A stretch of DNA of 63,965 nucleotides, counting the filler, from Hausera hauseri (lineage: Eukaryota), in the NCBI GenBank assembly GCA_046269625.1. It is 12 parts of 12 records of this genome, joined end to end, with 100 filler letters (N's around TTAATTAATTAA, not from the genome) between each part and the next. Parts side by side here need not be neighbours in the genome. Positions count along the whole stretch, not along the records: positions 8,250 to 14,525 come from JBJURY010118098.1; 11 more parts are not named here. One strand, given 5' to 3'. How positions within the stretch are numbered: position 1 is the first letter of the stretch; every line of letters begins with the position of its first letter. The notes under the pieces were generated by a model, which was not told the origin of the DNA, did no database searches, and was given only the letters and a program-made list of their open reading frames with translations. A program made the translations under genes and the position numbers. Below are positions 1-63,965 of this stretch, piece after piece.

Positions 1-143
1 ATTGGTGAGTAAACGAGCTGCGCCCGCTACAGTGCCATCACATCATCCCCGTAGCAGAAAAGAAACGATGTAATGGCGAAAAAGAATGATGAAGATAAGA
101 AGAATGAAAACGATTTACTCGCAAAAGGAACAAAGTTCGGTGC

Positions 144-1704
144 CTATTCGGTTTTAGTGCGGGTGAAACGTTGTGTGCCCTGAAAGAACTTTTCTCTGCT
201 ATACGTACTGAATGTCACTCGGCGTACCTTACTCGATGGATTTGTGCTGGGCAGTTGAGTTATATTTTGTGATGGAGATGATAGCGAAAATGAGTCAAGC
301 AAAAAGGACGATGCAATTGTAGGTGATGTAAGGTCATTTAGAAAATCGGTAGGAGTGCTAGTTAAGTTTGAGTTGGAGGTAGAATTCGCATCTGTACTGT
401 CGTCAATGAATAAAGCGGGCTTCAAATTCGAAACATGAACGCTGTAAGGTTTACCTTGGCGTAAGATGGTTGCTGTGTGAGATGACAGATTCAGCAGTTT
501 GTATGGACTAACATATAGAGGTCTAAAACCAGAAGGCGATTGATCCTTCAGCCATACAAACTTGGCGGAGTATACATACTTCGAAATATAGGATTTATTG
601 TTGTTAAAGAGACGACAGAATGAATCTGAGCTGACCTCGACGAAGTGAGATTGTACTGCACGAATGTTTTCGTTTGTGGGGTTGTCGTCGAGATCAGAAA
701 GTTCAAATAAGGCCCGAATTGGAGTCCCAAATAGTGCCTCGGCTGGAGCACAGTCGGTAGTGGTCGAAGGTGTGTTGTGCCACCCTAGTAGAATAAATGG
801 TAGAATGGACGTCCTATTGCGATGAGTGTCAGCCAAGATTTTTTAAGGAAACTTTCATTGCTCGATGGAACCTTTTAAAAAGGCCATTTGCTTAAGGATG
901 ATATGGAGTTGTGTGGAAATGGGATATCCCCAAATGTTTTACTAGCGATGTGAATAGTTCCGATTCAAATTGTCGACCTTGATCCGTTATTATGTAACGT
1001 GGGGAACCAAAATGACTGATCCAGATTTTTATAAATGCATCAGCTACTGAATCAGTGTTTGTTGAACGAAGAGGAACGGCTTCAGGCCAACGAGAAGCAC
1101 GATCCATCACAGTAAGGATATACTGATATCTGTTGTCAGCAGGTGAAGGGCCAACGAGATCAAGATGAACTGTGTGAAAGCGTGATGTGCAAGGGAAATG
1201 GTACAGCGGCGGTTTAAGGTGTTTGTTGATTTTGTATTTTTGACAGGCTATGCATTCTTTAACCCAGTTTTGTACATCTTTACGCATTGATGGCCAAACT
1301 ACATGACGTTGTAACAGGCGAAAGGTTGCTTTTGAACCTAGATGATGGAGTGAATGCGTACGAACGAAAGCTGGCTTTTGTAAAAGTGGAGCTAGAATGA
1401 TCTTTTTATTACCGGTATTCGACGTATCATAAGCAATGCCATCGATGATCTCGAAGGATTTAAAAGAACTAAGGAAGTCAGCAGGCGATTCATCTGCTTC
1501 TAAAACTTCGGATAAAAAAATCGGCTCAACAATGATGGAGCCAACCGACCTCGATAGAAAATCTGCTACCAAATTATCTGTGCGAGATGTATTCCAAGAA
1601 AAAGCTGAACGAAGACAGGTATGATATATATATCGCTCTTGCCTCGGTGATGGCTGTTTTAACGACATTACGTGCAGGAGGGGCTTGTGATCAGTTTGAA
1701 TCAC
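144..1704 (-). pseudogene. Gypsy integrase (HHCC zinc finger, rve core, GPY/F-type C-terminus)
   Basis: HSLHHLG...CIAC; VHLDLVGP...DRASRWPEAVP...TDQGRQFES...TTPYHP; YVSPYKL in ORF 144-836. Confidence 0.92.
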
Positions 1705-3014
1705 AAATGTACGAGAGAGAAGTAGATGTTTAAAATGTTTTACTGCAAGAACTATGGCGAGTAACTCACGGTCAAATGTTGAATAACGGCTTTCGGGTTG
1801 TGTAAGCTTCCTAGAGTAAAATTCTAAAGATTTATCAACCCCGTTGGAAATTTGGTGTAGTATTGCACCGGTGGCTGTGGTTGAGGCATCGGTGGTAAGT
1901 ATAAGATCTGCGTTGGGCTTTGGATAGGCCAGTATTTCGACAGATTTTAGGCCATTGCGTAAGTGTTCGAACTGAGTGACTAAACCAGGAGTTCAATGAA
2001 TCAATTGCCTCTTTCTACCGGATGATAAATGCGCAAAAGGTGCTGTGAGTTTAAAACAATGAAGTACATATATGCCGATAAAGTGGAGTGTGCTTAAGAA
2101 GCTTCTCATGTCCGTGGTAGTCGTTGGTACAGTTATGTTCTTCAATTGTTGTAGTCGATCCGGTTGTGGAGAGTGACCGTGAGGAGTGATGACGTGACCT
2201 AGGAAATTTACACGTTTTTGAAAGAAACGACACTTAGAGAAGTTGACTTGCAAATTTATGTGATGTAATCTGTAAAAGATAATACGAAGGTGTTCTTGAT
2301 GCTGTTTGACACACGCAGAGACAACTAATATGTCATCAATATATGTATGAACGAAGTCAAGGCCTAAGAGTACGGTATCAATGTGCCGTTAAAAAGTTTG
2401 AGAAGCACTACGTAAACCAAATGGCATAAAGACATATTCGTAGAGGCCAAATGGAGTAATGATAACAGGTTTTAGAATATCATCACGTGCAACCAGAATT
2501 TGATGATATTCTTTATGCAAGTCAATTGTGTAGTACGTGTTAGTGTTGGTAAGACTGTGCAGGATGTCATTTATAAGAGGTAGAGAGTAAGCATCCAGGA
2601 CTGTTAGGTTATTTAACTGACGATAGTCACCACACGACCTGTAAGTGCCATCTTTCTTTGTTACTGCATGCAATGGTGAAGCCCATGGTGATTTGGATCT
2701 TCGAATTATGCCAGCCTTTCGAGTTCACTGAACTCTGATTCAACCGCTTTTCGTCTGCGAGGTGACAGTGGCCTTACCTTTTGTCTGAGAGGTCTTTGAT
2801 GTTTGGTGACTATGTGGTAATAAGTTGGAGAATGCGGCTTGAAACTGATGTCCTTCTTAAGAGTGCGGAAGCAAAAAGTTTTAATGAAGGATTTAAGATT
2901 GGTTTCCAGCGATAAGAATGATGAAGGCATGTTAGTGAAAGAATCGGTGGCTGTAATAGACGTAGAATCACGGAACACTTTGTTAATGATTTTCGGTTCA
3001 ATTGGCTGTTTCAA
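1705..3014 (-). pseudogene. Gypsy reverse transcriptase and RNase H
   Basis: SPWASPLHAVTKKDGTYRSCGDYRQLN; MPFGLRSASQTF; YIDDILV (~2330-2345); TDASTTATGAILHQ; YSTFDRELLA (manual translation). Confidence 0.92.
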
Positions 3015-3035
3015 GACTGATTTGTTCTCACTTGA

Positions 3036-3632
3036 TCAAACTGAAAATATTGATGAGTTATTAAGCGTGTTGTTATCAGCCGATGAGGAGCATACAAAAT
3101 TGACATTTGAATGAACAGAGGAAGACAAGATGTCCGATTGGTCGTTTTGTGAGCACTGGTTAGTATTAGCAACGGAGTTTCTACGCAGGATGCATCTATG
3201 CTTACAGTCGACTAACAAATCGTATGCATCCAGAAAATTGGAGCCTATAATGGGCGATCTGATATTGGCTATGTGAAATTTCCAGGAGAAATTTCCTGGT
3301 ATGTTGGAGAATGTGAAAGACTGTTTAGTGTTACCTAAAATGTTCAGGGATTGACCACAGGCAGTGAAGCGTAGAGAAGAGAAAAATGTGTTAGATGTAG
3401 GAACGAAGGACAAAGGAAGGAGTGAAAATGCAGCTCCTGAATCGATGAGGAAGTTTATTTGTGAGGTGTCTCCCAATAACAGTTCAGCCTTCAACAGGAA
3501 GACTGCAAAGGCGGTGTCGAAACGGTCAGAATTTTGAGCAATATTGCTTATACGAGAATGTGCCGTGGTATCTGGTGCCGCGATTAGTTTTTTGAAGGAT
3601 TTGGAGAAAAGAAAGAGGCGGAGGAAAAGCAA
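3036..3632 (-). pseudogene. Gypsy aspartic protease
   Basis: FLIDSGAAFSLLP active site; IIGSNFLDAYDLLVD C-terminal motif. Confidence 0.88.
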
Positions 3633-3699
3633 GTAAATTTATCATTATAATGCTTACAAACAGACATACATAATCTAGCCCGTGAGTGAAACTTATTGT

Positions 3700-4480
3700 G
3701 ATAGCATCCCTTCGAAATCGCGTGTGATAAAAGCAAGTCATGCGTCCGCCAGGTAAAATGGATTGAGCAGAATGTCTCGAAATGCTTCTCTCCATTGAGG
3801 GTCTGGTTTTGCTTCGTCGAAGCCCATTAAGATTATTTAGTTGGGTGGTAATGGCCAGAATCGACTGCTGTAACTCGTCAAACTGTTGTTTTATCATTTG
3901 CAATTGTTGTGAAAATGAAGGATTATATGTGTGTGATGGTGTATGAGCGGTTGATGCAGCTACTGTTTGTGAATTATTAGATTGCAAAATGTCAAAACTT
4001 TTGCTTCCAATAAAGCGAGCTTTTAGAAGGCCCTTGAATCATCTACTACCGTGAGCAGCGCTCTGATGGAGGTTGACAAAGATGAAAGGAAATACCGACA
4101 AAGAAGATCGGCATTGTTTATAGGAGTGACACCTAAAAGCTCAGTTGAGAGATTGCAGTTTTCAGGAAATCCAATGGTTTCGGATTTCCGATTGCATGTT
4201 CATTAAAGTATTTCTGAGTTATGCTGTCAATGGAAGGGTCGGTGATATGCAGAACTGATTCATAAAGCATATCATATGGACTTGAAGAAGTATGTCAGTA
4301 AGATTGTTGATTTGCTGCTTGATATTAGCTGGAAGTAGTAGCAGCAGACTGTTCGCCGGCAAAAAGGAGTCTGTGATATGATTAGCTTTAAGCCATTGCA
4401 AATGGAACTGTAACCAAGTGCGAATCAAATTGGTTTTATCAAGAAAAAAATCCGTGCAAGGAAGACTTGGAGATGTAATT
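3700..4480 (-). pseudogene. Gypsy gag remnant
   Basis: CFYHTRF motif typical of gypsy gag C-termini; lies upstream of PR. Confidence 0.65.
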
Positions 4481-6008
4481 GGTGTGGGGTCGGCAGGACG
4501 ACGACGATGTCGGGTTTTTGTTAAATTTTAGGCGGAAGGATCAGGGTCTTATCCACCACGGATACGAAAATGGACAGTGAGAATCATTGAATGTTTCCCA
4601 AATACAAAGGATAACAGAGTCGGAAGGTAAGAGTTAAGCCATTGTGCATGCAATAAAAGTTGAATGAGCCGAAAAAGGAAGACAATGCTGAATAAAAGAT
4701 GTGCGCCGTATGTTTGCATGCAACCCTCAGTGTATATTTGTTTATTATTTAAAAAAAAATAAGGGAAAAGAGATGCAGAGTAGCGGGGGCGGACATGTTC
4801 GGTCCTTCAGATAAATAGTTTATTGAATGCGCCATATATATAGAAGGATATTCAATCATAAAATTACTTTGAAAAGTTGACTCTGACTCGTGTTTATCCA
4901 TCGAACACTGAAAATTTCATTTGTTTTATTATCTGGAGAATTTTGGCCACAATTAAAACATGCCAACACGTTTTTATCATCTTTTTATCGTCTGAATTGT
5001 GATAATCTTTGAATAAACTTTTCAAAATTGGCATTTGACAACGACTTGCAATATTATTATTAATATTTGATCGAACCTCGAGGCTGTTTCGTACAATTGA
5101 AGTATTGTACTGTTTCATTTTTGTTATAGTTAGAATGTCTCAATCCTGCCATAACTTCAAGTGGATTATATAAAAAATTACATCCGTCAAAAATTTGTTG
5201 TCCTAGTGATTGCAAACCTTCGGAATCCAACCATGATTCAATAAACACTATACAACTCTTAATAATATCAATTATTTGATTTGATGGATAACGTTTTGAA
5301 GACAATTTTAACCAAATGATTAATTCCTGAGTTCCAAAACATTGAATATGGGACAGGAGAAAATTGAAATTGGCCAGGCATTGTAAGATAAACTCATTTT
5401 CCTGATTATTTTCGATTAGATGAAATGTGATGGAGTGTAACTTTCGTTTTATTTCATGGATTCGTTTCAGATTAGTTAGAATGCATGTACTGTTGCAACT
5501 ATATGAAATAAAAATATGACGCTAATTTTGAATGTAGTTGTGTTAACACATTGTATCTGTCCGTAGCATATTGATGAATTTGTCGATGGTACCAAGATAT
5601 CTTTGAAAACATTAAATGAAGAGCTGAGTTACGTGTGTTACCAACTATCATTTCAGCATTTGGTAAAAAATGGCCAAAATGTGTTTTGTGATTCCTTTGT
5701 ATTGGTCCGTTGAGTACGTTCATGATATTTGTTAGATCGAGATGTACATCCGCGGTTATCACCGTGATACTTGTTTTGTCGTGATTTATTATTAGAAGAA
5801 AATTTGTTAATACCATTTGTTGAAAATCAACATTATTTCGGTGGTTGTTTAATGATATAAAAGCATTACTTTGATATAGAAATCTTCTGTGGTTCCATGA
5901 ATTGGATTCATCATAATAATAATCATGTCCTCTGTTTTGAAAATTATGGTAATGCGGCTGAAGTTGTGGATCTGCATAAATATTGGATGGTTGACTATAG
6001 AAATAATC

Positions 6009-7192
6009 TCTCTTCCCAATATTCCGGATTCCGATTGAGTCGTTCCAAAACATCGAATGCTTTTGCTGAAGAATAGAATTCGCCAATTTTGTAACAGTCA
6101 TTGGCAATCAATTGCAACAGACTAAAAAATTCAGCGGATGTTTTCATTTTCAAATATAATTCCCATGCATTTCGGGATTTCTTGTTCATTATGTAACATT
6201 TGGCTAACCAACTCAGGTAGACGTTTTTGATTTTTTCATCTCGATTTAACAGGAAAACTTCTTCGGCTTCTTTATACGTACCAACGGCTTTCGATTGTGC
6301 ATAATTGTAATTGAGCGTATCATCGTTGTTGAAATAGCTTTTGATCGAGTATAAATAAACCAAAACGTCCTCAAATTGTTTCAACAGAAAGAAACACGAT
6401 GCTATGCACTGTCGTCCGGGAATTGTATCACAGTCACTCGCCGATCCGCCAACTAATTGGAAATATTGTTGGGCTAATTTTAGATTTTCTCGAGATCCGT
6501 CTTCTTGCCCGCTAACAGCATTAACGACGCCTTTCAAAATATATTCCTGTAGTGTTGTTGGATCGACGTCTTTTATTAATTCGTATGCTTGCGTAACGTC
6601 ATTTAGTTGTAAATAATAAATTACTAAGTTTAATCGGACTTCCGATAGCGCATCAATTAACCCAGTTAGTATTTGTAAAGCACCATCACCGTTATGGAAA
6701 ACCGTTAGATTGTGTCGAAATAGATCTTTAGCAAATACGAACGATTGTGTTGAAATGTCGTAAAGAGCTTCAATTCGGATTCAGCAGCTTTGCTGTTGTT
6801 TAGTTTGAAATGATTGCATGCATTTAAATTGGTAGCAATTGCGCTATCTTAATAATGTTGAAGATGAATCTGAAGAAGTTCCTGCGACACATCATAATAA
6901 AACAATTTGTAGTAGCATAATGCAACATAGACGTTCAAGGCAAGAAAATCTCGATTTTCCAACAAAATTCGTTTGTAAACATCAATGGCTTCTTGATAAT
7001 GATTACGCAGATAATGAATGGACGCCAGTGATAATTGGTCTTCGATAACATCCTGCAAATTTTGATGGAACGACATTAGTCGACGTTCGTCATTGAATTT
7101 GTGCGATAAATGGAATTGCAGTCAGTTTTGGAGTCGGCTTTTCGGGGCTTTCTTTGCTGAAACATCGACTTCTTGGTACATTCCGAAAAAAA
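6009..7192 (-). pseudogene. TTC26: IFT56/TTC26 (intraflagellar transport TPR protein), internal fragment with a stop and frameshifts
   Basis: [52 protein letters not shown]; [22 protein letters not shown]; [28 protein letters not shown]. These closely match animal TTC26. In-frame TGA near 7124 and frameshifts between 6850 and 6650. Confidence 0.95.
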
Positions 7193-7621
7193 CTGACTGA
7201 CACCAATTTAGTGACGCAATTAATTCCCAAAAATCAAATTCAAAATGAATAAATAAGGCTACTGAATTATTCTTCATTATTAACAATCAATTATGTTTTT
7301 ATCAATATTTACAATTTTTATGTACAAAGTGTATATATTGTCATTTATTTTGATGAATTCACGACGCCATTCGATTTGAGATGAACTGTACTGCCTGTAG
7401 AGTAGAATATTGCAGACGTGTGAGATGACGTAACTATATTTTAAAACGATGTCGTTTTGGAACCGTTTTGATGATTCGATAAAATGATAGTCCTTCATTG
7501 TTTAATTTGATAGATTTGATTTGATAGATTTGCTGATCTTCTATCTTGTTGAATGAGAGAAATTGGAGATTGACGACCTGCCCTCTGGCGACAAAACGAT
7601 CTGCGCCAGCGACCGTGGCAC

Positions 7622-7909
7622 CACACAGGTTCCGTCTTGTAAATGGCATTTTTGATTCTCGGTATATAGTTTGGTGACATTGGAACATTACTTTCTGTAC
7701 TCGTATCTCCGATTTATAGAAATCTACGACCATTACATTCGATTCTACTCCTTTTCCGCTGTGGTATTCCGCTCCATTACAATGTCCATAATGCATGTCT
7801 AGCCTTTCAACCACTACTTTATGCCCTAATTATCTTTCCTGGTTGCATCTCTAGTTCCATACTATCCCATTTTAATCTTCCGGTTTCCCTGGCCTGCTTA
7901 CAATGCTGG
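7622..7909 (-). pseudogene. env glycoprotein fragment (copy D of the env-bearing element)
   Basis: QHCKQARETGRLKWDSMELEMQPGKII / VERLDMHYGHCNGAEYHSGKGVESNVMVVDFY; very similar to 14306-14525. Confidence 0.9.
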
Positions 7910-8149
7910 TGTGATAAAAGGTCAATAAACAGTACGGAAGTCGAATCATGACCGTACGGAAAATTAATTGGATAAATATCCGTTTGCGTAATTGTGTGTA
8001 TAATTTGGAACCTCTGTTTATGAATTAATTGAATTAATTATTAAATGTAAATTGGTTAAAATGGGATAATTCAATTAGAATGTAGAAATAAGGTACAACA
8101 ATTGTAAATAATTAGAAATCGGAATCCGGTCAGAATAGTATATAAGTAG
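7910..8149 (+). repeat. Possible LTR 5' part inserted into env copy D
   Basis: env homology stops exactly at a TGT start; the following sequence is AT-rich, non-coding, with TATATAA near 8139. No second copy to confirm. Confidence 0.3.
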
Positions 8150-8249
8150 NNNNNNNNNNNNNNNNNNNNNNNNNNNNNNNNNNNNNNNNNNNNTTAATTA
8201 ATTAANNNNNNNNNNNNNNNNNNNNNNNNNNNNNNNNNNNNNNNNNNNN
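8150..8249. other. Artificial contig spacer (first of 11; others at 14526, 18638, 23246, 28356, 33055, 38252, 42802, 50448, 55020, 59181)
   Basis: Identical N44-TTAATTAATTAA-N44 with stops in all six frames. Confidence 0.99.
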
Positions 8250-8791
8250 AAATTTTTCAGATTATTCCAAATTACAATCTTAATTTAAATTTAAATTTTA
8301 AAATTGTATCTGATTCAAATTTAGAACTTCTGTTAACAATTATATCCTCACATGGATGAAGTCAGAAATTATAACTCGACGAAAACACTGAAAATAGAAG
8401 GTGAAACGAAATTTGTAATCAGCTGAAGATTGACTTATATTGATATTCGACTATTGATCTTTCGTGGCGAAATTGTACTAATTGTTCTGAGTTTATTAAA
8501 GGGCATATTTTGAGATCCTTTTTTTAAATCACATAGTTTTCCATCGCTTCATAAAAGCGATTTGATTATCCTAGGTTTAAAATCATTACTGTAAACTCTA
8601 TAGATAATAGAAGATTTGCTTAAACATTCGCACAGGACCGCAATTGAGTACCAGCATTACTAACTAATAATAGAGGAGGTACATTCTGTCTATTCGATAA
8701 CGATAGACCGATCTGCAATAAGATATCAAAATTCAAGTGTAATTATTGCTATAAAGTGGGAATTGAGTAAGGGCCACCTCAATGTATAACA
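8250..8791 (+). repeat. Putative 5' LTR (truncated by contig start)
   Basis: Ends in ...GTATAACA two nt before a TGG-starting PBS and ~170 nt before gag. Confidence 0.55.
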
Positions 8792-8793
8792 TT

Positions 8794-8810
8794 TGGCAAC
8801 CCTAGCAGGA
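8794..8810 (+). promoter_or_regulatory. Primer-binding site, probably tRNA-Arg type
   Basis: TGGCAACCCTAGCAGGA resembles the TGGCGACCGTGACAGGA Arg-type PBS of gypsy elements. Confidence 0.6.
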
Positions 8811-8962
8811 CAGTTTGTACCTTGCTAGACTTTACTTTTGAGAGTTAAATAAATACATACCGGCGAACAGCGCCATTTACACCGAGTAAATTGATATAGT
8901 TGGAGCTGAAAATTAAATTGGGTATATAGGCTATTGCACGGGATAAATAACGTTATTTTTAA

Positions 8963-10471
8963 TTGAGAACGAATACTGATATGTTAAAAGCCAACCTTGT
9001 ATTAAAAGATAACTCACTCATATGTGAAACACGTCGAAATATATATAGAGATACACAAAATGTAGATAAACGCTCAAATTCAGAGAATGGAATAAAGTTA
9101 GACGTCATCGAGCAAAACAAGCAATTCAAAATCCCACTTGAGAAGCATAAAGTCAATAAAACAAATTTAGAGAATAATATGGCAGCAATTAACCCTCCAG
9201 TAGCGCAAAAACTAAACATTTTTACTTTTGACTCTCTGAACCTGCCGGCATACGATGGTGATCCAGGCGAGCTTAATGAATTCTTGAGAACTTATAAATT
9301 GCACGCAGAAGGTGCTAGCCTTACTCCCGAGGTAATGATTAAACGCTTGTCGTTATATTTGAAAAATTTAGCCGCTGACGCTTATAGCGAGCTCACAAAC
9401 GACGAGAAGAAATCTTGGTCCTCCATAATAGGAGCATTAAATCGTAAATTATTTCCGACAGTAACGCCACAACAAAAGCTCATGGCATTTCAAAATATAA
9501 TGCCACAAAAGGGTGAATCAGTAACCGAGTTTGCATTTGCACTGAAGAAACTCGTTAATAGTTACGTAAGAACCTTATAAAGTGTTTGTGTAGCAAAAGC
9601 TAAAACAGAAGCAAAACGCGATGCTGCGGAAAAGGCAGCCCCACCAGATTTAGACGTCATGATGAAAACTCAATTGATTAATGGTATTTGGTCCCGAGAT
9701 TTAGTTAAACAATTGATTTTAGCCAGACCTGAGAATTTCGAGAAAACTCTGCAATTAGCCCAAGATTTAGAAACGGCACTCGATAGATACGCCAGACATA
9801 ACGAGAGAAATAATGATCGAAATGACCGTACCGATAGAAATCGGAATGACAATCGTGGAAGGAACGATAGACGATTTAATGGAAATAGAAATTATGAAAA
9901 TATAAATAGTAACAATGATTACAGAACTAGTCGAAACAATGGTTACGTTAACGACCGAAACATGAACAAGTCAAATTCTTACTCGAATAGAATTCAAGGA
10001 AACTACAAAGGTTCGAACTATTTAAATCGCGACGATGATAATCAAAATAACGATAGCCGAAGAAATGTAGATAGTACAAAAGGTTTGTAGAATCAGTACA
10101 ATAGAAGTACGAATAGACCTAAGTCACCTCTGAATGAAGACGGTCGACAAAGAGTCGTCAGAAACGGGAATTTAGTTTCTTTCACTTGTGTAAAAGAAGG
10201 ATATATTTCACGATCATGTCCAAACCCGCGTGTCGTTTCGTTTTCCGAGCCAAACAAGACTAGTATGATTAGAGTTAACGAAAATTTAGACACCAAGTAT
10301 AGTGTTCGCGGAGATACAGGCACTATTATGGACATACAAGACTTGCGAAAATTTCTAGACGTTCAACCTGAGACTACTAACCCACAAATTTTTATGGCTA
10401 GAAAAGAATACGGAGATAAGCTAAGACTATTAGAAGTATATCATGGTTTAGCAGAACCAGAAACGGACTAG
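8963..10471 (+). pseudogene. gag, copy A (capsid domain, N/R-rich linker, degenerate CCHC)
   Basis: LPAYDGDPGELNEFL...LYLKNLAADAY...QKGESVTEFAFALKKL. ORFs 8963, 9659 and 10265 share one frame separated by point stops. FTCVKEGYISRSC is the decayed knuckle. Confidence 0.9.
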
Positions 10472-13400
10472 GAGCCTGCGATAGCACCCAAGCGAATTGA
10501 TATGATCGCAAGAGTGTTCCGACAATCAATAAAATATCTGACCAACCAGGAAACTTGACAGAAGTCGACTTAGACGTAGAGCCTGAGTTCGCAGTTGAAA
10601 AAGTGGATAAGTCTACCGATTACGACACAGAAGAAAAATAATTTATGGAACCATTAATACTTAAAATTACGAAAAATAGAAGCCGTAGCTCTTTCCTAAT
10701 AACAAAACGAAGAAGTCGTTCACGCTCCAAAGTAACTACAGAGAAAATTGAAGGAACGGAAGATCCGAACATCGTTGTAGAAGGCGACGCGGACCATAGT
10801 TTGAATACACCAGAGATTGGTCTACTCTCGCCTGTCGGGTGGGGGGGAGTCTGTAGATTCAGTTAATAAAATTAGTGAGATTTGCCCACTTTCCATTAGT
10901 GAGGAATAAACGGAAAATATTGTTGATTTTGACCCAAGAAAGTGGAAAGTCCGACGTTCATGGAAAAATGCCGATGAGCTAAAGTAAATGAGAATTAGGT
11001 GTCACGACCCAGAAATCCTGCAGCGAAACTTAGAAAGGCTTAAGCAAATTAGCGAACAAGTAGATATATCCGGAAAAGAACAACAGTATACTGAGAAATT
11101 ATATAAAAGTCTAAAATTATGCAGTGAAGGCAAACTCGATGAAGCAATCGACTTAAAACAACCTGAAGAAGTATCATTTGAAACGTTGTAAAAATGGAAA
11201 CAGGAATTAGAATCATGGATTAAAAGTGGAGTCAAATTTTTGGAAGGATAGAGCAAAAACGAAGATAGTGTCAACGTAAAAGTCGCTAAAGCTGAAACAC
11301 TATTGTCCACCCTAGAAGCAAACCCGAAACTGAAGAGAGTAATCCGTAATTTATAACGTATGATGGGCGAAATTCGCTGTACAATGATTAATCGGCTTAG
11401 GGAAAAACCGGTTAGCCATCGAAGTAATATCGATTTGGAAATATTGGGCATAGACCCTGTGGATATTCCTTCCCTCGTTGAGATGATAAAAATCGCATTT
11501 GCTGTACTTAGACAATATACAAACCTAGAAAACCGAATCAAAACGGAAAATGAAAGGCGAGCGCCGATTTACAGCCGCAGAAACCGAATCGTGTCCCCAA
11601 ACCATAAGGAGATTCAATACGTAGTAAAGGCTTGTATAGTAGAATTGGACGAATATAAGGGCGAGTTTAGTTATGTCGGCCGGATTATGAATTTTCTAAG
11701 AGGGCCGGATGATGAGTTAAAAGATGCATATAAAATGCTAGATAAGGCTATAACGGCAAAGCCAGTAATTGCCAATCAATTGTCGAAGTAGTCCGAATTA
11801 GTAATGCGATTAAGCAAATTAGTGGAAAACCGAAAGAAAGAATTTCCAGAAAGCGAGCCTTCTGTAAAGAAACAGTTAAAAGAAAGCGCACGTAATTTAG
11901 ATACCATACTAGCAGAAATAGATATCCGAACGAGATTCGAAGCATTACGACGACTTAATTTTATGAAGAAGAAACATGAAGCGACGATACTGGAAGAGAT
12001 CTATAAAATGGTCGAAGAAATGAATTTGACAGAGAAGCGAAATATGACTTTCAATTTTTACCCAAGATTGAGAAATGTCCGACTAGAGGGACTTCAACAT
12101 CTAGCACATAAACCTATCAATGAGATTTCTGCTCAAGATATTGAAACTCTAGACATCTGTCCGGAAAACCGAGCCGCTTTAGCGTACGCGACCGGATGGC
12201 CGGATCGGATCAGAATTTCCATACCGAGTTGATAAAGATAAGAAATAACCAACGTCTTAGTTTTCAGGAATCTAAGTTCGTAAGGAAATTGTTGGATGCA
12301 ACGGATCCCGACTCAAAAGTCATAAATAAAATGTATGGGATAGCCTACTTATTGGTACAAATGGCGGAGATTAATGATGCGAAGATGATGCAATTGATGC
12401 CAAAATTACAGCAAGTAAAAGAAACATGTATCAGAACAAAACAAAGATCAACGAGACTAGATGAACTAGCAAAAGAACTCGAAATTTAACGAAAAAAATA
12501 TGCTTTTACGGAATCGGAAATCAAAAATAAGCGAGAATTCGTACAAAGATGGCAAAAGACGTAATTATTGAATTAACAGATTACCACGAAAAAGGACTCA
12601 TTAATTCTAATGAATTAGATGAATTACTGAAAATGATTCAGTATGCCTGCGGAAACGGAATAGGTTTCCGAACTATGCAGATGAAAGAAATACAACCAAG
12701 ATTGAAAGAAATTCGAGATAAAACGAATACAGCCTTAGTAGACTATGGACTTCCGGATGTTGGAAATGAACCAGAATGGGATGCGCACTTAGATGCAATA
12801 ACGGCCGAAAATACCATGACTCCAGTGCAACTAAACGAGGTAGAAACATGTCCGCAGGACAGGAGGTTCAATGTGGAGATGCTCCTGGATTCAGCGCTAA
12901 CTGAAAAAGATTTAATCGAACTAATTAAGGTAAATATTCCTGAAAATAAGTTAAGATAACTCATTCTGACTTTAATTAAATTATCTTCTGAGAATACAGT
13001 TTACAGCGCGGTGCTGAAACTTTTGATAAGGAAATATACTAAACCTGAGGTAACTACGAAAGTAAAAATATCATCCGAGTGGATGGATGAAAAAGAATAT
13101 GAACCAACCACTTATTCCTATGTAAGGGTCGTAACAGAACTGTTGATAAATAATGGTGGAACAAATGAGTTAAAATATAGATTCTACTTTAGAGATAAAA
13201 TACTGGACGATTTAGAACAGTTAATAGACCTTGGCATTATACCCGACGAAACAAAGTGAATAGTGGTAACAATAGCTAATGAGAAGATTAAAGAACAAAC
13301 CACACGTAAGGTTAAGGCAGAACAATGCGTAAGACAAATCATGGGAGTCGGAGATGCCGCCATGTATTTTGAGTGCTTACAAACGTATGAAGACAAGGAA

Positions 13401-13985
13401 CAATACGATAAGAATTTAGTGCCACTGAGTGAAACGATAACCAATGTCCCAAGACAGAAACGCCCAGTCGATAGACCTAAGAAGACACGAGAAGAAGCTG
13501 ACTATAATGGAGAATCGATTGGAGAATTGAGACAGATGCCGATTCCTACCTAATGAAGAATTAAGCGAATTCATGAAGAATTTAATATATGAATTGTAAA
13601 TTATTCAAGCCTTCGAGGCGACACATTAGACGATACAGAGAATGCGATATTTAATGCAGCTAGGATAATGAGAAGTTCACGTTTTAAATTATCAAAAAGT
13701 AACTTAAATGATGAATCGGTGATCGAGAAGATCATGGTGGAAAACACCGCTGAAGAATTAAGAAATGTATTAATGTGCTTAGCTATCAAAATGAACTCTA
13801 ATAGAGAAAATGAAATTAATAGAGCTACAAGCTTGGCACGTAGAGCGGCTAGAAAGCTACCCTGCGAAGTAAATTTGTCGAGATAATTCGATAATGAAGA
13901 AGACAAACCGTTCGATAATAGTAATAGTCTCGAAGATATGTTATGTAATTTGACAACGACAGATAATAGTAACCGGAAAAACGAA
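10472..13985 (+). pseudogene. Unknown ~1,150-aa K/E-rich region X, copy A
   Basis: Successive ORF pieces homologous to 24000-27710 and 49490-50447. Confidence 0.8.
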
Positions 13986-14525
13986 TCCAATTGGTTAATC
14001 AGCTTACTCACTTTGATAATGCTAATAAAGCAAATAGGTGCTGTTACCGTCTACGATTGCGATAAGTTTAAACTAGGACAGAAATATTCTCTAATGGACT
14101 TAGAAGTATGTGAGGACGCCAGACCACATAAAGTGGAGACAAAGGAGAAAAGTTACTTCTTATACCAAGATCAAGAATTAATATCGTTGGATGGGATGGA
14201 ATGTATGTTGAGACGATCTTGTAGCATTTTCACTGTGGTCTAATGCACGGACATTCGTCAATAATCAAACTAACAACTCCTCCAATTCCGATGAACTTGG
14301 AACGCCAGCATTGTGAGCAAGCCAGGAAAACCGGAAGATTAAAATGGGATAGCATGAAACTGGAGATGCAACCAGGAAAAATAATTAGAACACATAAAGT
14401 AGTGGTTGAAAGGCTGAACATGCATAATTGACAAAGTAATGGGGCCGAATACGCCACCGGAAAAGGATTAGAATTGAATGTACTGGTTGTAGATTTTTAT
14501 GAATCGGAGATGCAAGTACAGAAAG
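13986..14525 (+). pseudogene. Chuvirus-like glycoprotein N-terminus, copy A
   Basis: Hydrophobic signal WLISLLTLIMLIKQIGA, then VTVYDC...YSLMDLEVC...ECMLRRS..IFHCG..H.HSSI. Confidence 0.85.
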
Positions 14526-14816
14526 NNNNNNNNNNNNNNNNNNNNNNNNNNNNNNNNNNNNNNNNNNNNTTAATTAATTAANNNNNNNNNNNNNNNNNNN
14601 NNNNNNNNNNNNNNNNNNNNNNNNNAACTTATGAACATGTTTACTTAACTTTACTGCTTATTTTACTTGTACAATGTTCATCTGAATTGTTTCTGAGTGT
14701 GTTGAATGTGTGAGATGAGAGTATCTGCATGTATCTTAAACTTATTAGCATGAATACTTTATTTTACTGTTTATTTTACCCGTATAATGTTCATCTGAAT
14801 TGATATGTTTGTTGTC

Positions 14817-14895
14817 TAGGGCAGAAATGTAAAAAGGCTAAGTGCCTATATCTCAACCCTGGTTAAATAAAGATTCATTCATTCATCCATTCATC
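14817..14895 (+). repeat. LINE-type 3' tail (stem-loop, AATAAA, (ATTC)n); related copy at 16219-16290
   Basis: AGGGCAGAAATGTAAA..GGC...TGCCTAT.TCTCAACCCT.GTTAAATAAAGAT plus a microsatellite occurs twice in contig 3. Confidence 0.55.
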
Positions 14896-14994
14896 CAGAA
14901 GAGCTGACACTGATTGATGTGGAGTTGAACAACAACAACATACTAAACTATTATACTTTGCATATTCTCTTTTTGTAGATTTGAATTAAGTTCC

Positions 14995-15095
14995 AGAAAA
15001 TCCAGGAGAGAAAACCCCTAAAGTTTTCACCGGAATTTGAACCCTGGACACCTGACACTCGAAGGGAACGTTCTGGAAGCCACTGTACCCAACAC
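14995..15095 (-). repeat. tRNA-derived SINE head, same family as 15772-16180
   Basis: Minus strand GGTTCAAATTCCGGTGAAAAC...TTTTCTCTCCTGGAT matches 15850-15893. Confidence 0.55.
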
Positions 15096-15156
15096 TAACA
15101 ACGAACATGTGTTTATATGTTATCATACTATATGACTGTAAGCTTTATGGTGTCAA

Positions 15157-15229
15157 GCCCGGTTAGCTCAGTCGGTAGAGCATCAGACTTTTAATCTGAG
15201 GGTCAAGGGTTCAAGTCCCTTATCGGGCG
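15157..15229 (+). tRNA. tRNA-Lys(UUU)
   Basis: 73-nt canonical GCCCGGTTAGCTCAGTCGGTAGAGCATCAGAC-TTT-TAATCTGAGGGTCAAGGGTTCAAGTCCCTTATCGGGCG followed by an oligo-T Pol III terminator. Confidence 0.96.
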
Positions 15230-15771
15230 TAATTTTTTTTATTTTTATTTCCAACGATTAATTTGTAGTATTCATAAAGAATTGACACCGAGGAGAATAT
15301 CCAGAATAGAGAATTGAGAACTTGAATTTAAATGTTTTGAAAGAAAGCAGCTGTCATTTTGATGTTATCAGCTTATCTGGAGATATAGATCGACATGAAC
15401 GAGAGAAGCAGAAGTAGAAGAAGAACAAGAAGAGAAGGAAAGAGAAGAGAAGAAGAAAATAAGGCTTGAGAGTTTGATGAGGAAGATATATTCCTTTGAC
15501 TGATCTCAAAATGATTATGGCCTCTGATTTACAAAAAAAAAAAAAAAGTTAGCAATTATTTTAATTTAATACTAATTTTTAATTTAATAATTATTTTAAA
15601 AAATAATCCTCACCATGAAGGCTTTAAAGTTGACCCATGGACTTCTGTTTTCAACAAGAATTTCCAAAGACAACCATTCGGTAGCAAATCACACACACAG
15701 ATTTAATTATATACTTTAGTACTTACTTTTTTCGGTAGGGTTGAATTAAAGTATTGAGAAAAATGTCTTTA

Positions 15772-16180
15772 TGGTAACGGCTAAAGTGGTTTACTCCTAC
15801 CTGAGATAAAATGACACATCCTCCTCCGCATCGAGTGCTATAAGTACGGGGTTCGAATCCCGGTGGAAGCACTTGGGATTTTTTCTCCTGGATCTTCAAG
15901 TAAAAAATTCCCCTGATCTCTGGGTAGTGAGATCGGACGTCATGCACGTTAAAAATACATTGGCAGTTGATAAATCGAAAAAGAGTAGGCCTAACGGGTA
16001 CAGGACAGTTGGCCTAATGGGTACCGGAGAAATTATCTGGGAAAGTAAAGGCGGCCTGTCGTTATGCTGACAACATAACCCAATCATGTGCCGATGTCAA
16101 GGGAAAAAAATGTGGACACTAACTCCAGATTTCCCTGTATGCCAGTTAGGCGTGTAAATGGACTTTACTTACTTACTTAC
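15772..16180 (+). mobile_element. tRNA-derived SINE with Deu/Nin-like central domain and (TTAC)n tail
   Basis: B-box GGTTCGAATCC (15850); TGCACGTTAAA...TCGAAAAAGAGTAGG; TGCTGACAAC...CCC; ends ATGGACTTTACTTACTTAC. Confidence 0.65.
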
Positions 16181-16499
16181 TAACGGCCGCTGTCCGGGTA
16201 ATTCTAGAAAAATCTACCCCCAGGGCAGAAATGTAAACAGGCAATACTGCCTATTTCTCAACCCTCGTTAAATAAAGATCTTATCTTATCTAATAATCTG
16301 TATATGTTGATATTGATAGATCATAATCAGGTGACACGCTGTGAAGCGTCATGGATCTCCATCTCACGCGATTTCTGGTGTCTCCAATCATCTCTGCTGT
16401 TGAGTTACTTCCGAGCCATTCACGCAATACACTTCTTCTCTGAAGTAAATTTGTATCACGAACTTTCAACATTAAGGGGAAAACATAAGAATTCATTAC

Positions 16500-16970
16500 A
16501 TAAATTGCTTCGTGTCCTAATGAGCTAGCAGACAGACTGACAAAAAAAAAAAAGGGAGCTCGTTCAGCCCAAACTAACAGTAAAGTAACTTTCATCACCA
16601 TGAAACAAATACTGCGAACCATTTCAAAAGAGGACTGGCTGAACCTCTGGGCTCGGTGAAAGACTGGACGAAAACTATACATCCAAATGCCAAAACCTAA
16701 TCCTAATGATGCAGCCAACAACTTGAATCGCCAAGACCAAACTGTTGTTTTCATACTTCAAATACAACAGCATCAACCCTAAACAAACATCTGAGTAGAA
16801 TTGGTAGCAAGAACTATATCATATGCAGATATTGTAACTTTGAGGAGGAAACTGTTGAACACATTCTCTTAAAATGTTACTATCTGAGAGATCTCAGGGA
16901 AGAACTTCTACCTAAATTCCCCACCACAAAAAACTGCCTATATACAGATACAAACCAATTCAGAAGAAGA
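16500..16970 (+). pseudogene. I-group (Ingi/Nimb-like) LINE ORF2 C-terminus
   Basis: NELADRL...; LNRQDQTVVF...; CRYCNFEEETVEHILLKC zinc knuckle. Confidence 0.7.
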
Positions 16971-17112
16971 TCAGAGGTACATCAGAGTGGCATCAGCTGC
17001 CAAGAACAAATAGATCGCAGCTACAGGGTTCCACCAATACGTCATAGTCTTAGAAAGGCACAATTGGCCGCGCCGAACAGATTAGAAATAAAAACAAAAC
17101 ATAAACAAAACA

Positions 17113-17185
17113 CGCCCGATAAGGGACTTGAACCCTTGACCCTCAGATTAAACGTCTGATGCTCTACCGACTGAGATAACCGAGC
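17113..17185 (-). tRNA. tRNA-Lys(UUU), degenerate copy
   Basis: Reverse complement of the 15157 gene with three substitutions, including U33->G in the anticodon loop and a D-stem change. Confidence 0.8.
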
Positions 17186-17399
17186 TTGACACTTTAAGTG
17201 TTTAGATCTGTATAATGAAATAAATTTAAGCCATCATCACCATTATTTGCCTTGCCGAATGCGGTTGGCGATCATGTCTTTCCGCGAATCTGGCCTTTAG
17301 CTCCTTCTCATGTAAGTGTAAACAGTTCCGCCGCATGTAGTCGTGAAGGCCGCATTATCATAGGTAACACATCATTTATGCAACATCCAAGATTTATGG

Positions 17400-17861
17400 A
17401 CATGGAGAAGAATATAGTATTCCTCACAGATGCAAAATGGGTCTTAGAAGCCCTTGAGAGTAGAAAACTGACAAGAGCTGAAAGACTCTTTAGCAGTCAT
17501 CAACGAGACAATGGACCCCATCACACTGTAGAATTCCAGAAAGCTGATACTTTGGCTAAAGGCGTTACAACCAAGCATCCCAATTACATAAGACCACAAT
17601 AAATCACCTCCAATATTACCAGATGCCTATCATATATTGGATAGAAATGAACACGTCACAATATTTCGTCTCAGAACAGGTCACAACAGACTCTGCAACC
17701 ACATGTACACAAAATTAAATCTAGGTGAATCTGCCTTGTGCACGTGCGGACAGTCACCCCAGACTGTGGAACATATCCTCCAAAATGGCACCCAGTATGA
17801 GGCGCACAGACTGGCCAAGAGAAATTGTGAAAATCCCATGAACAGCAAAGAGAACAAATGA
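17400..17861 (+). pseudogene. I-group LINE RNase H and C-terminal CCHC fragment
   Basis: IVFLTDAKWVLEAL; ADTLAK; IFRLRTGHNRLCNHM...CTCGQSPQTVEHIL. Confidence 0.8.
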
Positions 17862-17944
17862 AGATGTTTTACAAGAAGCAGACGCAAAAAAAAAAAAAAA
17901 ACGCTCATCAGTAAGATCAGAAAGAGACAAACATCTATAATTCT

Positions 17945-18160
17945 ATAATCGGCAATGTTTTAAGGAGAGAAAATCTGGAGAAGTTTGTCACGACATGCAA
18001 AAATACCAGGAAACAAGTAGTGGACAACAGAGAATGAAGTGTATGGATGGTTTGCATGAATGGATCGGAAGTAGGTCTACAGCAGAAATGATTGACACCA
18101 AGAATCGCGAGAGATCCATGGCGACCTAGCTTCACAGCGTGGCACCAGATGATGATGATA
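17945..18160 (+). pseudogene. RTE LINE 3' end
   Basis: GNVLRRENLEKFVTTCKIPG resembles the RTE C-terminus; (GAT)n tail at ~18148-18159. Confidence 0.6.
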
Positions 18161-18239
18161 TAAGAATAAGTCTGTAGGACCTTCTTCATTATTTTTATTG
18201 TTATCAATTTATTACACAGGATGTTTTTCATTTTCTGAA

Positions 18240-18360
18240 ATGTTGCTTTAGCCCTGGGCTATCCTGCTTTTCACTTCAGTAATGCATCTTCCATCTGCTG
18301 TTATTATTGTTCCCAAATATTTAAAATTATTCACTTGTCTTGGCTTGCCTTTGATCCACA
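18240..18360 (-). pseudogene. RTE LINE RT thumb fragment
   Basis: QVNNFKYLGTIITADGRCITEVKSRIAQ (manual translation). Confidence 0.7.
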
Positions 18361-18829
18361 GTCATCGAGTGTCAGCTATTGTTGACTTTGATACCGATAT
18401 GTGGTACTGTGCAGTTTTAATAAGCTGCTGTGGGTTTATATAGGACGATGGCGAGCAACAACTGGGGAGCTATTCAGCATAAATATTCACTTGTTTAAAT
18501 GTTGTTTCCTTCAACATTTCTTGTGCAATTTATTTGATGTTTCGTTTTGAAATGACCATTATTTCTATGTTTTTTTTTAAATTTATTTATTATTTATTTA
18601 TTTGGTTTGGGCGGGGGGGGGGGGGGGGGGTCAAGGTNNNNNNNNNNNNNNNNNNNNNNNNNNNNNNNNNNNNNNNNNNNNTTAATTAATTAANNNNNNN
18701 NNNNNNNNNNNNNNNNNNNNNNNNNNNNNNNNNNNNNTTCAGGGCCGCTGGGATCCAAATACCAGTTCAGGTGAAGTTATCTGGATCTAACTTCTCTAAA
18801 AGCAGTGCTACTATGAAAATTTGGAAATA

Positions 18830-19002
18830 AAATTCTGGTTATTTGGAGCTTGGTTTTGCATATAGTGGGTCTGAAGATGATCCATGACCTCAGTGCATCA
18901 TTTGCTTCGAAAGCCTCTCTAATAAGTGCATGAAACCTGCTAAATTTTGTTGGCATCTTGAAACCAAACATGAGGATCATAAAAGCAAGTCAATAGATTT
19001 TT
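18830..19002 (+). pseudogene. hAT (Buster/Charlie, ZBED5-like) transposase BED finger
   Basis: YLELGFAYSGSEDDP*PQCIICFESLSNKCMKPAKFCWHLETKH (manual translation). Confidence 0.8.
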
Positions 19003-19008
19003 AAAGGC

Positions 19009-20150
19009 TTTATATTAGTTTCACTGGCGAAATTAGAATGTACAACGCTGTGTGTGTGTTACAGAACGTTTCGAAACTTTAAGTCTAAATTTTATTAGGT
19101 TCCCAAGCGCGTAGAACCTTGAAATTTTCTGGAGAGATGCATTTTTGTCCCTATTTTGATAATTCGTCGTTGAAATTTGAAAAATATTTTTTTAAGTATT
19201 TTTTAATATTTTTTTTTGTTTTTTCTTTTCGGAACTTTAAGTTTAAATTTAACCGTGTTCCGAAAAGCGTAGATGTTTGAAATTTTCAGGAGAGGTACTT
19301 CTTTGTCCCTATTTTTCGAATTCGTCGTTAAAATTTTTAAATTATTTATATAAGTACCTTTAAATAATTTTTTTTTGGATTTTTTTCTCTCGAGTCCTTC
19401 AAAACTTTAACATAAAATTTCAGCGACTTTACGAGGACGCACAGGTTTCAAATTTTCTGGAGATATAAATTTTTGTCCCTATTTTGATAAATCGTCGTTG
19501 AAATTTGAAAAATACTTTTTTAAGTATTTTTTTTTAATTTTTTCTGTTTTTTCTTTTAGGAACTTTATGTCAAAATTTTACCAATTTCCGTAAGGTGTAT
19601 AGCTTTGAAATTTTGAGGAGAGATAACTTTTTGTTCCTATTTTTCGTATTCGTCGTTAAAAGTTTTAAAATATTTATATAAGTATTTTTAAATATTTTTT
19701 TTCTATATTTTTTTTCCTTGAAGCCTTCGAAACTTTAACATAAAATTTCGCAGAATTCCCGACGGCGTACAACTTTCAAATTTTTATCAGATATCATGTT
19801 CTGTCCCTATTTTGATATTTCGTCGTTAAAAGTTAAAAAATATTTTTTTAAGTATTTTTTTTTTATTTTTTTCTGTATTTTCATTATAGAACTTTAAGTT
19901 GAAATTTAACCAATTTTCGAAATGCGTACAGCTTTGAAATTTTCATTACAGATGCTTATCGGTCTCTATTTCGATAATTCGTCATTAAAATTTTAAATTT
20001 CGGTACATTAGTATTTTTTATTTATTTTTAATTAAGAGTCTGTTTTCGACCTTCTGAATTAAATTGCGTAACCAATCAGCGTTGTCGTATTCCCTCCTCC
20101 CAAGCTCCACGTGACAGAGACGTATTTTACGTCACGACGTAATGTTCTAG
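19009..20150 (+). mobile_element. Non-autonomous Helitron/Helentron-like element with internal tandem array
   Basis: TTTATATTAG start, (TG)n microsatellite, six ~164-bp units, perfect hairpin TTACGTC-AC-GACGTAA (20127-20142), then CTAG (20147-20150). Confidence 0.6.
19073..20030. repeat. Tandem repeat, ~6 monomers with alternating 158/170-bp period
   Basis: AACTTT anchors at 19075, 19233, 19403, 19561, 19731, 19890; conserved CCTATTTT and TCGTCGTT cores. Confidence 0.92.
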
Positions 20151-20289
20151 GCGCATTTGCCAACTTCTGTTCCAGGTAGGATATTTCTACTGTTGTCTTA
20201 TTTAAATAATAGTTTTTTTGATGTATTTTATTTCATTGAAGCAAATTTATTTCCCCATAGTCTAATTCTTTATATTCCACAGATATATA

Positions 20290-23245
20290 CATGTCTTTTC
20301 ATAGCTTATTTCTCGGTATTCTACAGTCCGTCTTTGTTTCGATTTTGTCAGTTACTGTTCGATTCATCACTTCTCACGCAATTATTTGCTTCAGAAATTA
20401 TGCACCTGCTATATTTTTTTATTTGTTATGCCTTTTCTGAATGTTTACCGTTTAATTTGGTATTTTTTCTATACATTTCATATGATTTTTTAGTTTAGTA
20501 AATTACTGTTCGAATAATAACTTCTCATACATTGGTGAATACGGCTGTATATATTGTGTGATGCCATAAGACCGTAGTGCGACAAACCAAACCCATACAT
20601 TATATGTTCCATGGCGGTTTTCGTTCAAATTTGCTTTTGTAATCATGCACTTTTCACCTGCTACATTTTTATTTGTTCATGACTTTTCTCAATGTTTACC
20701 CTTGAACTTAGAAATATATATATATATATATATTTTTTTTTTTCCATTCCTTACATGTACTTTACATTCCTTTATGAATTTACTGTTGCTTTGAATAATT
20801 ACAAAAATTATTAACTTGCATTTGTTGTTTAGATTTATTTCAATATACATTTAGATTTTCATTTTTTTCAATGATTTGAATTTCTTTGCTGTAGTTTTGA
20901 ATAATTACATAACTTAAAGTGAAAGAAATCCCCCTCCCTTACAATTTTTAATAGTGATGAAAGATTGATTTCAATTTAGATTTATAATTTAATTTTTTTA
21001 AATGGTCTGATTATATCTGCTGTTGCTTTTAATAATTATACAAATTAATATCATGAATTTGTTTCCCCCCCCCTTAACAAAATATTTTGAATTACGTACA
21101 AAAGTGTGTTTAAATTTGAAATTAAATTTCCAAGCATTATTTGCATCCGTTTGAATAAAATTTTAAAGATTGCTGTTTCTCCCCCCCCCCCCCCCCCACG
21201 ATAAAAACCTATTCCAAAGCTCGGGGGGGGGGAGGAATATACTACCTGCTTCAATTTCTTTTTTTCTATTCTTCTTTTCTTTACATTCTAACAATCTTTG
21301 GTATGGATTGTAACTGCCTTTAACAATACATGCAGACAAATTTACAAAAAAACAGACATTTTTCTGGTGAAACCGTCTACTACACGCTTAGCTTTTCCTT
21401 ACAGTCTGATAGTGTTTGGTACCCAGTGGTCAATTTCGTTAATTTGGGAATGGCATTACTAGATGTTTCTCTTTCTCATGATGCATGCATCTACTAGATG
21501 CTTCGGTTACTTTTTCCCGAGTCACAAATATGTTCTTGATCATGTTTTTTGTGTCCTGACATATTATTGGACAGTTTTGTTACGTTACTTATCCTTAGTA
21601 ATAATTGGATCCAGGTACTTAATTGCAGTTTTTACATACGGTGACTCTTCTCACTTTCTGTATCGTTAATTAGGGAATGGCATTACTAGATGTTGAGGAT
21701 TTTCCGATCCAGGTACTTAAAAGTACTACAGTTTTTACATAAGGGGATTCTTGACACTTTCAGTTTCTTGCACATAGTTTTCATGGTCTCTGATTTTTTT
21801 AGGGAATGGCATTACTAGATGTTTCTCCTTCACATTATGTTTGTGTTACACCAAAGTACAAATCTTTCTTTTCCCTTTATTACAATGCCTTATGATTTGA
21901 GGTTCAGTCCATTTAAAATGTTGCATCGGTTCTTCTCCAGTAGGCATCAATCTGCCTTCGGAATACATTCTTTGCTGAGGTCGTATGAAGAATATGTATT
22001 TCAGTGTTTTAAAAATTCTTTAATACCCTTTACCTAATTTCATGCGGTTATTTCCAAAAGTGTTGAGAATAGCTGAGTTATTAATTAACGATAATGCTTC
22101 ACAAAAATACAAGCCTTATAATTAAATAAATTTGCGTGAGAAGTGATGAATCGAACACTAACTGACAAAATCTAAACGGGTTACAAAGACGGAATGTACA
22201 ATACCGAGAAATTTGGAGAAACCATCTACCAGACGCTTCCGTTCTTTTTCCCCAAACTTCAAATATCTTCTTAATATTCTGTTTCGTGAGTTTAACTAAT
22301 GCTTTTTCTATCCCCCTCCCCCCAAAGGTACAAATCCTTTCCCACGATCGGGGGGGGGGGGTGTATACTTCATGCTTCAATTTCCTGGTACTTATTCCTA
22401 CCATAGTTTTTACATGTGATATTCTTAACATTTTCAGTCGCTTCATTAGATACATAATGAAAATTTCCCACTGTGACTTTCTTTTACTAAAATAAAAAAA
22501 CATATGAAATGTATAGAAAAAATTCCAAATTCAACAGTCAACATTCAGAAAAGGCATAACAAATAAAAACATACAGCAGGTGCATAATTTCTAAAGCAAA
22601 TATTTGTGTGAGAAGTGATGAATAGTTACAATCCATACCAAAGATTGTTAGAATGTACAGAAATGAATAATAGAAAAAAAGAAATTGAAGCAGGTAGTAT
22701 ATTCCTCCCCGCCCCCCCAAACTTTGGAATAGATTTTTATCTTAGGGGGAGGAGAAACACCATGAGGTATATACTTCCCCCCCCTCTGAGCTTGGGCAAG
22801 GATTTTTATCCTTTGGGGGGAGGGGGATACAAAAAAACATTAGTTAAACTCACGAAACAGAATATTAAGAAGATATTTGAAGTTCGGGAAAAAAGAACTG
22901 AGGCGTCTGGTAATCATGTTTTTTGTGTCCTCACATGTTATTGGACACTTTTTTTACGTTACTTATCCTTAGTAATAATTGAATCCACGTACTTAATTGC
23001 ATTTTTTACATACGGTGACTCTTCTCACTTTCTGTATCGTTAATTAGGTAATGGCATTACTAGATGTTGAGGATTTTCCGATCCAGGTACTTACTAGTAC
23101 TACAGTTTTTAAATAAGGGGATTCTTCACACTTTCAGTTTCTTGCACATAGTTTTCATGGTCTCAGAATTTTTTAGGGAATGGCATTACTAGATGTTTCT
23201 CCTTCACATTATGTTTGTGTTACACCAAAGTACAAATCTTTCTTT
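20290..23245. repeat. Mosaic of direct and inverted repeats
   Basis: 21541-21870 repeats directly at 22915-23245; 22228-22370 is inverted at 22766-22911; 21190-21315 is inverted at 22625-22745; parts of 20290-20480 are inverted at 22130-22620; AATGGCATTACTAGATGTT occurs five times. Confidence 0.85.
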
Positions 23246-23377
23246 NNNNNNNNNNNNNNNNNNNNNNNNNNNNNNNNNNNNNNNNNNNNTTAATTAATTA
23301 ANNNNNNNNNNNNNNNNNNNNNNNNNNNNNNNNNNNNNNNNNNNNTTCTAGCACGCCTGGAGAATTTTGATAAGACA

Positions 23378-24007
23378 TTGCAATTAGCTCAGGACATAGA
23401 AATGGTATTGGATAAATATACCAGAAAAAACAACAGAAGTGATGGAAATAATGATCAAAGTGATCTAAGCGATAGAAATCGGAATGATAGAAACGCTAGA
23501 CGATTTAACAGGAATTATTGGGATTGTAATAAGAACGGTAACTATGATCACAAAAGTAATCGCTATGGTAATCGGAATTTTGATAATAGCCGAAATAGTT
23601 CATCTAGTAAACTAAACTACAATTCGGATAGACGCCTAGATAGCTCTAGAAATTTTAACAATGGAAATCGACAGAATGACAGCCAAAGTTATGATAGTCG
23701 CCAATATGGGGACTCCAGACAAGCCCCGCAACATCAGAATTACAATAGGAATTTGAGTAGATCGAAATCTCCGGTTAATGAAGACGGTCGACAAAGGGTC
23801 GGCAGAAACGGCAACTTGATTTGTTATACATGCGGGCAAGAAGGACACATAGCGAGATCCTGTCCAAACCCACGAAGCGTTTCGTTTGTTGAGCCTAGCA
23901 AAACCAATGTAGTTAAAAATGAAAATCTAGAAGCAATTTACGGTGTTCGTAAAGTCACAGGTATGATCATTGCGATACAAGACTTACGACGTTTTTTAAA
24001 GATCTAA
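23378..24007 (+). pseudogene. gag C-terminus with CCHC zinc knuckle, copy B
   Basis: CX2CX4HX4C motif after an N/R/D-rich linker. Confidence 0.9.
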
Positions 24008-27000
24008 CCTGACATTAAAGACACTAAAGTCTTAGTGGCCATAAACGAGTACGAACATAAGTTACGATTACTAGAAGTTTACCACGGCATGCCTAAACCG
24101 GAGACGGAATATGAACATTCCATTGCCCCGCCAAGGGTTATTGATATGGCACGGAAACAACATTCCTACGATAAACAAAGAGTTAGACGAAACAGGAAAA
24201 CTTGAGACTCCGGATGAGGTAGATTTAGATGTAGAACCAGAATATATGATAGAAAAGGAAACCAAAAGGCAGAAACCGACGAAAATAAAGAATTTTTGGA
24301 ACCACTAATACTTAAAATTACAAAGAATAGGGGCCGTTGTCCATCACTGAGACGAAAACGCAAGGATCTTTCGAGATCCCCAATGATTAAGGAGAAATCG
24401 GGCACAAAGAGAAAAACTAAAATCGCGTTTGACAGCAACACAGAGTTCGCTCTGAACACTCCGGAAATTAAATTAGTTACTCCCGGCGAAATGGATGAGC
24501 CAACGAAATCTGTAAATGAAATAAACGATATATATCCTTTACCTACTAACGGAGAAGAAACAGAACAGGAGTAGAAACTCGATACTGAAAAGTGGGAAAT
24601 CAAACGCTCGTGGAAAAATGCCGCCGAATTAAAAAGAATCAGAACAAATTGTCTCAACCCACAGGTAATGCAACAGAATTTAGACAAACTCAAAGCAATA
24701 AAGCAGCAAGTGGATATCTTGGGGAAGGAATAGCAGTTTGTAGATAGATTATATAATAAAATGAAATTATATAGTGAAGGTAAACTAAGCGAAGCTATAG
24801 ACTTAGATCTGCCTGAAGAAGTGGCAAAAGAAACACTAGTTCGGTGGGAACGTGAGTTAGGATTCTGGATGAAAAGTGAGATGAAATTCCCGGAGGCGTG
24901 GGATAAAACTATCCAAGACATTGAAGCTAGAATCAACCAAGCTCAGTCGCTATTAACTACATTAGAAGCCAACCCGAAATTAAAAGGAGTAACACGTAAT
25001 TTAGAGCGTGCCATGAATGGAATTAGATTTGTAATAGTCGAACGACTCAAGGGAAAACCGGTCAAGGAACGAGATACAGTTGATCGAGAGATGTTTGGTG
25101 TAGACTCAATAGGTATTCCACCCTTAATGGAGATAATAAAAGTCGCTTCTACGGCATCAAAACAATACAGAAGTCTGGAAAATCGTATTAAAAATGAGAC
25201 CGAAAAACGGTCGCAAATATATGGTCTGAGGAATAGAATTATGCATCCAAATAATGACGAAACACAGAAAATAACTATGGCTTGTATGCTGGAATTCGAC
25301 GAATATAAAGACGAGTTCGACTACGCCCGTCGGGTCATTGATTTTATTAAAGGTCCAGACGACGAGCTAGAAGACGTTCACAAAATGTTAGACAAAGCAA
25401 TATTGGCAAAGCCAGAAATCGCTAATCAGTTGAACGATTGATCTAAAGTAATAACAAGGTTGAGTAAACTAATAAACAGTCGAAAAAAAGAATTTCCGGA
25501 GAGCGAACCTACAGTAAAGAAGCGATTAGACGAAGACGCCCGAAAGCTAGATACGATGAAGGCAAAAATTGACATCCGAACTCAATTCGAGGCATTGCGT
25601 CGATTGGAATTTATGGCAAAGAAATAAGAAATAACGATACTAGATGATATATACAAGATTATTGAAGAAACTAACTTTATGCGGAACGCAATGCAACCTG
25701 CTACTTTTATCCGCGATTGAGAGATGTCCGCCTGAAAGGAATACGGTATTTGACAGCCAAGCCTGTCGAGGAAATCTCGATTCGAGACCTTAGAACCTTG
25801 GACTTTTGTCCCAAATATCGATCAATCGTTGAAAAAGCTGTGAAGTTCTTACACCAGCCACAAGAATAGATGGACGGAGCGGATCAAAGGCATCACACCG
25901 AACTAATTAAAATAAAGAATGATTCCCACCTTAGCTTTGAAGAAATCAAATTTTAAAAAAGTTATTAGATGAAATAGATCCAGATTCAAAAAGTATTAAC
26001 GAGATGTATGAACTAGCGCTGCTGATGGTGGAAATGGCGAAAATTAATGACGAGAAATTAAGACAATTGTTGTAGCAGATACAGCAAGTCGAAGAAACTT
26101 GCATTAAAACTAAACAGAGAGTGATAAAGTAAGACGAACTAACTAAAGAATTTGAAGTCTATAAAAACAAATATGCCCTTGCAGAGGCAGAAAGGTCTGA
26201 CAAGTCACAATTCTTACAGAGATGGCAAAGAGATGTCGCTTCCGACTAACACACTATCAAGAACAAGGACTGATTTCGGCTAAAGAATTATGTTCGTTGT
26301 TAACCCTGCTGCACCAAACTTCTGCTAATGGGCGTTGTTTCCGGATAACGAAAATGGTCCAAATGCAGCAGAAACTACAAGAACTCAGAAAAACCATATG
26401 GACCGCAGTTGTGGATAGACCAGCTGATGCACCGTCAAGAGCTATCAACTGCCGGGTAATAAGAACGAACCAAAATGGGAGGCATATTTAGATGCAATGA
26501 TTGCCGAAAACCCGAAAACTCCCATACGATTTAGCGGAACGGAGATATACTCTTCGGACCAAAAATTCAATGTGGAAATGTTTCTGGACCCAGCACAAAC
26601 CGAGAAAGATTTAACTAAGTTAATTAATGTAAACCTCACCGAAACTCCATTAAGACAGTTAGTCCCCACTCTAACCAAATTAGCAATCGAAGGTACCATT
26701 TATAGTGCGGCACCTAAGCTTTTAATTAAAGAATATGCTAAATCTTGTAGGAAAAGGTAGAGGAGACGATCATAGTAAAGGTAGCATCCGACAGGATGGA
26801 TGAGAAGGAACATGAATTTAATACGCGCTCTGTTGTGAGAGATGTATTAGTATGGATAAAGAGCAATGTATACACCAATGAGCTAAACTATAGACTTTAT
26901 TTTAGAGGAAGAATACTAGACGAATTAGAATTATTAATAGAAGTGGGAATTATTCCGGGTGGAGTAAACCGGATAGTGCTAACAATTCCTACCGACGAGA

Positions 27001-27437
27001 CAAAATAAGAAGCCATAAGGAAGGCCAGAGCGGAACAGTGGGTAGGTCGAATCATAGGAGTGCAAGACGCAGCAATGTATTTCGAATATCTGCAAACCGA
27101 CGAAGACAAGAGACAATACGATAAGAATCTAGCGCCAACCAGTGAGGTCGCACCAACTGTAATGAAACAGAAGCGTTCCATCGGTAGACCACGGAAAACG
27201 CAAGAAGAAATCGATTATAATGGAGACTTAATCAGAGAACTGAGGCAAATGTCCATATCAACCTTCAGCACCGATGACGAAGAAGTGAAGGAACTCATGG
27301 AAAAGTTGATACGGATAGTGAACCACCCTAGTCTCGGTGGCGATATACTGAGCGAAAAAGAAAAAGCTATATTTAACGCAGCCAAAACTATGAAAAGTTT
27401 TCGTTGTAAATAATCCAGAAGTACCCTAAATGATGAA

Positions 27438-28276
27438 ATGGTAATTGAAAAAATTATGGTAGAGAACACCGTAGAGGAGTTAAGGAAAGTGTTACTATAT
27501 TTGGCCGTTAAAACCAACCCGGTCCGAGATAACGAATTCAATAAGGCCATTAGCTTGGCGAGGAAGGCTGCCAGAAAACTACCACTAAAAGTGAATAGGC
27601 CTAAATTGTTTGAAAGAGAAGAAGAATGGCAAAATGGGTCCTTCCTTGGCAATAATAGAGTTGAAGACTTGTTACGGAACGTAACCAGAGATAATATAGG
27701 AAACGAGTCAAACTGGTTAATTAACTTCTTAATTATGATGATGTTAATAATACAGATGTGGGCAGTTGCAGTGTACGACTGTGACAAATTTAGACGCGGA
27801 CAAAAATACTCATTAATGGAATTAGAAATGTGCGAAGACGCGAGACCACATAAATTAGAAACAAAAGAGAAAAATTACATGCTATATCAACAATGCGAAC
27901 TAGTTACATTAGATGAAGTAGAATGTATGTTGCGACGATCTCGCAGCATTTTCCATTGTGGACTAGTACATGAACATTCACCCATAATCAAGCCAACCAC
28001 CCCACCAATCCCGATGAATTTAGAACGCAAGCATTGCAAGCAAGGTAGAGAGACGGGAAGAATAAAATGGGACGGCATAGAATTAGAAATTCAGCAAGGG
28101 CAAATAATCAGAGTGTATAAAGTGGCTGCTATGGTGCAGAATACGGCACTGGAAAAGGATTAGAGTCAAACATCGTAGTGGTAGACTTTTACGAAATCGA
28201 GATGCGCCTACAGAAGGTAATGTTTCATAGCGTTACTAAACTTTACACAGAAAACCATAAGTGCCACATTTCAGAT
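27438..28276 (+). pseudogene. End of X fused in frame to the chuvirus-like glycoprotein, copy B
   Basis: One ORF runs VIEKIMVENTVEELRKVL...NWLINFLIMMMLIIQMWAVAVYDCDKF...ECMLRRSRSIFHCG. Confidence 0.88.
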
Positions 28277-28459
28277 TGAAAGGCCTTGGGCAGACTCAGA
28301 AATTTCCGTGGAGTATATCCATTGGATAAAGTCCCCGACTATCTGCTCAATGGAGNNNNNNNNNNNNNNNNNNNNNNNNNNNNNNNNNNNNNNNNNNNNT
28401 TAATTAATTAANNNNNNNNNNNNNNNNNNNNNNNNNNNNNNNNNNNNNNNNNNNNTATT

Positions 28460-30560
28460 CTTCGATTAGCGTGATCCCACGTTCTTCGCTGTCGTTTACA
28501 CCTTTCAGCATTTTGACTTTCGCACACAACTTTTGATAGGTTGTTCAGCTTCCCATGCTCTGCATCCATTTAAACGAAACTCCTGGTCTCTATTCCTGTT
28601 GGGTTTAACAATTCGAATATACGATTAGTTCTCTTTGTTACGAATGTCCCTAAATCGTTGACGTCAGCATCACGAGCATGTCAGGCATCCACCCTATTCA
28701 TCGCCGATTGAGTCTTCGGAAGATGGAGGTTTGCCTCCATGGCTTTCTTCACATGTGACTCTGGAGAGAACAGTAAACACGGCATCATCAAGAGTTCAGT
28801 TTGGATACGTTTGAAGAAGTCGTAGCATCTGTGCATCATTCATAGGATCGTAAGAGGCCATTGGAGCCTCATGCCAGAATCAATCATACATAAGTGCAAC
28901 GAAGACAGCAAGTTCAGTCAGTTTTTTGCGCTCTCTGACAGTCAAAGTCAGTTGGCCTTTAAACAGTACAATCTTCATAGAGTAGATGGTCTTTGTCATC
29001 CACCTTGCATAGTACATCGCACCAGGTACATCCGCTTTGGCTGAGCCTCCACCAAAATAGACTAATCACAGTCGACGTAGGTCAAGATAATCATCTCTTC
29101 GCTATTGACAAGTTATGACATTTGTGTAGAAAGTCATCATTTCCTTCCCCTGGATTTCGGTGTCATAGTTGAAGAGTTTATCTTTTGCTGGCGCGAAATC
29201 CGTTTGTTGGATATCAGGCAATTTCGTCCGGAACTTCTTGAATAGGCTTACTTCAGGTCCTCCTTTTTCACCAAACAAATCCGTGAATATGCATCAAAGG
29301 ACGACTTTCATGTTGCGGTGGCAACAGCAAATATAGATAAGTTCATGACTAACGGCCTTTTCCATGAGAATACAAGCTCCTTCGTGAATACCAGTGTTGG
29401 ACGCTGTTGTATCAAAAACCATACCAATCACTGTATCGCGTAATTTCCACTCATCTAGAACTTCTAGGAAAGCAGCAGCTTGTTCACTAGCTGTTCCTTT
29501 TCCGATTTTTAGAACAACCAGCAGCTTCTCAGTTGCATAACCAGTCACGATCACAGCAACTCGGTTCACAGTTTTCTCAGCATCATCAATGTCAGGAAGC
29601 TGTTTGCCATTCAACTCTACAGAAAAACGGCCTTGATCTGCTACAGCCACCTCTTTGCTTACGGCCATCCTACATCTTATCGTGCTTCGAGACAATGCCA
29701 GGTCGTCAACAGGATGTCACCACAAACATAACTCCACGGTCAGACAAGTTGACCCTGTTCAAAGCATCAGGAACTTCTAGGTTTACTATTATATTCTTGG
29801 CTGACTTCTTGTACTTAGTCTTTCTGGCTGATCGTCATTCATCGAAAGATGTTGGAACTGGAACTGAAGTACATGTCCGTGTCACCATCGCCCATATCAT
29901 TACCTTCAGATAAAGTAAAAGCACTTCCTAGTCATTTTTTAAGTCATCATGTACTTTTAGCCATTGTGACCTTTCAGCCTTACAGTTGTCTTTGGCTTAC
30001 TCACGTGCTCTTTTCGTGGCCTCTTTTTGCAGCAGTTTGCGGTCCACTCCTGCCATGCTGCAGCTGGTAACGTCGATCCTTTGCATGATAAGGAATTGCT
30101 TATCCTCATCATTAGTCATTATCTCTGTCACGTTCTTAGTTGCAATATCAAATAATTTCTGGAGATCGTCGCTGAATGATTGTTTTTTAACCCTGCAGCT
30201 TTTCAATCACTGTTCTTCTTCAGTAGCTGATATTCATAATATAACTTAGAGTTTTTCTGCGGGGTCGATTTGCTGTATTGGGAGTATAGCTTTCTTCCAT
30301 ATCTCCAAAAGCTCAATGATGGTAAGGCGAATACTTTCTTTCACATTATGATGCTGTTTCTGATGATGATAGAAGACACATTTGTACCAATTCTTCATTA
30401 TTTTCCCAGACGTTTTGATTACAGTCGAGAATACATATGTTATTCATGGAATTCTTATGCAATGAACAGATACTTTTTATGAACTTCTTTTGCTGTACAG
30501 AGACCAAGTCAAGCACTTATGCAAGTTACGTACATTTTGTGGGACGTGTCTCAGTGCGTT
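28460..30560 (-). pseudogene. hAT-like DDE transposase (hATm/Cc8K15.2-like), decayed
   Basis: LQKLFDIA; VFDTTASNTGIHEGACILME...CCH; RDDYL; YARWMTKTIYSMKIVLF; VNDSEERGITLIEEY. Confidence 0.8.
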
Positions 30561-31584
30561 GATCCGTTGTAGCAAACACTACTCTCAGCTTTGTACACTT
30601 AGACGTAAGTTGTTAAAATCGAATTAAAATCCGCAGTTAAAGAATAGATATTTTGATTAGTGAAATGTAATTTTAAAATTTGGATGCTCAATGTTTATAA
30701 AAAAGAGTTGAGATTTCTCAGTGACTTTACCTGATATGAACTGAGTTATTTTATTTGTAGCTAGAGGCTGTATGTGTATTGTTAAATTTGTTCAATCCTC
30801 ACTAATTTACTTCTTGAGAGACTGTAACTTAACAATTAATTAATGAAGAGAACAATTATCGTTTACTTTGTGAGTGAATGTACAGAGAGGCTTTGCTTGG
30901 ACCTACCTATCCAATAGTCGGTAATGTGTTTAGTGCAGACTCTATTTTAACACTTTATTTACTAATGTTTACTCTATTATTGTCTTAGTTAGGAATTACA
31001 CGGGCGGTCGTCATGTAGAGTTAGACCTAGTCGACCAAATACCAAAATTACTTAATGTTTAATCACTTATTGACTTTACTTAAATAAATGAAAAAATATC
31101 ACATCAATGATATAATTTACAATACAATTAAAGTTGACAACCAAACAATAAAAATGAGCTTACGTGTAGTCATGATGCAAGTAATAACACAAAAATTGTT
31201 CTAAACCAACTAGCAGAGCATTCTGCTTAAATAGTCAATGATGAAAACATAAAAATGTCCATATTAGGACAACACGTCTAAATTAAGACAAAAACATGAA
31301 AATATTTACATTACACAGCAGATAATTTTTGTCCCCTTTTTGTTACTCTCAAAAAGAATCAATAGTCAGTAATATTGAAATAATCAGATATTTTTGTTAC
31401 CAATTGAATTCAACGAATGAGATTAATAGTCAGTAATATTGAGATAGTCTGAAAAAATCGACGGCTGGTAATCTCACAGGTAGTGGAAAAGTAAATAATA
31501 ATTGAGACCTTTCAATTTTTCTATCAATTTGCTGAAGAAGTTTATGTAAAACAAATTGTTAAGAAACACTCTCTAAACTGTCAA

Positions 31585-32405
31585 CATGTTCCGATTGAGA
31601 GACAAAACGCGAACTGTCTCAGCAATTCCATAAATATCGACAATAGCACGAAATTCAACTGGACTCATATTACCTATTCTGCTAGCTTGCCATGACGCGA
31701 AAGCGTTTAGAATTCATCAATGCCTAATTCGGAATATCGATTGAAAACGGATATTATTTCCTCGGAGAGTAACTAACTGTGTTTGAATGCTGAGAAATTC
31801 GATCGGTTGAAAAAGAATTTTCTGAAGAAAAACTATGTGGCCATAATTCATAAAATATGGCAACAATACTTCCACATTGCAAAGGAAGCGGGTATGAAGA
31901 ATTAGCCACTTTTGCAATAGAATTAATTTCTCAAATGGAACAGTGCTGTTCGAACACAACAGTTACAGTATGGCGGACACGTATATGATTTTGTAGAACA
32001 CTATCACCATCAGCAGCAACCGAATAGTACGACAGCACGTCATAATTGCCCATATCAAAATACATATCGTCTGGATTAATCACCGAATGACTGAAGTCGG
32101 GCTTTATTCTGCTAAGCAACAGCACAATTCCACGAAAATCTACGATCAACTAAACCTGGCATGAATTCTTTTGGCAATGTTTGAAATAGTTTGTGGGACA
32201 ACATTGTAAATCTAATACGCAAATTACCATTCCAACTATTTCATATCTCTTCGATTTCCAATGCAAACAACTCCCCAGGTTGAATATATTCACTTGACAA
32301 GACAATTCCATCACAATAACTTTCAAAACGTTTAACACTAAAACCGTTTTCGAACAATTCGATATTTCTTCCGTGTAAAACAGGACTAAATTTTCGACAT
32401 TTCAT
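31585..32405 (-). pseudogene. NEURL2: Neuralized (NHR) domain protein, NEURL2-like, disrupted
   Basis: Manual translation: FSPVLHGRNIELFENGFSVKRFESYCDGIVLSSEYIQPGELFALEIEEI*NSWNGNLRIRFT...LPKEFMPGLVDRRFSW, and C-terminal FRAIVDIYGIAETVRVL. Confidence 0.8.
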
Positions 32406-33344
32406 CAAAATGTTATGTTATTCCGATAGTATTACCAATCATTATTTGGCATTAGAAAATTGCAAAATACCACAACATGAATTACCTAAATGATCTAGAA
32501 AAATTAAATGTCCAATGTCATTATGAAAACGTAATTTTTAGTTGGTGGCTCTTCGACGGCTTCTTCATCATCATTCTGACCAGTAACAAGTCCAGTGGCA
32601 TGATTCTACGAAGGAAGGTAACGGGTCCCGACTAACGACACCGTCAAGACGAAATCGTCGCACCCGGCTATACCCGGACAAAATGGACCAGGGAGCCGCA
32701 ATGCACGGTGGACACCACAAACTGGTCTTAGAAAAAAACATCCCAAAAATTTGTTTTCTTTTCTCGTATTAGCCATATGAACATCTGTAAATAACTTTCT
32801 AAGCTTTTCGATAAAAACAACTCATTCTAAATCCATAGTTTGTCTAATCGAACTCTAAAAACGTTATTTTGACCTTGTAATATATTTCAACAACCCTATT
32901 ATACATTTATTGTAAACTTGACTCAAATCGGCATTACACGATTGATGTTAATTCCTATTTTTTCTTAACTAATGTTTGATCTGTTTTAATAAGTATATCG
33001 ATAATAAACTGTATATCGGTTTTTGTACATCAGTTTACATGATGTTCCAATTTGNNNNNNNNNNNNNNNNNNNNNNNNNNNNNNNNNNNNNNNNNNNNTT
33101 AATTAATTAANNNNNNNNNNNNNNNNNNNNNNNNNNNNNNNNNNNNNNNNNNNNACATTGGAAAACACATCGTAGCCTACACTGTTTGCTGTAACACGTC
33201 TCGGCACAAAGCATTCATTAACATTATTCTTATACCAATATTAAAATTACACGTATATTTATACTCGTTAATTGGGTTAATGAAAGAGGAAGAACGGTAA
33301 AACAACAAAATTTATTGATAAGTAAAATATGCTTCAGCTACACG

Positions 33345-34063
33345 CTAAATTGGGCTTTTGATATCGTCTTTTTCCTTGTATCCTTGTAACTCAATATTCA
33401 ATTGACACTTTAACCCACCACCATCATCATCACCATCGGATACATGGGACATTTCGTTACCTATAAAATCAAACAATTTCGTTTTCTGCGCCGGTAAATT
33501 GCCAGATTGCTGTTGCACGGTCGTTTCGTTCAACTTTAAATCAACGTTTAATTATGCAGAGCATCAGAAAGTTTATCCAAATTTTCACCAGAAGGCCGTT
33601 TCACACGACAGCTGTACTTGGGTACACATAGAGACACGGTATCATTCAAATAAATCAGTATGGGCGTTTGCAGGAAATGCATTTTATACTTTCGAAAAAT
33701 TCGTTTCGGTAAAAATATGTGTGTTTGGCGCGTCGGCGGTTTTGATTTTACTTTACGTATTCCAATCATTGCATTTTGCCTTTTTTTACGTCGGTTTTCC
33801 TGCTGCTGCTCCTGCTGCTGATTATTGAGCAAGTTCCTGTTTTGTTTCCAGACAATCACCCGGTTTTTCTAACTGTTGGACAGGTTCCAGCAGTTTGATA
33901 TTAGAACTGTCATTTTTGTAGCCAAACAACCACGATCAGTTTGAACTTTCATCATTGGCATCATTGAGTAGAACAGTTTTGTCGTTGTCGTCTTCCATGG
34001 CAGTAATGTCTGAATGAGCATGGGAATGATATTTATAGTTTGTTGTTGTGCAATGTACATCAT
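33345..34063 (-). pseudogene. Polinton accessory ORF (possibly PZ-like)
   Basis: Q/E-rich fragments, RVKRPSGENLDKLSDAL; position within the Polinton cluster. Confidence 0.35.
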
Positions 34064-34089
34064 TTTGATTTACTGCAGCATTTATGTGG

Positions 34090-34545
34090 TTTCTAATTCG
34101 ATTAATAATCGGTTCATAGTCTTTTGTCCGAAATTAGAGTACAACAATTTTTCCACTGCTAAACACATTGACATAAAATGGGCGAAACGATGTCAATCTC
34201 AGTGCAGGAAACAGTTTGGGTTCATACGTACATTCAGCAGTGGCCATTGCTAATTTGTACAGATTGATTGTTTGGTAGTCTTACTGAGTCGTTATTGTTA
34301 TTGATTGGATTTGTTCAATGACAATTGCGAATGGCAGTAGTTTATTGTTACTATAAGCTGTGATTGGTTTTTTTAACCCATAACACCACAATTTTCCAAT
34401 TGACATATCATACATGTAAAATCCAGTGGACAATTGAGGACATACTCCCTCTGCTTCCATTGATTAAAAGGTAGTGTGTTAATTTCACACTAGGTAACAT
34501 GTCCGCGATAGTTCATATTAGCTAAGATTATGGAAACAGTGTTTA
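34090..34545 (-). pseudogene. TATA-box-binding-protein-like gene within the Polinton
   Basis: Manual translation: IQSITITTQ*DYQTINLYKLAMATAECTYEPKLFPALRLTSFRPFYVNVFSSGKIVVL, against TBP repeat 2 (IQNMV...IRLEGL...YEPELFPGL...LLIFVSGKVVL). Upstream LANMNYRG...TCMICQLENCGVMG resembles repeat 1. Confidence 0.75.
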
Positions 34546-34628
34546 TACTATGGCTACTTATATGTGTGTGTAACACGATTATAAACAAATTATGTGGTGA
34601 GAAAAGGTTGTATTATTATTACTATTAG

Positions 34629-35290
34629 ATGAAGCTGCAGAATGAAGTCAGCTTCCAGATTGTAGGCCCCAGTAGAAGTGGCAAAACACACCTTGTGTGA
34701 AAACTGCTGAAGAACTATCGTGACATGTTCCATTCACCGCGGTACGATCACATATACTGGCATCACGGTGTTGGTGATAATGGTGAGTCCGGTCTGACAC
34801 ATTGGAATTTTGTAAACTGAATTCGATAACGATAATTGATGGGTTTGATATAAACTGGTCATAGAGATTATGCAACGGCGAAGATATTGTCACTGACTAT
34901 TTATTTCAGGAAGCCGCGAAATAATCGGACTTCAGCAAACTGTTCACGAAGATTGCACGACACCGTAGTGTGACGGTTATTTTCATTACGCAAAACATGT
35001 TCCATCAGGGCGTCTGGCATCGAACAAGAAATCTAAACGTACACTATTTGGTGTTGTTCAAAAATTCCCGTGATCAGACTATCATTGATTATGTTCCCCG
35101 ACAAGCATTTCCTTACAACCGAGCCTACTTGATAGATGCATATCATGATGCTACGAACTAACCACATGGATATCTGTTTATTGACTTTATACAACAGGGT
35201 ACCGATGGCATGTGTGTACGAACAGACATTTTCAATCAGAAGGGTATATGTGTCTATAAACAAACTCGAAAATCGACGACATTAGTGTGA
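34629..35290 (+). pseudogene. Polinton A32/FtsK-like packaging ATPase
   Basis: Walker A IVGPSRSGKT; LFTKIARHRSVTVIFITQNMF; LNVHYLVLFKNSRD; PHGYLFIDF. Confidence 0.93.
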
Positions 35291-35475
35291 TAAAATGAAG
35301 AATTTCCGAAAAACAGCTGTAAAGCGTAAACCTACCAAGCACGTGTCCGGCGACAAGAAACGTGCATCAAAACTAACCACCGCTACAGTCAATAACTAGA
35401 CGCAAATTACTGTCTCAGTGGCAACGCTAATAAACAACTACGTCTCATTAGCATCAATACGTCCATACAAAAAGC

Positions 35476-35810
35476 ATGCGATTCAAACGTAAGCAGCCGT
35501 ACTTTATTGCTTTGCTCAAGGCACCTACAAGACATAAGCGAAACATGCTGCGATCATTTCCACAGTTTGTAGTAGGCGATTTGATGGAAATTTTATACAA
35601 TATTGTTGTGGGTCACGTTGACATTGGTAGAGGAAAGCGAAATTTACTAAAGTATTGAAAACGACTTATTGGCCTTGTCAACGCCCGTAGTAAACGACTG
35701 AAACGGGAGGTCATGTACCAGCAAAATGGCAGATTCCTTGGTGCAATTCTACATATTGTCACGTCATTACTTGGTGCACTCATTGGTTCTACAGCCACAG
35801 CATAGTATAA
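35476..35810 (+). pseudogene. Polinton small basic ORF with amphipathic C-terminus (GasderminX/PW-like)
   Basis: LMEILYNIVVGHV...QQNGRFLGAILHIVTSLLGAL. Confidence 0.6.
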
Positions 35811-35956
35811 ACAATGACTGTAAGTATATGGTAATTTGGAGATATGGGTGCATGGTATTCATCTTTTTGCCACAGTTTACCAAATCTTTCATTTATGTTT
35901 CCTTCTAACTGTTGCAATGCAAACAAAACCGGCACCATCGACTACGACAAAACCGA

Positions 35957-36983
35957 TGGGCGACGTGTGTTTCGACATGTGTCGTCCCGTCGGCTATACC
36001 GGCATTGACAAACTGGCAAAGACTGTCAAACAGACTCGGTAACAGACCCGACGTTGGCTCGGGAAACAGTTAGAATACAGCCTAAACAAATAGATAAAAA
36101 GGCGGATTCCAACTCGTGCATACAGAGCTGTCGGTGTGAATAACATATGGCAGATGGATCTAATGGAAATGATTCCGTACGTCAGCATCAACGATGGGTA
36201 TCGTTACGTGCTTATATGTGTTAATGTGTTTAGTCGTTTTGCACGTGCAATTGCCGTGAAATCCACGCTGCAGAGGTACTGATACAACAGCAACAACGAG
36301 AGCATTTACAAACGGATTTGGGTAAGGAATTCTACAACGCCCATGTTGCAGCGGTCTTGAAACGGTTCGGCTACTTGGTGTTTTGAAACCACTTCTCGGT
36401 GTTTTCCAAATACAAGGCTGCACTCCTTAAACGATTTAATTGAACATTGCGCTATCGCCTAAACAAATTCTTTAAGGAGCAAGATAATAAACGCTGGGTA
36501 GATGTACTGCCGGATATTGCTTATGTGTACAATCATTCGACACACCGTGGAATCAACGGAATGCGCTCGGTTGACTCAGTCGGTAATTTGGATATGTGGC
36601 TTTATCAAAACCGAACAACACAACAACGACGATGACCCAATAAACGTCCCAAGTATAAAATCGGTGATAATGTACGTATTTTAAAGCTGAGTACAACACC
36701 ATTTATTGAGAATTTCAATCAGAACTGGAGCGATGAGGTTTTCCGAATTTCGGCAATAAACACAAAACGAACATGTGTTATGTACATTTTAAAAGATAAA
36801 AATGGTGACAAAATACGTGGCAAATTTTAAGAGCAGGAACTGCAAGTAATACCGGAAAAACCTGATGTGTATCGTATTCAGGAAATTGTACGTTAACACG
36901 GGAAGGGTTCGAATAAACGACATCTCGTCAAGTGGCACGGATACACTATACTGAGTTGAATATTTGCATCGCAGATTGAGTGA
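35957..36983 (+). pseudogene. Polinton rve integrase with chromodomain-like C-terminus
   Basis: PVGYTGIDKL; WQMDLMEM...NDGYRYVLICVNVFSRFA; YNHSTHRGI; NWSDEVFRI; YRIQEIV...LVKWHGY. Confidence 0.92.
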
Positions 36984-37400
36984 TGAGCATTTATTTGATA
37001 CTTGATAGTAACAGATTATTAGAACATGACAACAACAACATTACCGCTAAACAGGTTACCATAGCGTTGAACCAGCCGCTCAACTTACTCCAAGGATCCT
37101 GGGTGGTGGCTTTGGCTGAATTCACGTTTACATTTTTACCAATAACAATACGTGAGAACAGTCGAATATACTGTACTCTAGTAAGACAATCTCCTGCAAC
37201 TAGTCGTTTGCAGTTAGTTTGAGACTCTAATGGAACATTTTACGTTCGCAATTACAAGCGGCAATATTTTCCGGTTTATATCTTTTATTTAACAATCGAT
37301 TGGTGCTAAAACACAAACATCCGACTGAATTGCAATTTAAATCACTAGCCGACGCTCAGGCATGGGGTTTTCAATTATCAGCCAATGTGCGTTCGAAAGG
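36980..37400 (+). pseudogene. Polinton minor capsid (penton)-like
   Basis: IYLILDSN...IALNQPLNLLQGSWVVALAEF. Confidence 0.7.
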
Positions 37401-37499
37401 TTTACAGCTCGAAAGGTTTTACACAGTATAATTAGTGAAAAATTGAAGTTTTCCACTGCGTAAACCACCGATATAACAGTGAACTGGCGAAAGATTGAA

Positions 37500-38251
37500 T
37501 CATTCTTTTTCTCTCATACAAGAGTAATTGGATTTTAACATTATGGCATCGGGCAACGAATACCTGAATTTGAACGATACGCTATTATATGTAGAAGTCA
37601 TTGTTAAAAAGGACGCGGCAACGGTTCTCGCTGCAACAGACACTGTCACACCGACCAATTACCTTTTCCTCACACTTTTCCAGGAGGCTTCACTGACTCT
37701 AAACAGCGTCAAAATCGAAGGCAACACAAGTCTATACAGTATTAAAGCACTCATTGAAACGGCTCTGAATTACACTACTAACACCAAAACGACTCACTCG
37801 ATGAGAACTATCGGATACGATGCCACAGCGTCAAACCGTCAGGCGTGGGTGGCAGAATCAAAAGCACTTACCATGAGTGGACCGCTGTACTTTGACTTTT
37901 TTAATCAGCCGAAATATCTACTGCCCGGTGTTAAAGCCATGATTCGGCTCAAACGCGGCGACAGTGTCCTTTGTTTGAAAACCACCGTTGCAAATCTCAA
38001 ATCCATACTGAAAATTACCGAGGACGATTATACGTACGTTTAGTAAAGTTAGAACCATCTGTGCTCATGGGATATCGATTGGGCTTGGAAACGCAAAATG
38101 CCTGTAACCCGATACAACCCGCAGAACTTGCCTTTTACACCATACTTAAAGGTTTGACTACGTTTTGAAAAGATGCACTGTTTGGTGACATGCGATTGCC
38201 GAAATTTGTGCTCGTTACATTTCAAACGACTGTTCAACAAACGGGCAGTTA
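37500..38251 (+). pseudogene. Polinton major capsid protein (double jelly-roll, PY)
   Basis: DFNIMASGNEYLNLNDTLLYV...PTNYLFLTLF...YSIKALIETALNY...DFFNQPKYLLPGV...LYVRLVKL. Confidence 0.9.
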
Positions 38252-38862
38252 NNNNNNNNNNNNNNNNNNNNNNNNNNNNNNNNNNNNNNNNNNNNTTAAT
38301 TAATTAANNNNNNNNNNNNNNNNNNNNNNNNNNNNNNNNNNNNNNNNNNNNTATTTTATGTGTTAGTAAGTGGTGGTTATTCAGGAGAAATAGGAAGGAA
38401 AAGGTAGGTGTAGATTGACGTGGATCAAAGTGTTTTAGCGAGGAAATCGTTGACGATGGGTGTACAGTTGAGCATTGTGTTGGTCGTGGATGGTTTCATG
38501 TGACAGAATTAGCTAAATGAGTAAATTTGAAGGAAAGCAGCATATCTTCCGGTTTAATGTTGACCATAAGTTGCAAAAAATTTCGGAGACATTTCCCGAA
38601 GAAATCATTAGCGTGCAATGTGTGTTTACAAACAGAAACAGTGAAATATAATTTGGGTTTAGTGTCATTACATGTTCGAAGTTTTGACAACAAATGATTT
38701 TTTACTGTATATAATGATGTGACTGGTAACCTTAAGGTCCATCCGTATCCATTAACAATCATGGTTAGTGATTGGATCAGTAATGTTCTGTGTACAATGT
38801 GGTATTTAGCTGTCTGTTTTATGTCAAATTTCATTTTAGCAGAATGAATCAATTGTTAAGTA

Positions 38863-39177
38863 CTAATTGATTGATACCATCCTTGATATACAAGGAGATT
38901 TGCCAATAATGTTAACAAGGGCAACACGGAATCGAATAAAATAATAGAAATGGTGGTGTGAGATGTACGCAAAGTCCGAATTTGCAATGTACTGCCATGT
39001 TACATTACAACCGACTGATATAACAGCATACGTAATAAGAAATATTAGAATATTAAATATAAATAAAATTATTCCCCCGATTTGAAGGTATTTATTTAAT
39101 GTATTGGTAGTAGTCTTTGAATAAGCTTCCATGAGAAACAGAATAAACATATATTGACAAAATGCCGAAATAGTCAT
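38863..39177 (-). CDS. Possible small membrane-protein fragment
   Basis: Two hydrophobic stretches; no family recognised. Confidence 0.2.
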   Translation of the reverse strand: MTISAFCQYMFILFLMEAYSKTTTNTLNKYLQIGGIILFIFNILIFLITYAVISVGCNVTWQYIANSDFAYISHHHFYYFIRFRVALVNIIGKSPCISRMVSIN

Positions 39178-42100
39178 AGTCCGATTTCGAAATAAAAAAA
39201 ACTAAATTCCATATATAAATTATTGTATATGTCTAAGAGTAGTGGCCATTTTTCTTTCCGATCACTACGTAATGCAATCCAATCGTATTCTTGTAAAATA
39301 TTTGCTCCTCCATGAGTTGAACCGGTTACTCGAACATTTAGACTGGAATGAAATCTTGTAAGGTTGGAAATAATAATCGGCAATTCAACATTTATGGCCC
39401 ATACAAGTCCCCGTATGTTAGTTGAGAGGTGGCTAACAACTAACATGTGAGCTCGCAATTCCAATTCCATGTCATCTTGATAAATAAATCTTTCAAGCCA
39501 TCCAACGAACATATATCATCATCTATGTCTCTTGACGCTTTATTTATAGTTACCATGCATTCCTGAACATCTCCCCTAAACATTAAGAAATCAAAACTAT
39601 CTTTATGTTCTGACATTAATCCGTATGGATGTGGAGGTAATATCAATTCTCTTGATTTATATTTTCCTTTGTTCGACATTCTAAAATCGTCTGGATCATT
39701 AAATACTACAGTTCGCAGTTCATAACTCGTAAAGTAGTCCATTAAGCGTTCGTCTAAAGTTCTACAGTATTCGAGGTTATATTTTTCTTTCCAGGACTCA
39801 CAGAAAAAATTAACAGAATTATTATTGGCTAGTTGTTCGAAATGAATTGGCAGATATAAAAGCCGAGAAAATAACATGTACCCAGAGAATCCCATATGCA
39901 AAATATTGAAAGCTTCCATTGTTAAATTGTTGACAACTGCATCATCTTCACAAGCTTCTTGTAAAACGTCAATTGCTGCTTCTGATACTCCAGGGTCAGT
40001 GTCATGTATTTGCTTCAATAAAAAGCTTACTCCCCCATTAGCAAAATATGGTAATTTTGCCCTTAAAAGTACTCTGAGAAATTTTGTTGTATATTGACGA
40101 ATGCACACAATGGGTGAATTGACGGCAACTGTCAACAGATTTAGGTCTATAGATGGACGCGTATAATCAAGACACCCGAGTATCAAATTTGCATAAACAT
40201 CACTGGATCCATAATCGAGTAACAGTTTAAAAATATGTAAAAATTTATATTCTTCCAAAAGTGCTTTGCCGAATTCTGTTGAAGTCATTCGACCAAGAGG
40301 AGGAAACTTATACGAATTACATTTGTAATTAAATTCATATTCGCTAAATGATGAATCTTCAAACATCGCGTCAGTAGTTGCATATATTATAAGTTGTTTA
40401 TAATCATATGCTACTCCGTATTTCAGACATTCACGAAATGATCTATTCATAAATTTTAAAAACCGAACCAACTCTTCACTAATGGTCGAATTTTTGGTTG
40501 ATTGAACTAAACAATTAATTATATCGATAAGCACAAAATTGGCTTTTAAAGAAAAACTCCATGTCAGCTGCAGAGGTACAAAATACTGTTCCGCGTAACT
40601 TAAAGAGTCCATAATGGACTTGTCGGATTTTGGATTTTGAATAAAAAACTCCAACAGCCTTTTCAATATTCTGTTGATTACATCTCTAACGAAGTTTGCA
40701 GACATTGTAGAACTTTGAAGGGCTCTTGCAAAGATCATTAATAAATCCCAGTCCCATAAATTGTAAAATTGTTTAGAATGATATAAAGTGTCATCTAAAA
40801 CATGACTGAAACGTTCAGCGAGTTCCAGTAAAACATTGAACTTTTGACTTTTACTATTCACTGACGAACTTTTCTTCGATGCTAAACTTGTAGGGACGTA
40901 GCAACTTTCAAGAATATTATCTATGTTTGCCGGATGAATAAATGTCATAGAAACGGATAGTCCGTCATTTATAGTACTTATTGGCTGAATAATAGAATTC
41001 ATCAAAGGAGTGATATCAAAAAGCTCCTGTTCAAGTAAACTGTGGATTTGATGCATCCATAATATGGTTTTTTTCGATCTAGGATGAGTGAAAAGTGTAG
41101 CTGTATCAATTTTATTAAGAAGTGGATGATCTGAAGAAAGTAGAACCGAAGCTTTATAAGAAAGTATGACTAGAAGAAGACCTGCTCTGACAGACTCATT
41201 TTCATTTTGCACAGCAGTTGCAAGAGCTTCAAGAAGATTATTTTGAACAAATATGCCTATAACAATGACGTGGGAATTGTCAAGAATTTTGATTCGATTT
41301 GCGGATAAATAAGGTAAACAATCGTAACATTGTGTCACAAAAGATTCATCATCGAGTCGCCAAGACGGTATGTATTTGCCGTTTTTTTGATCTTCGATTG
41401 ACTTAGTACAAGTACGGAAATCCTCAAATTCTGGAGGGGGTCGAAAAACGTGGAATAACTGAAATAATAAAACTAAAATTCTCTTCCTAATATTAGTAGA
41501 GCCCATTTTCAAGAGACTAGTTAAAAACAAAATTGTCTGGCTGCTACGTCCATATAAATAGAGAAATCCTGGCCAAGAGTGAAGTATTTTCAATAAAACA
41601 AAAATAGAATGTGTTTCAACTTCCCCATGATCATCATTGAAAGCCCTCGAATCCTCTTTTGGAACTGACGAAAGATCATACAATATTGAAAATGGTGCTA
41701 AGGATCTATGGAAATATCCATCGGGTATGTGACTCCGAAATAACGGGTGGGAAACAAGCTTACGCAGCAACAAAAGGACTGCTTCGATTATGTTTAAATC
41801 AAAATTAATAATTAGACCTTCTTTGATGAAAATGGCTGTCTGAAATGCTTCTAGAATTTGACTCTGATGTATTAAGTTGGGAATAAAATTGGTAAGATGA
41901 AATAATATCATCAAGGTAGGTCGTAATGCTGGGTCAATCGGTGTAATATTGCATTTTGAGCATGTTACACAACTACCAACCATACAATTTACAATATAAA
42001 TTAGAATGAGTTTTGGCAGAATCAAAACTAATCTAAACAGCAATCTCATGGCCGGAATTCGCTCAACGTCCCTTTTATTATAATACTGTGGAGAAACGGC

Positions 42101-42801
42101 ATCGTGATACGATAGATCCAAGGATTGTCTTAGGAAAAATTCAACTATCATTTTCACACAAATTTCCGAATGACGGCTATTTAAAACATGATATCGTAAA
42201 CATCGCAATGTTGCAACTCTCGGTGATTTATATTGACTCCATAAACAATATTTAATTAATGAGTAAATGGATATCATAAAATGGATATCATAGACCAATA
42301 CATTCAAATAAGAAATACATGTTTCCAAATCATATTCAAAGTCATCATTGCAAAATTGTGATAAAATTTTGGCATAACTAATTACAGCATCATTAGACTT
42401 TTAATTTTTGCTAAATCAAAACTATTTTCCTTATCACTACGTCCTACTTTTATTACTACATTGATAAATGAATCTGATTTATCACATATTGTGAACATGA
42501 CAAAAGTGTAACGATTTGGGTTGTTGAAAGGTAAATTTACATTAATAGGCAGACAGTGATGTGGGTAATAGTCGCAGTGTGTTCCAAAAACAAAAGTCTG
42601 ACTAACCAATGTCGTTCGATTAAAAATCACGGATTTGTGTCCCGAAATGCATGAAAGCCAATCGTATGATTGCTGACACCAATTATAATGATCTGCGGCC
42701 GAAGAGTTCTTAAAATTATTAGCAAAAAGTATAATAATGTCAGGTTTAACCTGCATTTTTGGGTGCATGGAAAACGACTTTGATATTTCCAGAGGCACCA
42801 A
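39174..42801 (-). pseudogene. RICTOR: RICTOR (mTORC2 subunit), divergent; a 962-aa ORF with frameshifted flanking pieces
   Basis: VATLRCLRY; ERIPAMRL; ILHSWPGFL; IRQYTTKFLRVLLR; LLKQIHD...AIDVLQEAC; LPPHPYG; in the next frame ELRAHMLVVSHLST...SLNVR...GANILQEYDW...WPLL. Frame changes at ~42390 and ~39480. Confidence 0.9.
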
Positions 42802-43024
42802 NNNNNNNNNNNNNNNNNNNNNNNNNNNNNNNNNNNNNNNNNNNNTTAATTAATTAANNNNNNNNNNNNNNNNNNNNNNNNNNNNNNNNNNNNNNNNNNN
42901 NGAAAAAATTAGATAATTGTAAAGTTTGGAGTATGAAGAGTATAATTATGAATATTACAAATTAATGAAGATTTATAAAAATTGAAATAATAAATGTAAA
43001 AAATGAAATAAAAAATTAAAAGTA

Positions 43025-43130
43025 CCATTCTAAAAATGGAACTAAACGACATGGTGTCGAATATTCCAATTTTAAAAATTCAAAAATTCCATTTCTAAAA
43101 ATGGAAACAAACGGTATGGTGTCGAACGAC
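43025..43130 (+). repeat. Two-copy ~64-bp tandem repeat
   Basis: CCATT(T)CTAAAAATGGAA..AAACG..ATGGTGTCGAA at 43025 and 43089. Confidence 0.75.
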
Positions 43131-44764
43131 CCAGTATAAATACCTTTGCAAAACTCTCTTAAAAACTCTCTCGAACCTATTAAATTTAACTTTACGGACT
43201 ACAGACTAGGTTAGACCCTACGTTAGTTTATAAAATTATTGCTATTAGGAAATTGACCATGGCTGAACAACATGATCCTTACGACCACAATTCTACAGAA
43301 GGAGTAACAGGTATGCGTCCTTTCAGATTATTTGCGATTGTATTTTAATTTTTATATTTTTGTATAAATTTGTATTTATCAATAAATATTTTGAAAATGA
43401 AATTGAATTGGAATGGGGTAGCGATGGATAAGGTGTTGTGAACAATCGGAAGATCGGACGGTGATACTAAGAAAGCGATGATTAGAGGACTGAAAGTTGT
43501 TTGGAAAAATTCAATGAATCCGAAAGTATGACGAAACCGATGGAAGATATAAATATATGATTGAAAGTTGTTTAGAAATCAGACGACTAGAAATTATGAT
43601 GATGGTTAAGTAATACTATAAATAAATGTGTTGACGTTTATTATGTTTCAATTGTAGTATGAATATTAATAATAAATTTAACATAAAAACAGTCAACTTT
43701 AAGCTGATTTATTTTTATGAATTTCAGGGGTTGATTGTATCCAGGACAAGTCGATAAGACTTGGTAATTGGAGGGTGAAAACTTTTGATAATACTTGTCA
43801 CTGTGGTGTCAGTTCGTCATGTAATTCGGGTTGAAATGGTCGTGTTGATGATCGTGATTGCAATTTAAATTTAAGAATCGACTGTATACGACCAGCGGAA
43901 TTGGATAATGTTAACATATGCTACAGATGCGACATGCAGAGGTCATTAGAGAGCATGCGTCTATTTATATGTATCATAACAATCAATAGCAAATAACGGA
44001 ACTGACCGCGTCTACATTTAATTATAGCGTATAAGAAATTGATATGTTAGTAATCGACATGATCATGTACTCGTTTTCATTTTCAATATGAATTTTGACT
44101 GTATGTATGAATTTTGAAGTTACTCATATGTGGAAGTTACTGGTATGTGTTTTGGGAATTCTGAGAGTGATTCTGGTTTGCATGTGGAATTTGATGAATA
44201 TACTCATCTATGGACCTGAGTTAACTTAGGATTTTCGTGTCAGAAAATAATCGTTTGAACTTCCACTTTTTACATATTCCACATCTATATGGGTCAGCAT
44301 GTTAAATGCATCAACTTAATAATTGCTTGATTGTGAAACACGCATTTCAACATTTTTGTGTCAGGATTAGCGGGAGTTTTATGGGGATTCTGCCGTTCCA
44401 TTATGTCGAAATTTGCAGATCTTATGGACAATGATGCTAGTGAGAGTTGAAGGATAATGCTTTGTAACGAGATGTGCCTCTGTGGTATTAATTCAATGTC
44501 CCGATATTGTGCTGTTTACCGAAGTGACCATCGAATTAAGTTTAGATCAAATTGTGTGCAGTTTCGAACCTTGTATGACTGATTTAAGTTCGTGTATAAA
44601 TATAATATCATAGCTTGAAGAGCTATCAACTCGGATATATAGGTGTAATATAATAGTTTAAATGAGTGAATATAAATATATCGTCAAAGTACGCATGTGT
44701 TACGTATTGATAACATTCGTTTTATAATTAGAAGTGAATTTAAACTTGAGATTAATATAAATAA

Positions 44765-45000
44765 ATTTTGGTTAGATAATTTTCTTTTATTGCTTATTCA
44801 TCAAATCAAATTTGGAATTAATATAATTAAATTTTGAGTGAAAAGATTTCCTTTTATTGATTATTCATTAATTAAATACGAGATCGGTGCAATTAGACTT
44901 TTGGACGAAGCGATTTCCTTTTATTGATTAGATTTGAAATCAATATAATTATTTTTGGACAGAACGATTTCCTTATATTAATTGTTCATTAATATCACAT
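44765..45000 (+). repeat. Degenerate ~55-66-bp tandem repeat, four copies
   Basis: Recurrent TTT(C)CTTTTATTG.TTA core. Confidence 0.7.
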
Positions 45001-45017
45001 TTGTATTAATTACGCAA

Positions 45018-45030
45018 TGGTGACCGCAAT
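45018..45030 (+). promoter_or_regulatory. Possible PBS of a separate plus-strand LTR element
   Basis: ...TACGCA A TGGTGACCGC; downstream gag-like EYLHDFEEMVDPW and integrase-tail-like PFKVIKYINP remnants. Confidence 0.35.
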
Positions 45031-45468
45031 CTTTTATCTTGTATTAAATGCCCCGTTTAATTATGCGAAACCCGTCGGTAGAAGATGTCGCGGATAACAT
45101 ATACAGTATTGGGAAATTTCGAATATTTGCATGATTTTGAAGAAATGGTCGATCCTTGGGAGGAACAGGAGAGATGAATCAACTGGTGAAGAATGTGGAG
45201 CAAGTGGAGCAATCATGATCATCGGAAGGAAAAATGCATTTCTTGCAACGAATAAAGGATCTAAAGGAGACCCATGCGCCGACGATATGAAATTGTTCTA
45301 AGAAGGAACATTAGTCTACCCTCAACTCACGAAATCCTTCAGATATTGGAGACATCCGAGAATAACCTTTTCAGATATTGAAGGCAACAAGATTATTGGT
45401 AGACGTGAACTCCTACGGATTTATATGTTAGGTACCATTTAAGGTTATCAAATATATTAACCCCTGTA

Positions 45469-46158
45469 TCACCAACACCAATGTCTCAGTTCTTTTTGGT
45501 TCTGAGGTTCCATACAGTCAGAAATTTTGTTCAGCAATGATTTATCTGGTTTCGATCCTCCTTCGCCAACTATATGACCAAGGTAGGATACGGCATTTTG
45601 AGCCCATTTACATTTCTTTGGGTTTAGCTTTAATCCAGCTTGTTCTAGTCTCATTAGAGTGTCCTCAGTATCCTTTATATGCTCTTTTTCGTCTTTTGAT
45701 GCAGTCATTACATCGTCTATGTACGCAAATGCATTTTCAAGTCCCATTAGCAACTTATTCATCATCCTGGTAAATATGGCTGGTCCAGTGGTAATTCCAA
45801 ACGGCATAACGTTGAATTCGTATATGCCATCATGAGTTTTAAACGCAGTCTTATAACGATCTTCATCTTCAATTTCTACCTGCCAATATCCGGATTGTAA
45901 GTCCAGAGTAGTGAACCATTTTGCTCCAGAGAGCCTATCTAGAGCTTCTTTCACAGATGGTAAGGGAAAAGAATCTTTCATTATGACAGTATTTAATGCT
46001 CTGTAATAGATACAAAATCGATGTTTCGTGGTTTCTTTCTTTCTGACCATAAGAATAGGTAAGTACCATTATCTAATACTAGGTCGAATTATATCGGCCT
46101 TTAACATACGTTTTACTTCTTTAGTTATTTACAGTCTTAGATAATGCAGTGGCGGATA
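45469..46158 (-). pseudogene. Ty3/gypsy reverse transcriptase (truncated before RNase H)
   Basis: EVKRMLKADIIRPS; FCIYYRALN; LDLQSGYWQV; KTAF; VMPFG; AYIDDV; LKLNPKKC; YLGH. Same frame as the protease ORF. Confidence 0.95.
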
Positions 46159-47376
46159 CTATTTTGGCAATTTCTGTTCCTCGAGATCAATTTCATAGTT
46201 AGAACCAGGCTTTTTCTTAAGAAGTATAGTTAATTTCAATGCCTTTGCGCGACCAATATTTTCTTTGTCTTTTGCAATAATTAATTTATATCGACATAAT
46301 AATTCGTAAAACTGGCAATAAGCTTCTGGCGAAAACTTCGTATCGACGTGTGGTGGAAATTCTGCGTATTTATACGGTTTCTCTTCGACCGTTATCGCTG
46401 ATACCTTGTAGGTTTGTCCTAGAGTAGTGTTAGCATATAACTTTACTGGAGTTTGAGCATTATTCACTATCCTCACAGGTATTCGACCGGATGCTACTCG
46501 GGTTAATATATTGCTTAATATTATATTCGGGTTTAGCGTTTCTTTCGGCTCGAAATATACTGGTATATCGTCGTCTTGACAAATTTGTGCAAATATTAAC
46601 AATTCCGTTCTAGGCGGAATGTTCTTGTCAACCGGAATCCATACTTCTCCGGTTTCTCTTTCTTTATTAACTTTAGTCCCTTTTATCGGTCCGAGCTCGA
46701 TTAACTTCGAGGTATTTAGATCTATCGCGACGTTTGTTAGACGTCTTAATACATCACATCCGATTACTACGTCGTCTGTTAAATGTTCCATTATAGAGAA
46801 TTCATGTTGGAACGTCTGTCCCATTATTTTAAGACTAGATTTCCATTTGAATTTTGGTCTTGATTCTTGTCCGAAAGTTCCTATACGTCCGGGATCGGTT
46901 GCAAGTGGCGGTCTTAATTGACTTCGCAGTGTTTTCGGTATCGATCCGTCTTTTATAAATGATCTCTGTGATCCGGTATCTACTAGTGCGTAGACTTCCC
47001 AATCGTCAATACTAATTTTTGCGAAAGGTCTACCTTCCTTTATCTTAGGTTGTTTAGTGACGGATATCTTGTAACCATTTATATTAATTTCTGGTGCTTT
47101 ATTTTCGGCTACCTGCCGTAGTTCCTCAATAGGATACAATCCATTATTCACACCGTTTTCGTTGTCTCGGTCCGGTGTATTGCTTAGCGGTTCTCGGTTG
47201 TCTTGATTACGGAAGGATTGCATTCGTTGATTATCCCAATTTAATGAGTTGGTTTCTACGCTCCGTGAAATCCTTGGAGAGTATATTATCTTGCGATCAT
47301 CTGCTGGCCAGCGACATAATTCGGATTTTTCTCTGGTTCGGTACATTTTTCGTAGCATGCCGTATTGTTTTGTCAC
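46159..47376 (-). CDS. Aspartic protease plus beta-rich PR-RT linker
   Basis: ALVDTGSQRSF; DVVIGCDVL; IPPRTE...IPVRIVN...VKLYANTTLG. Confidence 0.92.
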   Translation of the reverse strand: MTKQYGMLRKMYRTREKSELCRWPADDRKIIYSPRISRSVETNSLNWDNQRMQSFRNQDNREPLSNTPDRDNENGVNNGLYPIEELRQVAENKAPEININGYKISVTKQPKIKEGRPFAKISIDDWEVYALVDTGSQRSFIKDGSIPKTLRSQLRPPLATDPGRIGTFGQESRPKFKWKSSLKIMGQTFQHEFSIMEHLTDDVVIGCDVLRRLTNVAIDLNTSKLIELGPIKGTKVNKERETGEVWIPVDKNIPPRTELLIFAQICQDDDIPVYFEPKETLNPNIILSNILTRVASGRIPVRIVNNAQTPVKLYANTTLGQTYKVSAITVEEKPYKYAEFPPHVDTKFSPEAYCQFYELLCRYKLIIAKDKENIGRAKALKLTILLKKKPGSNYEIDLEEQKLPK

Positions 47377-49516
47377 TTCATAGGGATCTTCATAACTGAA
47401 AGGCTTCCGATATATTTCTGAACTATAGGGTTAAGAGATCTCTTATCACTGTCTTCGTATTGCGGCGCCGAAGGGGGCAACATTGGTAAAGGCGGCCTAA
47501 GCGCCTTATGATTGCTTGTCTTGGAGACCGCGTCTCCTCCCTTAGGCTCATCATCATCCGAATGGTTTCTTCGGACTTTTGTATTTCTTTGTCTTATAAA
47601 AAATGTAGATTTTCTCTTTCGTTTTCGATTGTAGTAACTGACATGTCTCTCCACGTCGCTTTTTCATTTGTTTTCTTTGTAAGCTTTCAGAAATTTTCCA
47701 AACGGCGTTATAATTGACGTTAAGATTTTACACGAAAATCCGGTTAGAGTAAATATTTCATATCCATTTATGATAGATTGTATTATAGTCTTTACGAGTT
47801 GTACCATAAAGTAGATGGCTAAAAATCCTGATGCAGCTTGTCCGAAAATTAAAAATTTTCCCCAAATCTTATATAATATTTCTGTGGTGACTCTTTGATA
47901 ATGGTTAACACCAAGTAGGGACTCACATTTTGCTTGATAGCGAGTATCGTCCATCACAGTCGACATGGCTCTATTTAGCTCATGCGTGCGCTGTCGAGGA
48001 AAACTGTCTAAAAGCTTCAATTTCCTTTGGTCTGTAAATCCCTTTACTCGTGGTGTCGGCGAATTTATCATCTGTTATACCTTTTAGTAAGTTTGTTCCC
48101 GTTAATTTGCCAGGTGTAGCTATTATTCCTCCATTTGGCAGACTTACCCAATCTGTCTCGCTTCTTTTAAACATAGGTTTGCCTAAACCTGCTTTGCAAT
48201 CTTTGTGTCGCGTTTTCTAGAAGGACTCTAGTGAGTGGCATAGCCAATCGGGGTACATTTTGATATATGACTGGCAATTCTTGTATACAACGTTTTTCTT
48301 CTACGTTTAAAGATACGTCTCGTTTTTCGCATTCGTAGGTCAACAGGACTTCTCCGGTGACTCTTCCGAAAATACCTTCCTTCATCGGAATTACAGGTGA
48401 TGCTAGTTCTGGGTTCGCGTAAATTAAGGCCAATTTGGTTCTCATGATCTCCATATCCAATTTACAATCGTTTGCAATTATTTTGTAATATAGCTCTGCT
48501 AACCCAATTTGTCCTTTATAATAGAAGAAGTCGTCCCTATTCTTTAAATAATCTTCTATTCTTACATCTTGTGTTTCCAAATTGAAGGTAGTTATTGCGG
48601 CCTCTGCCACAAAGAATGCCTCGTAATTGATGGCATACATTACTACGTTGCACCGAGAAAGCATTTGTTTTTTTATGAATTTCAATCCGTGATCCTCGGA
48701 TATCAGTATCGTGGGTGTGGAATGCTCAGCGACGTTCTTTCTTGGTCTGGCGTTATTGTCAGTTGTCTCTACATACCTTTTTCCTGTGGTTTCATTGAAA
48801 TTTATTTCCTTGATTTTAATAAAGTTACAATCGTTCATAAGTGGTGGAGCCCAAATGACTATTGAGTTTCTGAAAGTGCAGGCACCATCTTGGTTATGGC
48901 ACTTTTGGTTTTCGGTACGCGTTTTCGTAATACTATGGTACATCATCTTTTGGTTCCTCATTTCTGTTTCGTAGAAATCGACCACTATTATTCCCGATTC
49001 TCTTCCTTTTCCGGTATCATATTCACCTCCTTTACAGTATCCGGTGTGCATATCCAGTTTTCCGATTGCTACCTTATATACTCGATTTATTTTTCCTGGT
49101 TGGGCCTCTAACTCCATCCCATCCCATCTTAATCTTCCAGTTTCTTTAGCTTGTTTACACTGTTGTCTATCTAAATCTATGGGTATTAGCAGTGTCGTCG
49201 GTTTTACTATCGACGATTGTCCGTGTATGTTTCCGCAGTGGAAAACACTTCGCGATCGTCGCAACATGCACTCTATTCCGTCTATTGCAATCAGTTCACG
49301 TTGCTGGTATAAAAAATACTTTTTCTCAATGGTTACTAACTTGTGAGGTCTAGCGTCTTCGCATAATTCCAAATCCATCAAGGAATATCTTTGTCCGACC
49401 TTAAACTTATCGCAGTCGTATACGGTGATTGCACCGAGCTGTCTTATTAACATCATAAGTGTTATTAGTTTAATCATCCAGATTGATTCACTGTCTCGCA
49501 TTGAGTTAGTTGGCAT
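47373..49516 (-). pseudogene. Full-length chuvirus-like class III fusion glycoprotein (~700 aa; two frameshifts, one stop)
   Basis: Signal peptide; ITVYDC..SLMDLELC; ECMLRRSRSVFHCG; GYCKGGEY; LYYKIIANDC; GIFGRVTGEVLLTYEC; CIQELPVIY; PLTRVL; TM region IWGKFLIFGQAASGFLAIYFMVQLVKTIIQSIINGYEIF..TGFS.KIL. Confidence 0.85.
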
Positions 49517-50547
49517 TAAATTTCTTACAACATCTTCGATTCCGGTGGTTGGCCTGTTTCCATCTTTGTCATCAAATAACTTGGATCAATTTATCTCTCT
49601 AGGTATCTTCCTAGCAGCTTTTCGGATAAATCCAATAGTTCTATTGACTTCATTTTCCTTTCGCGAATTCGTTTTGATTGCCAAGTACAATATTACTTTC
49701 TTTATTTCTTCCTTAGTATTCTCTACCATAATTTTCTCGATTAGAACTTAGTCTGATAAGTTGCTCTTATTCATTTTCAACAGAAATGTTCTCATAATTC
49801 TCGCAGCATTATATATTGCTTTTTTTTTCGTTTATCATCTTGTCTCTCGGTCCTGAATAGTTTACTATTTTCATAGTGTATCTCAGCAGATCGCTTAACT
49901 CTTCGTTCTCGGAGTTAATAGCGGGCATGGATAATTGCCTTAGTTCTCGTGTCAGGGCTGCACTTTGGTCAATATCGTTACTTATCTTTTTCTCGACCTT
50001 CCAACTAGTCGTTTCTGTTTCGGCGCAGTTGGTGTTGCTTCGCTTATTGGTACTAGATTCTTATCGTATTGTTCCTTATCTTTCTCACTCTGGAGGTAGT
50101 CAAAATACATGACAGGGTCTCTGACTCCCATAATGCGTCCTACGCAATGTTCATCTCTTACTTTTCTCGCAGCCTCATCTTTTGTCTGTTCGTCGGTAAT
50201 TATGGCCACTATTTGATTTGTTTCTTCTGAAATAATTCCAACATCTGTTAGTAGTTCGGGTTCGTCCAGTATTCTACCTCGAAAATATAAACGGTAATTT
50301 ACTTCATCTTTTTCACCGTTTCGCATTATTCATTGCTTTACTGCTCCAGCCGATGTCGTTGTACATTCATTTTCTTATTCTTCCATTTCTTCAGCCGATA
50401 TTTTTACATTAACCGTCGTTTTGGGTTTAGCTTTTAAGAATTCAGCGNNNNNNNNNNNNNNNNNNNNNNNNNNNNNNNNNNNNNNNNNNNNTTAATTAAT
50501 TAANNNNNNNNNNNNNNNNNNNNNNNNNNNNNNNNNNNNNNNNNNNN

Positions 50548-51027
50548 GTTTGAAAAACAACGTCGTGTTTAAGTGGCCTAAGAGATGCTTTCTATGATTG
50601 ATGAATATCTAAAATGCATGTTGATGTTTTCATCATTAGTTGAGGTTGATGGCCTTCCTGAGGTCTTGACTGCTCAACGACCCTCAAAAAATGATTTGTA
50701 CCACTGAAAAACTTGTGATTGTGATAAACATTGACAGCCGTAACATTTTTGTAACATTTCCAATGCATCAGAACAAGAAATTTCATTTTTAGACAAAATT
50801 TGATACAAATTTTTTGTTCTATATATTTATCCATGTTAAAAATCGCCGAAAACAATTTTATTCAAACACAAAAGAGGCCGTAATTTCTAACTAAATAAAT
50901 CAAATGTCATGAAAGTTCTGTCAGTTTTTCACAACAGTCATACCACCCTACTAAATAAATATACACATCGATATTCAACGCATGTACTTTTTATAAATAG
51001 TCTCATTACGTTTTGTCCACAGTAGTA
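50548..51027 (-). mobile_element. Mariner transposon 5' fragment
   Basis: EQKICIKFC...LEMLQKCYGCQCLSQSQVFQWYKSFFEGR...SGRPSTS HTH region; TIR-like TACTGTGGACAAAACGTAATGAG upstream. Confidence 0.8.
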
Positions 51028-51749
51028 TGTTTAATTCTACAATGTACCAATGAAATGGGAAAAAGTATGTAGTAATCAGTATTTTGGTATAACAAGAATC
51101 CAATTCAAAGAAAACGAACACCATCACGTTTTTTGTTCAATACATAGTTTAAAGGTCAAAATTAATATAAGAAGAATATTAAAATTCTGTCCCACCGGCA
51201 ATACATTGGTTAAACGAAGGAAAATTTTTCAGTGTACAAATTCTTCGATGAATGATATAATCACTAAATATTTGATATCGTACAAGTACTAGGTTTACTG
51301 TAGATGGTAATAAATAATTTGTATCATAAAGATGGAAATTAAAAAATCTAACAGAGCAAACTAGAGGCCGAAACTATACATGTGGTGCATTCCATAAGTA
51401 CCTGATCTGAGGCAGAAATACCTTTCATACAAAAATCAGATATAAAACACAAGAGAAGGATGTGTAGATATGATTTTGCAGTATATTCTACTGACTAAAG
51501 CAAAATTACAGTTCGAGAATTAGCAACTGAAGTCTCTCAAAAGGAAGATTGAATGATGTGGCGAAGAGCTAACTGTTTACCACATGGTGGAAATTGATGA
51601 AGAACTTACCAAGCGCAAGCTAATTTCAATTTTTGGCAATTTATTGAACTTCGATTGGTTTTTAGATGGTTACGGATTGCATGTGAATATTAAAGAGATC
51701 AACCATGGAAGGAACAGAGGATCCGGGAAAGGTAAGTGAGGAAGGTAAG

Positions 51750-52560
51750 GAAAATGTTAGATGAGGTTATCTGTAGGACAAAGGAAAATGGTCCTGCAAA
51801 GAGTATTTGGAAATGTAGAAAGCATGGGTGCGATGTGAGCTGAATAGCTATACGAGTTTGAAGGAAAATTTTTAAATGCGGATGGCTAAGGAAAGAAAGC
51901 GGCTGTCATCACATTAACTTGGCTGAGCTTTGAGCAATTATAAAAGCTTTAAATATAGTATTAGTGTGGAATGTCAAAGTTATAACAATTTTTGTGACAA
52001 CAATATGACTGTCGGTTGAGTTAGGAAGATATTATAAAACCACAAGCGTATAAAAATGTCCGCCGCTTTGGAAATGTTGATGTGTCGTAGATTTCAGCTG
52101 ATTCGAGATATAGTACACGAGTATTATTTGAAGTTTGATATTCAACTGAATGGTTAAATCTGAATATAACCGAGAGTATGAATTGACAAAGGTACCAGCG
52201 CATTGGCCAAAGGAATCTGAAAGGATTATTGTGTTCGAAGATGATTCGGTGGACAACGAAGAAAAATGGAAATGTGTTCGCGTACAAATCCATTTTGGAT
52301 TTAAAAATATGCAATTTTTGGCAAATCGATTGGGTCTTAAAGTGAGTAATATAAATCCTGTTTTGGTTCGGTGGGAAGAAGGCTTTCTTGAAGTTAAAGA
52401 GAGTTGGGAAAGAACTGTTGTTGATATGACCAAGTAATTCTAAATATCATTGACTGTGGGCCTTCGAGATATGCCATATGGAAGCGAATGTTTAATAGGT
52501 CAGAGATTGAAAGATGCAATCAGTTTGAATCAGTGTTTGCAGAATTTGGTATTCCTGGAT
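51750..52560 (+). pseudogene. LTR retrotransposon RNase H-integrase remnant
   Basis: WLRKESGCHHINLAEL; LTKVPAHW; HFG; VRWEEGFLEVKESWER..VD; IIDCGPSRYAIW. Confidence 0.75.
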
Positions 52561-54730
52561 AAATGTTTATCGATTATTTAACTAGTTTGGATCGGAAAGT
52601 GTAAGATAATTTGTTTTGTTGAAATAATAGCTGAACTTCGGGGATTGGCAGAAATAGAGAAACTCGTGCCGCATTTTCTTTTAAATGGACCATTCGATGT
52701 ATATAAATCTACTCCACTAGACGTGACAAAAAATGATTTCTCAAATCTGAAGGCCGTTCTGAATAAAGCTTTTGGAATGAGCGTGCCTGCAGTGTTTTCA
52801 AGATTTACGGGAAAGAAATTGAACCCGCGGAAAACAGTTGATGCCTTTTTGGCCGATAAGAGACGTTTGACGGCAAGAAAAAACTCCAATAATGGGAACG
52901 ATGCGTAGGTGATGGAAGCTTTCCTGGCTGGATTGCCTGAATGTTTTGCTCTGTTAGGCGTGGGAACGAATAGAGGGGAAATCAGTATCGATGTCATATT
53001 ACATAAATTTAGAGGTTTAATAAGGAATGAGTCAGTTGTTATGTTAGATCAAGGAAATAGAGATACTGAACCAAAAACAGAGAAAATTAAATGTTTTCTG
53101 TGGCTTAGAAAGACATTGTAAAAGAAATTGATCAACAAAGTTGGATAACCAGCAGTTGAGGTCAGCAAAAATATCGAAACACTGATGCGGCAGATATGTT
53201 TATCTGGCGCTGCTCGTTTCCTGCCTCAAAGCACCCTGTCACCAACTCTCAGAATTGAAGGAAATCAGTATGTTATTGATGCGATTCTTGGTACAGGAAG
53301 TTCGTGTTCCATTCTGAATAGTATGTCAAATCCCAGTTATGCTATTCGTCTTCCACAAGTATTGTTGCGTTAAATGAGGTGCTAAAATATAATAAACATG
53401 TTTTAATGTAGAAGTATCTGGCATTCGCTTCCTGTACACTGTTTAAATGGTATGGATTTCGTTACGGTGGTAGGAGGAATATCTGTCGAAAGAAATCGAT
53501 GTGTTAAGGTGGCTGCAACAATTGAAGGTCCAATGAATAAAGAGAATCAGAAAGATGTGTTCTTGGTACCCTAAAAAATCTACAGATCAGCTTTTGGTTA
53601 ATCCTCAAATAATTTAACAATAGACGATATGGATTTTTCAGCCAGGTTCGTTGATTGACGTTAGAAAGTCAAATAGAAATGGAAGGATAAAACTGAACCT
53701 AATCTGGGACCCATTGTCAAGCGATATGCTATTCCATCTGACGTTGTAGAAGAATTTGAGAAGAAACTTGCGGAATGGTCTGGAAAAAGATTGGCTGATT
53801 CCTTACGATGGATCATGCAAATCGCCATTGACCCTTCTAGCAGTTGTTCAAGAGAATAAAAGTAAATTTCGTCCTGTTGGATTACCGACGTCTGAATAAC
53901 TTTATATCTCGTCATACTGAGGACAGTGTTGTGTGCGCGGATTTGAAAAGGGCCAATTTACAAATCCACGTTGACAGAAACATATGGCCGTATCAAGTGA
54001 TATTTTTCCGTAGTTTAAAGTATTATCTAACTAGATTAGAATTTGGATTAAATATGGCACCAAATATTGATGATCATTGCAAATGAAGTGTTAGGTTTAT
54101 ATCAGCTGATCAAAAAGGGTATATCCACATACATAGATAACATTTATATCAACAAATATGCGGTATCCGTTGAACTGAACAAGTTCGATATCATTTTGCG
54201 AACTATGGCATGGAATCCAATGACCCAATCGATTTGGATGGGTCTCGCGTGTTGGGACTTCGTGTGCAATTGTTTAGTGGTCGCTACAAGTTGTCCAGAA
54301 ATAACAAACTCCCGCAAGTCGATGGTATTGTCAGTTTGAAAAGGATGTTTTTTTCAATATGCGCAAATTAATTGGTCACTATCCAGTTTGTTCTTGACTT
54401 CTGCCTTACGGTAGTTGCATCAAACGGACACTAAATGGTCTAATCTGGAAATCTGAAGTACCACAATCGACCATGAACAAGATATGCGAGATGTATTTTC
54501 CTTCAAGACAGAATGATTCCGAAGAAAGTTGCTGGTTTGTTAATTAAGTTGAAACTGGTACAGTCTGGTGTGATGCTAGGCGTTAACTTTTGGTGTTTAT
54601 GTTGAAATTTCTGGAAACGTCGTCGAAGATGCTTGTTGGCTTCGAGATACAAACCTAGCAGAGTTGGACGCAGTTGTTAAAATATTGCGTTTAGCCCTGA
54701 AATGGGACTTAAGGGACTTATTTCTAGAGA
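52560..54730 (+). pseudogene. LTR retrotransposon gag-PR-RT-RH remnant, same family as 51750-52560
   Basis: AILGTGSSCSI; LDYRRLN; DLKRANLQIHVD..WPYQ; LTRLEFGLNMAP; TYIDNI; WCDA; VEDACWLR; AELDAVVK. Confidence 0.8.
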
Positions 54731-54901
54731 TCGTGGAACTAATGTCAATTTGCACTGAAAAATCCCAGTTATCAGTTAATGATGCAGAAAACGACTGGGT
54801 ACTAAGATCCTTTACTTCACTGGGTGGATTTTCGTGCCCCGAAAGGTCGGCGAATTTTTGTTGTCATATATGTTTTGTGTTGCCACGAAAAAAATGCCGC
54901 A

Positions 54902-55019
54902 AGTAGGGGGAAAATACCGCTTCTGGCTCAAACCCCCCCGGGGGGGGGGTTGGATCGATAAATCGATTTGCACATGTGCCGATCGATAGAGCACCCGGAA
55001 CACTATCGATCCATAAAGT
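54902..55019 (+). repeat. Interspersed element terminus, copy 1
   Basis: AGTAGGGGGAAAAT...ATCGATAAATCGATTTGCACATGT...CTATCGATCCATAAA, shared with 58802-58912. Confidence 0.8.
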
Positions 55020-56379
55020 NNNNNNNNNNNNNNNNNNNNNNNNNNNNNNNNNNNNNNNNNNNNTTAATTAATTAANNNNNNNNNNNNNNNNNNNNNNNNN
55101 NNNNNNNNNNNNNNNNNNNTTCTTGTGTTTTATGTTGAGCCCCACATGATGGACATTTTCATTTTCTGTGAAATGTAAATGAATTATTAGAAATTAGACA
55201 GATAGTGACAAATAGTTAATTTTCAATGACACATAATTTTAAAAATAAAATATGATTCATGACATGCGTAGTACAAACTGCAGATTGACGTCATTCAACT
55301 ATTTGACGTCAAACGACGGATTACAAAATTAAATTTAAATATGTCACCACACAAGCCAGCTTGCCGTTTATTTTTATAAAATTAGTCATTTGACTATGCG
55401 ACACGATGAATTACAAGAATTAAATCTGAATATTTGTCATCATACGATGACGTCAAATTGAGCGGATACAAAAATTAAATTTAGATATTTACAATAGAAA
55501 ACGTATATATATAACCACATGAAAAGCTTAACAACAACAGTAGAAAACTAAAATTTTATTCCTGATCAATTATCGTGTCAGACCTTCAATTTGATTGTAA
55601 GTAAGTTGTCTGAATACAGATAAATTATTGAAATTAGAAATAAATATTCAGAAAGATTTGATTACATTTCCGATCGTAGAAAGCATACAGTTGTAAAGAA
55701 ATTACCTCTCGACAGAACTGAAATTGAAGTCTTATTGATTATATTTGAAAACTGAATTATTGAACATATAACCAAAATGGCTAGCAATCGCACAGTTAAT
55801 TCCCATGAGGTGCCAGAATTGGGTAAATTATTTGATATATTCATAAAGTAGTGATTGATCACCAATAATGAAAGAAACTTTCATTTATGTAGTTGTACAG
55901 TTTGTAATATAATAAATTTGTTGAAAAATAAAAATTCGTAAAGATGACAATAAGATACTCTATGTTGATGAACTAGAGGAAGCAGCTACACAGTGAATGA
56001 AGCGATCTAACAGATTTCGGAGTTCGGAGAATGAGTGGAGTCATTCCGGGGAGCTGCCAAACTAATTTACCGATCGTGAAACATGTGTAGAACCCATGCA
56101 ATTGGATCAGTATTTTTACAGAATCTCTATGTGCCTTAGTTGATGGACGTTCGTAGAGCATCCGATGCTACAGAACGAACATTAATGAAGCAATGTTCGC
56201 GGGAATTTTGAGTCTCTTTAGAGGAGTAAAATATTGTCATTAGTTATCGCCGTGTGAATTGTTTGATTTCTAGATCGTGATGATCATAGTATTGTGGTTA
56301 TAAACTATGTGTGTTTGTTTGCGTATCTGGTGGCTGGTGAATCCTATCGTGCCAGAATCCCCATGTAGTAAATATTCCA

Positions 56380-57560
56380 TTAACAGATGATATATGCGAG
56401 GGTCATTTGGTATATGATGAATAGTATCGGTATAAAGTTTCAAAGTTACGCATGCACATCAGCGATTGGCAAAGTATATCCCGATAATGTTTGAGATTGA
56501 CGGGAAAAAGAAAATTAAGAAGGAAAATGATGAGATGTGTGACTCTCGTCGTTAGGACCTCCAGGACTACGATTGAAGTAAAGCGTTCAGATAAATATTT
56601 CAAGGTTAAGGACGAATTATAGGAGAGGGAGATAATAATCGATATTTGCCTAACTCCGACATAATTTGTTATCAAGTGTGACGGTTATGGCATTAAGATT
56701 ATGGTGAATATACTGGAATAATCTAGTGAATTCGGTAGGTTGTTGCGGGCAGACACTGGTGTTTAATGGGTACATAATTTTGGGTACCTTGGGTTCGAGT
56801 GGATTCAACAGTTATGGATGACTCTATTGTGACTTGTGAATATAATCCATTATTATTATTATTTATTATTAAAACTGCCCAACATCCTTCAAACGTTAAT
56901 GAATATAATTTGTTACTGTAGAATATCAAGTGGATCGGAGTACTGTCTTGGCTTGACGAATATTCAATACCTTCCGCCTGCATTGAGTTATTTGCTCACC
57001 GCTGTTTTTAGTAGAATGATGGCCTTGTGTTTATAATTGGGTTGAGCTTGTGTATGTGCAGATAGGATCTACCCTAATGCTTAATTATATAAATTTCTTG
57101 AATCCCGTACTAAACATAAACATGTCATGGTGTGTAAGACTGGGGGTTTGGGTTAGCAATCTTGGGAATGTGTTAATACATTTGTTATATAATTTAATAA
57201 TAATTATTAATTCGAATTGACTAAACTGAAGTTTTGGGTGTTTGAGTACTATTAGTCTTTGATTATCATTATTAACACCTTCTTGGATTGTTATTAGTGT
57301 TGGGTCTCAAATTTCGCTCATTTATTTTTGGATTGTGGTTATGGGTTTGCGAGGATTCGATTCAATAACAGGGTAATTATCGATTATTAGTTGAAATACA
57401 GAGGCGAACCACCCTTTTCAACACTGTGACTCTGTGAAATGATGAGAACTGGTAATTCTGAGCATAATTACTCGCCAATGCATAAGATGGATATTAGCAA
57501 AAATACGAAAGAATAGGTAATAGACAATAGAGCAAATTAGACATAGTATTGTGCGGTTCG
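56380..57560 (-). pseudogene. Highly decayed LINE (APE-RT) remnant
   Basis: ILCIGE*L and KGG..LY (APE-like); NYKHKAIILLK; GVRQ...LSPI.FVLNLE (RT-like). Weak. Confidence 0.35.
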
Positions 57561-58801
57561 AAATAATGAAGGGACAATATAAAGAGGAAAATTCAACGGA
57601 TGATGATCTTAAAGGAAATTTTAATCATAAGATATTTTCGTAAGGTATTTTTAAGTATTGTAGATGGACAAACGATAGGCGCTGGATGGTAATCTCCATC
57701 AGACCGCCAAGACTCAGCCTTCAGATAGACAGTGAATAGATTTATATGTTGGTAGGTTTATAACCCGTTATAAAGGAAACAATATGAAACTAACCCGTAG
57801 TTACTTGGTCATTGAGTATAATTACGTATATCAGAACGTGTATAATTCCATCAACATGGTTTCCAAGTCAGCTGAGTCAGCCTTTGGTCTTGTTAATTCG
57901 TGCATTACTAATAACCAACAACTTCATCGTTTTCCCCATCAACAAATTTCTTTTTCAACTCACCAAATTCAACTATAAAGGTACCCGACACACTCACTAC
58001 GGTATCGCCAACCCTTTCGTACCTTACATAGGCAAAGGAAAACAGCGGCTGGTGCACGCGACCACTTCTGACGGTTGTACATCGAATAATCCAGGATTAT
58101 TGCGACTTATCATGAATATTCATACAAATACTACCGGTACTGGATTCCCACTCAAACTCCCAGTTCTCAGCCCCGCTCCTCCGTTAAATATAACAGATGA
58201 TCCCAAATTATCACCGTCAGTTTCAAAAGCAACCCTTTATCCGCATCATCTCACATCTCGAAAGAAATCGAAAATTAGTTTTAATAGGAGGGCTGATATT
58301 ATTGGAGAATCTCTGAATTACTGATTCAATAGAAGGTTCATAAATTTAAGTGCGATATTCAATAATTGAGTATAAGAGTGTTGGAACATGTCCAGAAGAT
58401 TGGAAATGCGTGTTTTGATGGAATTTGGAAGCAAAAAGAGGAGATTATTTGGTGATGTTTGATTGTAACAAAAGTTAGTGGAATTGTATCGTAGTTTTGC
58501 TTGAGTTTTGGCTATCTATAAAGTATTCGGTGCATTGGAAAGGTGTAGGAGGGTTATTAGGATTTACTGGTTTAGTAAGATGAATGATTTGGATAGATTT
58601 GTATCGAAGCCTTATCTATCGTATCAATGGTATGGAAAGATTATATTCTGCCACGAATTCGAGTGTGAACATGGTGAAGAAGATGAGGTTGCGATGAAAG
58701 GAATAGGTGGCTGAAGTTGGTATTGTGAATGAAAATGAAACCATTGTGAGTAAGGTAGAAATAGTGGAGATTTGTAATTGAGCGAATCGGATTGTGTATA
58801 T

Positions 58802-59180
58802 AGTAGGGGGAAAATGGCGGTTCTGGCCCACCCCACAGAGGGGGGTAATCGATAAATCGATTTTGCACATGTTACAATAGATAGTGCACACTGTGCCCTA
58901 TCGATCCATAAAATGCCTAGCAACGCTGCCGCTGGGCACCGTTGCTAAGGACACTTTTGCACTTTTCACTTATCGATCGCTGCATAGTGCAGTATTGATC
59001 GAATCGATCTGGACAAAGTACTAATAGATAGAGCACATCAAAGCGCATCGATTGGTGCACAGTGCCAGTGTGCAGCACATGTGCAAGTGTGCAAGAATCA
59101 AAAATATTGAATTTTCAAGTTTTCAAAAATCGATCTTTGGGTCTCGAGACCGGGTGCAATCGCAAGTGCACTTGATGTTG
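58802..59180 (+). repeat. Interspersed element terminus, copy 2, rich in ATCGAT/GTGCAC palindromes
   Basis: Homologous to 54902-55019 and starting at the same AGTAG. Confidence 0.8.
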
Positions 59181-61399
59181 NNNNNNNNNNNNNNNNNNNN
59201 NNNNNNNNNNNNNNNNNNNNNNNNTTAATTAATTAANNNNNNNNNNNNNNNNNNNNNNNNNNNNNNNNNNNNNNNNNNNNAAAATTTATTAACTATTACC
59301 TATGCTTTAGTCACAAACGTTTAGCATGTTTCAGATCAAATTTCACGGTTCAAATTTCTTATACCTACCTTCTATCGATTCCTCAACATTGTTGAATAAA
59401 ATTTCACTTCATAGAGTACTTATTAATCACTCAAGTTTATATGTTAACTGTTTCCAAAAGCTTATTTCAAAACAATGACAATTTGATGATAGATACATAC
59501 GAATAATTATTGTAACACCTAGAGGATAAATCCTTTCTGTTAAAGGGCATAACTTTACCTTGCTTCAGTGTAAGGAAACGTGCTCCCCTCCTACGGTTCA
59601 CCTATAACGACATTTACCCAGACTTAAGCACCCATCAATATCCCGAACTTACCTTTTCACGCAATACCCTAAACGATACAAAATTTATGACAGATATCGA
59701 TTGTCACTGAATCAAATGACTATTTATCGAACTTGATTCTATGGATCGGTTCGCTTCACACTGAGATCGAAATTTTCGACCGATTTCTAGCCATAGCTTC
59801 ATACCTTCATTTTGTCGTTTTTTCCATAATTGAATCATTTGCCTATCTGACTAAAGTACGTAACAATTCTATCTTTCCTTCTCCCCGTTTGATACTAGAC
59901 CTCTACCACAACTATTTTATCACCACAACTAACATGTATCATTTCTATCGGGTCGTATCAACAACATTATGATACCACAAGGCCACGTTGATGTAGCTTT
60001 TCCGAACCCGCAAACGCCGTCGTAGTAGTGTACTGCTTTTAGTTCATCTCTTTATAAGCGACCTTCTCAGATTATTTAAACAGTGAATATTTACCCATCG
60101 TTTTCCTCGTATATTTTCTTAGATGTACTCGTATATATACTGAATCGATGACATAGTATGGTTTTTTACCGCGATTGTCCGTTCAGCCGTTAGATCACCA
60201 AATATGATGACCAATTCCCTGTCTGGAATGGTTCAGATTACGAGAACAACATTTATTAAATAAACAAATAGTACAAAATTTCAGCGGCAAAATCAGTTTT
60301 TATTACCTATTTTTACTTTCTCAAGGTGGTAATACAAAACAAAACTTTATAACACAATTACCGTTAGATCTATCATGTGTTTCCAGTCGGATGATTTGTT
60401 GCTCCTCCATGCGTATGTTTCTAATAATTATAATATTGTCATTCAATTGCAAATATTCTTTAATATCTATGTAACTTTTCTATTCAGTAGATAATTAGTT
60501 TGATAGCAGGTCTTGTAGCAAACTACAGGCTCCGAAAGTTTCTGGATATCCAATTATCGCAACTACGTTTTTATCTATCAATTAGGTGATACCAATAAGA
60601 AGTCTGTTAAACAAATATAACTTACCAATAGGTAAGATTACAATACTCTGCGAAAATAAACTTGCTAATAAGAGAAAATTTTGTTTTGTGTGTTTGTGTT
60701 TGTTTCTCAATTTTTGAACTGGTATATATACCAGTTTTCTCTTGCGTAGGTCGTCAATTTGACACTAATCTTATAACGGCATTCTCAAAATCAATTTCTA
60801 AATTTGATCTAAATTTGACGTTAATTACTCAATTCAATTTCGGAAATTTGACAGTAATCGCATATTCCAATAACACTAATCTTAATCCAATTTTCACAAG
60901 CAATGATTTGTGACTAACAATTTTCTAAATCGCATGCTTCTGATTGTCTAAATTGATTTTTTGTTTCTTATATTGTCATATTCTTACATTGTTAATAAAC
61001 CATTGTTTACTAATTTACTAAATATTTATTTTAATCATAATTTGTTACTGCCTCATTAACGTGGTTAACAATTACATACAAGCATCAGCAAAGAGGTGAC
61101 GCCCATCACTTAGAGGTTCAACAAAGGAAGAACAAAAGGAAGGAATGTATAAAAGTGGTCTATTTAGTTACAAAATCAAGTCAAAATGTTTTGTCAAATC
61201 GTATAGAATCAATGGAGTAAATGTTTTTGTCAGATCACATAATAATCAAATCGAATATGCACATAGTGATGTCAAATCGAATATGCGGTCATATCGAATA
61301 AGCGGCCTTAACCGGTCCTAATAAAAGTGATGATACCTTCAAGCAGATAAATACAGGTCAGAAAATCCATGGCGGCCGGATCACCATCGAACCCAGAGA

Positions 61400-63500
61400 A
61401 ATGTAGAATTCAACACGATATGAATTATAATAAAAGTATGAAGAGGAAAAACCTTCACCTAAAAGCTACAATTTGGCATGCGAGTAGGCGATTGCTATAT
61501 GGGATCGAGCCAGGACTCAACAAATAGACTCATGCATCAGAAAACTTAAGAAACTACACGAAGAGTACTTATCCCTAAAGAAACACAGAACTAGACAATG
61601 GGAAAGTGATAGACAGAATGAAGAAATCTTTAAAAGTGAACTCAAACAGATGTTCGATATTTCCGCAAAAGACGTTTTGACTAAACGCAAAAAGCAAGAT
61701 CCAGAATTTCTATAAAAGCAAAGACAGAGCGTGTTTTCTTGCAATATGAGTGCAGTTGACCTTTAAATTAATGCTAAAGAATACAGAAGGAGACAACGTG
61801 AGGAAAAGAAAGTCCTAACAAAAGTATGATATGAAGAAAGGCAGACGAAAGAAATTTCCAGTCAAACAGGAATTTTCCTCAGCACCATATATTGAGTCTG
61901 AAAGGGAAAATGAATATCAATCTGTAAAATCAGTGCCCATTGAGGTTGCTAGTAATGATGCAGTAACAGAAACTCCTAAGAATATTTTCACATCCCCCGT
62001 GGTTGTTGGTGCTCTACACCGAGTCGATCTTTCTGAATGGAGTGCGGTATTTGTTGTAGGAGCTAGTGTTCAGGTTCTCGGTCATGAGATTCATGATACA
62101 ACACTATCTAGAAGTTCAATCATATGATGTCAAATGCAAGTTAGAAGAGATGTTGTAACAGCAGAAGAAACAAAAATTTCCTTGAAAGGTCCTCTTCTTT
62201 TACATTAGGATGAAGAATTGTTACTGGATACAGATGGATCAAAGGTAGACCGATGTTCTACCACTGTTACTGGAAACGGAGATAAAACATTACTGGGTAT
62301 ACCAAAGATAGGGAAAGGAACAGGTGATGCACAAGCAAATGCTCTTGTTGATGCTATCATGAAATGGAACCTTAGTTCAAACATTGTCTTGTCTTTTATA
62401 CAACAGTAAGCAATACAAGACTTCGCAAAGGAGCTTGTGTCCGACTTGAATTTTTTTGTGGAAACTGCATTAGATTGGATCGCGTGTCACCATCATATAA
62501 CGGAAATTATACTGTCTGACGTCTTCTGTTGTCTGCTTGGCTCAACTGAAAGCCCACAACAGAATTTTTCAAGCGATTTCAGAAGCAGTGACCATTAATA
62601 AATCACTCTAAGTGTACATCTGCAAGTGCCGATCTCTTTAGTAATCCTGTGCTAAACAACCTACATCGAGAAATGCTCGATTATTTGACTCATACACTTG
62701 GAACACAACAATCACGTGATGATTATCAGTTAATATTGCGCTTGTTTCTCTTGTTCCTTGGTGCGCAATATCCTGGTAAAGTAATTAGAGCACCGGGGCC
62801 TACACATCACGCACTGAAGTTATTCCTATTGAGAACACAGTTTCAGATGACAGCACGGCAACTCAGCAACATATCATACTTTGCTTTGTTTTTCAGTCTT
62901 GTGTATGTCAGATACTGGAATGAAGTGCCAAGTGAAATTAGGGTTTCATACATTGACGTTGAAATATCGTCTGTTCTCACCATATATCCGAATAAACCAG
63001 TTGCAGACAAGGCACACGCAGACACTTCCAGACATCTGTGGTTTCTATCCTAGCACTTTGTTGCACTTGCATTTTTTTCTTACATAATCCAACCAGAAAC
63101 AAAACTGCTAATGGTAAAAAACTTACAGCGTCCATAATTTACAGGTATTTTACATTCAAATGTACAGATGAAGCAGAACCTGTCATCTTTGAGGATCTTG
63201 TAAGACAGAGAACACAGTTACATTTAATCTTTTGATTGAAGAATGATCAACAAAAGCAAAATCATTCTTGGAGAAACACCCCGGTTTTCAAGGAACTTTG
63301 GAAGCCGGCACATAAATTGACTGTTGTTAACGATGCCACTATACATGGGATATGCCTAATTGAAAAAATACATTAATACTTTAACACAAGATGAAGAACA
63401 GAAGCAATTTGTTCTTCGACTGGTGGCAAGTCACGGAAAGAAATTTCCTTCTGCATCAAAGGCAGCTGTTATGTCACAGACCATTGACTATTTGTCATGT
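61400..63500 (+). pseudogene. hAT-like DDE transposase (hATm/Cc8K15.2-like), decayed
   Basis: LKQMFDIS; LLGIPKIGKGTGDAQA; FYTTVSNT..RKGACVRLE; IACHHHITEIIL; RDDYQL; RAPGPTHHA; RHLWFLS; VVNDA..GICLIEKY. Confidence 0.85.
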
Positions 63501-63965
63501 GCACAGAGACTTCAGTGCAATATACTTTTAAGTTTAAGCTGCAGTAGTTAAACATTGTGTAAGCTGGGACGACTCCTAAGCTGTGTCTGTTTGTATTAAA
63601 ATTTTGGGTACTTATAATTTTTGAGACAAGAAACAAAATTAGCCTTGTGGACAAATAGAATGCGTTAATTAATTTGTTTGGACAACTCTAATACACAGTT
63701 ACAAACGTCTGAGAATTTATAATAAAATCTAAGTTTTGCAGTAAGGAAAGAGTTTTTTGTAAACCACGAGAATTACAAACCTTGAGGTTGAATATTAAAA
63801 TAATAAACGTTTTGGCAACGAAACAAAAATGAGACCATTAGGTCTTTTAAAGTGATCATCTATCATGTCTGCTCAATTTCCCTCAAATATGCATACAACC
63901 TTCAATTGCAATAAAATGTTTGCTCCTTTGCCGAATTAATGTCCCAATATTAAGCGATTTAGTGT

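Follow-up and report, generated by a model that had tools for sequence, protein, structure and literature searches.

Three related stretches of the 63,965-nucleotide window (the whole stretch of DNA analysed here), designated A, B and C, represent decayed Ty3/gypsy elements with the gene order gag-X-env-pol. From comparisons among these copies and with their database relatives we consider it highly probable that the ancestral element specified gag, X and env as a single polyprotein with a predicted internal signal, and that this protein probably ran on into Pol. One ancestral gag-X-env frame had been proposed in an original prediction for this DNA, and is upheld by the open X-env junction of copy B, by selection along the frame, by other copies of the family and by relatives that carry Gag and env in one ORF.

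The contigs that make up the window are short, and N-spacers with TTAATTAATTAA separate one from the next. Self-comparison revealed the copies A (8250-14525, plus strand), B (23346-28355, plus) and C (50447-45478, minus), which share approximately 65% DNA identity and, for A/B and B/C, 55-57% protein identity. Each occupies a separate contig; they are therefore regarded as members of an animal repeat family that inserted independently, and not as an array. Env lies between gag and pol, the order gag-X-env being present in A and B and X-env-pol in C. The features recognized are:

7626..8018, minus: fragment D, an env piece on the preceding contig, 86% identical to A 14302-14525
8250..8811, plus: likely 3' part of the copy A 5' LTR, inferred from sequence and contig depth
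8981..10250, plus: copy A gag, with capsid, N/R-rich stretch and zinc knuckle; two stops
10251..10870, plus: charged linker following NC, with the gag-X junction; pN/pS 0.40
10871..13040, plus: long charged part of X, ~720 codons, predicted all-helical; pN/pS 0.33-0.34
13041..13270, plus: likely ubiquitin-like domain; weak concordant profile and PDB matches
13500..13880, plus: conserved helical pre-signal domain; 64% A/B identity, pN/pS 0.22
13884..14048, plus: X-env junction of A with a private stop at 13884, then the internal signal-like segment
14049..14525, plus: first part of the A env ectodomain, ended by the contig edge; 73% identical to B
23346..28355, plus: copy B, with gag end, X, signal and beginning of env; 10 stops and 8 frame changes
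45478..47430, minus: copy C pol, comprising protease and RT and immediately following env; RVP E 2e-6, RVT_1 E 2.5e-37
47376..50428, minus: copy C, with X end, signal, env ectodomain, TM and cytosolic tail; PF24664 E 4e-33

The family is abundant in one public sequencing run, from which 16,411 contigs were placed on copy A, most of them less than 95% identical to it; these contigs are short, come from a single run that possibly has the same source as the window, and are tabulated in rows not linked by contig. A table of indels drawn from them was empty and missed its control too, and is not relied on. Contig depth at 8250-8459 and 8670-8879 is far above that of adjoining stretches. The putative LTR has a CA end at 8790-8791, followed by a primer-binding-like site from TGG at 8794; no second LTR occurs in the copy A contig.

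Reading frame from gag to env

Copy A gag has candidate starts at 8981 and 9179 and a degenerate zinc knuckle at 10178-10219. Its capsid matches Pfam Retrotrans_gag below the cut-off (E 0.018), and the gag matches the Gag of database relative P0011 (E 7e-15). The knuckle of copy B (Pfam zf-CCHC, E 8e-8) is single and canonical (CX2CX4HX4C). A CCHC-knuckle Gag, followed by protease and a gypsy-type RT, places the elements by sequence within Ty3/gypsy (Metaviridae).

Aligned pairwise with frame changes allowed for, A and B could be compared over 1,575 codons, at 56% identity. Over the aligned span A carries 14 stops and 7 frame changes (two of the latter in the linker, near 10499 and 10834) beside the 10 stops and 8 frame changes of B; most are private to one copy, and none of the window copies has gag-X-env open from end to end. 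Values of pN/pS between A and B nevertheless range from 0.19 to 0.45 in all nine regions from capsid end to env, both junctions included, in an alignment selected on protein similarity, with pS near saturation; differences are in excess at third positions in the same nine regions. A single frame running from gag to env in A and B bears the substitution pattern of purifying selection.

At the X-env junction, the original prediction that copy B reads without a break from X via a hydrophobic segment into the motif VYDC was borne out: a frame at 27414..28163 (plus strand; first ATG at 27438) is open for 249 codons and matches PF24664 from residue 103 (E 2e-9). The junctions of A and C, as it had also stated, are in frame and interrupted by single stops at different codons, which lie three codons apart (A 13884, C 49588).

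The further statement that other disruptions differ between copies was not confirmed in that form: most do, but one stop pair and two frame-change pairs in A and B are exceptions. The stops at A 11789 and B 25439 occupy the same aligned codon and are of different types. Two pairs of frame changes fall within 20 nt of each other, one of the same sign (A ~12559, B ~26232) and one of opposite sign (A ~10499, B ~24158); the breaks at A 11789 and ~12559 are inside the long part of X. Gag to mid-X is covered by A and B only, C not reaching these sites. Chance would give 0.08 same-column stops if stops were uniform, and more among mutation-prone codons, while in shuffles one or more pairs of frame changes came to lie within 20 nt of each other in 38% of trials, and two or more in 7%. 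A stop or frameshift conserved between gag and env had been named in advance as evidence against a single frame, and on their face the A/B breaks are of this kind; other copies of the family, however, differ from A at these sites. At the A stop at 11789, 57 contigs, amounting to 1880 of 1935 depth units (97%), differ from A within the codon. Near the same-sign pair, the fit to A ends at 12556 in 27 contigs; in 20 it ends likewise at 12194, next to an unshared A frame change (~12190), and several contigs have extra letters at 10505-10508. As it is A that departs from the other copies at each of the three shared-break sites, the A/B coincidences are best read, on this sequence evidence, as independent decay.

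These sites also decide the standing of a reading in which a programmed frameshift or read-through, in X or at gag-X, would set the Gag:Env ratio, the shared breaks being its trace. The same-codon stop and same-sign frame change in X are what it would leave, and the near-coincidence at gag-X adds a second frame-change pair, at the shuffling frequency just given for two. Yet the stop types differ, the gag-X pair is of opposite sign, the frame changes fall at different places when the alignment is denied a cheap joint move, and other family copies depart from A at every one of the three sites. We regard this reading as very improbable.

Unbroken database relatives were sought among 1.84 billion representatives with a query comprising the end of X in A (470 X residues) and the start of env, the first half of X lying outside it. 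All 18 matches were to the signal and env start, and none (0/18) extended to the 470 X residues. Ten relatives were examined, namely the nine longest matches and one 4,844-residue cluster member, with nine short matches left aside; all are ORF calls on single contigs, and two come from one cluster. A YDC/FDC motif occurs 150-893 residues from the called start in all ten, the env signal thus being internal, and is preceded immediately by a hydrophobic segment above threshold in nine. Gag is in the same ORF as env in three (P0010, P0011 and P0021); env and protease share an ORF in eight, and four continue through RT, RNase H and integrase. The relatives match the window copies via env (~30%) and RT, and the long helical X is absent from them. 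No longer relatives of P0002 and P0001 came to light in word-based protein searches, and a search with the region of P0011 from its ubiquitin-like domain (UBL) to the signal returned only P0011 itself.

The predicted length of the precursor, more than 2,300 residues, agrees with a sum of ~2,300-2,370, obtained by arithmetic only from 1,782-1,848 codons in A and ~524 in C, counted up to where the frame of the env tail ends.

Predicted internal signal, env and the entry into pol

The signal-like segment of copy A has its hydrophobic core from 13992. In a 19-residue window hydropathy peaks at this segment at 2.06 in A and 2.31 in B, and elsewhere in the aligned A/B span does not exceed 1.28. The sole strong hydrophobic segment between capsid end and ectodomain thus directly precedes VYDC, in keeping with the internal signal originally predicted. 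In A, B and C it ends in A-x-A or A-x-T ahead of VYDC (14049 in A), which we take to fit a signal-peptidase site by the -3/-1 rule, with predicted cleavage at that point. The ectodomain of A contains one frame change, near 14226. In C, VYDC is at 49423 and the TM at 47825-47769, with a weaker hydrophobic segment behind the TM. The env of B and C belongs to the Monjiviricetes fusion glycoprotein family (chuvirus/gB-type, Pfam PF24664); a PDB sequence search with env gave no match. By its profile env is a chuvirus/gB-like class III protein, with a predicted signal before it and TM after it, and from these features we infer both signal cleavage and its membrane topology.

In the polyprotein that we propose, Gag-X would be made in the cytosol, and the hydrophobic segment would then send the class III ectodomain into the ER, where signal peptidase would cut before VYDC. 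The TM would stop transfer, returning the tail and Pol to the cytosol, and the element's own protease would free the mature parts. Until that cut the signal remnant would keep Gag-X anchored at the membrane, so that capsid and Env would be coupled in equal amounts. All observed breaks would represent decay after insertion.

A continuous frame might also coexist with a separate source of Env. Insect errantiviruses produce Env from a spliced or internally started message, and were most Env made in this way here, the signal would be an ordinary N-terminal one. One YAG, which could serve as a splice acceptor, is common to the three copies (B 27573), ~140 nt before the hydrophobic core, which is itself short and resembles a cleavable signal, and in-frame ATGs common to all three occur at B 27390 and 27456 (none is common to A, B and C in the 85 codons between B 27456 and the core). 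No pyrimidine-rich tract accompanies the shared YAG, however (0.4-0.5), and codon conservation may be all that it reflects; moreover, selection continues across the X-env junction, and long in-frame leaders are kept in the relatives. A predominantly separate env message is accordingly an unlikely reading, though a less remote one than programmed frameshifting in X.

Copy C passes from env into pol with one frame change in the overlap of env tail and protease (47430-47376), where no canonical slippery heptamer was found. Its RT is 43-51% identical to those of four env-bearing PR-RT-RH-IN database elements. The window begins with another, unrelated gypsy-type element, to which the RT of C shows 32% identity. 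Neither RNase H nor integrase was matched past the RT in copy C, which ends after it, the contigs being cut. Many gypsy elements reach pol by programmed frameshift, and the single change of frame in C between env tail and protease could be such a site, Gag-X-Env then ending after the env tail as just the 2,300-residue precursor of the original prediction. Against this stand the missing heptamer, the union of env and protease in one ORF in eight of the ten relatives, and the heavy decay of C elsewhere; we hold it to be improbable, if somewhat less so than a separate env message. Since env runs into protease in one ORF in those eight relatives and C has no canonical slippery site in the overlap, the ancestral single polyprotein probably included Pol; in-frame continuity from env to pol is seen in those relatives, C having its frame change at this point.

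Elements of related layout

The original prediction likened the proposed precursor to the structural polyproteins of alpha- and flaviviruses, in which an internal signal separates the cytosolic capsid from a fusion protein in the lumen. These are RNA viruses with class II fusogens, and the likeness stands as a fair analogy without homology; the nearest precedent is instead the published Burro polyprotein. Burro/GYPSM1 are planarian gypsy-like LTR elements in which, in the available text of their description, env lies in frame between gag and pol within one polyprotein (Arkhipova and Yushenova 2019, PMC6431247). There a CCHC Gag with two or three knuckles is followed by a lengthy stretch containing Smc-like and ubiquitin/SUMO-like parts and a BCL2-like motif; env matches mononegavirus fusion proteins, MATH, BIR and ankyrin cargo varies among members, and the elements reach ~30 kb and very many copies (PMC6431247). 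On that partial description the present elements resemble Burro in their knuckle Gag, long region, likely ubiquitin-like part, env in frame with gag and high copy number, the evidence for a single gag-env frame coming here from comparing copies and relatives rather than from a copy that is intact. They differ, in a comparison with the description of Burro alone, in having one knuckle and no MATH, BIR or ankyrin match (none by Pfam in the pieces scanned). Because the cargo and the number of knuckles are not the same, and the comparison is one of gene layout and domains, we call them Burro-like without classing them as Burro. The gag-X-env-pol polyprotein layout is already known from Burro; what may be new is X, whose helical part has no assigned family.

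'Ancient errantiviruses' of the order GAG-ENV-POL with an HSV/gB-type ENV are described from Nematoda, Bryozoa and Platyhelminthes (Chary and Hayashi, eLife, PMC13524379). As far as the accessible portion of that account goes, they share with the present copies a Ty3/gypsy pol, the gag-env-pol order and a chuvirus/gB-like env with a signal or first TM and a C-terminal TM, and the env of Smed_errantivirus_1 in its supplement has short motifs in common with copy C by eye; the copies retained in that study are intact and ours are decayed, and that portion contains neither a long X nor a statement on the gag/env frame. Atlas virus (Belpaoviridae) encodes a single polyprotein of 2,828 residues that comprises Gag, Pol and Env (bioRxiv 10.64898/2026.03.22.711591) and differs, in the part of the report available, in being a BEL/Pao element with env last and of class II phlebovirus-like type. 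Troyka, described in the text at hand as having no env and a CX2CX8-10HX4C knuckle, was considered and rejected, as env is present here and the knuckle canonical. Certain nematode endogenous retroviruses reportedly have a continuous gag-env-pro-pol ORF and are said to be restricted to nematodes. The present copies are like these in being metavirus-type with env before pol, in the excerpted description (Sacco et al. 2022). Further relevant literature on Burro or the gag-env-pro-pol layout was not found, nor, in the literature searched, were tests of the processing of such capsid-fusogen polyproteins.

Retroelements producing capsid and fusogen from a single frame are few, and the present elements add a family to their number. 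This way of arriving at enveloped particles contrasts with that of retroviruses, whose env is spliced. Being decayed, and of a layout already published, the copies are ill suited to testing polyprotein processing.

Domains of the X region

The long part of X gave no significant Pfam or Foldseek match. An AlphaFold model of its first half is all helical and of low confidence; the model of the pre-signal domain and this one are both poor (pLDDT 39 and 45), and neither yielded a Foldseek match at E 0.001. X likely contains a ubiquitin-like domain upstream of env, on the strength of concordant matches: ubiquilin-type UBLs account for five of six PDB matches (best E 0.021), and Pfam gives ubiquitin in C (E 0.044) and UBX in B (E 0.035), all Pfam matches being below curated cut-offs. 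Profile comparison with the UBL of the relatives gave a probability of 47%.

It is conceivable, and in our view doubtful, that the copies represent a distinct Burro-type lineage of very high copy number, possibly of a non-planarian host, in which the 720-residue helical X would be a new viral scaffold, held at the membrane by the signal, replacing matrix and tying capsid to a class III fusogen 1:1, beside ubiquitin-like and deeply diverged Bcl-2-like modules. No Bcl-2 match was obtained in the window copies by Pfam, by profile comparison or by Foldseek on the poor model, in which a viral Bcl-2 structure at rank 44 (E 1.2) is dismissed as noise; an Atlas search with the pre-signal domain of B gave no usable match, and profile comparison of this domain with the Bcl-2-like segments of relatives gave a decoy-like probability of 0.3%. 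The model of the pre-signal domain has seven predicted helices (pLDDT ~45-55). The domain nevertheless occupies the position of the Bcl-2-like domain in Burro and in three relatives, whose own matches to Bcl-2 at this position are weak (P0019, E 0.001; P0011, 0.055; P0012, 0.2).

Database relatives of the element

Among the database proteins from outside the window that are related to the element via env, the very Burro-like P0027 (Burro being planarian gypsy-like LTR elements with env in frame between gag and pol) is an env-pol polyprotein of 4,844 residues in which seven stretches resemble a protease; it also carries ankyrin and C2H2 domains, and additional hydrophobic segments lie downstream of its integrase. 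Three others (P0011, P0012 and P0019) display weak Bcl-2 matches immediately upstream of the env signal, the predicted internal hydrophobic segment preceding the env ectodomain, and these weakly matching segments contain a GGW-type motif.

Further features of the window

about 150-4100 (-), second decayed gypsy-type element, identified by eye and by RT comparison
about 5000-7000 (-), TPR-like gene copy, frame-broken and apparently intronless
15157-15229 (+), tRNA-Lys(TTT) gene
17113-17185 (-), tRNA-Lys(TTT) gene
19069-20029, tandem array of a ~160-base unit within an AT-rich stretch (self-comparison)
20308-23245, nested repeats, some inverted and some direct, each 90-330 bases long and 85-96% alike (self-comparison)
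39440-42400 (-), uninterrupted 986-codon frame with three RICTOR domains (Pfam)

The gypsy-type element, unrelated to copies A-C of the gag-X-env-pol element, was read by eye as encoding a gag knuckle, protease, RT, RNase H and integrase, with no env seen by such reading; its RT is 32% identical to that of copy C. The TPR-like copy, which we take to resemble IFT56/TTC26, is likely a processed pseudogene. The two tRNA genes, 92% alike, lie face to face in opposed orientation, and the nested repeats possibly represent foldback or MITE-like elements. For an animal gene, the intronless extent of the RICTOR-domain frame is a notable length.

Follow-up and report, generated by a model that had tools for sequence, protein, structure and literature searches.

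Results

The genome of Hausera hauseri contains decayed members of a Ty3/gypsy family that is present in high copy number and has the order gag-X-env-protease-reverse transcriptase (RT), and the long region X between the nucleocapsid knuckle and env is, with hardly any room for doubt, a real coding part of the element's polyprotein. The element is a compact Burro-like member whose cargo could be matched to known domains in small part. We lean towards reading X as an accessory cargo of the Burro type, in which a predicted helical scaffold is combined with a likely ubiquitin-like domain, through which it would engage the host ubiquitin-proteasome machinery. The window is the whole stretch of DNA analysed, 63,965 nucleotides with filler, from assembly GCA_046269625.1. 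Its features in copies A to D are as follows.

7634..7917, minus strand: copy D, short env fragment of the same family (blastn/tblastx to A, B and C)
8963..9820, plus strand: copy A, gag, capsid region with one stop (Pfam Retrotrans_gag PF03732, E 0.007-0.008, under the curated cut-off)
10235..13988, plus strand: copy A, region X, 1,250 codons with 19 breaks (frameshift-aware alignment to copy B)
~13053-13275, plus strand: copy A, likely ubiquitin-like domain
13989..14525, plus strand: copy A, signal segment and beginning of env, truncated at the contig end (71% amino acid identity to B env; hydropathy peak 2.06)
23348..23872, plus strand: copy B, C-terminal part of gag, N/R-rich linker and one CCHC knuckle at 23822-23863 (PF00098, E 6.6e-08)
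23873..24590, plus strand: copy B, X1, a conserved ~90-aa stretch after the knuckle, then an acidic and basic linker with EPLILKITKNR and RRKRK (dN/dS 0.08)
24591..26750, plus strand: copy B, X2-X3, helical/coiled-coil block of ~720 aa (dN/dS 0.11 and 0.16; heptad signal)
26766..26987, plus strand: copy B, likely integral ubiquitin-like (beta-grasp) domain, no C-terminal diglycine (profile, Pfam and Atlas searches)
27165..27197, plus strand: copy B, basic, NLS-like patch QKR-x3-R-x-(R/K)K, present in all three copies (alignment)
27201..27650, plus strand: copy B, X5, helical domain of ~140 aa directly before env (AF2 helices, pLDDT 40-60)
27711..28355, plus strand: copy B, first part of an HSV-gB/chuvirus-type env with its internal signal segment, truncated at the contig end (PF24664, E 2.2e-09; hydropathy peak 2.31)
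45472..47430, minus strand: copy C, protease then RT, downstream of env (RVP E 2.1e-06, RVT_1 E 1.5e-37)
47667..49501, minus strand: copy C, env ectodomain and one predicted transmembrane segment at ~47825 (PF24664, E 4.4e-33 and 3.2e-17)
49502..50446, minus strand: copy C, last ~310 codons of X, from the contig edge (alignment to the other copies)
~50416-50195, minus strand: copy C, likely ubiquitin-like domain

The order gag-knuckle-X-env is seen in copies A and B and the order X-env-protease-RT in copy C; the gag-to-RT order is therefore a composite. No copy spans gag to RT alone, and the pieces are linked by the X4-env part that the copies, about 51-65% identical, share. Contigs in the window measure 4-8 kb, and that of copy C ends after the RT, with RNase H and integrase absent from it. 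Summed over copies, the distance from gag start to RT end is ~3,000 codons. Judged by its profile matches, copy C encodes an aspartic protease followed by a Ty3/gypsy-type RT, as is characteristic of Metaviridae; the best PDB match of this RT is Ty3 RT (E 2.5e-39), with retroviral RTs far behind in a ranking by match score rather than by a tree. The env is assigned to the HSV-gB/chuvirus type by the PF24664 matches in copies B and C. X and env share one frame in all three copies (in B, env continues the frame of X4-X5), and the gag-to-X junction of A and B holds breaks of opposite sense only. In copy C the reading frame from env to protease is broken, and the signal segment lies under the 1.7 hydropathy threshold.

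A selected but broken coding block

Counted from the end of the knuckle to the env signal segment, X is slightly longer in B (1,275 codons) than in A (1,250 codons). A sequence-only reading had placed a region of ~1,150 aa here; the coding block is real, but its length is 1,250-1,280 codons, and in B it begins at ~23873, upstream of the start of that reading's interval (1,234 codons). X in B is rich in E (10.8%), K (10.1%) and L (9.4%), and amino acid identity between copies is 51-60%, depending on the segment. The motifs that had been called conserved in three copies all occur in the window, but the first three of that list, ending with FEALRRL, are found in two copies and not three, since C starts at a contig edge and retains no more than the last ~310 codons. 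GPDDEL lies at B 25352 and A 11702, FEALRRL at B 25586 and A 11936, ELNYRLYFRGRILD at B 26880 and MYFEYLQ at B 27075; QYDKNL is present in B, A and C. One motif had been given in A's wording, MEPLILKITKNR, the B version being LEPLILKITKNR.

In three long stretches of X, 28-42 stops fall off frame against 2-5 in frame, so the open frame is not due to chance. Between B and A, dN/dS is 0.105 over 1,110 of 1,232 aligned codon pairs (LRT against 1 = 470; p < 1e-100), and thus not near 1, the value that the sequence-only reading had named as fatal to its proposal. Each sub-region gives a dN/dS of 0.02-0.16; all these values are rough, given that synonymous changes are saturated or nearly so (dS 2.2-14 between B and A and as high as 55 between A and C). 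In a frame-blind nucleotide alignment of B and A, the mismatch proportions are 0.53-0.55 at third positions and 0.22-0.28 at first and second positions. To judge from these patterns, X is a formerly functional and now broken coding block that was under strong purifying selection in the past, and as a selected coding region it is indeed atypical of gypsy gag. X shares the base composition of gag and pol, the proportion of A being 0.39 in X, 0.39 in gag and 0.38 in protease-RT, against 0.31 in the Rictor ORF. Hydropathy reveals no transmembrane segment within X.

None of the three copies is intact: X has 19 breaks in B, 19 in A and 6 in the part covered by C. These look like each copy's own decay. 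Some breaks of A and B lie at most 18 bases apart (two frameshift pairs and two stop pairs), among them one stop at an identical codon and one frameshift pair 3 bases apart. A programmed stop at the codon common to both is not likely, since the stop codons of A and B differ and nearly all the depth of 68 run contigs is unlike B there. Among the positions listed, indels of run contigs come within 6 bases of at least four of seven B frameshifts; for a fifth, the distance is up to 24 bases. Cover of X by the 7,457 diverged contigs of run X1 is even over all 30 bins.

A likely ubiquitin-like domain in X

The sequence-only reading recognised no domain in X. The interval 26766-26987 of copy B very probably adopts a ubiquitin fold, with ELNYRLYFRGRILD as the likely core of the domain. 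All four PDB matches of a profile of the C-half of X are ubiquitin-like. With an 83-column profile, its window picked after the first ubiquitin match, 24 of 25 PDB matches are to ubiquitin, ubiquilin, ISG15, DSK2 or eS31 (best E 0.0058; 70 residues aligned). Three other X profiles gave 0, 4 and 4 PDB matches, none of them ubiquitin-like (best E 0.08). Pfam returned UBX (E 0.004) and ubiquitin (E 0.015), each in one of the three copies and neither passing the cut-off. In the ESM Atlas (recognition 3030) all five named family sets are ubiquitin or PF11976 (0.90-0.91), 21 of the 30 matches being unnamed clusters. The strand-helix order of the AF2 model is consistent with the fold at a pLDDT of about 30, and this low value is why Foldseek and VIA missed the domain. 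The individual matches are weak; the four methods are concordant.

After the last strand, the alignment shows no GG in any of the three copies (the GG of B precedes the strand and is missing in A and C), so the C-terminal diglycine expected of a cleavable ubiquitin-type modifier is lacking. The best likeness is to the integral ubiquitin-like domains of ubiquilin-1/2/3 and DSK2 (PDB 2nbv, 1j8c, 1wx8, 2klc), which align over their full length of ~70 residues, with RLYFRGRIL of X against LIFAGKIL or RLIFAGKQL, and which likewise have no terminal diglycine. Unlike these, the X domain is internal to a retroelement polyprotein, and neither UBA nor STI1 was detected. Domains of the ubiquilin/Rad23 type serve as interaction surfaces. 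At the sites that correspond to ubiquitin Ile44 and Lys48, we take the X domain to carry Tyr and Arg or Lys, respectively.

The remaining helical part and the database searches

Outside this domain, X holds ~1,150 residues that are predicted to be mostly helical. Two AF2 models, of parts of X on either side of B 25697-26753, reached pLDDT 44.6 and 38.6 on alignments of 2 and 6 rows; that of B 24497-25696 is all-helical at the former, low confidence. The AlphaFold/Foldseek check proposed by the sequence-only reading thus yielded helices and a strand-helix order, but at low pLDDT, and Foldseek found nothing at E <= 0.001. VIA gave generic helical matches only (best Z 5.8 and 8.5). Pfam and profile searches assigned no fold to X1, homologue searches with X2-X3 were blank, and X5, which has the lowest dN in X (0.28), had no fold match in Pfam, PDB profiles, Atlas or VIA. 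Some candidates were rejected. A likeness to the GAT domains of Tom1 and GGA1 (VIA Z 7.2-7.8) is within noise, a Bcl-2 or death fold for X5 and B 26240-26416 is unsupported by Pfam, PDB profiles and Atlas, and profile searches do not support a second ubiquitin-like domain suspected by eye just after the knuckle.

The N-half of X confirmed none of 5,073 candidates among 5.8 billion proteins (longer lengths only); against 1.84 billion representatives it gave two matches, both tandem-repeat junk, which were discarded. The C-half profile confirmed none of 7,996 candidates and copy C env none of 4,196 (longer lengths only). No relative was confirmed among metagenome contigs searched with the X C-half and env, or among viral contigs searched with these and the X N-half, and no Burro sequence was among the results of the X and env protein searches. 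Since the env search was blank too, the collections probably lack the element's lineage, and the blanks are not proof of novelty.

Discussion

A gag-cargo-env-pol layout has already been published. Burro1-4/GYPSM1 are giant gypsy-like LTR retrotransposons of Schmidtea mediterranea and a Dugesia tigrina relative, with an in-frame gag-Smc-MATH-Ubi2/SUMO-BCL2-env-PR order and a ubiquitin-like family named as PF11976 (PMC6431247). Since a coiled-coil and Ubi2/SUMO-like insert between gag and env is described there, novelty of the layout is unsupported in our element; the match to a known gag extension, which the sequence-only reading had named as a further refutation, is near in architecture and by description only. 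In both elements a mononegavirus-glycoprotein-type env sits between gag and protease, and the long insert from knuckle to env has coiled-coil character and, as far as weak but concordant scores from four methods indicate, a Ubi2/SUMO-like domain (PF11976 is among the Atlas matches). Regarding an Smc-like coiled coil, we found the all-helical model, the heptad signal and generic bundle or hairpin matches (Z 7-8.5), with no Smc match in Pfam. The differences concern size and content. Our element has ~3,000 codons from gag to RT, summed over copies, whereas Burro ORF1 has 4,873-5,140 aa; it is not giant, has one knuckle rather than two or three (PMC6431247), and all copies in the window are decayed. 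MATH, Bcl-2, BIR and ankyrin were not detected by Pfam, PDB profile, Atlas and VIA searches, the sensitivity of which is limited by shallow alignments, and the NWG motif is absent. Descent of both cargos from one lineage is somewhat more likely than not.

HSV/gB-type errantiviruses with GAG-ENV-POL order have been catalogued in Nematoda, Bryozoa and Platyhelminthes (Chary and Hayashi, PMC13524379). They resemble our element in the Ty3/gypsy RT, the gB/chuvirus-type env, many copies and the gag-env-pol order, which here is joined across copies. The inclusion filter of that catalogue (intact ORFs, at most 5 stops) excludes the copies, not the family. We found no description of a region between gag and env in its text. 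Of 30 rows of its supplementary file 1, 26 are at most 15.3 kb with flanks (11.6-15.3 kb), whereas Smed_5, Smed_6, Bsto_2 and Cpal_7, at 16.9-18.0 kb, could be long enough for an X-sized insert. In the literature searched, a ubiquitin-like domain in a retrotransposon polyprotein was found only in PMC6431247; Grohme 2018, Lee 2026 and the figures or supplementary files 2-6 of PMC13524379 may describe X-like regions.

Under the cargo reading, an active element would make Gag-X-Env(-Pol) as a single chain. The internal signal segment of env would anchor the chain in the ER and keep Gag-X cytosolic, signal peptidase would release the env ectodomain, and the one transmembrane helix would bring Pol back to the cytosol. 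The nucleocapsid is the inward end of retroviral Gag. Because X sits after it, the element's protease would likely sever X from Gag into accessory proteins, the last of which would stay attached to the signal segment of env. Having no terminal diglycine, the ubiquitin-like domain would be an interaction surface and not a cleavable tag. Modulation of the host ubiquitin system as the main role is conceivable at slightly under even chances. For comparison, the B-IAP cargo of Burro1 is reported to protect stem cells (PMC13465017). On this reading the Burro-like gag-cargo-env-pol retroelements would gain a compact lineage, and the ubiquitin-like domain is suggested to be a recurring cargo part even where apoptosis modules are undetectable. 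X is the natural starting point for studying how a Gag-X-Env-Pol chain would be threaded through the membrane and acquire an envelope in the absence of a matrix domain.

A less probable reading makes X mainly a structural assembly layer, a matrix or tegument substitute on the cytosolic face of the ER that recruits capsids to Env, with the ubiquitin-like domain as adaptor. It would replace the matrix domain absent from gypsy Gag, and a matrix-less gypsy Gag is known for Cer1 (PMC10309623). X runs straight into the env signal segment in one frame in all three copies, the segment adjoining the signal has the lowest dN, X has long helical and heptad character, and a single chain would yield Gag, X and Env in 1:1 amounts. 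Against this, X follows the nucleocapsid and would offer no covalent link between capsid and membrane without cleavage, and Foldseek and VIA found no matrix-like fold with the low-confidence models. Most catalogued GAG-ENV-POL elements, being ~3 kb shorter (26 of the 30 rows considered from PMC13524379), also appear to do without an X-like block.

More doubtful still is a cargo set of the element's own, non-homologous to that of Burro. In it, ~1,100 residues of new helical domains would combine with a captured ubiquitin-like domain into a giant leader on the cytosolic side of Env, recruiting capsids and host ubiquitin/proteasome machinery for ER budding. If true, this would be a matrix-free path to enveloped gypsy particles and would account for env between gag and pol.

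It is improbable that X encodes an accessory protein that, like CERV of Cer1, exports RNA from the nucleus or binds nucleic acids. CERV is an orphan gypsy accessory that shares sequence with gag and has a basic NLS and a host-like fold; it is encoded by a gypsy element and has no recognisable RNA-binding motif (PMC10309623). Basic stretches of X lie at ~24330-24410 and 27165-27197 of B, and the second of them is conserved in every copy. The sequence-only reading gave GRPRK at 27183-27197, DRPKK in A (13470) and GRSRK in C (50002, minus strand) correctly; its basic RS/NLS-like patch stands as basic in every copy, with RS-rich wording in A alone. Its AT-hook does not stand, as the RGRP core is absent from X of A and B and from GRSRK of C. 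There is also no Cys/His finger pattern in X (C..C missing, Cys about 1%), and net charge is near neutral in most 50-residue blocks. CERV, moreover, is the product of a spliced mRNA, with 517 aa, a G-protein-like domain and a Cys loop (PMC10309623), none of which was seen in X.

Capture of an N/P/M gene block of a negative-strand RNA virus together with the neighbouring glycoprotein, fused in frame, is very unlikely. The env belongs to the Monjiviricetes fusion family, the size fits and X is contiguous with env, but Pfam gives no viral N, P or M match in X, two low-confidence models find nothing in BFVD by Foldseek at E <= 0.001, viral contigs hold no relative, and the ubiquitin-like domain occupies the place expected of the matrix gene. 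Of the captured viral or host accessory that had been proposed, at least one host-type module, the ubiquitin-like domain, is likely, and the viral block is unsupported. Neutral filler or an artefact from decayed DNA, which the pseudogene state of all three copies and the failure of the searches to find homologues elsewhere might suggest, is refuted by the low dN/dS and the codon-position periodicity; the even cover by diverged contigs also speaks against it.

In copy C, an insert of ~150 aa and beta type lies between protease and RT (46300-46740, minus strand). Pfam and PDB profile searches with it gave no dUTPase match; it may resemble the dUTPase-like domain that Burro has at this place.

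Results and Discussion

Element family and gene order

Self-comparison of the window, which is made up of 4-8 kb contigs with N spacers between them, recovered four decayed pieces of one Ty3/gypsy element family:

8963-14525 (+), copy A
23346-28355 (+), copy B
45472-50447 (-), copy C
~7634-7917 (-), copy D, a short env fragment

Pfam searches gave a weak Retrotrans_gag match in copy A (E 0.007), a CCHC knuckle in copy B (E 6.6e-08) and, in both B and C (E values from 2.2e-09 to 4.4e-33), PF24664, the family of Monjiviricetes fusion glycoproteins. Downstream of env in copy C they also gave a protease (PR) followed by a reverse transcriptase (RT), whose best solved relative in the PDB was Ty3 (E 2.5e-39). 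The element order is therefore gag-X-env-PR-RT, X being the coding block between knuckle and env; it is pieced together from A and B, which share the last ~310 X codons and the start of env with C, and no copy spans all of it. RNase H, integrase and LTRs of this family fall outside the contigs of the window. In one public run, which may itself be the source of the window, 7,457 contigs map on copy B, 3,511 of them <90% alike, and cover all 30 bins; the family is thus abundant and diverged there.

Upstream of gag, copy A has a short Cys-rich frame (8555-8845, +) that lies in the gag frame, holds three stops and had no match in Pfam; it may be what is left of a zinc-finger accessory gene. Copy C carries a ~150-aa insert between protease and RT (46300-46740, -), which we take to resemble a dUTPase and for which Pfam and PDB searches returned no match. 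A PSAP motif (PPSAPQY; 47463-47474, -), which resembles a P(S/T)AP budding late domain, occurs in copy C only; it lies between env and protease in what is predicted to be a cytoplasmic tail, a decayed stretch of uncertain frame.

Region X

Frameshift-aware pairwise alignment carried A and B together from gag via X into env. The sequence-only reading of X was largely real: its quoted motifs lie where it placed them, although not in three full copies, C holding the C-terminal part only. Its length of ~1,150 aa has to be raised to 1,275 codons for copy B and to 1,250 for copy A, and the AT-hook it suspected lacks the AT-hook core. X comprises, in order:

conserved ~90-aa segment directly after the knuckle, followed by a linker with acidic and basic residues
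predicted helical part of ~720 residues
B ~26766-26987 (+), likely ubiquitin-like domain (UBL; profile, Pfam, ESM Atlas, AF2)
short helical part plus a basic patch, the patch kept in all three copies
helical domain of ~140 aa, better conserved than any other part of X and followed by the env signal segment

Pfam and PDB profile searches assigned no fold to the ~90-aa segment, nor did profile and structure searches to the ~140-aa domain. The first 400 residues of the helical part were modelled as all helical (pLDDT 44.6), and structure comparison with this low-confidence model matched only generic bundles and hairpins. Hydropathy of the env signal segment is 2.31 in B, 2.06 in A and <1.7 in C; X has no transmembrane segment by hydropathy and env of copy C has one clear one.

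All copies are decayed, with 19 breaks of X in B, 19 in A and 6 in the part present in C. An A break lies <=18 bases away from 4 of the 19 breaks of B. One stop falls at the same codon in A and B; the two use different stop codons, however, and almost the whole run depth at this site (68 contigs) departs from B. Of the neighbouring A/B frameshift pairs, one is of opposite sense; another is of the same sense, 3 bases apart, and about half of the run depth there differs from B by an indel. We read these nearby breaks as independent decay, the same-sense pair being the least certain. In each of the three copies the reading frame of X continues into env, and no stop is common to them.

Selection and base composition

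The proposed check of dN/dS among copies gave 0.105 for X between B and A, not near 1 (dN 0.34, dS 3.25, LRT against 1 = 470), in codon-model fits using 1,110 of 1,232 aligned pairs after removal of stop codons and of pairs near gaps or shifts. Sub-regions of X ranged from 0.02 to 0.16; outside X, the gag tail gave 0.11 and env 0.07. For B-C (0.03) and A-C (0.005) only the direction is reliable, because dS is saturated. Mismatch fractions by codon position in a frame-blind nucleotide alignment were 0.28/0.22/0.55 and 0.26/0.25/0.53. Taken together, the codon-model and codon-position results indicate that X was as constrained as gag during diversification of the family. The base composition of X is that of gag, env and pol, unlike the Rictor ORF in the window, and therefore favours long residence over recent capture.

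A likely ubiquitin-like domain

No domain had been recognised in X at first. A profile of its whole C-terminal half, however, matched four PDB sequences, all ubiquilin-type UBLs that surfaced unprompted, with an alignment spanning the full 70 residues. A trimmed profile matched 25 PDB sequences, 24 of them ubiquitin-fold (best E 0.0058); three other X profiles yielded no ubiquitin match in the PDB profile search. The alignments behind the X profiles are 2-3 copies deep. Pfam added UBX (E 0.004) and ubiquitin (E 0.015), in one copy each and below cut-offs. In the ESM Atlas (recognition 3030) all five named family sets were ubiquitin or Rad60-SLD (PF11976), and 21 of 30 hits were unnamed. AF2 predicted strand-helix-strand-strand-helix-strand at a pLDDT of about 30, too low for Foldseek and VIA to confirm the UBL, and neither recovered a ubiquitin fold from this model. 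No diglycine follows the last strand, so the UBL would be an integral domain.

Relation to known elements and possible role of X

Homologue searches of protein, metagenome-contig and viral-contig collections were blank for X and for env. Since env was blank too, these collections probably lack the X-family lineage, so that X being an orphan is weak evidence of novelty. Burro/GYPSM1, a giant gypsy-like LTR retrotransposon of planarians, has a 4,873-aa ORF1 with gag, Smc, MATH, Ubi2/SUMO-like (PF11976), BCL-2, in-frame env, protease, dUTPase-like and RT modules (PMC6431247). In layout the element here resembles a compact Burro; it differs from Burro in size and knuckle number, and the Burro apoptosis modules were not detected in it. 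It is filed as Burro-like, not Burro, by layout and not by sequence kinship. The gag-X-env-pol architecture is already described; the cargo of this member is largely unassigned. Four GAG-ENV-POL elements in supplementary file 1 of PMC13524379 (rows 119, 126, 1452 and 1453) are ~2.5-3.5 kb longer than most of 30 rows, an excess of about the size of X.

Judging from its anatomy, an active element would be translated as a single Gag-X-Env(-Pol) chain. Its internal signal would anchor this chain in the ER and leave Gag-X on the cytosolic side, the single transmembrane helix of Env would bring Pol back to the cytosol, and the element's protease would likely cut X off the nucleocapsid end of Gag. 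We favour, as on balance probable, that X is accessory cargo acting via its UBL on the host ubiquitin-proteasome system. That X acts between capsid and Env as a scaffold for assembly is rather unlikely in itself; it is compatible with the accessory-cargo reading. An RNA-export factor resembling CERV, the accessory protein of C. elegans Cer1, appears improbable, and a captured viral N-P-M block very improbable.

Other features of the window

A second, unrelated decayed gypsy element (144-4527, -) has RNase H and integrase matches in Pfam, appears env-less and is C-rich, unlike the X family in composition. Between it and env fragment D sits an intron-free TPR reading frame (5995-6780, -) with weak ANAPC3/TPR matches in Pfam, which we take to be IFT56/TTC26-like; it may represent a host mRNA next to the element end. 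Two decayed frames (28700-30250, - and 62592-63053, -) presumably resemble DNA-transposon transposases; Pfam gave them only a spurious weak match, for 29297-29716. A 171-aa frame (37528-38043, +) had no Pfam match and presumably resembles a Polinton/Maverick-type capsid protein. The RICTOR reading frame (39440-42400, -; 986 aa) is uninterrupted and intron-free, carries three Pfam RICTOR domains and may represent a retrocopy or else one very large exon.

Follow-up and report, generated by a model that had tools for sequence, protein, structure and literature searches.

Genes of the element contig

The window, i.e. the whole stretch of 63,965 nt from Hausera hauseri (GCA_046269625.1), consisted of 12 contigs joined by N44-TTAATTAATTAA-N44 linkers, and genes on the two sides of a linker are therefore not genomic neighbours. 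The contig under study (33155–38251, 5.1 kb) was delimited by its N-run linkers and proved, by gene content, to be the interior of a decayed Polinton/Maverick (adintovirus-like) element; the termini, pPolB, the protease, terminal inverted repeats and a target-site duplication are not on it, as it ends inside the element. Gene order: minus strand – a downstream ORF and a TBP-like gene; plus strand – ATPase, small ORF, pX-like ORF, the putative integrase, the probable penton gene and a putative major capsid gene. The contig is a Polinton/adintovirus-type element, and every gene on it was broken. Assembly error as the source of the broken frames was ruled out, since the contig that follows carries an intact RICTOR frame of 945 aa.

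The A32-like packaging ATPase pseudogene (34629–35290, plus strand) was located by tblastn of the intact relatives P0123 and P0124 (61–77%); it contained a frameshift near 34805 and stops at 34698, 34862, 34922 and 35159. Intact ATPase relatives (75–77% identity) exceeded the Pfam Pox_A32 cut-off, as befits a Polinton ATPase. Downstream of it on the same strand, a small basic ORF (35295–35400) was followed by an ORF of ~110 aa (35476–35805) with one stop and a hydrophobic pX-like tail at its end, which we take to be a candidate likeness of the 'GasderminX' of Beta-class adintovirus modules. The putative retroviral-like integrase (35920–36980, plus strand) gave Pfam rve at E 0.0008–0.0017, under the gathering cut-off. 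The probable minor capsid protein (penton; 36983–37430, plus strand) was assigned by position and by an N-terminal pattern, so that the label is presumptive. The putative double-jelly-roll major capsid gene (37440–38251, plus strand, start approximate) was truncated by the contig end; its first Atlas match (0.98, with PF21738 DJR-like clusters) serves as a lead, the family share being 12–37%. No Pfam match was obtained for five of the genes (the downstream, small basic and pX-like ORFs, the penton and the capsid); for the capsid and the ATPase, searches against PDB sequences were uninformative. The downstream ORF (33250–33998, minus strand) was characterized by an acidic N-terminus and a Cys/Trp-rich middle; lying beside the TBP-like gene, it could be a partner of the latter or an Oncoid-type gene.

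The compact TBP-like pseudogene was found on the minus strand at 34032–34528 by the Pfam TBP profile, solved TBPs, tblastn of the intact relative P0003 and a two-lobe profile. The earlier note had placed a TBP-like gene at 34090–34545; the gene was recovered and its span corrected to ~34032–34528. The peptides quoted there were present on the minus strand in a single frame, and the shortened first repeat was real, tblastn of P0003 showing it in a second frame: 34528–34376 was aligned at 61% identity and 34397–34032 at 62%, with the N-lobe at ~34528–34376 and the C-lobe at ~34397–34060. The short first repeat is not a product of decay, because intact relatives have it too. With X at the stops, the window copy gave E 4.4e-9 and 36.5 bits (cut-off 22.9) in the Pfam TBP search that the note had proposed, matched 36 sequences of solved TBPs at E ≤ 10 (best E 4.7e-10), and scored 29.6 bits with an independent two-lobe TBP profile vs a maximum of 3.9 in 100 contig shuffles; tblastn and the profile revealed no second TBP-like copy in the window.

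What the note had passed over is the decay. The locus is a pseudogene that has decayed like its Polinton neighbours: three stops (34492, 34283, 34136), a shift of frame at ~34376–34397 and the absence of an ATG from the homologous start make the copy here a dead one. The K of the YEPKLF motif occupies a position that is acidic in 120/120 of the best 120 of 355 relatives and is therefore ascribed to decay, by which the second glutamate of the TFIIB-binding acidic pair was lost in the window copy. The TBP-like gene and the ATPase diverge, as had been reported, from an intergenic region of 100 nt (34529–34628; one TATAAACA per strand), which sets the distance to the ATPase ATG (34629) at 100 nt instead of ~85 nt. 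The core of the note, a Polinton-type element with a compact TBP-like gene divergent from an A32-like ATPase, was thus borne out.

The compact TBP family

The first search for relatives yielded 13 matches among 17 candidates (best 63% identical; nearest relatives 62–63%). By a profile search, 355 clusters were collected at E ≤ 1e-10 among 2301 candidates; the best 120 of these were 131–213 aa long (median 151) and came from ENA, Logan, JGI and MGnify, none from NCBI or UniRef, and some of the remaining 235 clusters may be other TBPs. A search of the 50% library gave 54 matches reaching 1e-30 and 633 reaching 1e-10; six canonical-length matches from it were excluded from all analyses, and the taxa given by the Atlas for the family (1–8 members) were disregarded. 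Among 62 pattern matches in GTDB genomes there was no relative of the mini-TBP, and phage records gave no match. The intact relative P0003 scored 59 bits with Pfam TBP (cut-off 22.9), and the archaeal profile NCBIfam PRK00394 gave 41.6 bits vs a cut-off of 181. Identity of the compact family to solved TBPs was 19–27% (20–27% to yeast, plant, human and microsporidian chains), in place of the high identity of a canonical eukaryotic TBP.

In the AF2 model of intact P0003 (pLDDT 95.4) the C-lobe was complete, and the N-lobe consisted of four strands with no helix of at least 4 residues. Foldseek against PDB returned 44 matches at E ≤ 0.001 (best E 1.8e-8, TM 0.70), those among the matches listed all being TBPs or TBP complexes; the next match after rank 44 had E 0.07. 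Comparison with TBP gave VIA Z 12.9 and rmsd 2.6 over 147 residues, the next non-TBP fold having Z 6.5; the structure prediction proposed in the note thus returned the two-lobe TBP saddle. Viral TBPs fitted the model less well than cellular TBP. Spacings in the N-lobe had medians of 37 + 20 residues in the best 120 of 355 relatives vs 47–49 + 30–34 in six two-lobe TBPs, the deletions of the compact form amounting to ~10 residues between N69 and F116 and 10–14 residues between strand 5 and the C-lobe; the C-lobe span was unaltered (47 in relatives vs 45–47 in the six two-lobe TBPs). Helix H2 of the N-lobe, the carrier of the basic patch of canonical TBP, is thus absent from the model. In Ravarani 2020, this patch is given as the binding site of TFIIA, TAF1, Mot1 and Brf.

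A longer relative from the wider family, P0317 (173 aa), had both helices in its model and aligned over its full length to two-lobe TBPs; since it was folded in the same way, the loss of helices in the compact form is no modelling artefact. The wider family of 160–190 aa (P0314, P0317, P0345, P0357, P0371 and others) was observed to have the odd DNA-face residues of the compact form together with both N-lobe helices. The picture is one of stepwise erosion, with the compact form as its apparent end point.

Residues were counted in the best 120 of 355 relatives, with yeast numbering from PMC12529657 (Table 1). Equivalents of F116, F190 and F207 were kept in 120/120 each, N69 and P191 in 112/120 each. 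Phenylalanine was missing at the F99 position, so three of the four intercalating phenylalanines of canonical TBP were retained (each 120/120); the loss of the fourth could weaken bending. Five positions were altered and yet near-invariant: V71>N (115), V122>R (119), T124>M (120), N159>S (118) and L205>N (120 of 120). The stirrup glutamates, for which we assume the position numbers E186 and E188, were present in 116/120 (+4 D) and 120/120, respectively; among 118 matches from the 50% library with a recognisable stirrup, it read E-x-E in 97 and D-x-E in 8. The two stirrup glutamates bind TFIIB; in other viral TBPs, which are accompanied by a TFIIB of viral origin, they are ~40% conserved (Ravarani 2020). 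The same paper gives Trp at the N-lobe position L5.1 as the mark of TBPL1/TRF2 paralogues; the compact family had Phe at the F116 equivalent in 120/120, L5.1 being equated by us with F116.

In a quick tree of 89 rows, composed of the family and six two-lobe TBP outgroup rows (one of the six passes an archaeal cut-off) and built without eukaryotic TBP or TRF2, the window copy grouped with P0003/P0004 (support 92) inside the compact clade (96), which was nested in the wider family (99) and stood apart from the six two-lobe TBPs. The case of a recent fragment of host TBP (which the note had named as fatal to its claim) or TRF, or else of a chance match in one element, draws on the copy being a pseudogene and single in the window. 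It is opposed by the 61–63% identity to colinear intact relatives vs 19–27% to solved TBPs, a level too low for a recent host fragment, by the placement in the compact clade, by the absence of introns and decay like that of the Polinton neighbours, and by the pairing of relatives with the ATPase described below; it was rejected as scarcely credible. The window copy genuinely belongs, as a dead member, to a large family of Polinton mini-TBPs that is essentially undescribed.

Linkage to the ATPase was assessed by a proxy, namely the same source and an exactly equal size of the longest contig for TBP-like and ATPase matches. In this way 16 of the best 120 of 355 TBP-like relatives paired with ATPase relatives (best 120 of 285), whereas the null of 200 offsets gave a mean of 1.3 and never more than 5; among relatives on contigs of at least 10 kb the fraction was 4/8, among those on contigs below 1.1 kb 0/31. 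The paired relatives were scattered across the compact clade in the tree. One contig of 1130 nt leaves 32 nt beside both genes, which implies adjacency. For one of the 16 pairs the contig is too short to hold both genes, and this pair failed the overlap test, which leaves 15 (control passed); the overlap test for gene orientation was negative in all 16 pairs, overlap being required in one pair only, since dropped. A Mantel test of TBP vs ATPase distances in the 16 pairs was not significant (r 0.15, p 0.16). By the contig-size proxy, the mini-TBP is linked indirectly to this ATPase family in elements elsewhere.

TATAAA(C/T)A boxes at gene boundaries

A new observation was the occurrence of TATAAA(C/T)A at the gene boundaries of the element, echoed in relatives. 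The word TATAAACA was found on the minus strand at 34540–34547, facing the TBP-like gene 19 nt before the homologous start, a short distance for a TATA box (further TATA-like words were seen at −34 and −55), and on the plus strand at 34580–34587, 49 nt ahead of the ATPase ATG; at 35255–35262, within the last ATPase codons (Y-K-Q) and 40 nt ahead of the next ORF; and at 35806–35813, immediately 3' of the pX-like stop and before the integrase region. The variant TATAAATA was located on the minus strand at 34030–34037, at the 3' end of the TBP-like gene and 39 nt before the downstream ORF, and at 33256–33263, near the end of the latter, where the following gene, if any, is mostly beyond the contig. 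Each of the six marked a gene boundary and had the orientation of the gene that follows; in addition, TAATAAACA was found 46 nt upstream of the pX-like ORF. As a separate observation, a TATATGTGT word stands ahead of two plus-strand TATAAACA boxes (34558–34571 and 35243–35252), the upstream peptide of P0008 being compatible with it; it is possibly a second promoter element.

On the contig TATAAACA occurred 4 times (0.46 expected) and TATAAAYA 6 times (0.91 expected), counts reached in 0/300 shuffles each, vs 2 occurrences of canonical TATAWAWR (2.5 expected), which was not enriched in the element contig. Corrected tests were applied, the motif having been found after looking: a shared-word test over 7 starts, corrected for post hoc choice, gave p 0.004 (7-mers), 0.026 (8-mers) and 0.037 (6-mers), and over eight starts, one of them picked after the motif had been seen, p 0.0002–0.002. 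Window-wide TATAAACA was not enriched (9, of which 4 on the element contig, vs 5.8 expected; 14/100 shuffles reached 9), and two AT-rich contigs unrelated to the element contained 4 and 8 copies of TATAAAYA.

In 21 relatives whose predicted ORF extends into upstream DNA, the read-through peptides were compared with the motif in a window of 8–24 codons before the true start that was set after looking, such peptides giving compatibility and not DNA: TATAAAYA-compatible – 8/21 (null 1.5), and TATAAA – 15/21 (null 5.8), p 0.001; canonical TATAAAWR – 8/21 (null 3.5), p 0.012; antisense or palindromic use was unsupported in the same set (5/21, null 2.5, p 0.08). In the best 120 of 285 ATPase relatives the conserved end read Y-K-Q (Y in 119, K in 118, Q in 115), beyond which the tail varied; Y-K-Q is the peptide of TATAAACA and may reflect a protein constraint rather than a DNA motif, the ATPase matches having been ranked by likeness to a query that bears Y-K-Q. 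The motif was not found within 10–65 nt of the penton or major capsid starts. The genes before which it does stand are the ATPase, the TBP gene and small ORFs; the role in late gene expression that the note had considered is therefore unsupported.

The mini-TBP is a plausible promoter-recognition factor. It might instead be a general stand-in of ordinary TATA specificity, replacing a host TBP that is scarce or substituted by a paralogue (e.g. in germ cells), with the motif as the plain TATA box of the element. The motif is one base off canonical and bindable by canonical TBP, the upstream peptides of relatives fit TATAAAWR as well, and Polinton inheritance should demand germ-line activity. By the title of PDB 1qn3, canonical TBP can bind C at that motif position, and host TBP could thus serve. 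The stand-in has against it the five DNA-facing positions changed and near-invariant over the best 120 of 355 relatives (~45–55% identity), as well as the lack of enrichment of canonical TATAWAWR in the element, and it is regarded as distinctly unlikely compared with recognition of the boxes by a mini-TBP of altered specificity.

Proposed mode of action, precedents and other features of the window

To our knowledge, transcription of Polinton genes is essentially unstudied and reliance on the host is assumed. In active elements, a protein of ~150 aa, predicted to fold as a two-lobed TBP saddle, would sit on TATAAA(C/T)A boxes, which lie ~20–50 nt ahead of gene starts. In TBP a C-lobe proline reads the first T of a TATA box; the near-canonical C-lobe would accordingly take the 5' TATA half and leave the unusual 3' half to the remodelled N-lobe; we presume that the N-lobe reads the 3' half, where the C lies. 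The conserved E-P-E stirrup would recruit host TFIIB and, through it, host RNA polymerase II, and the loss of both N-lobe helices would leave no hold for TFIID (TAF1), no help from TFIIA and no eviction by Mot1/BTAF1. Without contact to TAF1, TFIIA and Mot1, a private, host-regulation-proof entry into transcription would thus be gained. We infer that the mini-TBP binds the boxes, recruits host TFIIB and Pol II, and activates transcription while escaping TFIID/TFIIA/Mot1 control, with a probability of roughly 0.55. The family of intact mini-TBPs in similar elements suggests that these switch on their own genes via the host transcription machine. A fuller version was put somewhat under even odds: a widespread Polinton clade would combine the smallest two-lobed TBP in these searches with a matching TATAAAC/TA promoter into one-protein private initiation via host TFIIB/Pol II, free of any host-regulatory surface, the N-lobe having been eroded stepwise from the 160–190-aa family.

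The same features also bear on the view that the mini-TBP is a decoy or repressor which occupies TATA boxes or soaks up host TFIIB, silencing host genes (in defence or silencing) or damping those of the element, host TBP transcribing the latter. An invariant TFIIB stirrup without TFIIA/TAF1 surfaces fits a dominant-negative protein too, a TBP that cannot be evicted could block promoters, one intercalating Phe is lost, and a box faces the gene of the mini-TBP itself, as in autorepression. TBP together with TFIIB on DNA is, however, the productive route to Pol II, and the half of the element motif that deviates from canonical TATA is the one presumably read by the altered N-lobe; the decoy was judged unlikely, and initiation through host TFIIB was preferred to it.

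The adapter could also be another one: the Brf1/Brf2 of the host (Pol III) or, as in giant viruses, a TFIIB-like protein, encoded by the element or by a helper virus. According to Ravarani 2020, Brf1/Brf2 use the same glutamate and nearly all TBP-bearing viruses carry TFIIB; as 5.1 kb of the element was seen, most of it lying beyond the contig, and one flanking ORF is without a Pfam match, a viral TFIIB may be situated elsewhere. On the other hand, Brf1/Brf2 also bind the N-lobe basic patch, which is deleted here, viral TBPs with their own TFIIB let the glutamates drift (Ravarani 2020), and the ORFs of the 5.1-kb contig gave no TFIIB match in Pfam. Such an adapter was considered very improbable, and host TFIIB was retained as the presumed partner.

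Compared with known systems, the mini-TBP shares with cellular TBP (PF00352; yeast, human, archaeal) the two-lobe saddle, the E-P-E stirrup, F190, P191 and F207 of the C-lobe and the N69 and F116 equivalents; it differs in its length of ~150 aa, the absence of both N-lobe helices and of F99, polar substitutions on the DNA face, 19–27% identity and an F190–F207 spacing of 16 vs 17 (three of six two-lobe TBPs). Herpesvirus vTBP (KSHV ORF24, EBV BcRF1, HCMV UL87; beta/gamma) is likewise a TBP mimic of a nuclear virus that works with a variant TATA box and the Pol II of the host, with polar residues at hydrophobic TBP sites (V122, T124, V161 and L205 change in both); KSHV ORF24, however, has 752 aa, keeps all four Phe, is without the TFIIB glutamates, binds Pol II directly and depends on five partners, whereas the mini-TBP is a bare domain with a TFIIB stirrup. 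Nucleocytoviricota TBPs, as treated in Ravarani 2020, have a viral TBP fold without the eukaryotic N-lobe signature and gave structural matches in BFVD; they show ≤19% identity to the compact model, the named ones among the matches listed have at least 186 aa, and their TFIIB glutamates are variable and co-evolve with viral TFIIB, whereas those of the mini-TBP are fixed, with no TFIIB on the 5.1-kb contig. The VLTF3-like genes of a subset of polintoviruses/PLVs are a precedent for a transcription-factor gene in Polintons; they belong to an unrelated family and provide no TBP-fold basal promoter factor.

The note had left open whether such a gene was unreported. The sole prior mention found was a 'TBP' label in the legend of Fig. 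5 of Starrett 2021 (PMC8502044; preprint 10.1101/697771), given to an unnamed MELD virus with adintovirus-like PolB; among the matches listed the family is otherwise undescribed. In the portions of that paper that were available, the label is confined to the legend, the text giving no element, family, structure or promoter, and part 1 of the supplement contains no TBP; the protein may belong to the same family as the mini-TBP. Term searches of the main text found no TBP in PMC11161782, PMC10748475, PMC11131425, PMC8097293, 10.64898/2026.06.19.733378 and 10.64898/2026.10.13.758929, mentions of TBP in PMC7786948, PMC11464507 and PMC12085832 were unrelated, and a term search of PMC12917281 returned no passages. 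The supplements of PMC11131425, PMC10120064 and PMC10748475 were without TBP and the available part of that of PMC7221094 without a Polinton term; bioRxiv supplements, Repbase and subscription journals were outside the scope.

With this copy dead, it is the family that is of value. The mini-TBP offers a natural test of the modular TBP model, the TFIIB lobe being kept and the regulatory lobe deleted; if the proposed action is true, it would add a third way in which viruses capture Pol II to the TBP–TFIIB pairs of giant viruses and the TFIIB-bypassing vTBP of herpesviruses. As a conserved element-encoded TBP is accompanied by a candidate cognate promoter, a direct test is possible with one small protein and one 8-mer.

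On other contigs of the window, the uninterrupted 945-aa RICTOR frame (39440–42277, minus strand; Pfam RICTOR_N and RICTOR_M; mammalian RICTOR 2e-48) represents an unusually long exon or an intron-poor host gene; judging by the mammalian match, the host is probably an animal. LTR retrotransposons with a Monjiviricetes (chuvirus-like) fusion glycoprotein were present on at least 3 contigs (45469–49516, minus; 13938–14243, plus; 27438–28163, plus), the glycoprotein lying upstream of the protease and RT on the contig 42902–50447 and downstream of gag on the two others. A tandem array at 19015–20029 had a period of ~328 nt (158 + 170), and related repeat ends, beginning with AGTAGGGGG and ATCGAT-rich, were found on separate contigs at 54902–55017 and 58802–58912.

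Follow-up and report, generated by a model that had tools for sequence, protein, structure and literature searches.

A decayed, highly repeated Ty3/gypsy copy in Hausera hauseri with a class III-type env directly before protease and reverse transcriptase

A stretch of 63,965 nucleotides from the Hausera hauseri assembly GCA_046269625.1, comprising 12 parts joined end to end (hereafter the window), carries in one part, contig 9, a viral-type glycoprotein gene immediately ahead of a retroelement protease and reverse transcriptase. This locus raises the question of whether such an arrangement belongs to a lineage of Ty3/gypsy elements with env between gag and pol, or to a single nested or misassembled copy, and whether the order is new, as the first-pass annotation implied.

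Organisation of the contig 9 copy

Profile searches place on the minus strand of contig 9 (42902-50447) the tail of a region here called X, followed by env (PF24664), protease (PR) and a gypsy reverse transcriptase (RT), and the PF24664, RVP and RVT_1 matches bear out the order read there in the first-pass annotation. The features, in the direction of reading, are:

49590-50447, minus strand: C-terminal part of X, broken and ending at the contig end, 52-61% amino acid identity to contigs 2 and 5
49430-49483, minus strand: hydrophobic stretch that hydropathy predicts to be an internal signal peptide for env, in a frame continuous with the end of X
47664-49429, minus strand: env, class III-type (Monjiviricetes-like) fusion glycoprotein (PF24664, E 4e-33 and 3e-17; cysteines kept)
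47781-47843, minus strand: predicted transmembrane anchor of env (hydropathy)
47050-47663, minus strand: hydrophilic env-PR linker, ~200 codons with one frame break, tiled by divergent contigs
46747-47031, minus strand: retropepsin PR, ALVDTGS at 46969-46989 (RVP, E 2e-6)
46360-46680, minus strand: conserved domain between PR and RT (PR-RT spacer), which may be a degenerate dUTPase-like fold, 21-25% identical to four relatives
45472-46158, minus strand: Ty3/gypsy RT core, YIDD at 45712-45723 (RVT_1, E 1.5e-37), with stops in its first part

Compared with PDB sequences, the RT matched Ty3 RT best (E 3e-41 and 1e-40), with retroviral RTs behind (E 3e-19 or weaker), and it is assigned to Ty3/gypsy (Metaviridae). 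The copy is interrupted by stops and frameshifts and ends at ~45470, just past the RT core, such that PR-RT of the Ty3/gypsy pol order is present and the sequence stops before RNase H (RH). RNase H, integrase (IN) and a 3' LTR are all absent after the RT core in contig 9, and none from this element's family was found in the whole window. Composition is uniform from X through RT, where the AT skew of the sense strand lies at +0.16 to +0.34, and differs past 45460 (-0.04 and +0.04).

The env matches PF24664 in two pieces, at 48170-49585 (E 4e-33, profile positions 6-424 of 653) and 47667-48074 (E 3e-17, 494-601 of 653). It had been described as complete, which holds for its coverage only, as frameshifts and stops disrupt its reading frame around 47980-48170. 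All 13 cysteines are retained in 10-11 of 11 relatives, and in seven of the 11 hydropathy scans showed env flanked on either side by a hydrophobic segment. Mismatches at codon positions 1, 2 and 3 numbered 110, 72 and 265 over 482 codons, and env is judged to evolve under purifying selection. Based on the PF24664 match above cut-off, the conserved cysteines and a by-eye likeness to Platyhelminthes_C1a, the contig 9 env is classified as HSV/gB-type (class III). Searches of env against PDB sequences and against longer proteins gave no match, and viral and metagenome contigs likewise yielded nothing to env or to alignment A1.

As the first-pass annotation had claimed, LTR, PBS and gag are absent between env and PR: the 617-base linker holds no LTR match, PBS-like motif or PPT-like motif, and the ORF spanning most of it has no gag match. 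Profile matches of the PR-RT spacer were weak (dCTP deaminase, E 1.1; PF00692 in one of five members, E 0.059), and a degenerate dUTPase-like fold is one possible reading.

Sister copies and region X

Contigs 2 and 5 carry the upstream portion of related copies:

8250-8791, plus strand: putative 5' LTR, contig 2, start lost at the contig end (from sequence)
9179-10222, plus strand: gag, contig 2, with a degenerate CCHC knuckle at 10181-10222 (Retrotrans_gag, E 0.007; blastp to the gag of P0137, E 4e-14)
10225-13988, plus strand: X, contig 2, ~1,250 codons, rich in E, K, R and L, without a predicted membrane segment
13989-14525, plus strand: env signal and start, contig 2 (alignment A1)
23346-28280, plus strand: third sister copy, contig 5, with gag end, CCHC (23822-23866), X and env start (zf-CCHC, E 8e-8; PF24664, E 2e-9)

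The gag-X-env structure previously claimed for these two contigs stands, with gag, CCHC, X and the start of env all recognisable; the LTR and PBS claimed for contig 2 are retained in weaker form. There, CA is followed by TGG at 8790-8796, with a PBS-like TGG motif at 8794, and the LTR-like sequence stays putative because the window holds no second copy of it. All three window copies contain stops and frameshifts. They share ~65% DNA identity and 42-72% protein identity, and are regarded as related subfamilies, not as the one family previously supposed.

Joining the env-PR-RT of contig 9 to the gag-X-env of contigs 2 and 5 through the homology of X and env places env between gag and pol. In all three copies X and env lie in one common frame. 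Approximately 1,600 codons separate the start of gag from the env signal, env occupies ~610, and ~230 lie between the env stop and the protease site, with an estimated coding span of ~10.5 kb. The gag of the order proposed below is taken from subfamilies only ~65% identical. A candidate second env-pol junction on contig 1 was rejected: its env piece of ~300 bases is followed by host-gene pieces, and its pol is attributed to another lineage because its RT is 31% identical to that of contig 9.

Mismatches in X at codon positions 1, 2 and 3 numbered 401, 319 and 759 over 1,379 codons, the contig 9 tail showing a third-position excess against both contigs 2 and 5, and X is judged to be maintained by purifying selection. 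No credible match to X was found in Pfam, NCBIfam or PDB, and Atlas returned a top score of 0.86 with low recognition. Similarly, blastp against 150 env relatives found no match, and an HMM comparison with 19 long env relatives found none (best E 0.03-0.1 in this 19-sequence set). An AlphaFold model of one piece of X was all-helical but unreliable (pLDDT 46).

The env-PR junction in other copies and relatives

The junction had been thought to be known from one copy only; other copies cover it in two public runs, X1 (possibly the window's own sample) and X2. In X1, summed depth was 667-23,833 in all 20 element bins compared with 25-73 in six of ten flank bins; the contig 9 element is highly repeated, and depth was rejected as a copy number since summed depth is no copy count. 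Across the junction, all 30 bins had a depth of at least 379 in X1, and 29 of 30 were covered in X2, the tiling pieces being divergent (81-88% identical). We consider the env-PR junction to be a property of the family and not of one copy.

Seventeen long env relatives were scanned from databases. In ten of them env is followed by PR in a single open frame; RT is also present in five, a gag marker lies ahead of env in three and the complete PR-RT-RH-IN order is found in four. RT ahead of env occurred in none of the 17. In the linker of contig 9, as noted, no PPT or LTR follows env. Like the proposed element, P0127, P0129, P0140, P0130, P0138 and P0276 have env-PR(-RT-RH-IN) in one open frame, and the linker-PR-RT of contig 9 aligns in one piece to P0127, P0129 and P0140, all three among the top env matches. 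Identity to contig 9 is 27-33% for the top env matches and 42-51% for the RT core in the six polyproteins with RT, and four share the PR-RT spacer. None of these six polyproteins matches X of the window copies, and several database polyproteins, unlike contig 9, carry a duplicated protease or additional sequence at the C terminus.

These data bear directly on the possibility that contig 9 is a single accident, a nested insertion or an assembly error that fused gag-X-env to the pol of some unrelated element. The assembly is short and fragmented, no single piece spans the junction or bridges the full 800 bases from env anchor to protease site in X1 or X2, and, as previously noted, no single contig or run piece in the window, X1 or X2 extends from gag to RT. 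Against this, the junction is tiled in both runs by divergent contigs and has no site at which many molecules start or end, composition is continuous without LTR remnants, and env and PR-RT searches retrieve the same relatives, whose domains have this same order; a fusion is largely refuted and very improbable.

We therefore read contig 9, with high confidence, as a decayed, 3'-truncated, highly repeated Ty3/gypsy copy with env directly before PR and RT. The likely order is gag-X-env-PR-RT-RH-IN, likely expressed as one long polyprotein. Contig 9 holds X-env-PR-RT, two sister subfamilies hold gag-X-env, other copies cover the junction, and relatives in the databases have this order in open frames. 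The earlier proposal of a Ty3/gypsy lineage in which env lies between gag and pol is upheld, the refutation checks set for it having come out in its favour in the linker, the junction tiling and the relatives.

Alternatively, the order could be correct with gag-X-env and pol as separate frames, pol being reached via frameshift, read-through or splicing. Contig 9 has a stop closing env as well as the linker frame break, and only three contigs in X1 and one in X2 carry an indel at that break, so that reading through from env into PR is held as likely, not proven. The env stop is, however, not common to most covering contigs (26 contigs, 860 of 876 in summed depth), env and PR share an open frame in the ten relatives noted above, and the env of Burro elements is in frame (PMC6431247), which makes separate frames improbable.

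Published elements and implications

The implied novelty of the rearranged order fails because env before pol has been in print since 2019 (Arkhipova and Yushenova, PMC6431247 section 7) and has been surveyed in three phyla, in planarian, nematode and bryozoan elements (PMC13524379). The env-before-pol order itself is not new; what is left is X, in which no domain was recognised. The env/pol order is also reportedly flipped in a Ty3/gypsy element among the nematode non-canonical ERVs of Sacco et al. 2022.

The GAG-ENV-POL HSV/gB-type errantiviruses of Platyhelminthes (Smed_errantivirus_1-6, Schmidtea mediterranea; Chary and Hayashi, PMC13524379) likewise carry a Ty3/gypsy pol preceded by gag and then env. 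Compared by eye, the env piece shares with the Platyhelminthes_C1a rows eight cysteines in the same order and a long insertion before the last, and differs from the Nematoda_c2 rows and from the single Nematoda_C1 row compared (PMC13524379); it appears to resemble the Schmidtea group most, as judged by eye without a computed alignment to the published sequences. The coding span of ~10.5 kb compares with 16.9 kb listed for Smed_5 (PMC13524379), or ~10.9 kb should that figure take in flanks of 3 kb. That survey takes elements with intact ORFs and full RT and integrase; the window's three copies, all broken, fall outside it. In the PMC13524379 text consulted, no long insert between gag and env was found to be described for errantiviruses.

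The Burro/GYPSM1 giant gypsy elements of planarians (PMC6431247) share an N-terminal gag with CCHC, a long accessory region, and an env with mononegavirus-like matches before PR, which is in frame in Burro and probably so in the contig 9 family. Burro has two or three CCHC knuckles compared with one seen here, its ORF1 of 4,873-5,140 aa exceeds the ~1,600 codons from gag to env, and its dUTPase-like domain between PR and RT has a weakly supported counterpart in contig 9. None of the Burro cargo domains (MATH, ubiquitin-like (Ubl), BCL2, BIR, ankyrin and Smc; PMC6431247) was found in the scanned parts of X (Pfam, E≤1, P0001-P0003), the scan covering all but ~110 codons (12209-12539). X probably forms a helical region with an accessory or scaffold role, at the position that holds this cargo in Burro.

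On the host, an IFT56 piece shows 64-76% identity to proteins of fish, annelids, corals and molluscs without distinction, with no flatworm among the named ones of 120 matches listed; a search with RICTOR gave no match. We tentatively suggest, as a joint proposal whose odds are less than even, that the elements form a gag-env-pol lineage distinct from Burro, possibly from an unsurveyed host group, and that its gag-env slot holds its own selected helical protein of ~1,250 residues without known relative, which would serve as a scaffold in the particle or as a module for interaction with the host.

In the polyprotein we favour, the gag-X portion would remain cytosolic and the hydrophobic segment ahead of env would act as an internal signal that signal peptidase of the host cleaves. 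The chain would come back to the cytosol through the env anchor, and there the element's own protease would free PR, RT, RNase H and integrase. Joined at first to the env tail, pol would have an easy route into budding particles, and a class III-type env would let these particles move between cells. The element might instead move only within its cell lineage, with env kept for another task, for example to anchor at membranes or to fuse cells, and without infectious particles being formed; PMC13524379 (section 9) calls the transmission mechanism outside Drosophila unknown, while the purifying selection on env and its 13 of 13 retained cysteines fit a folded fusogen, and we regard strictly lineage-bound movement as unlikely.

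The contig 9 family represents one more lineage among env-before-pol retroelements. The slot between gag and env appears to accept very different cargo in such elements: weak matches point to Bcl-2-like and ubiquitin-like domains in certain relatives, and a probably helical region occupies it here.

Organisation and state of the element

Contig 9 (42902-50447) carries, on its minus strand, a Ty3/gypsy copy that reads, in order, the tail of region X (the long region between gag and env), a fusion glycoprotein (env), a linker, a protease, a spacer and a reverse transcriptase (RT). The X-env-protease-RT order described in the first-pass annotation was confirmed by Pfam matches to env, RVP and RVT_1, as follows:

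Contig 9, minus strand: env, PF24664 (Monjiviricetes_fusion), two pieces, Pfam E 4e-33 and 3e-17
Contig 9, minus strand: protease, Pfam RVP, E 2e-6
Contig 9, minus strand: RT, Pfam RVT_1, E 1.5e-37

Ty3 RTs were the best relatives of the contig 9 RT in a search of solved structures. RNase H, integrase and LTR are absent from this copy, which ends at about 45470, and the copy is dead because stops and frameshifts affect X, env, the linker and RT. In contigs 2 and 5, gag and a CCHC knuckle are followed by X and the first part of env. As DNA identity among the three copies is only about 65%, they are sister subfamilies, and the gag-to-RT order therefore rests on the X-env stretch common to them.

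The env-protease junction

The env-protease junction is not an accident, and four results stand against that reading. A scan of the contig 9 linker found nothing that matches an LTR and no motif resembling a PBS or PPT, in agreement with its earlier description as free of LTR and PBS. The sense strand is continuously A-rich from X to RT (AT skew +0.16 to +0.34), a bias that is gone past 45460. The element family is also present in two public sequencing runs, X1 and X2. Summed contig depth in X1, which does not equate to copy number, was 667-23,833 over the element (20 of 20 bins), and in the flanks 25-73 in six of ten bins and 301-3,239 in the remaining four. Across 46850-47900, X1 depth was at least 379 in all 30 bins and X2 gave cover in 29 of 30. 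Sixteen pieces were listed, with a further 1,732 behind them; they include contigs 81-88% identical to the contig 9 copy that together cover the stretch between the env anchor and the protease. The X1 tiling is thin at a single point, an overlap of 10 bases, which two X2 pieces bridge, and no one piece listed from either run crosses the whole junction. X1 may derive from the sample that gave the window, but pieces of this divergence are other copies. The junction, previously reported as seen once, is thus covered by other copies as well.

An env HMMER search of 1.84 billion representatives yielded 444 matches, 17 of them at E≤1e-30. Domains were scanned in 17 of the 150 relatives listed, chosen by rank and length: protease follows env in one open frame in ten, with RT also present in five and integrase in four, a gag marker lies upstream of env in three, and RT lies upstream of env in none. 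The contig 9 linker-protease-RT segment aligns as one piece to three top env matches (32-34%). A one-off nested insertion or misassembly, the alternative raised initially, is countered by the tiling of the junction in two runs and by the env-to-protease order shared with relatives.

Several env relatives (P0127, P0130, P0131, P0138 and P0276) have at least two protease-like domains downstream of env. Another, P0129 (HBK71150.1), is an animal-type env-PR-RT-RH-IN polyprotein under a Flavobacteriaceae MAG label, and is probably a mis-binned host contig.

Probable polyprotein, predicted membrane topology, and region X

X and the env signal lie in one frame in all three window copies. The stop closing env in the contig 9 copy is missing from most run contigs (26 contigs, 860/876 summed depth). 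Read-through from env into protease appears likely rather than proven, because an indel matching the linker frame break occurs in just three X1 contigs and one X2 contig. Hydropathy analysis identified two hydrophobic segments, one ahead of env and the other close to the env C-terminal end, both present in 7 of 11 relatives, and none in the gag-X or protease-RT pieces scanned. The predicted arrangement would comprise an internal signal peptide ahead of env, a lumenal env ectodomain followed by a membrane anchor, and pol in the cytosol, where the element's own protease would free it; tethered to the env tail, pol would be loaded into budding particles. A second hydrophobic stretch downstream of the predicted anchor could alter this topology.

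Mismatches at codon positions 1/2/3, counted pairwise among the three window copies over stretches picked from tblastx matches and hence not independent, were 110/72/265 in 482 codons of env and 401/319/759 in 1,379 codons of X. Both env and X are thus proteins under selection. The main env piece has 13 cysteines, each of which is kept in 10-11 of 11 relatives. X spans about 1,250 codons in which E, K, R, L and I are abundant, and comparison of all but about 110 of these codons with Pfam, NCBIfam, PDB, the ESM Atlas and the env relatives produced nothing credible; a model of one piece was all-helical at low confidence (pLDDT 46). The protease-RT spacer is a conserved domain with weak dUTPase-family hints (E 1.1; one of five members at E 0.059).

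Host, other window features and published elements

The window is made up of 12 short contigs with spacers between them. On contig 1 (minus strand, 150-7940), an env piece of the element family (roughly 300 bases, 86% identical to contig 2 over 224 bases) is followed by a broken, intron-free IFT56 piece (6007-7202; 69-74% to an annelid protein) and then by a gypsy gag-pol of a different type. The host is an animal: in database comparisons, proteins of fish, annelids, corals and molluscs all show 64-76% identity to an IFT56 piece, and no close relative was found among the 120 best of 1,439 matches. An intron-free RICTOR-like ORF of 986 codons (contig 8, minus strand, 39440-42400), with no close database relative found, is either a retrocopy or a host gene with few introns. 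Contig 3 contains two inverted tRNA-Lys(TTT)-like genes (15157-15229, plus strand; 17113-17185, minus strand) in a 92%-identical repeat, possibly tRNA-derived repeats, and contig 4 a degenerate tandem array (19069-20029, units 70-80% identical). Two decayed, related coding stretches (28760-29620, minus strand; 62220-63030, plus strand; 27-35% identity), whose scanned ORFs gave no credible Pfam match, are by eye presumably DNA-transposon-like, and we take 50640-50830 on the minus strand of contig 10 to resemble the start of a mariner-type transposase.

GAG-ENV-POL elements with an HSV/gB-type env are known in Nematoda, Bryozoa and Platyhelminthes according to Chary and Hayashi (PMC13524379), whose table holds 9 flatworm, 10 bryozoan and, by term counts, about 36 nematode rows. 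The observation of env between gag and pol was confirmed and strengthened, but its interpretation is not a novel one, the design being already published there. By eye, in part 7 of the 114 parts of the supplementary file, env shares its order of cysteines and a long insertion with the Platyhelminthes_C1a rows, the nearest being the Schmidtea mediterranea errantiviruses Smed_5 and Smed_6. These may contain an insert similar to X, because they are the two longest Schmidtea entries in that table. No description of X was found in the open-access text portions of the literature examined. Tests for the size and cargo domains of Burro, a giant planarian gypsy element, found neither feature in the parts scanned here, and the element is thus not classed as Burro. 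It would work like the published GAG-ENV-POL gypsy elements, and the remaining interest lies in region X and in a possibly unsurveyed host.

Follow-up and report, generated by a model that had tools for sequence, protein, structure and literature searches.

Does the glycoprotein gene at positions 47373–49516 of this Hausera hauseri DNA record a new capture of a viral fusion protein by a retrotransposon, or is it part of a retroelement of a kind already described? The stretch that we analyzed, hereafter the window, is 63,965 nucleotides long and consists of 12 separate pieces of 4–8 kb joined by N-TTAATTAATTAA-N linkers; the piece at 42902–50447 is the sole context of the gene, the pieces being unrelated to one another. 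An earlier note, made from the sequence alone, had read the gene as a chuvirus-type class III fusogen on a Ty3/gypsy backbone, captured independently from a negative-strand RNA virus lineage. We find that the fusogen and the backbone were correctly recognized and that the independent capture is not borne out. In our reading, which we hold at a probability of about 0.85, a decayed Ty3/gypsy retroelement (gag, accessory domains, glycoprotein, protease, reverse transcriptase), likely Burro-like, left its broken envelope gene here, and in working form it would have made one long polyprotein.

The glycoprotein gene (G) is broken, lies on the minus strand and runs through three frames, with three breaks in total. 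Its parts and motifs, the latter all matching as written in the earlier note, are as follows.

49427–49477, minus: hydrophobic signal-like segment directly before the YDC start of G (hydropathy scan)
48206–49420, minus: G ectodomain, first frame, with fusion, PH-like and central helix domains (PF24664, AlphaFold2, Foldseek, VIA-align)
48001–48177, minus: G ectodomain, second frame, between the two frame switches (tblastn with residues 581–639 of relative P0001, 41% identity)
47373–48002, minus: C-terminal part of G, third frame, with membrane-proximal region, transmembrane segment and basic tail (PF24664, E 3.2e-17)
49420, minus: YDC motif
49042, minus: G.C.G.EY motif
48493, minus: LY..I....C motif
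48289, minus: C..ELPV.Y motif
48238, minus: P.TR.L motif
47864, minus: W..F..FG..ASG..AI motif
47798, minus: LVK.II..IINGY motif

These account for seven of the nine motifs listed in that note; FHCG and GRV.GEV, the remaining two, occur as well, though their spacing deviates slightly. A Pfam scan matched PF24664 (Monjiviricetes fusion) to 48167–49516 at E 3.6e-33 and to 47664–48074 at E 3.2e-17, and a hydropathy scan placed the transmembrane segment at about 47864–47760. Frameshifts had been proposed near 48170 and 48000. Two switches do exist, near 48,200 and near 48,000, but 48167–48169 is merely the stop that closes the first frame, and an in-frame stop in the tail (47664–47666), ahead of the final stop at 47373–47375, had gone unlisted. 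Using phmmer, we found 445 proteins matching G at E<=0.001 among 1.84 billion representatives, and all 13 cysteines of the 449-aa G piece are kept in 97–100% of the 107–118 aligned relatives covering each position. The Pfam E-values, the relatives and the kept cysteines confirm a real gene, far beyond chance. A word-indexed protein search with G returned no match, and no relatives were found in IMG/VR.

The AlphaFold2 model of the first-frame ectodomain (pLDDT 90.8) matches chuvirus G and herpes gB by Foldseek and VIA-align; a model built from a single sequence (pLDDT 33) was set aside. Its best viral structural matches are the chuvirus G proteins of Tacheng tick virus 4 and Wenling crustacean virus 14 (E 4.5e-27), TM to chuvirus G reaches 0.72, and the top 13 VIA-align rows are gB, thogotovirus GP, rhabdovirus G and GP64. 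The G profile additionally matches gB at E 2e-5; phmmer with G alone found no PDB match. The monomer model contains fusion-domain hairpins, a PH-like domain and a long central helix, and we predict a class III (gB/chuvirus-like) fold for G, in agreement with the earlier note, which had proposed this structural comparison. It had also set G apart from baculovirus F, and this held: the matches are to class III proteins, no relationship to baculovirus F appeared, and RxK/RR, sought as the furin site of an F-type errantivirus envelope with a class I fold, is absent from the 449-aa piece. Sortilin/BNR propellers, raised by ESM Atlas at scores all below 0.9, were ruled out by the AlphaFold2 model and its class III matches. 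Sequence identity is 15–21% to the chuvirus-like models and 9–12% to herpesvirus gB, and G here sits in a retroelement whereas those proteins belong to RNA or DNA viruses.

The retroelement is recognizable from what follows G on the same strand.

46738–47037, minus: retroviral-type aspartyl protease (PR), DTG motif near 46980 (Pfam RVP, E 2.1e-6)
46450–46752, minus: linker between PR and reverse transcriptase, also found in relatives (phmmer to three relatives, E 4.5e-4 to 0.09)
45478–46160, minus: Ty3/gypsy reverse transcriptase (RT), in-frame stops at its start (RVT_1, E 1.5e-37)

Because a retropepsin and an RT adjoin G directly downstream, G precedes pol in 42902–50447. About 58 nt at the end of G are shared with the protease frame, and the different frames of G and PR in this broken copy may reflect decay or a native frameshift. 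The linker has no Pfam match and is possibly the dUTPase-like segment described for Burro. The best PDB matches of the RT are Ty3 RT (E 2.5e-39), and its LDLxSGYWQ, MPFG and YIDD motifs are common to relatives with gypsy-type RNase H and integrase families. With these matches and a retropepsin before the RT, the assignment to Ty3/gypsy instead of BEL/Pao stands; no Pao-type Pfam family was reported in the window ORFs or the scanned relatives. The RT is cut off at about 45478, where depth in run X1 drops from 22,448 to 326, and RNase H, integrase and an LTR were not found after it in the piece, the copy ending inside the RT; relatives P0003, P0004, P0009 and P0016 carry both RNase H and integrase. 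With three breaks in G and a pol that ends inside RT, this copy is dead.

The sequence upstream of G in this piece, together with three further matches in other pieces, allowed the rest of the element to be reconstructed.

49517–49828, minus: helical domain, sharing the frame of G and occupying the place of the relatives' Bcl-2-like domain, with in-frame stops (hhalign)
50180–50434, minus: ubiquitin-like domain of the accessory region, with in-frame stops (profile against PDB, Pfam)
8963–14525, plus: decayed sister copy in piece 8250–14525, extending from gag through a coiled-coil region and the ubiquitin-like and helical domains into the first part of G
23346–28276, plus: second decayed sister copy in piece 23346–28355, running from the gag C-terminus, with its CCHC knuckle, through the coiled-coil region and the ubiquitin-like and helical domains into the first part of G
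7586–7941, minus: lone fragment of a G of this family, ahead of a gypsy element unrelated to it (tblastn, E 3.9e-28)

The first sister copy, in a piece for whose continuity the window is the only source, has gag at 8963–10468 and G from 13887 to the piece end; the second gives Pfam matches to zf-CCHC (E 7.6e-8) and PF24664 (E 2.2e-9). The gag match to retrotrans_gag (PF03732) is weak, at E 0.007, and about 3.9 kb of coding sequence separates gag from G. The sister copies are 65–66% identical in nucleotides to the other window copies. Joined, the three diverged copies give the order gag, coiled coil, ubiquitin-like domain, helical domain, G, PR, RT, which is pieced together from copies about 65% alike, no single piece spanning it. 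In each of them, G shares its frame with the domain upstream of it. The signal-like segment before G is internal, because the reading frame continues upstream of it; in a sister copy, 27414–28163 is one open frame across this point. What defines the element, and what the earlier note had missed, is that G is placed between gag and pol and preceded by a ubiquitin-like domain and a domain at the Bcl-2 position.

A profile of the three window copies alone has ubiquitin folds as 28 of its 29 PDB matches (best E 0.005), and with three relatives, picked by eye, it reaches E 1e-5; the Pfam ubiquitin/UBX match is weak. Aligned with the relatives' domain by hhalign, the window ubiquitin-like domain scores 28.0 versus 17.1 in shuffles, with a probability of 63%. 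For the helical domain, hhalign to the relatives' Bcl-2-like region gives a score of 19.3 versus a maximum of 15.6 in 60 shuffles at a weak probability of 4%, the BH2 GGW motif is absent, and no Bcl-2 match was found in PDB. In four relatives, the G signal is immediately preceded by a Bcl-2-like domain (Pfam in 4/4, best E 2e-5; Bcl-xL in PDB, E 8e-4), a result that is partly circular, the four having been chosen by their GGW motif. By sequence comparison, then, the window domain is a candidate Bcl-2 homolog of unconfirmed identity. MATH, BIR and ankyrin domains were not detected in the decayed window copies by Pfam scan; ankyrin occurs in relative P0151. The coiled-coil region found no relative in the word-indexed protein search or in ESM Atlas (scores all below 0.9). 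Neither profile A3, built from the window copies and four whole relatives, nor a phmmer run with P0012 matched Bcl-2 or ubiquitin in PDB; the gag of P0012 matches the Arc2 capsid at E 0.007.

Between copies, pN is 0.20–0.26 and pS 0.73–0.96, in G and the accessory region alike; both have therefore been held as protein. In run X1, 6,846 contig pieces match the element, mostly 85–99% alike, and summed depth over the element is 566–22,448 versus 9–66 in all but one of the seven bins spanning 43406–45169; run X1 may be the source sample, and this depth is not independent support. The element is a large, old family of high copy number.

The window holds further features in its own right. At 1–8149 (minus) is a gypsy element with PR, RT, RNase H and integrase at 892–3638, preceded by an intron-free broken TPR gene (5998–7076) and by the G fragment at 7586–7941, which suggests that a fragment of env RNA from one gypsy family was acquired by another. 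The TPR gene presumably resembles TTC26/IFT56. RICTOR, at 39443–42400 (minus), is a single open frame of 986 codons with three Pfam domains, and the word-indexed protein search returned no relatives of it. Fragments at 34925–38040 (plus) resemble, by eye, a Polinton/Maverick packaging ATPase and capsid; like the two related, decayed transposase-like frames found in different pieces (28760–29716, minus; 61488–63050, plus), they lack Pfam support. tRNA matches (15157–15229, plus; 17113–17185, minus) lie around remnants of non-LTR retrotransposons (zf-RVT). Tandem and inverted repeats occupy 19015–20029, 21176–23213 and 44765–44999 (units close to 164 nt long, a 300-nt stretch duplicated at 95%, short repeats of 54–67 nt), and two pieces share short similar ends (54902–55017 and 58802–58912), possibly the termini of one mobile family.

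To place G, we turned to its relatives. The 17 best matches (E<1e-30) are 24–33% identical to it, and 14 were scanned, the other three being fragments of 426–492 aa. Protease follows G in the same protein in 11 of the 14 (one weakly, E 0.002), RT also follows in five, and a Pfam gag knuckle or capsid domain precedes G in three. Some relatives are more elaborate still: two or more aspartyl-protease-like domains follow G in P0003, P0005, P0006, P0013, P0017 and P0151, the last with seven protease-like stretches alongside ankyrin and C2H2 domains, and in P0003, P0004, P0009 and P0151 the region after integrase, which has no Pfam match, is flanked by signal-like and transmembrane segments, possibly a second membrane protein of the same polyprotein. 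A FastTree phylogeny of the 123 rows long enough to align, from 152 matches, puts the window G in a 20-row clade with the polyprotein relatives (support 100). NCBI lists one member of the polyprotein clade under a bacterial MAG, as a hypothetical protein; we take it to be animal DNA in a bin. A Y/F-x-x-YQ motif occurs in 12 of the 20 clade rows versus 0 of the other 103, and identity to G is 22–32% within the clade, 16–22% outside it and about 20% to the two named chuvirus G proteins. A 38-row subset tree separates a 16-row polyprotein clade (support 95) from a 14-row chuvirus-side clade (support 98) that holds the G proteins of Hardyhead chuvirus and OKIAV151, the only two named chuviruses among its mostly unnamed rows. 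A tree constrained to place the window G on the chuvirus side is worse by 37 log units (p-AU 0.033), which is moderate evidence, the groups having been named after the first tree was seen and most rows being unnamed. Both trees are unrooted and silent on the direction of transfer between virus and retroelement.

These trees bear most directly on the proposal of the earlier note that a gypsy lineage took up a chuvirus glycoprotein independently and fairly recently, in parallel with Anakin. In its favor, chuvirus G proteins lead the viral structural matches, Pfam assigns G to Monjiviricetes fusion, and the gypsy backbone differs from that of Anakin. Yet the tree comparison called for in that note, run with two named chuvirus G proteins, grouped the window G with gypsy polyproteins; identity to those two is low, and G is not nested among chuvirus G, as a Jingchuvirales glycoprotein EVE would be, the two falling in separate clades at p-AU 0.033. 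All of the closest relatives of the window G are gypsy polyproteins, so that a capture, whenever it took place, must be older than their divergence and is the one already reported; chuvirus/gB-like G on gypsy elements has been published. We consider a recent capture improbable.

Still harder to credit is that a solo viral G inserted into an ordinary gypsy element, or that two elements came to be nested by chance. The window is a set of short pieces, the isolated fragment at 7586–7941 does precede an unrelated gypsy element, and fragmentary G-gypsy neighborhoods are common in arthropods according to the available part of a survey (PMC10084718). Against this, a shared set of upstream domains precedes G in three diverged copies, G and PR form one protein in 11 of 14 relatives, and the RT beside G is closest to the RT of those relatives (43–51% identity versus 30% to the other gypsy RT in the window). 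A separate, non-Burro GAG-ENV-POL lineage with a similar accessory set, perhaps from a non-triclad host, would fit the long end branch of the window G (1.1–1.3, with at most about 32% identity to any match), the coiled-coil region without a relative and the missing BH2 motif, and GAG-ENV-POL elements are not one clade in pol in what is available of Chary & Hayashi (PMC13524379). Nevertheless, the Burro order is kept from the ubiquitin-like domain and the helical domain in the Bcl-2 place, through the signal segment and G, to PR, the linker and RT, and hhalign ties the ubiquitin-like domain to that of the relatives; we think such a lineage very unlikely. The locus is likely a decayed, ordinary Burro-like GAG-ENV-POL gypsy element, with no fresh capture shown.

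In such an element, the relatives point to a single polyprotein, G and PR standing in different frames in the window copy. Gag and the accessory domains would be made in the cytosol, and the internal hydrophobic segment would then send the G ectodomain into the ER, leaving the preceding domain, Bcl-2-like in the relatives, anchored in the membrane. The transmembrane segment of G would return the chain to the cytosol, so that the polyprotein would be threaded twice through the ER membrane and the G tail would at first hold protease, RT and integrase, which the element's own protease could then free. Tethering of this kind might couple envelope and enzymes in budding particles, which G, presumably as a trimer (the model is a monomer), would fuse with neighboring cells. 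Two relatives have a second hydrophobic stretch after the transmembrane segment, which could alter this topology. As a speculation to which we attach a low probability, the G of gag-env-pol polyproteins may be an old lineage beside chuvirus G, with retroelements as the reservoir that supplied chuviruses and related negative-strand viruses with their fusion protein, and with an env signal that doubles as the membrane anchor for a Bcl-2-fold domain upstream. The polyprotein set could help root the history of class III fusogens.

What the locus adds is one divergent, decayed, high-copy family of Burro-like gag-env-pol elements, and its reading is corrected: the unusual point is a polyprotein layout with host-like ubiquitin and apoptosis modules that is already in print. 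Some 20 unnamed metagenome polyproteins, a few of them with multiple protease domains or, after integrase, possibly a second membrane protein, indicate a group wider than the few described elements. In a search of openly accessible texts, we found no paper placing a flatworm retroelement G against Jingchuvirales. The available part of a 2023 arthropod survey reports no clear gypsy capture of G (PMC10084718), which may explain the surprise in the earlier note. Troyka (PMC12440569, in the part available) was considered and dropped, as nothing links it to the window element, and PMC13238120 mentions Burro only in passing.

Among LTR elements with G of the same Pfam family, Anakin of mosquitoes (Dezordi et al. 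2020, PMC7642597, as far as available) differs in its BEL/Pao backbone, and the window G does not nest among the named chuvirus G proteins. Nematode non-canonical ERVs (Sacco et al. 2022, cited in PMC13524379) are likened to the element by description, having env before pol in a metavirus. In its accessible text, Chary & Hayashi (eLife 2026, PMC13524379) describe gB-type env on gypsy elements across animals, argue for an ancient origin, and report 114 arthropod gypsy elements with Chuviridae-like G and a GAG-ENV-POL order in Platyhelminthes, Bryozoa and Nematoda among HSV/gB-type "errantiviruses". Our element shares with theirs a gypsy pol, a gB-like class III env before pol and many copies; their set comprises intact elements, whereas the window copy is decayed. 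The available main text makes no mention of Bcl or ubiquitin, and the ectodomain table, as available, has no exact match to the window G motifs; in six Schmidtea elements of the supplement, YQE(S/T/V)D(F/L) and the cysteine pattern resemble, by eye, the clade YQ motif and G.

The closest likeness is to Burro/GYPSM1, giant gypsy elements of planarians (Arkhipova & Yushenova 2019, PMC6431247, in the part available to us; Grohme et al. 2018 via that review). The review gives their order as gag, Smc, Ubi/SUMO-like, BCL2, env, PR, dUTPase-like and RT, with env in frame between gag and pol and matching mononegaviral fusion glycoproteins, and describes decayed copies with stops and frameshifts in Dugesia japonica; it thereby rules out our initial candidate view that the ubiquitin-like and Bcl-2-like domains were undescribed. 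Unlike Burro as described there, the window copies are broken or truncated, span only about 3.9 kb from gag to G, show no detected MATH, BIR or ankyrin domain, and leave the Bcl-2 identity unconfirmed. The likeness, drawn from the published description with trees that hold no Burro or Schmidtea sequences, extends through a gag with a weak retrotrans_gag match and a CCHC knuckle, a coiled-coil region, a ubiquitin-like domain before env, an env between gag and pol, and then PR, linker and RT.
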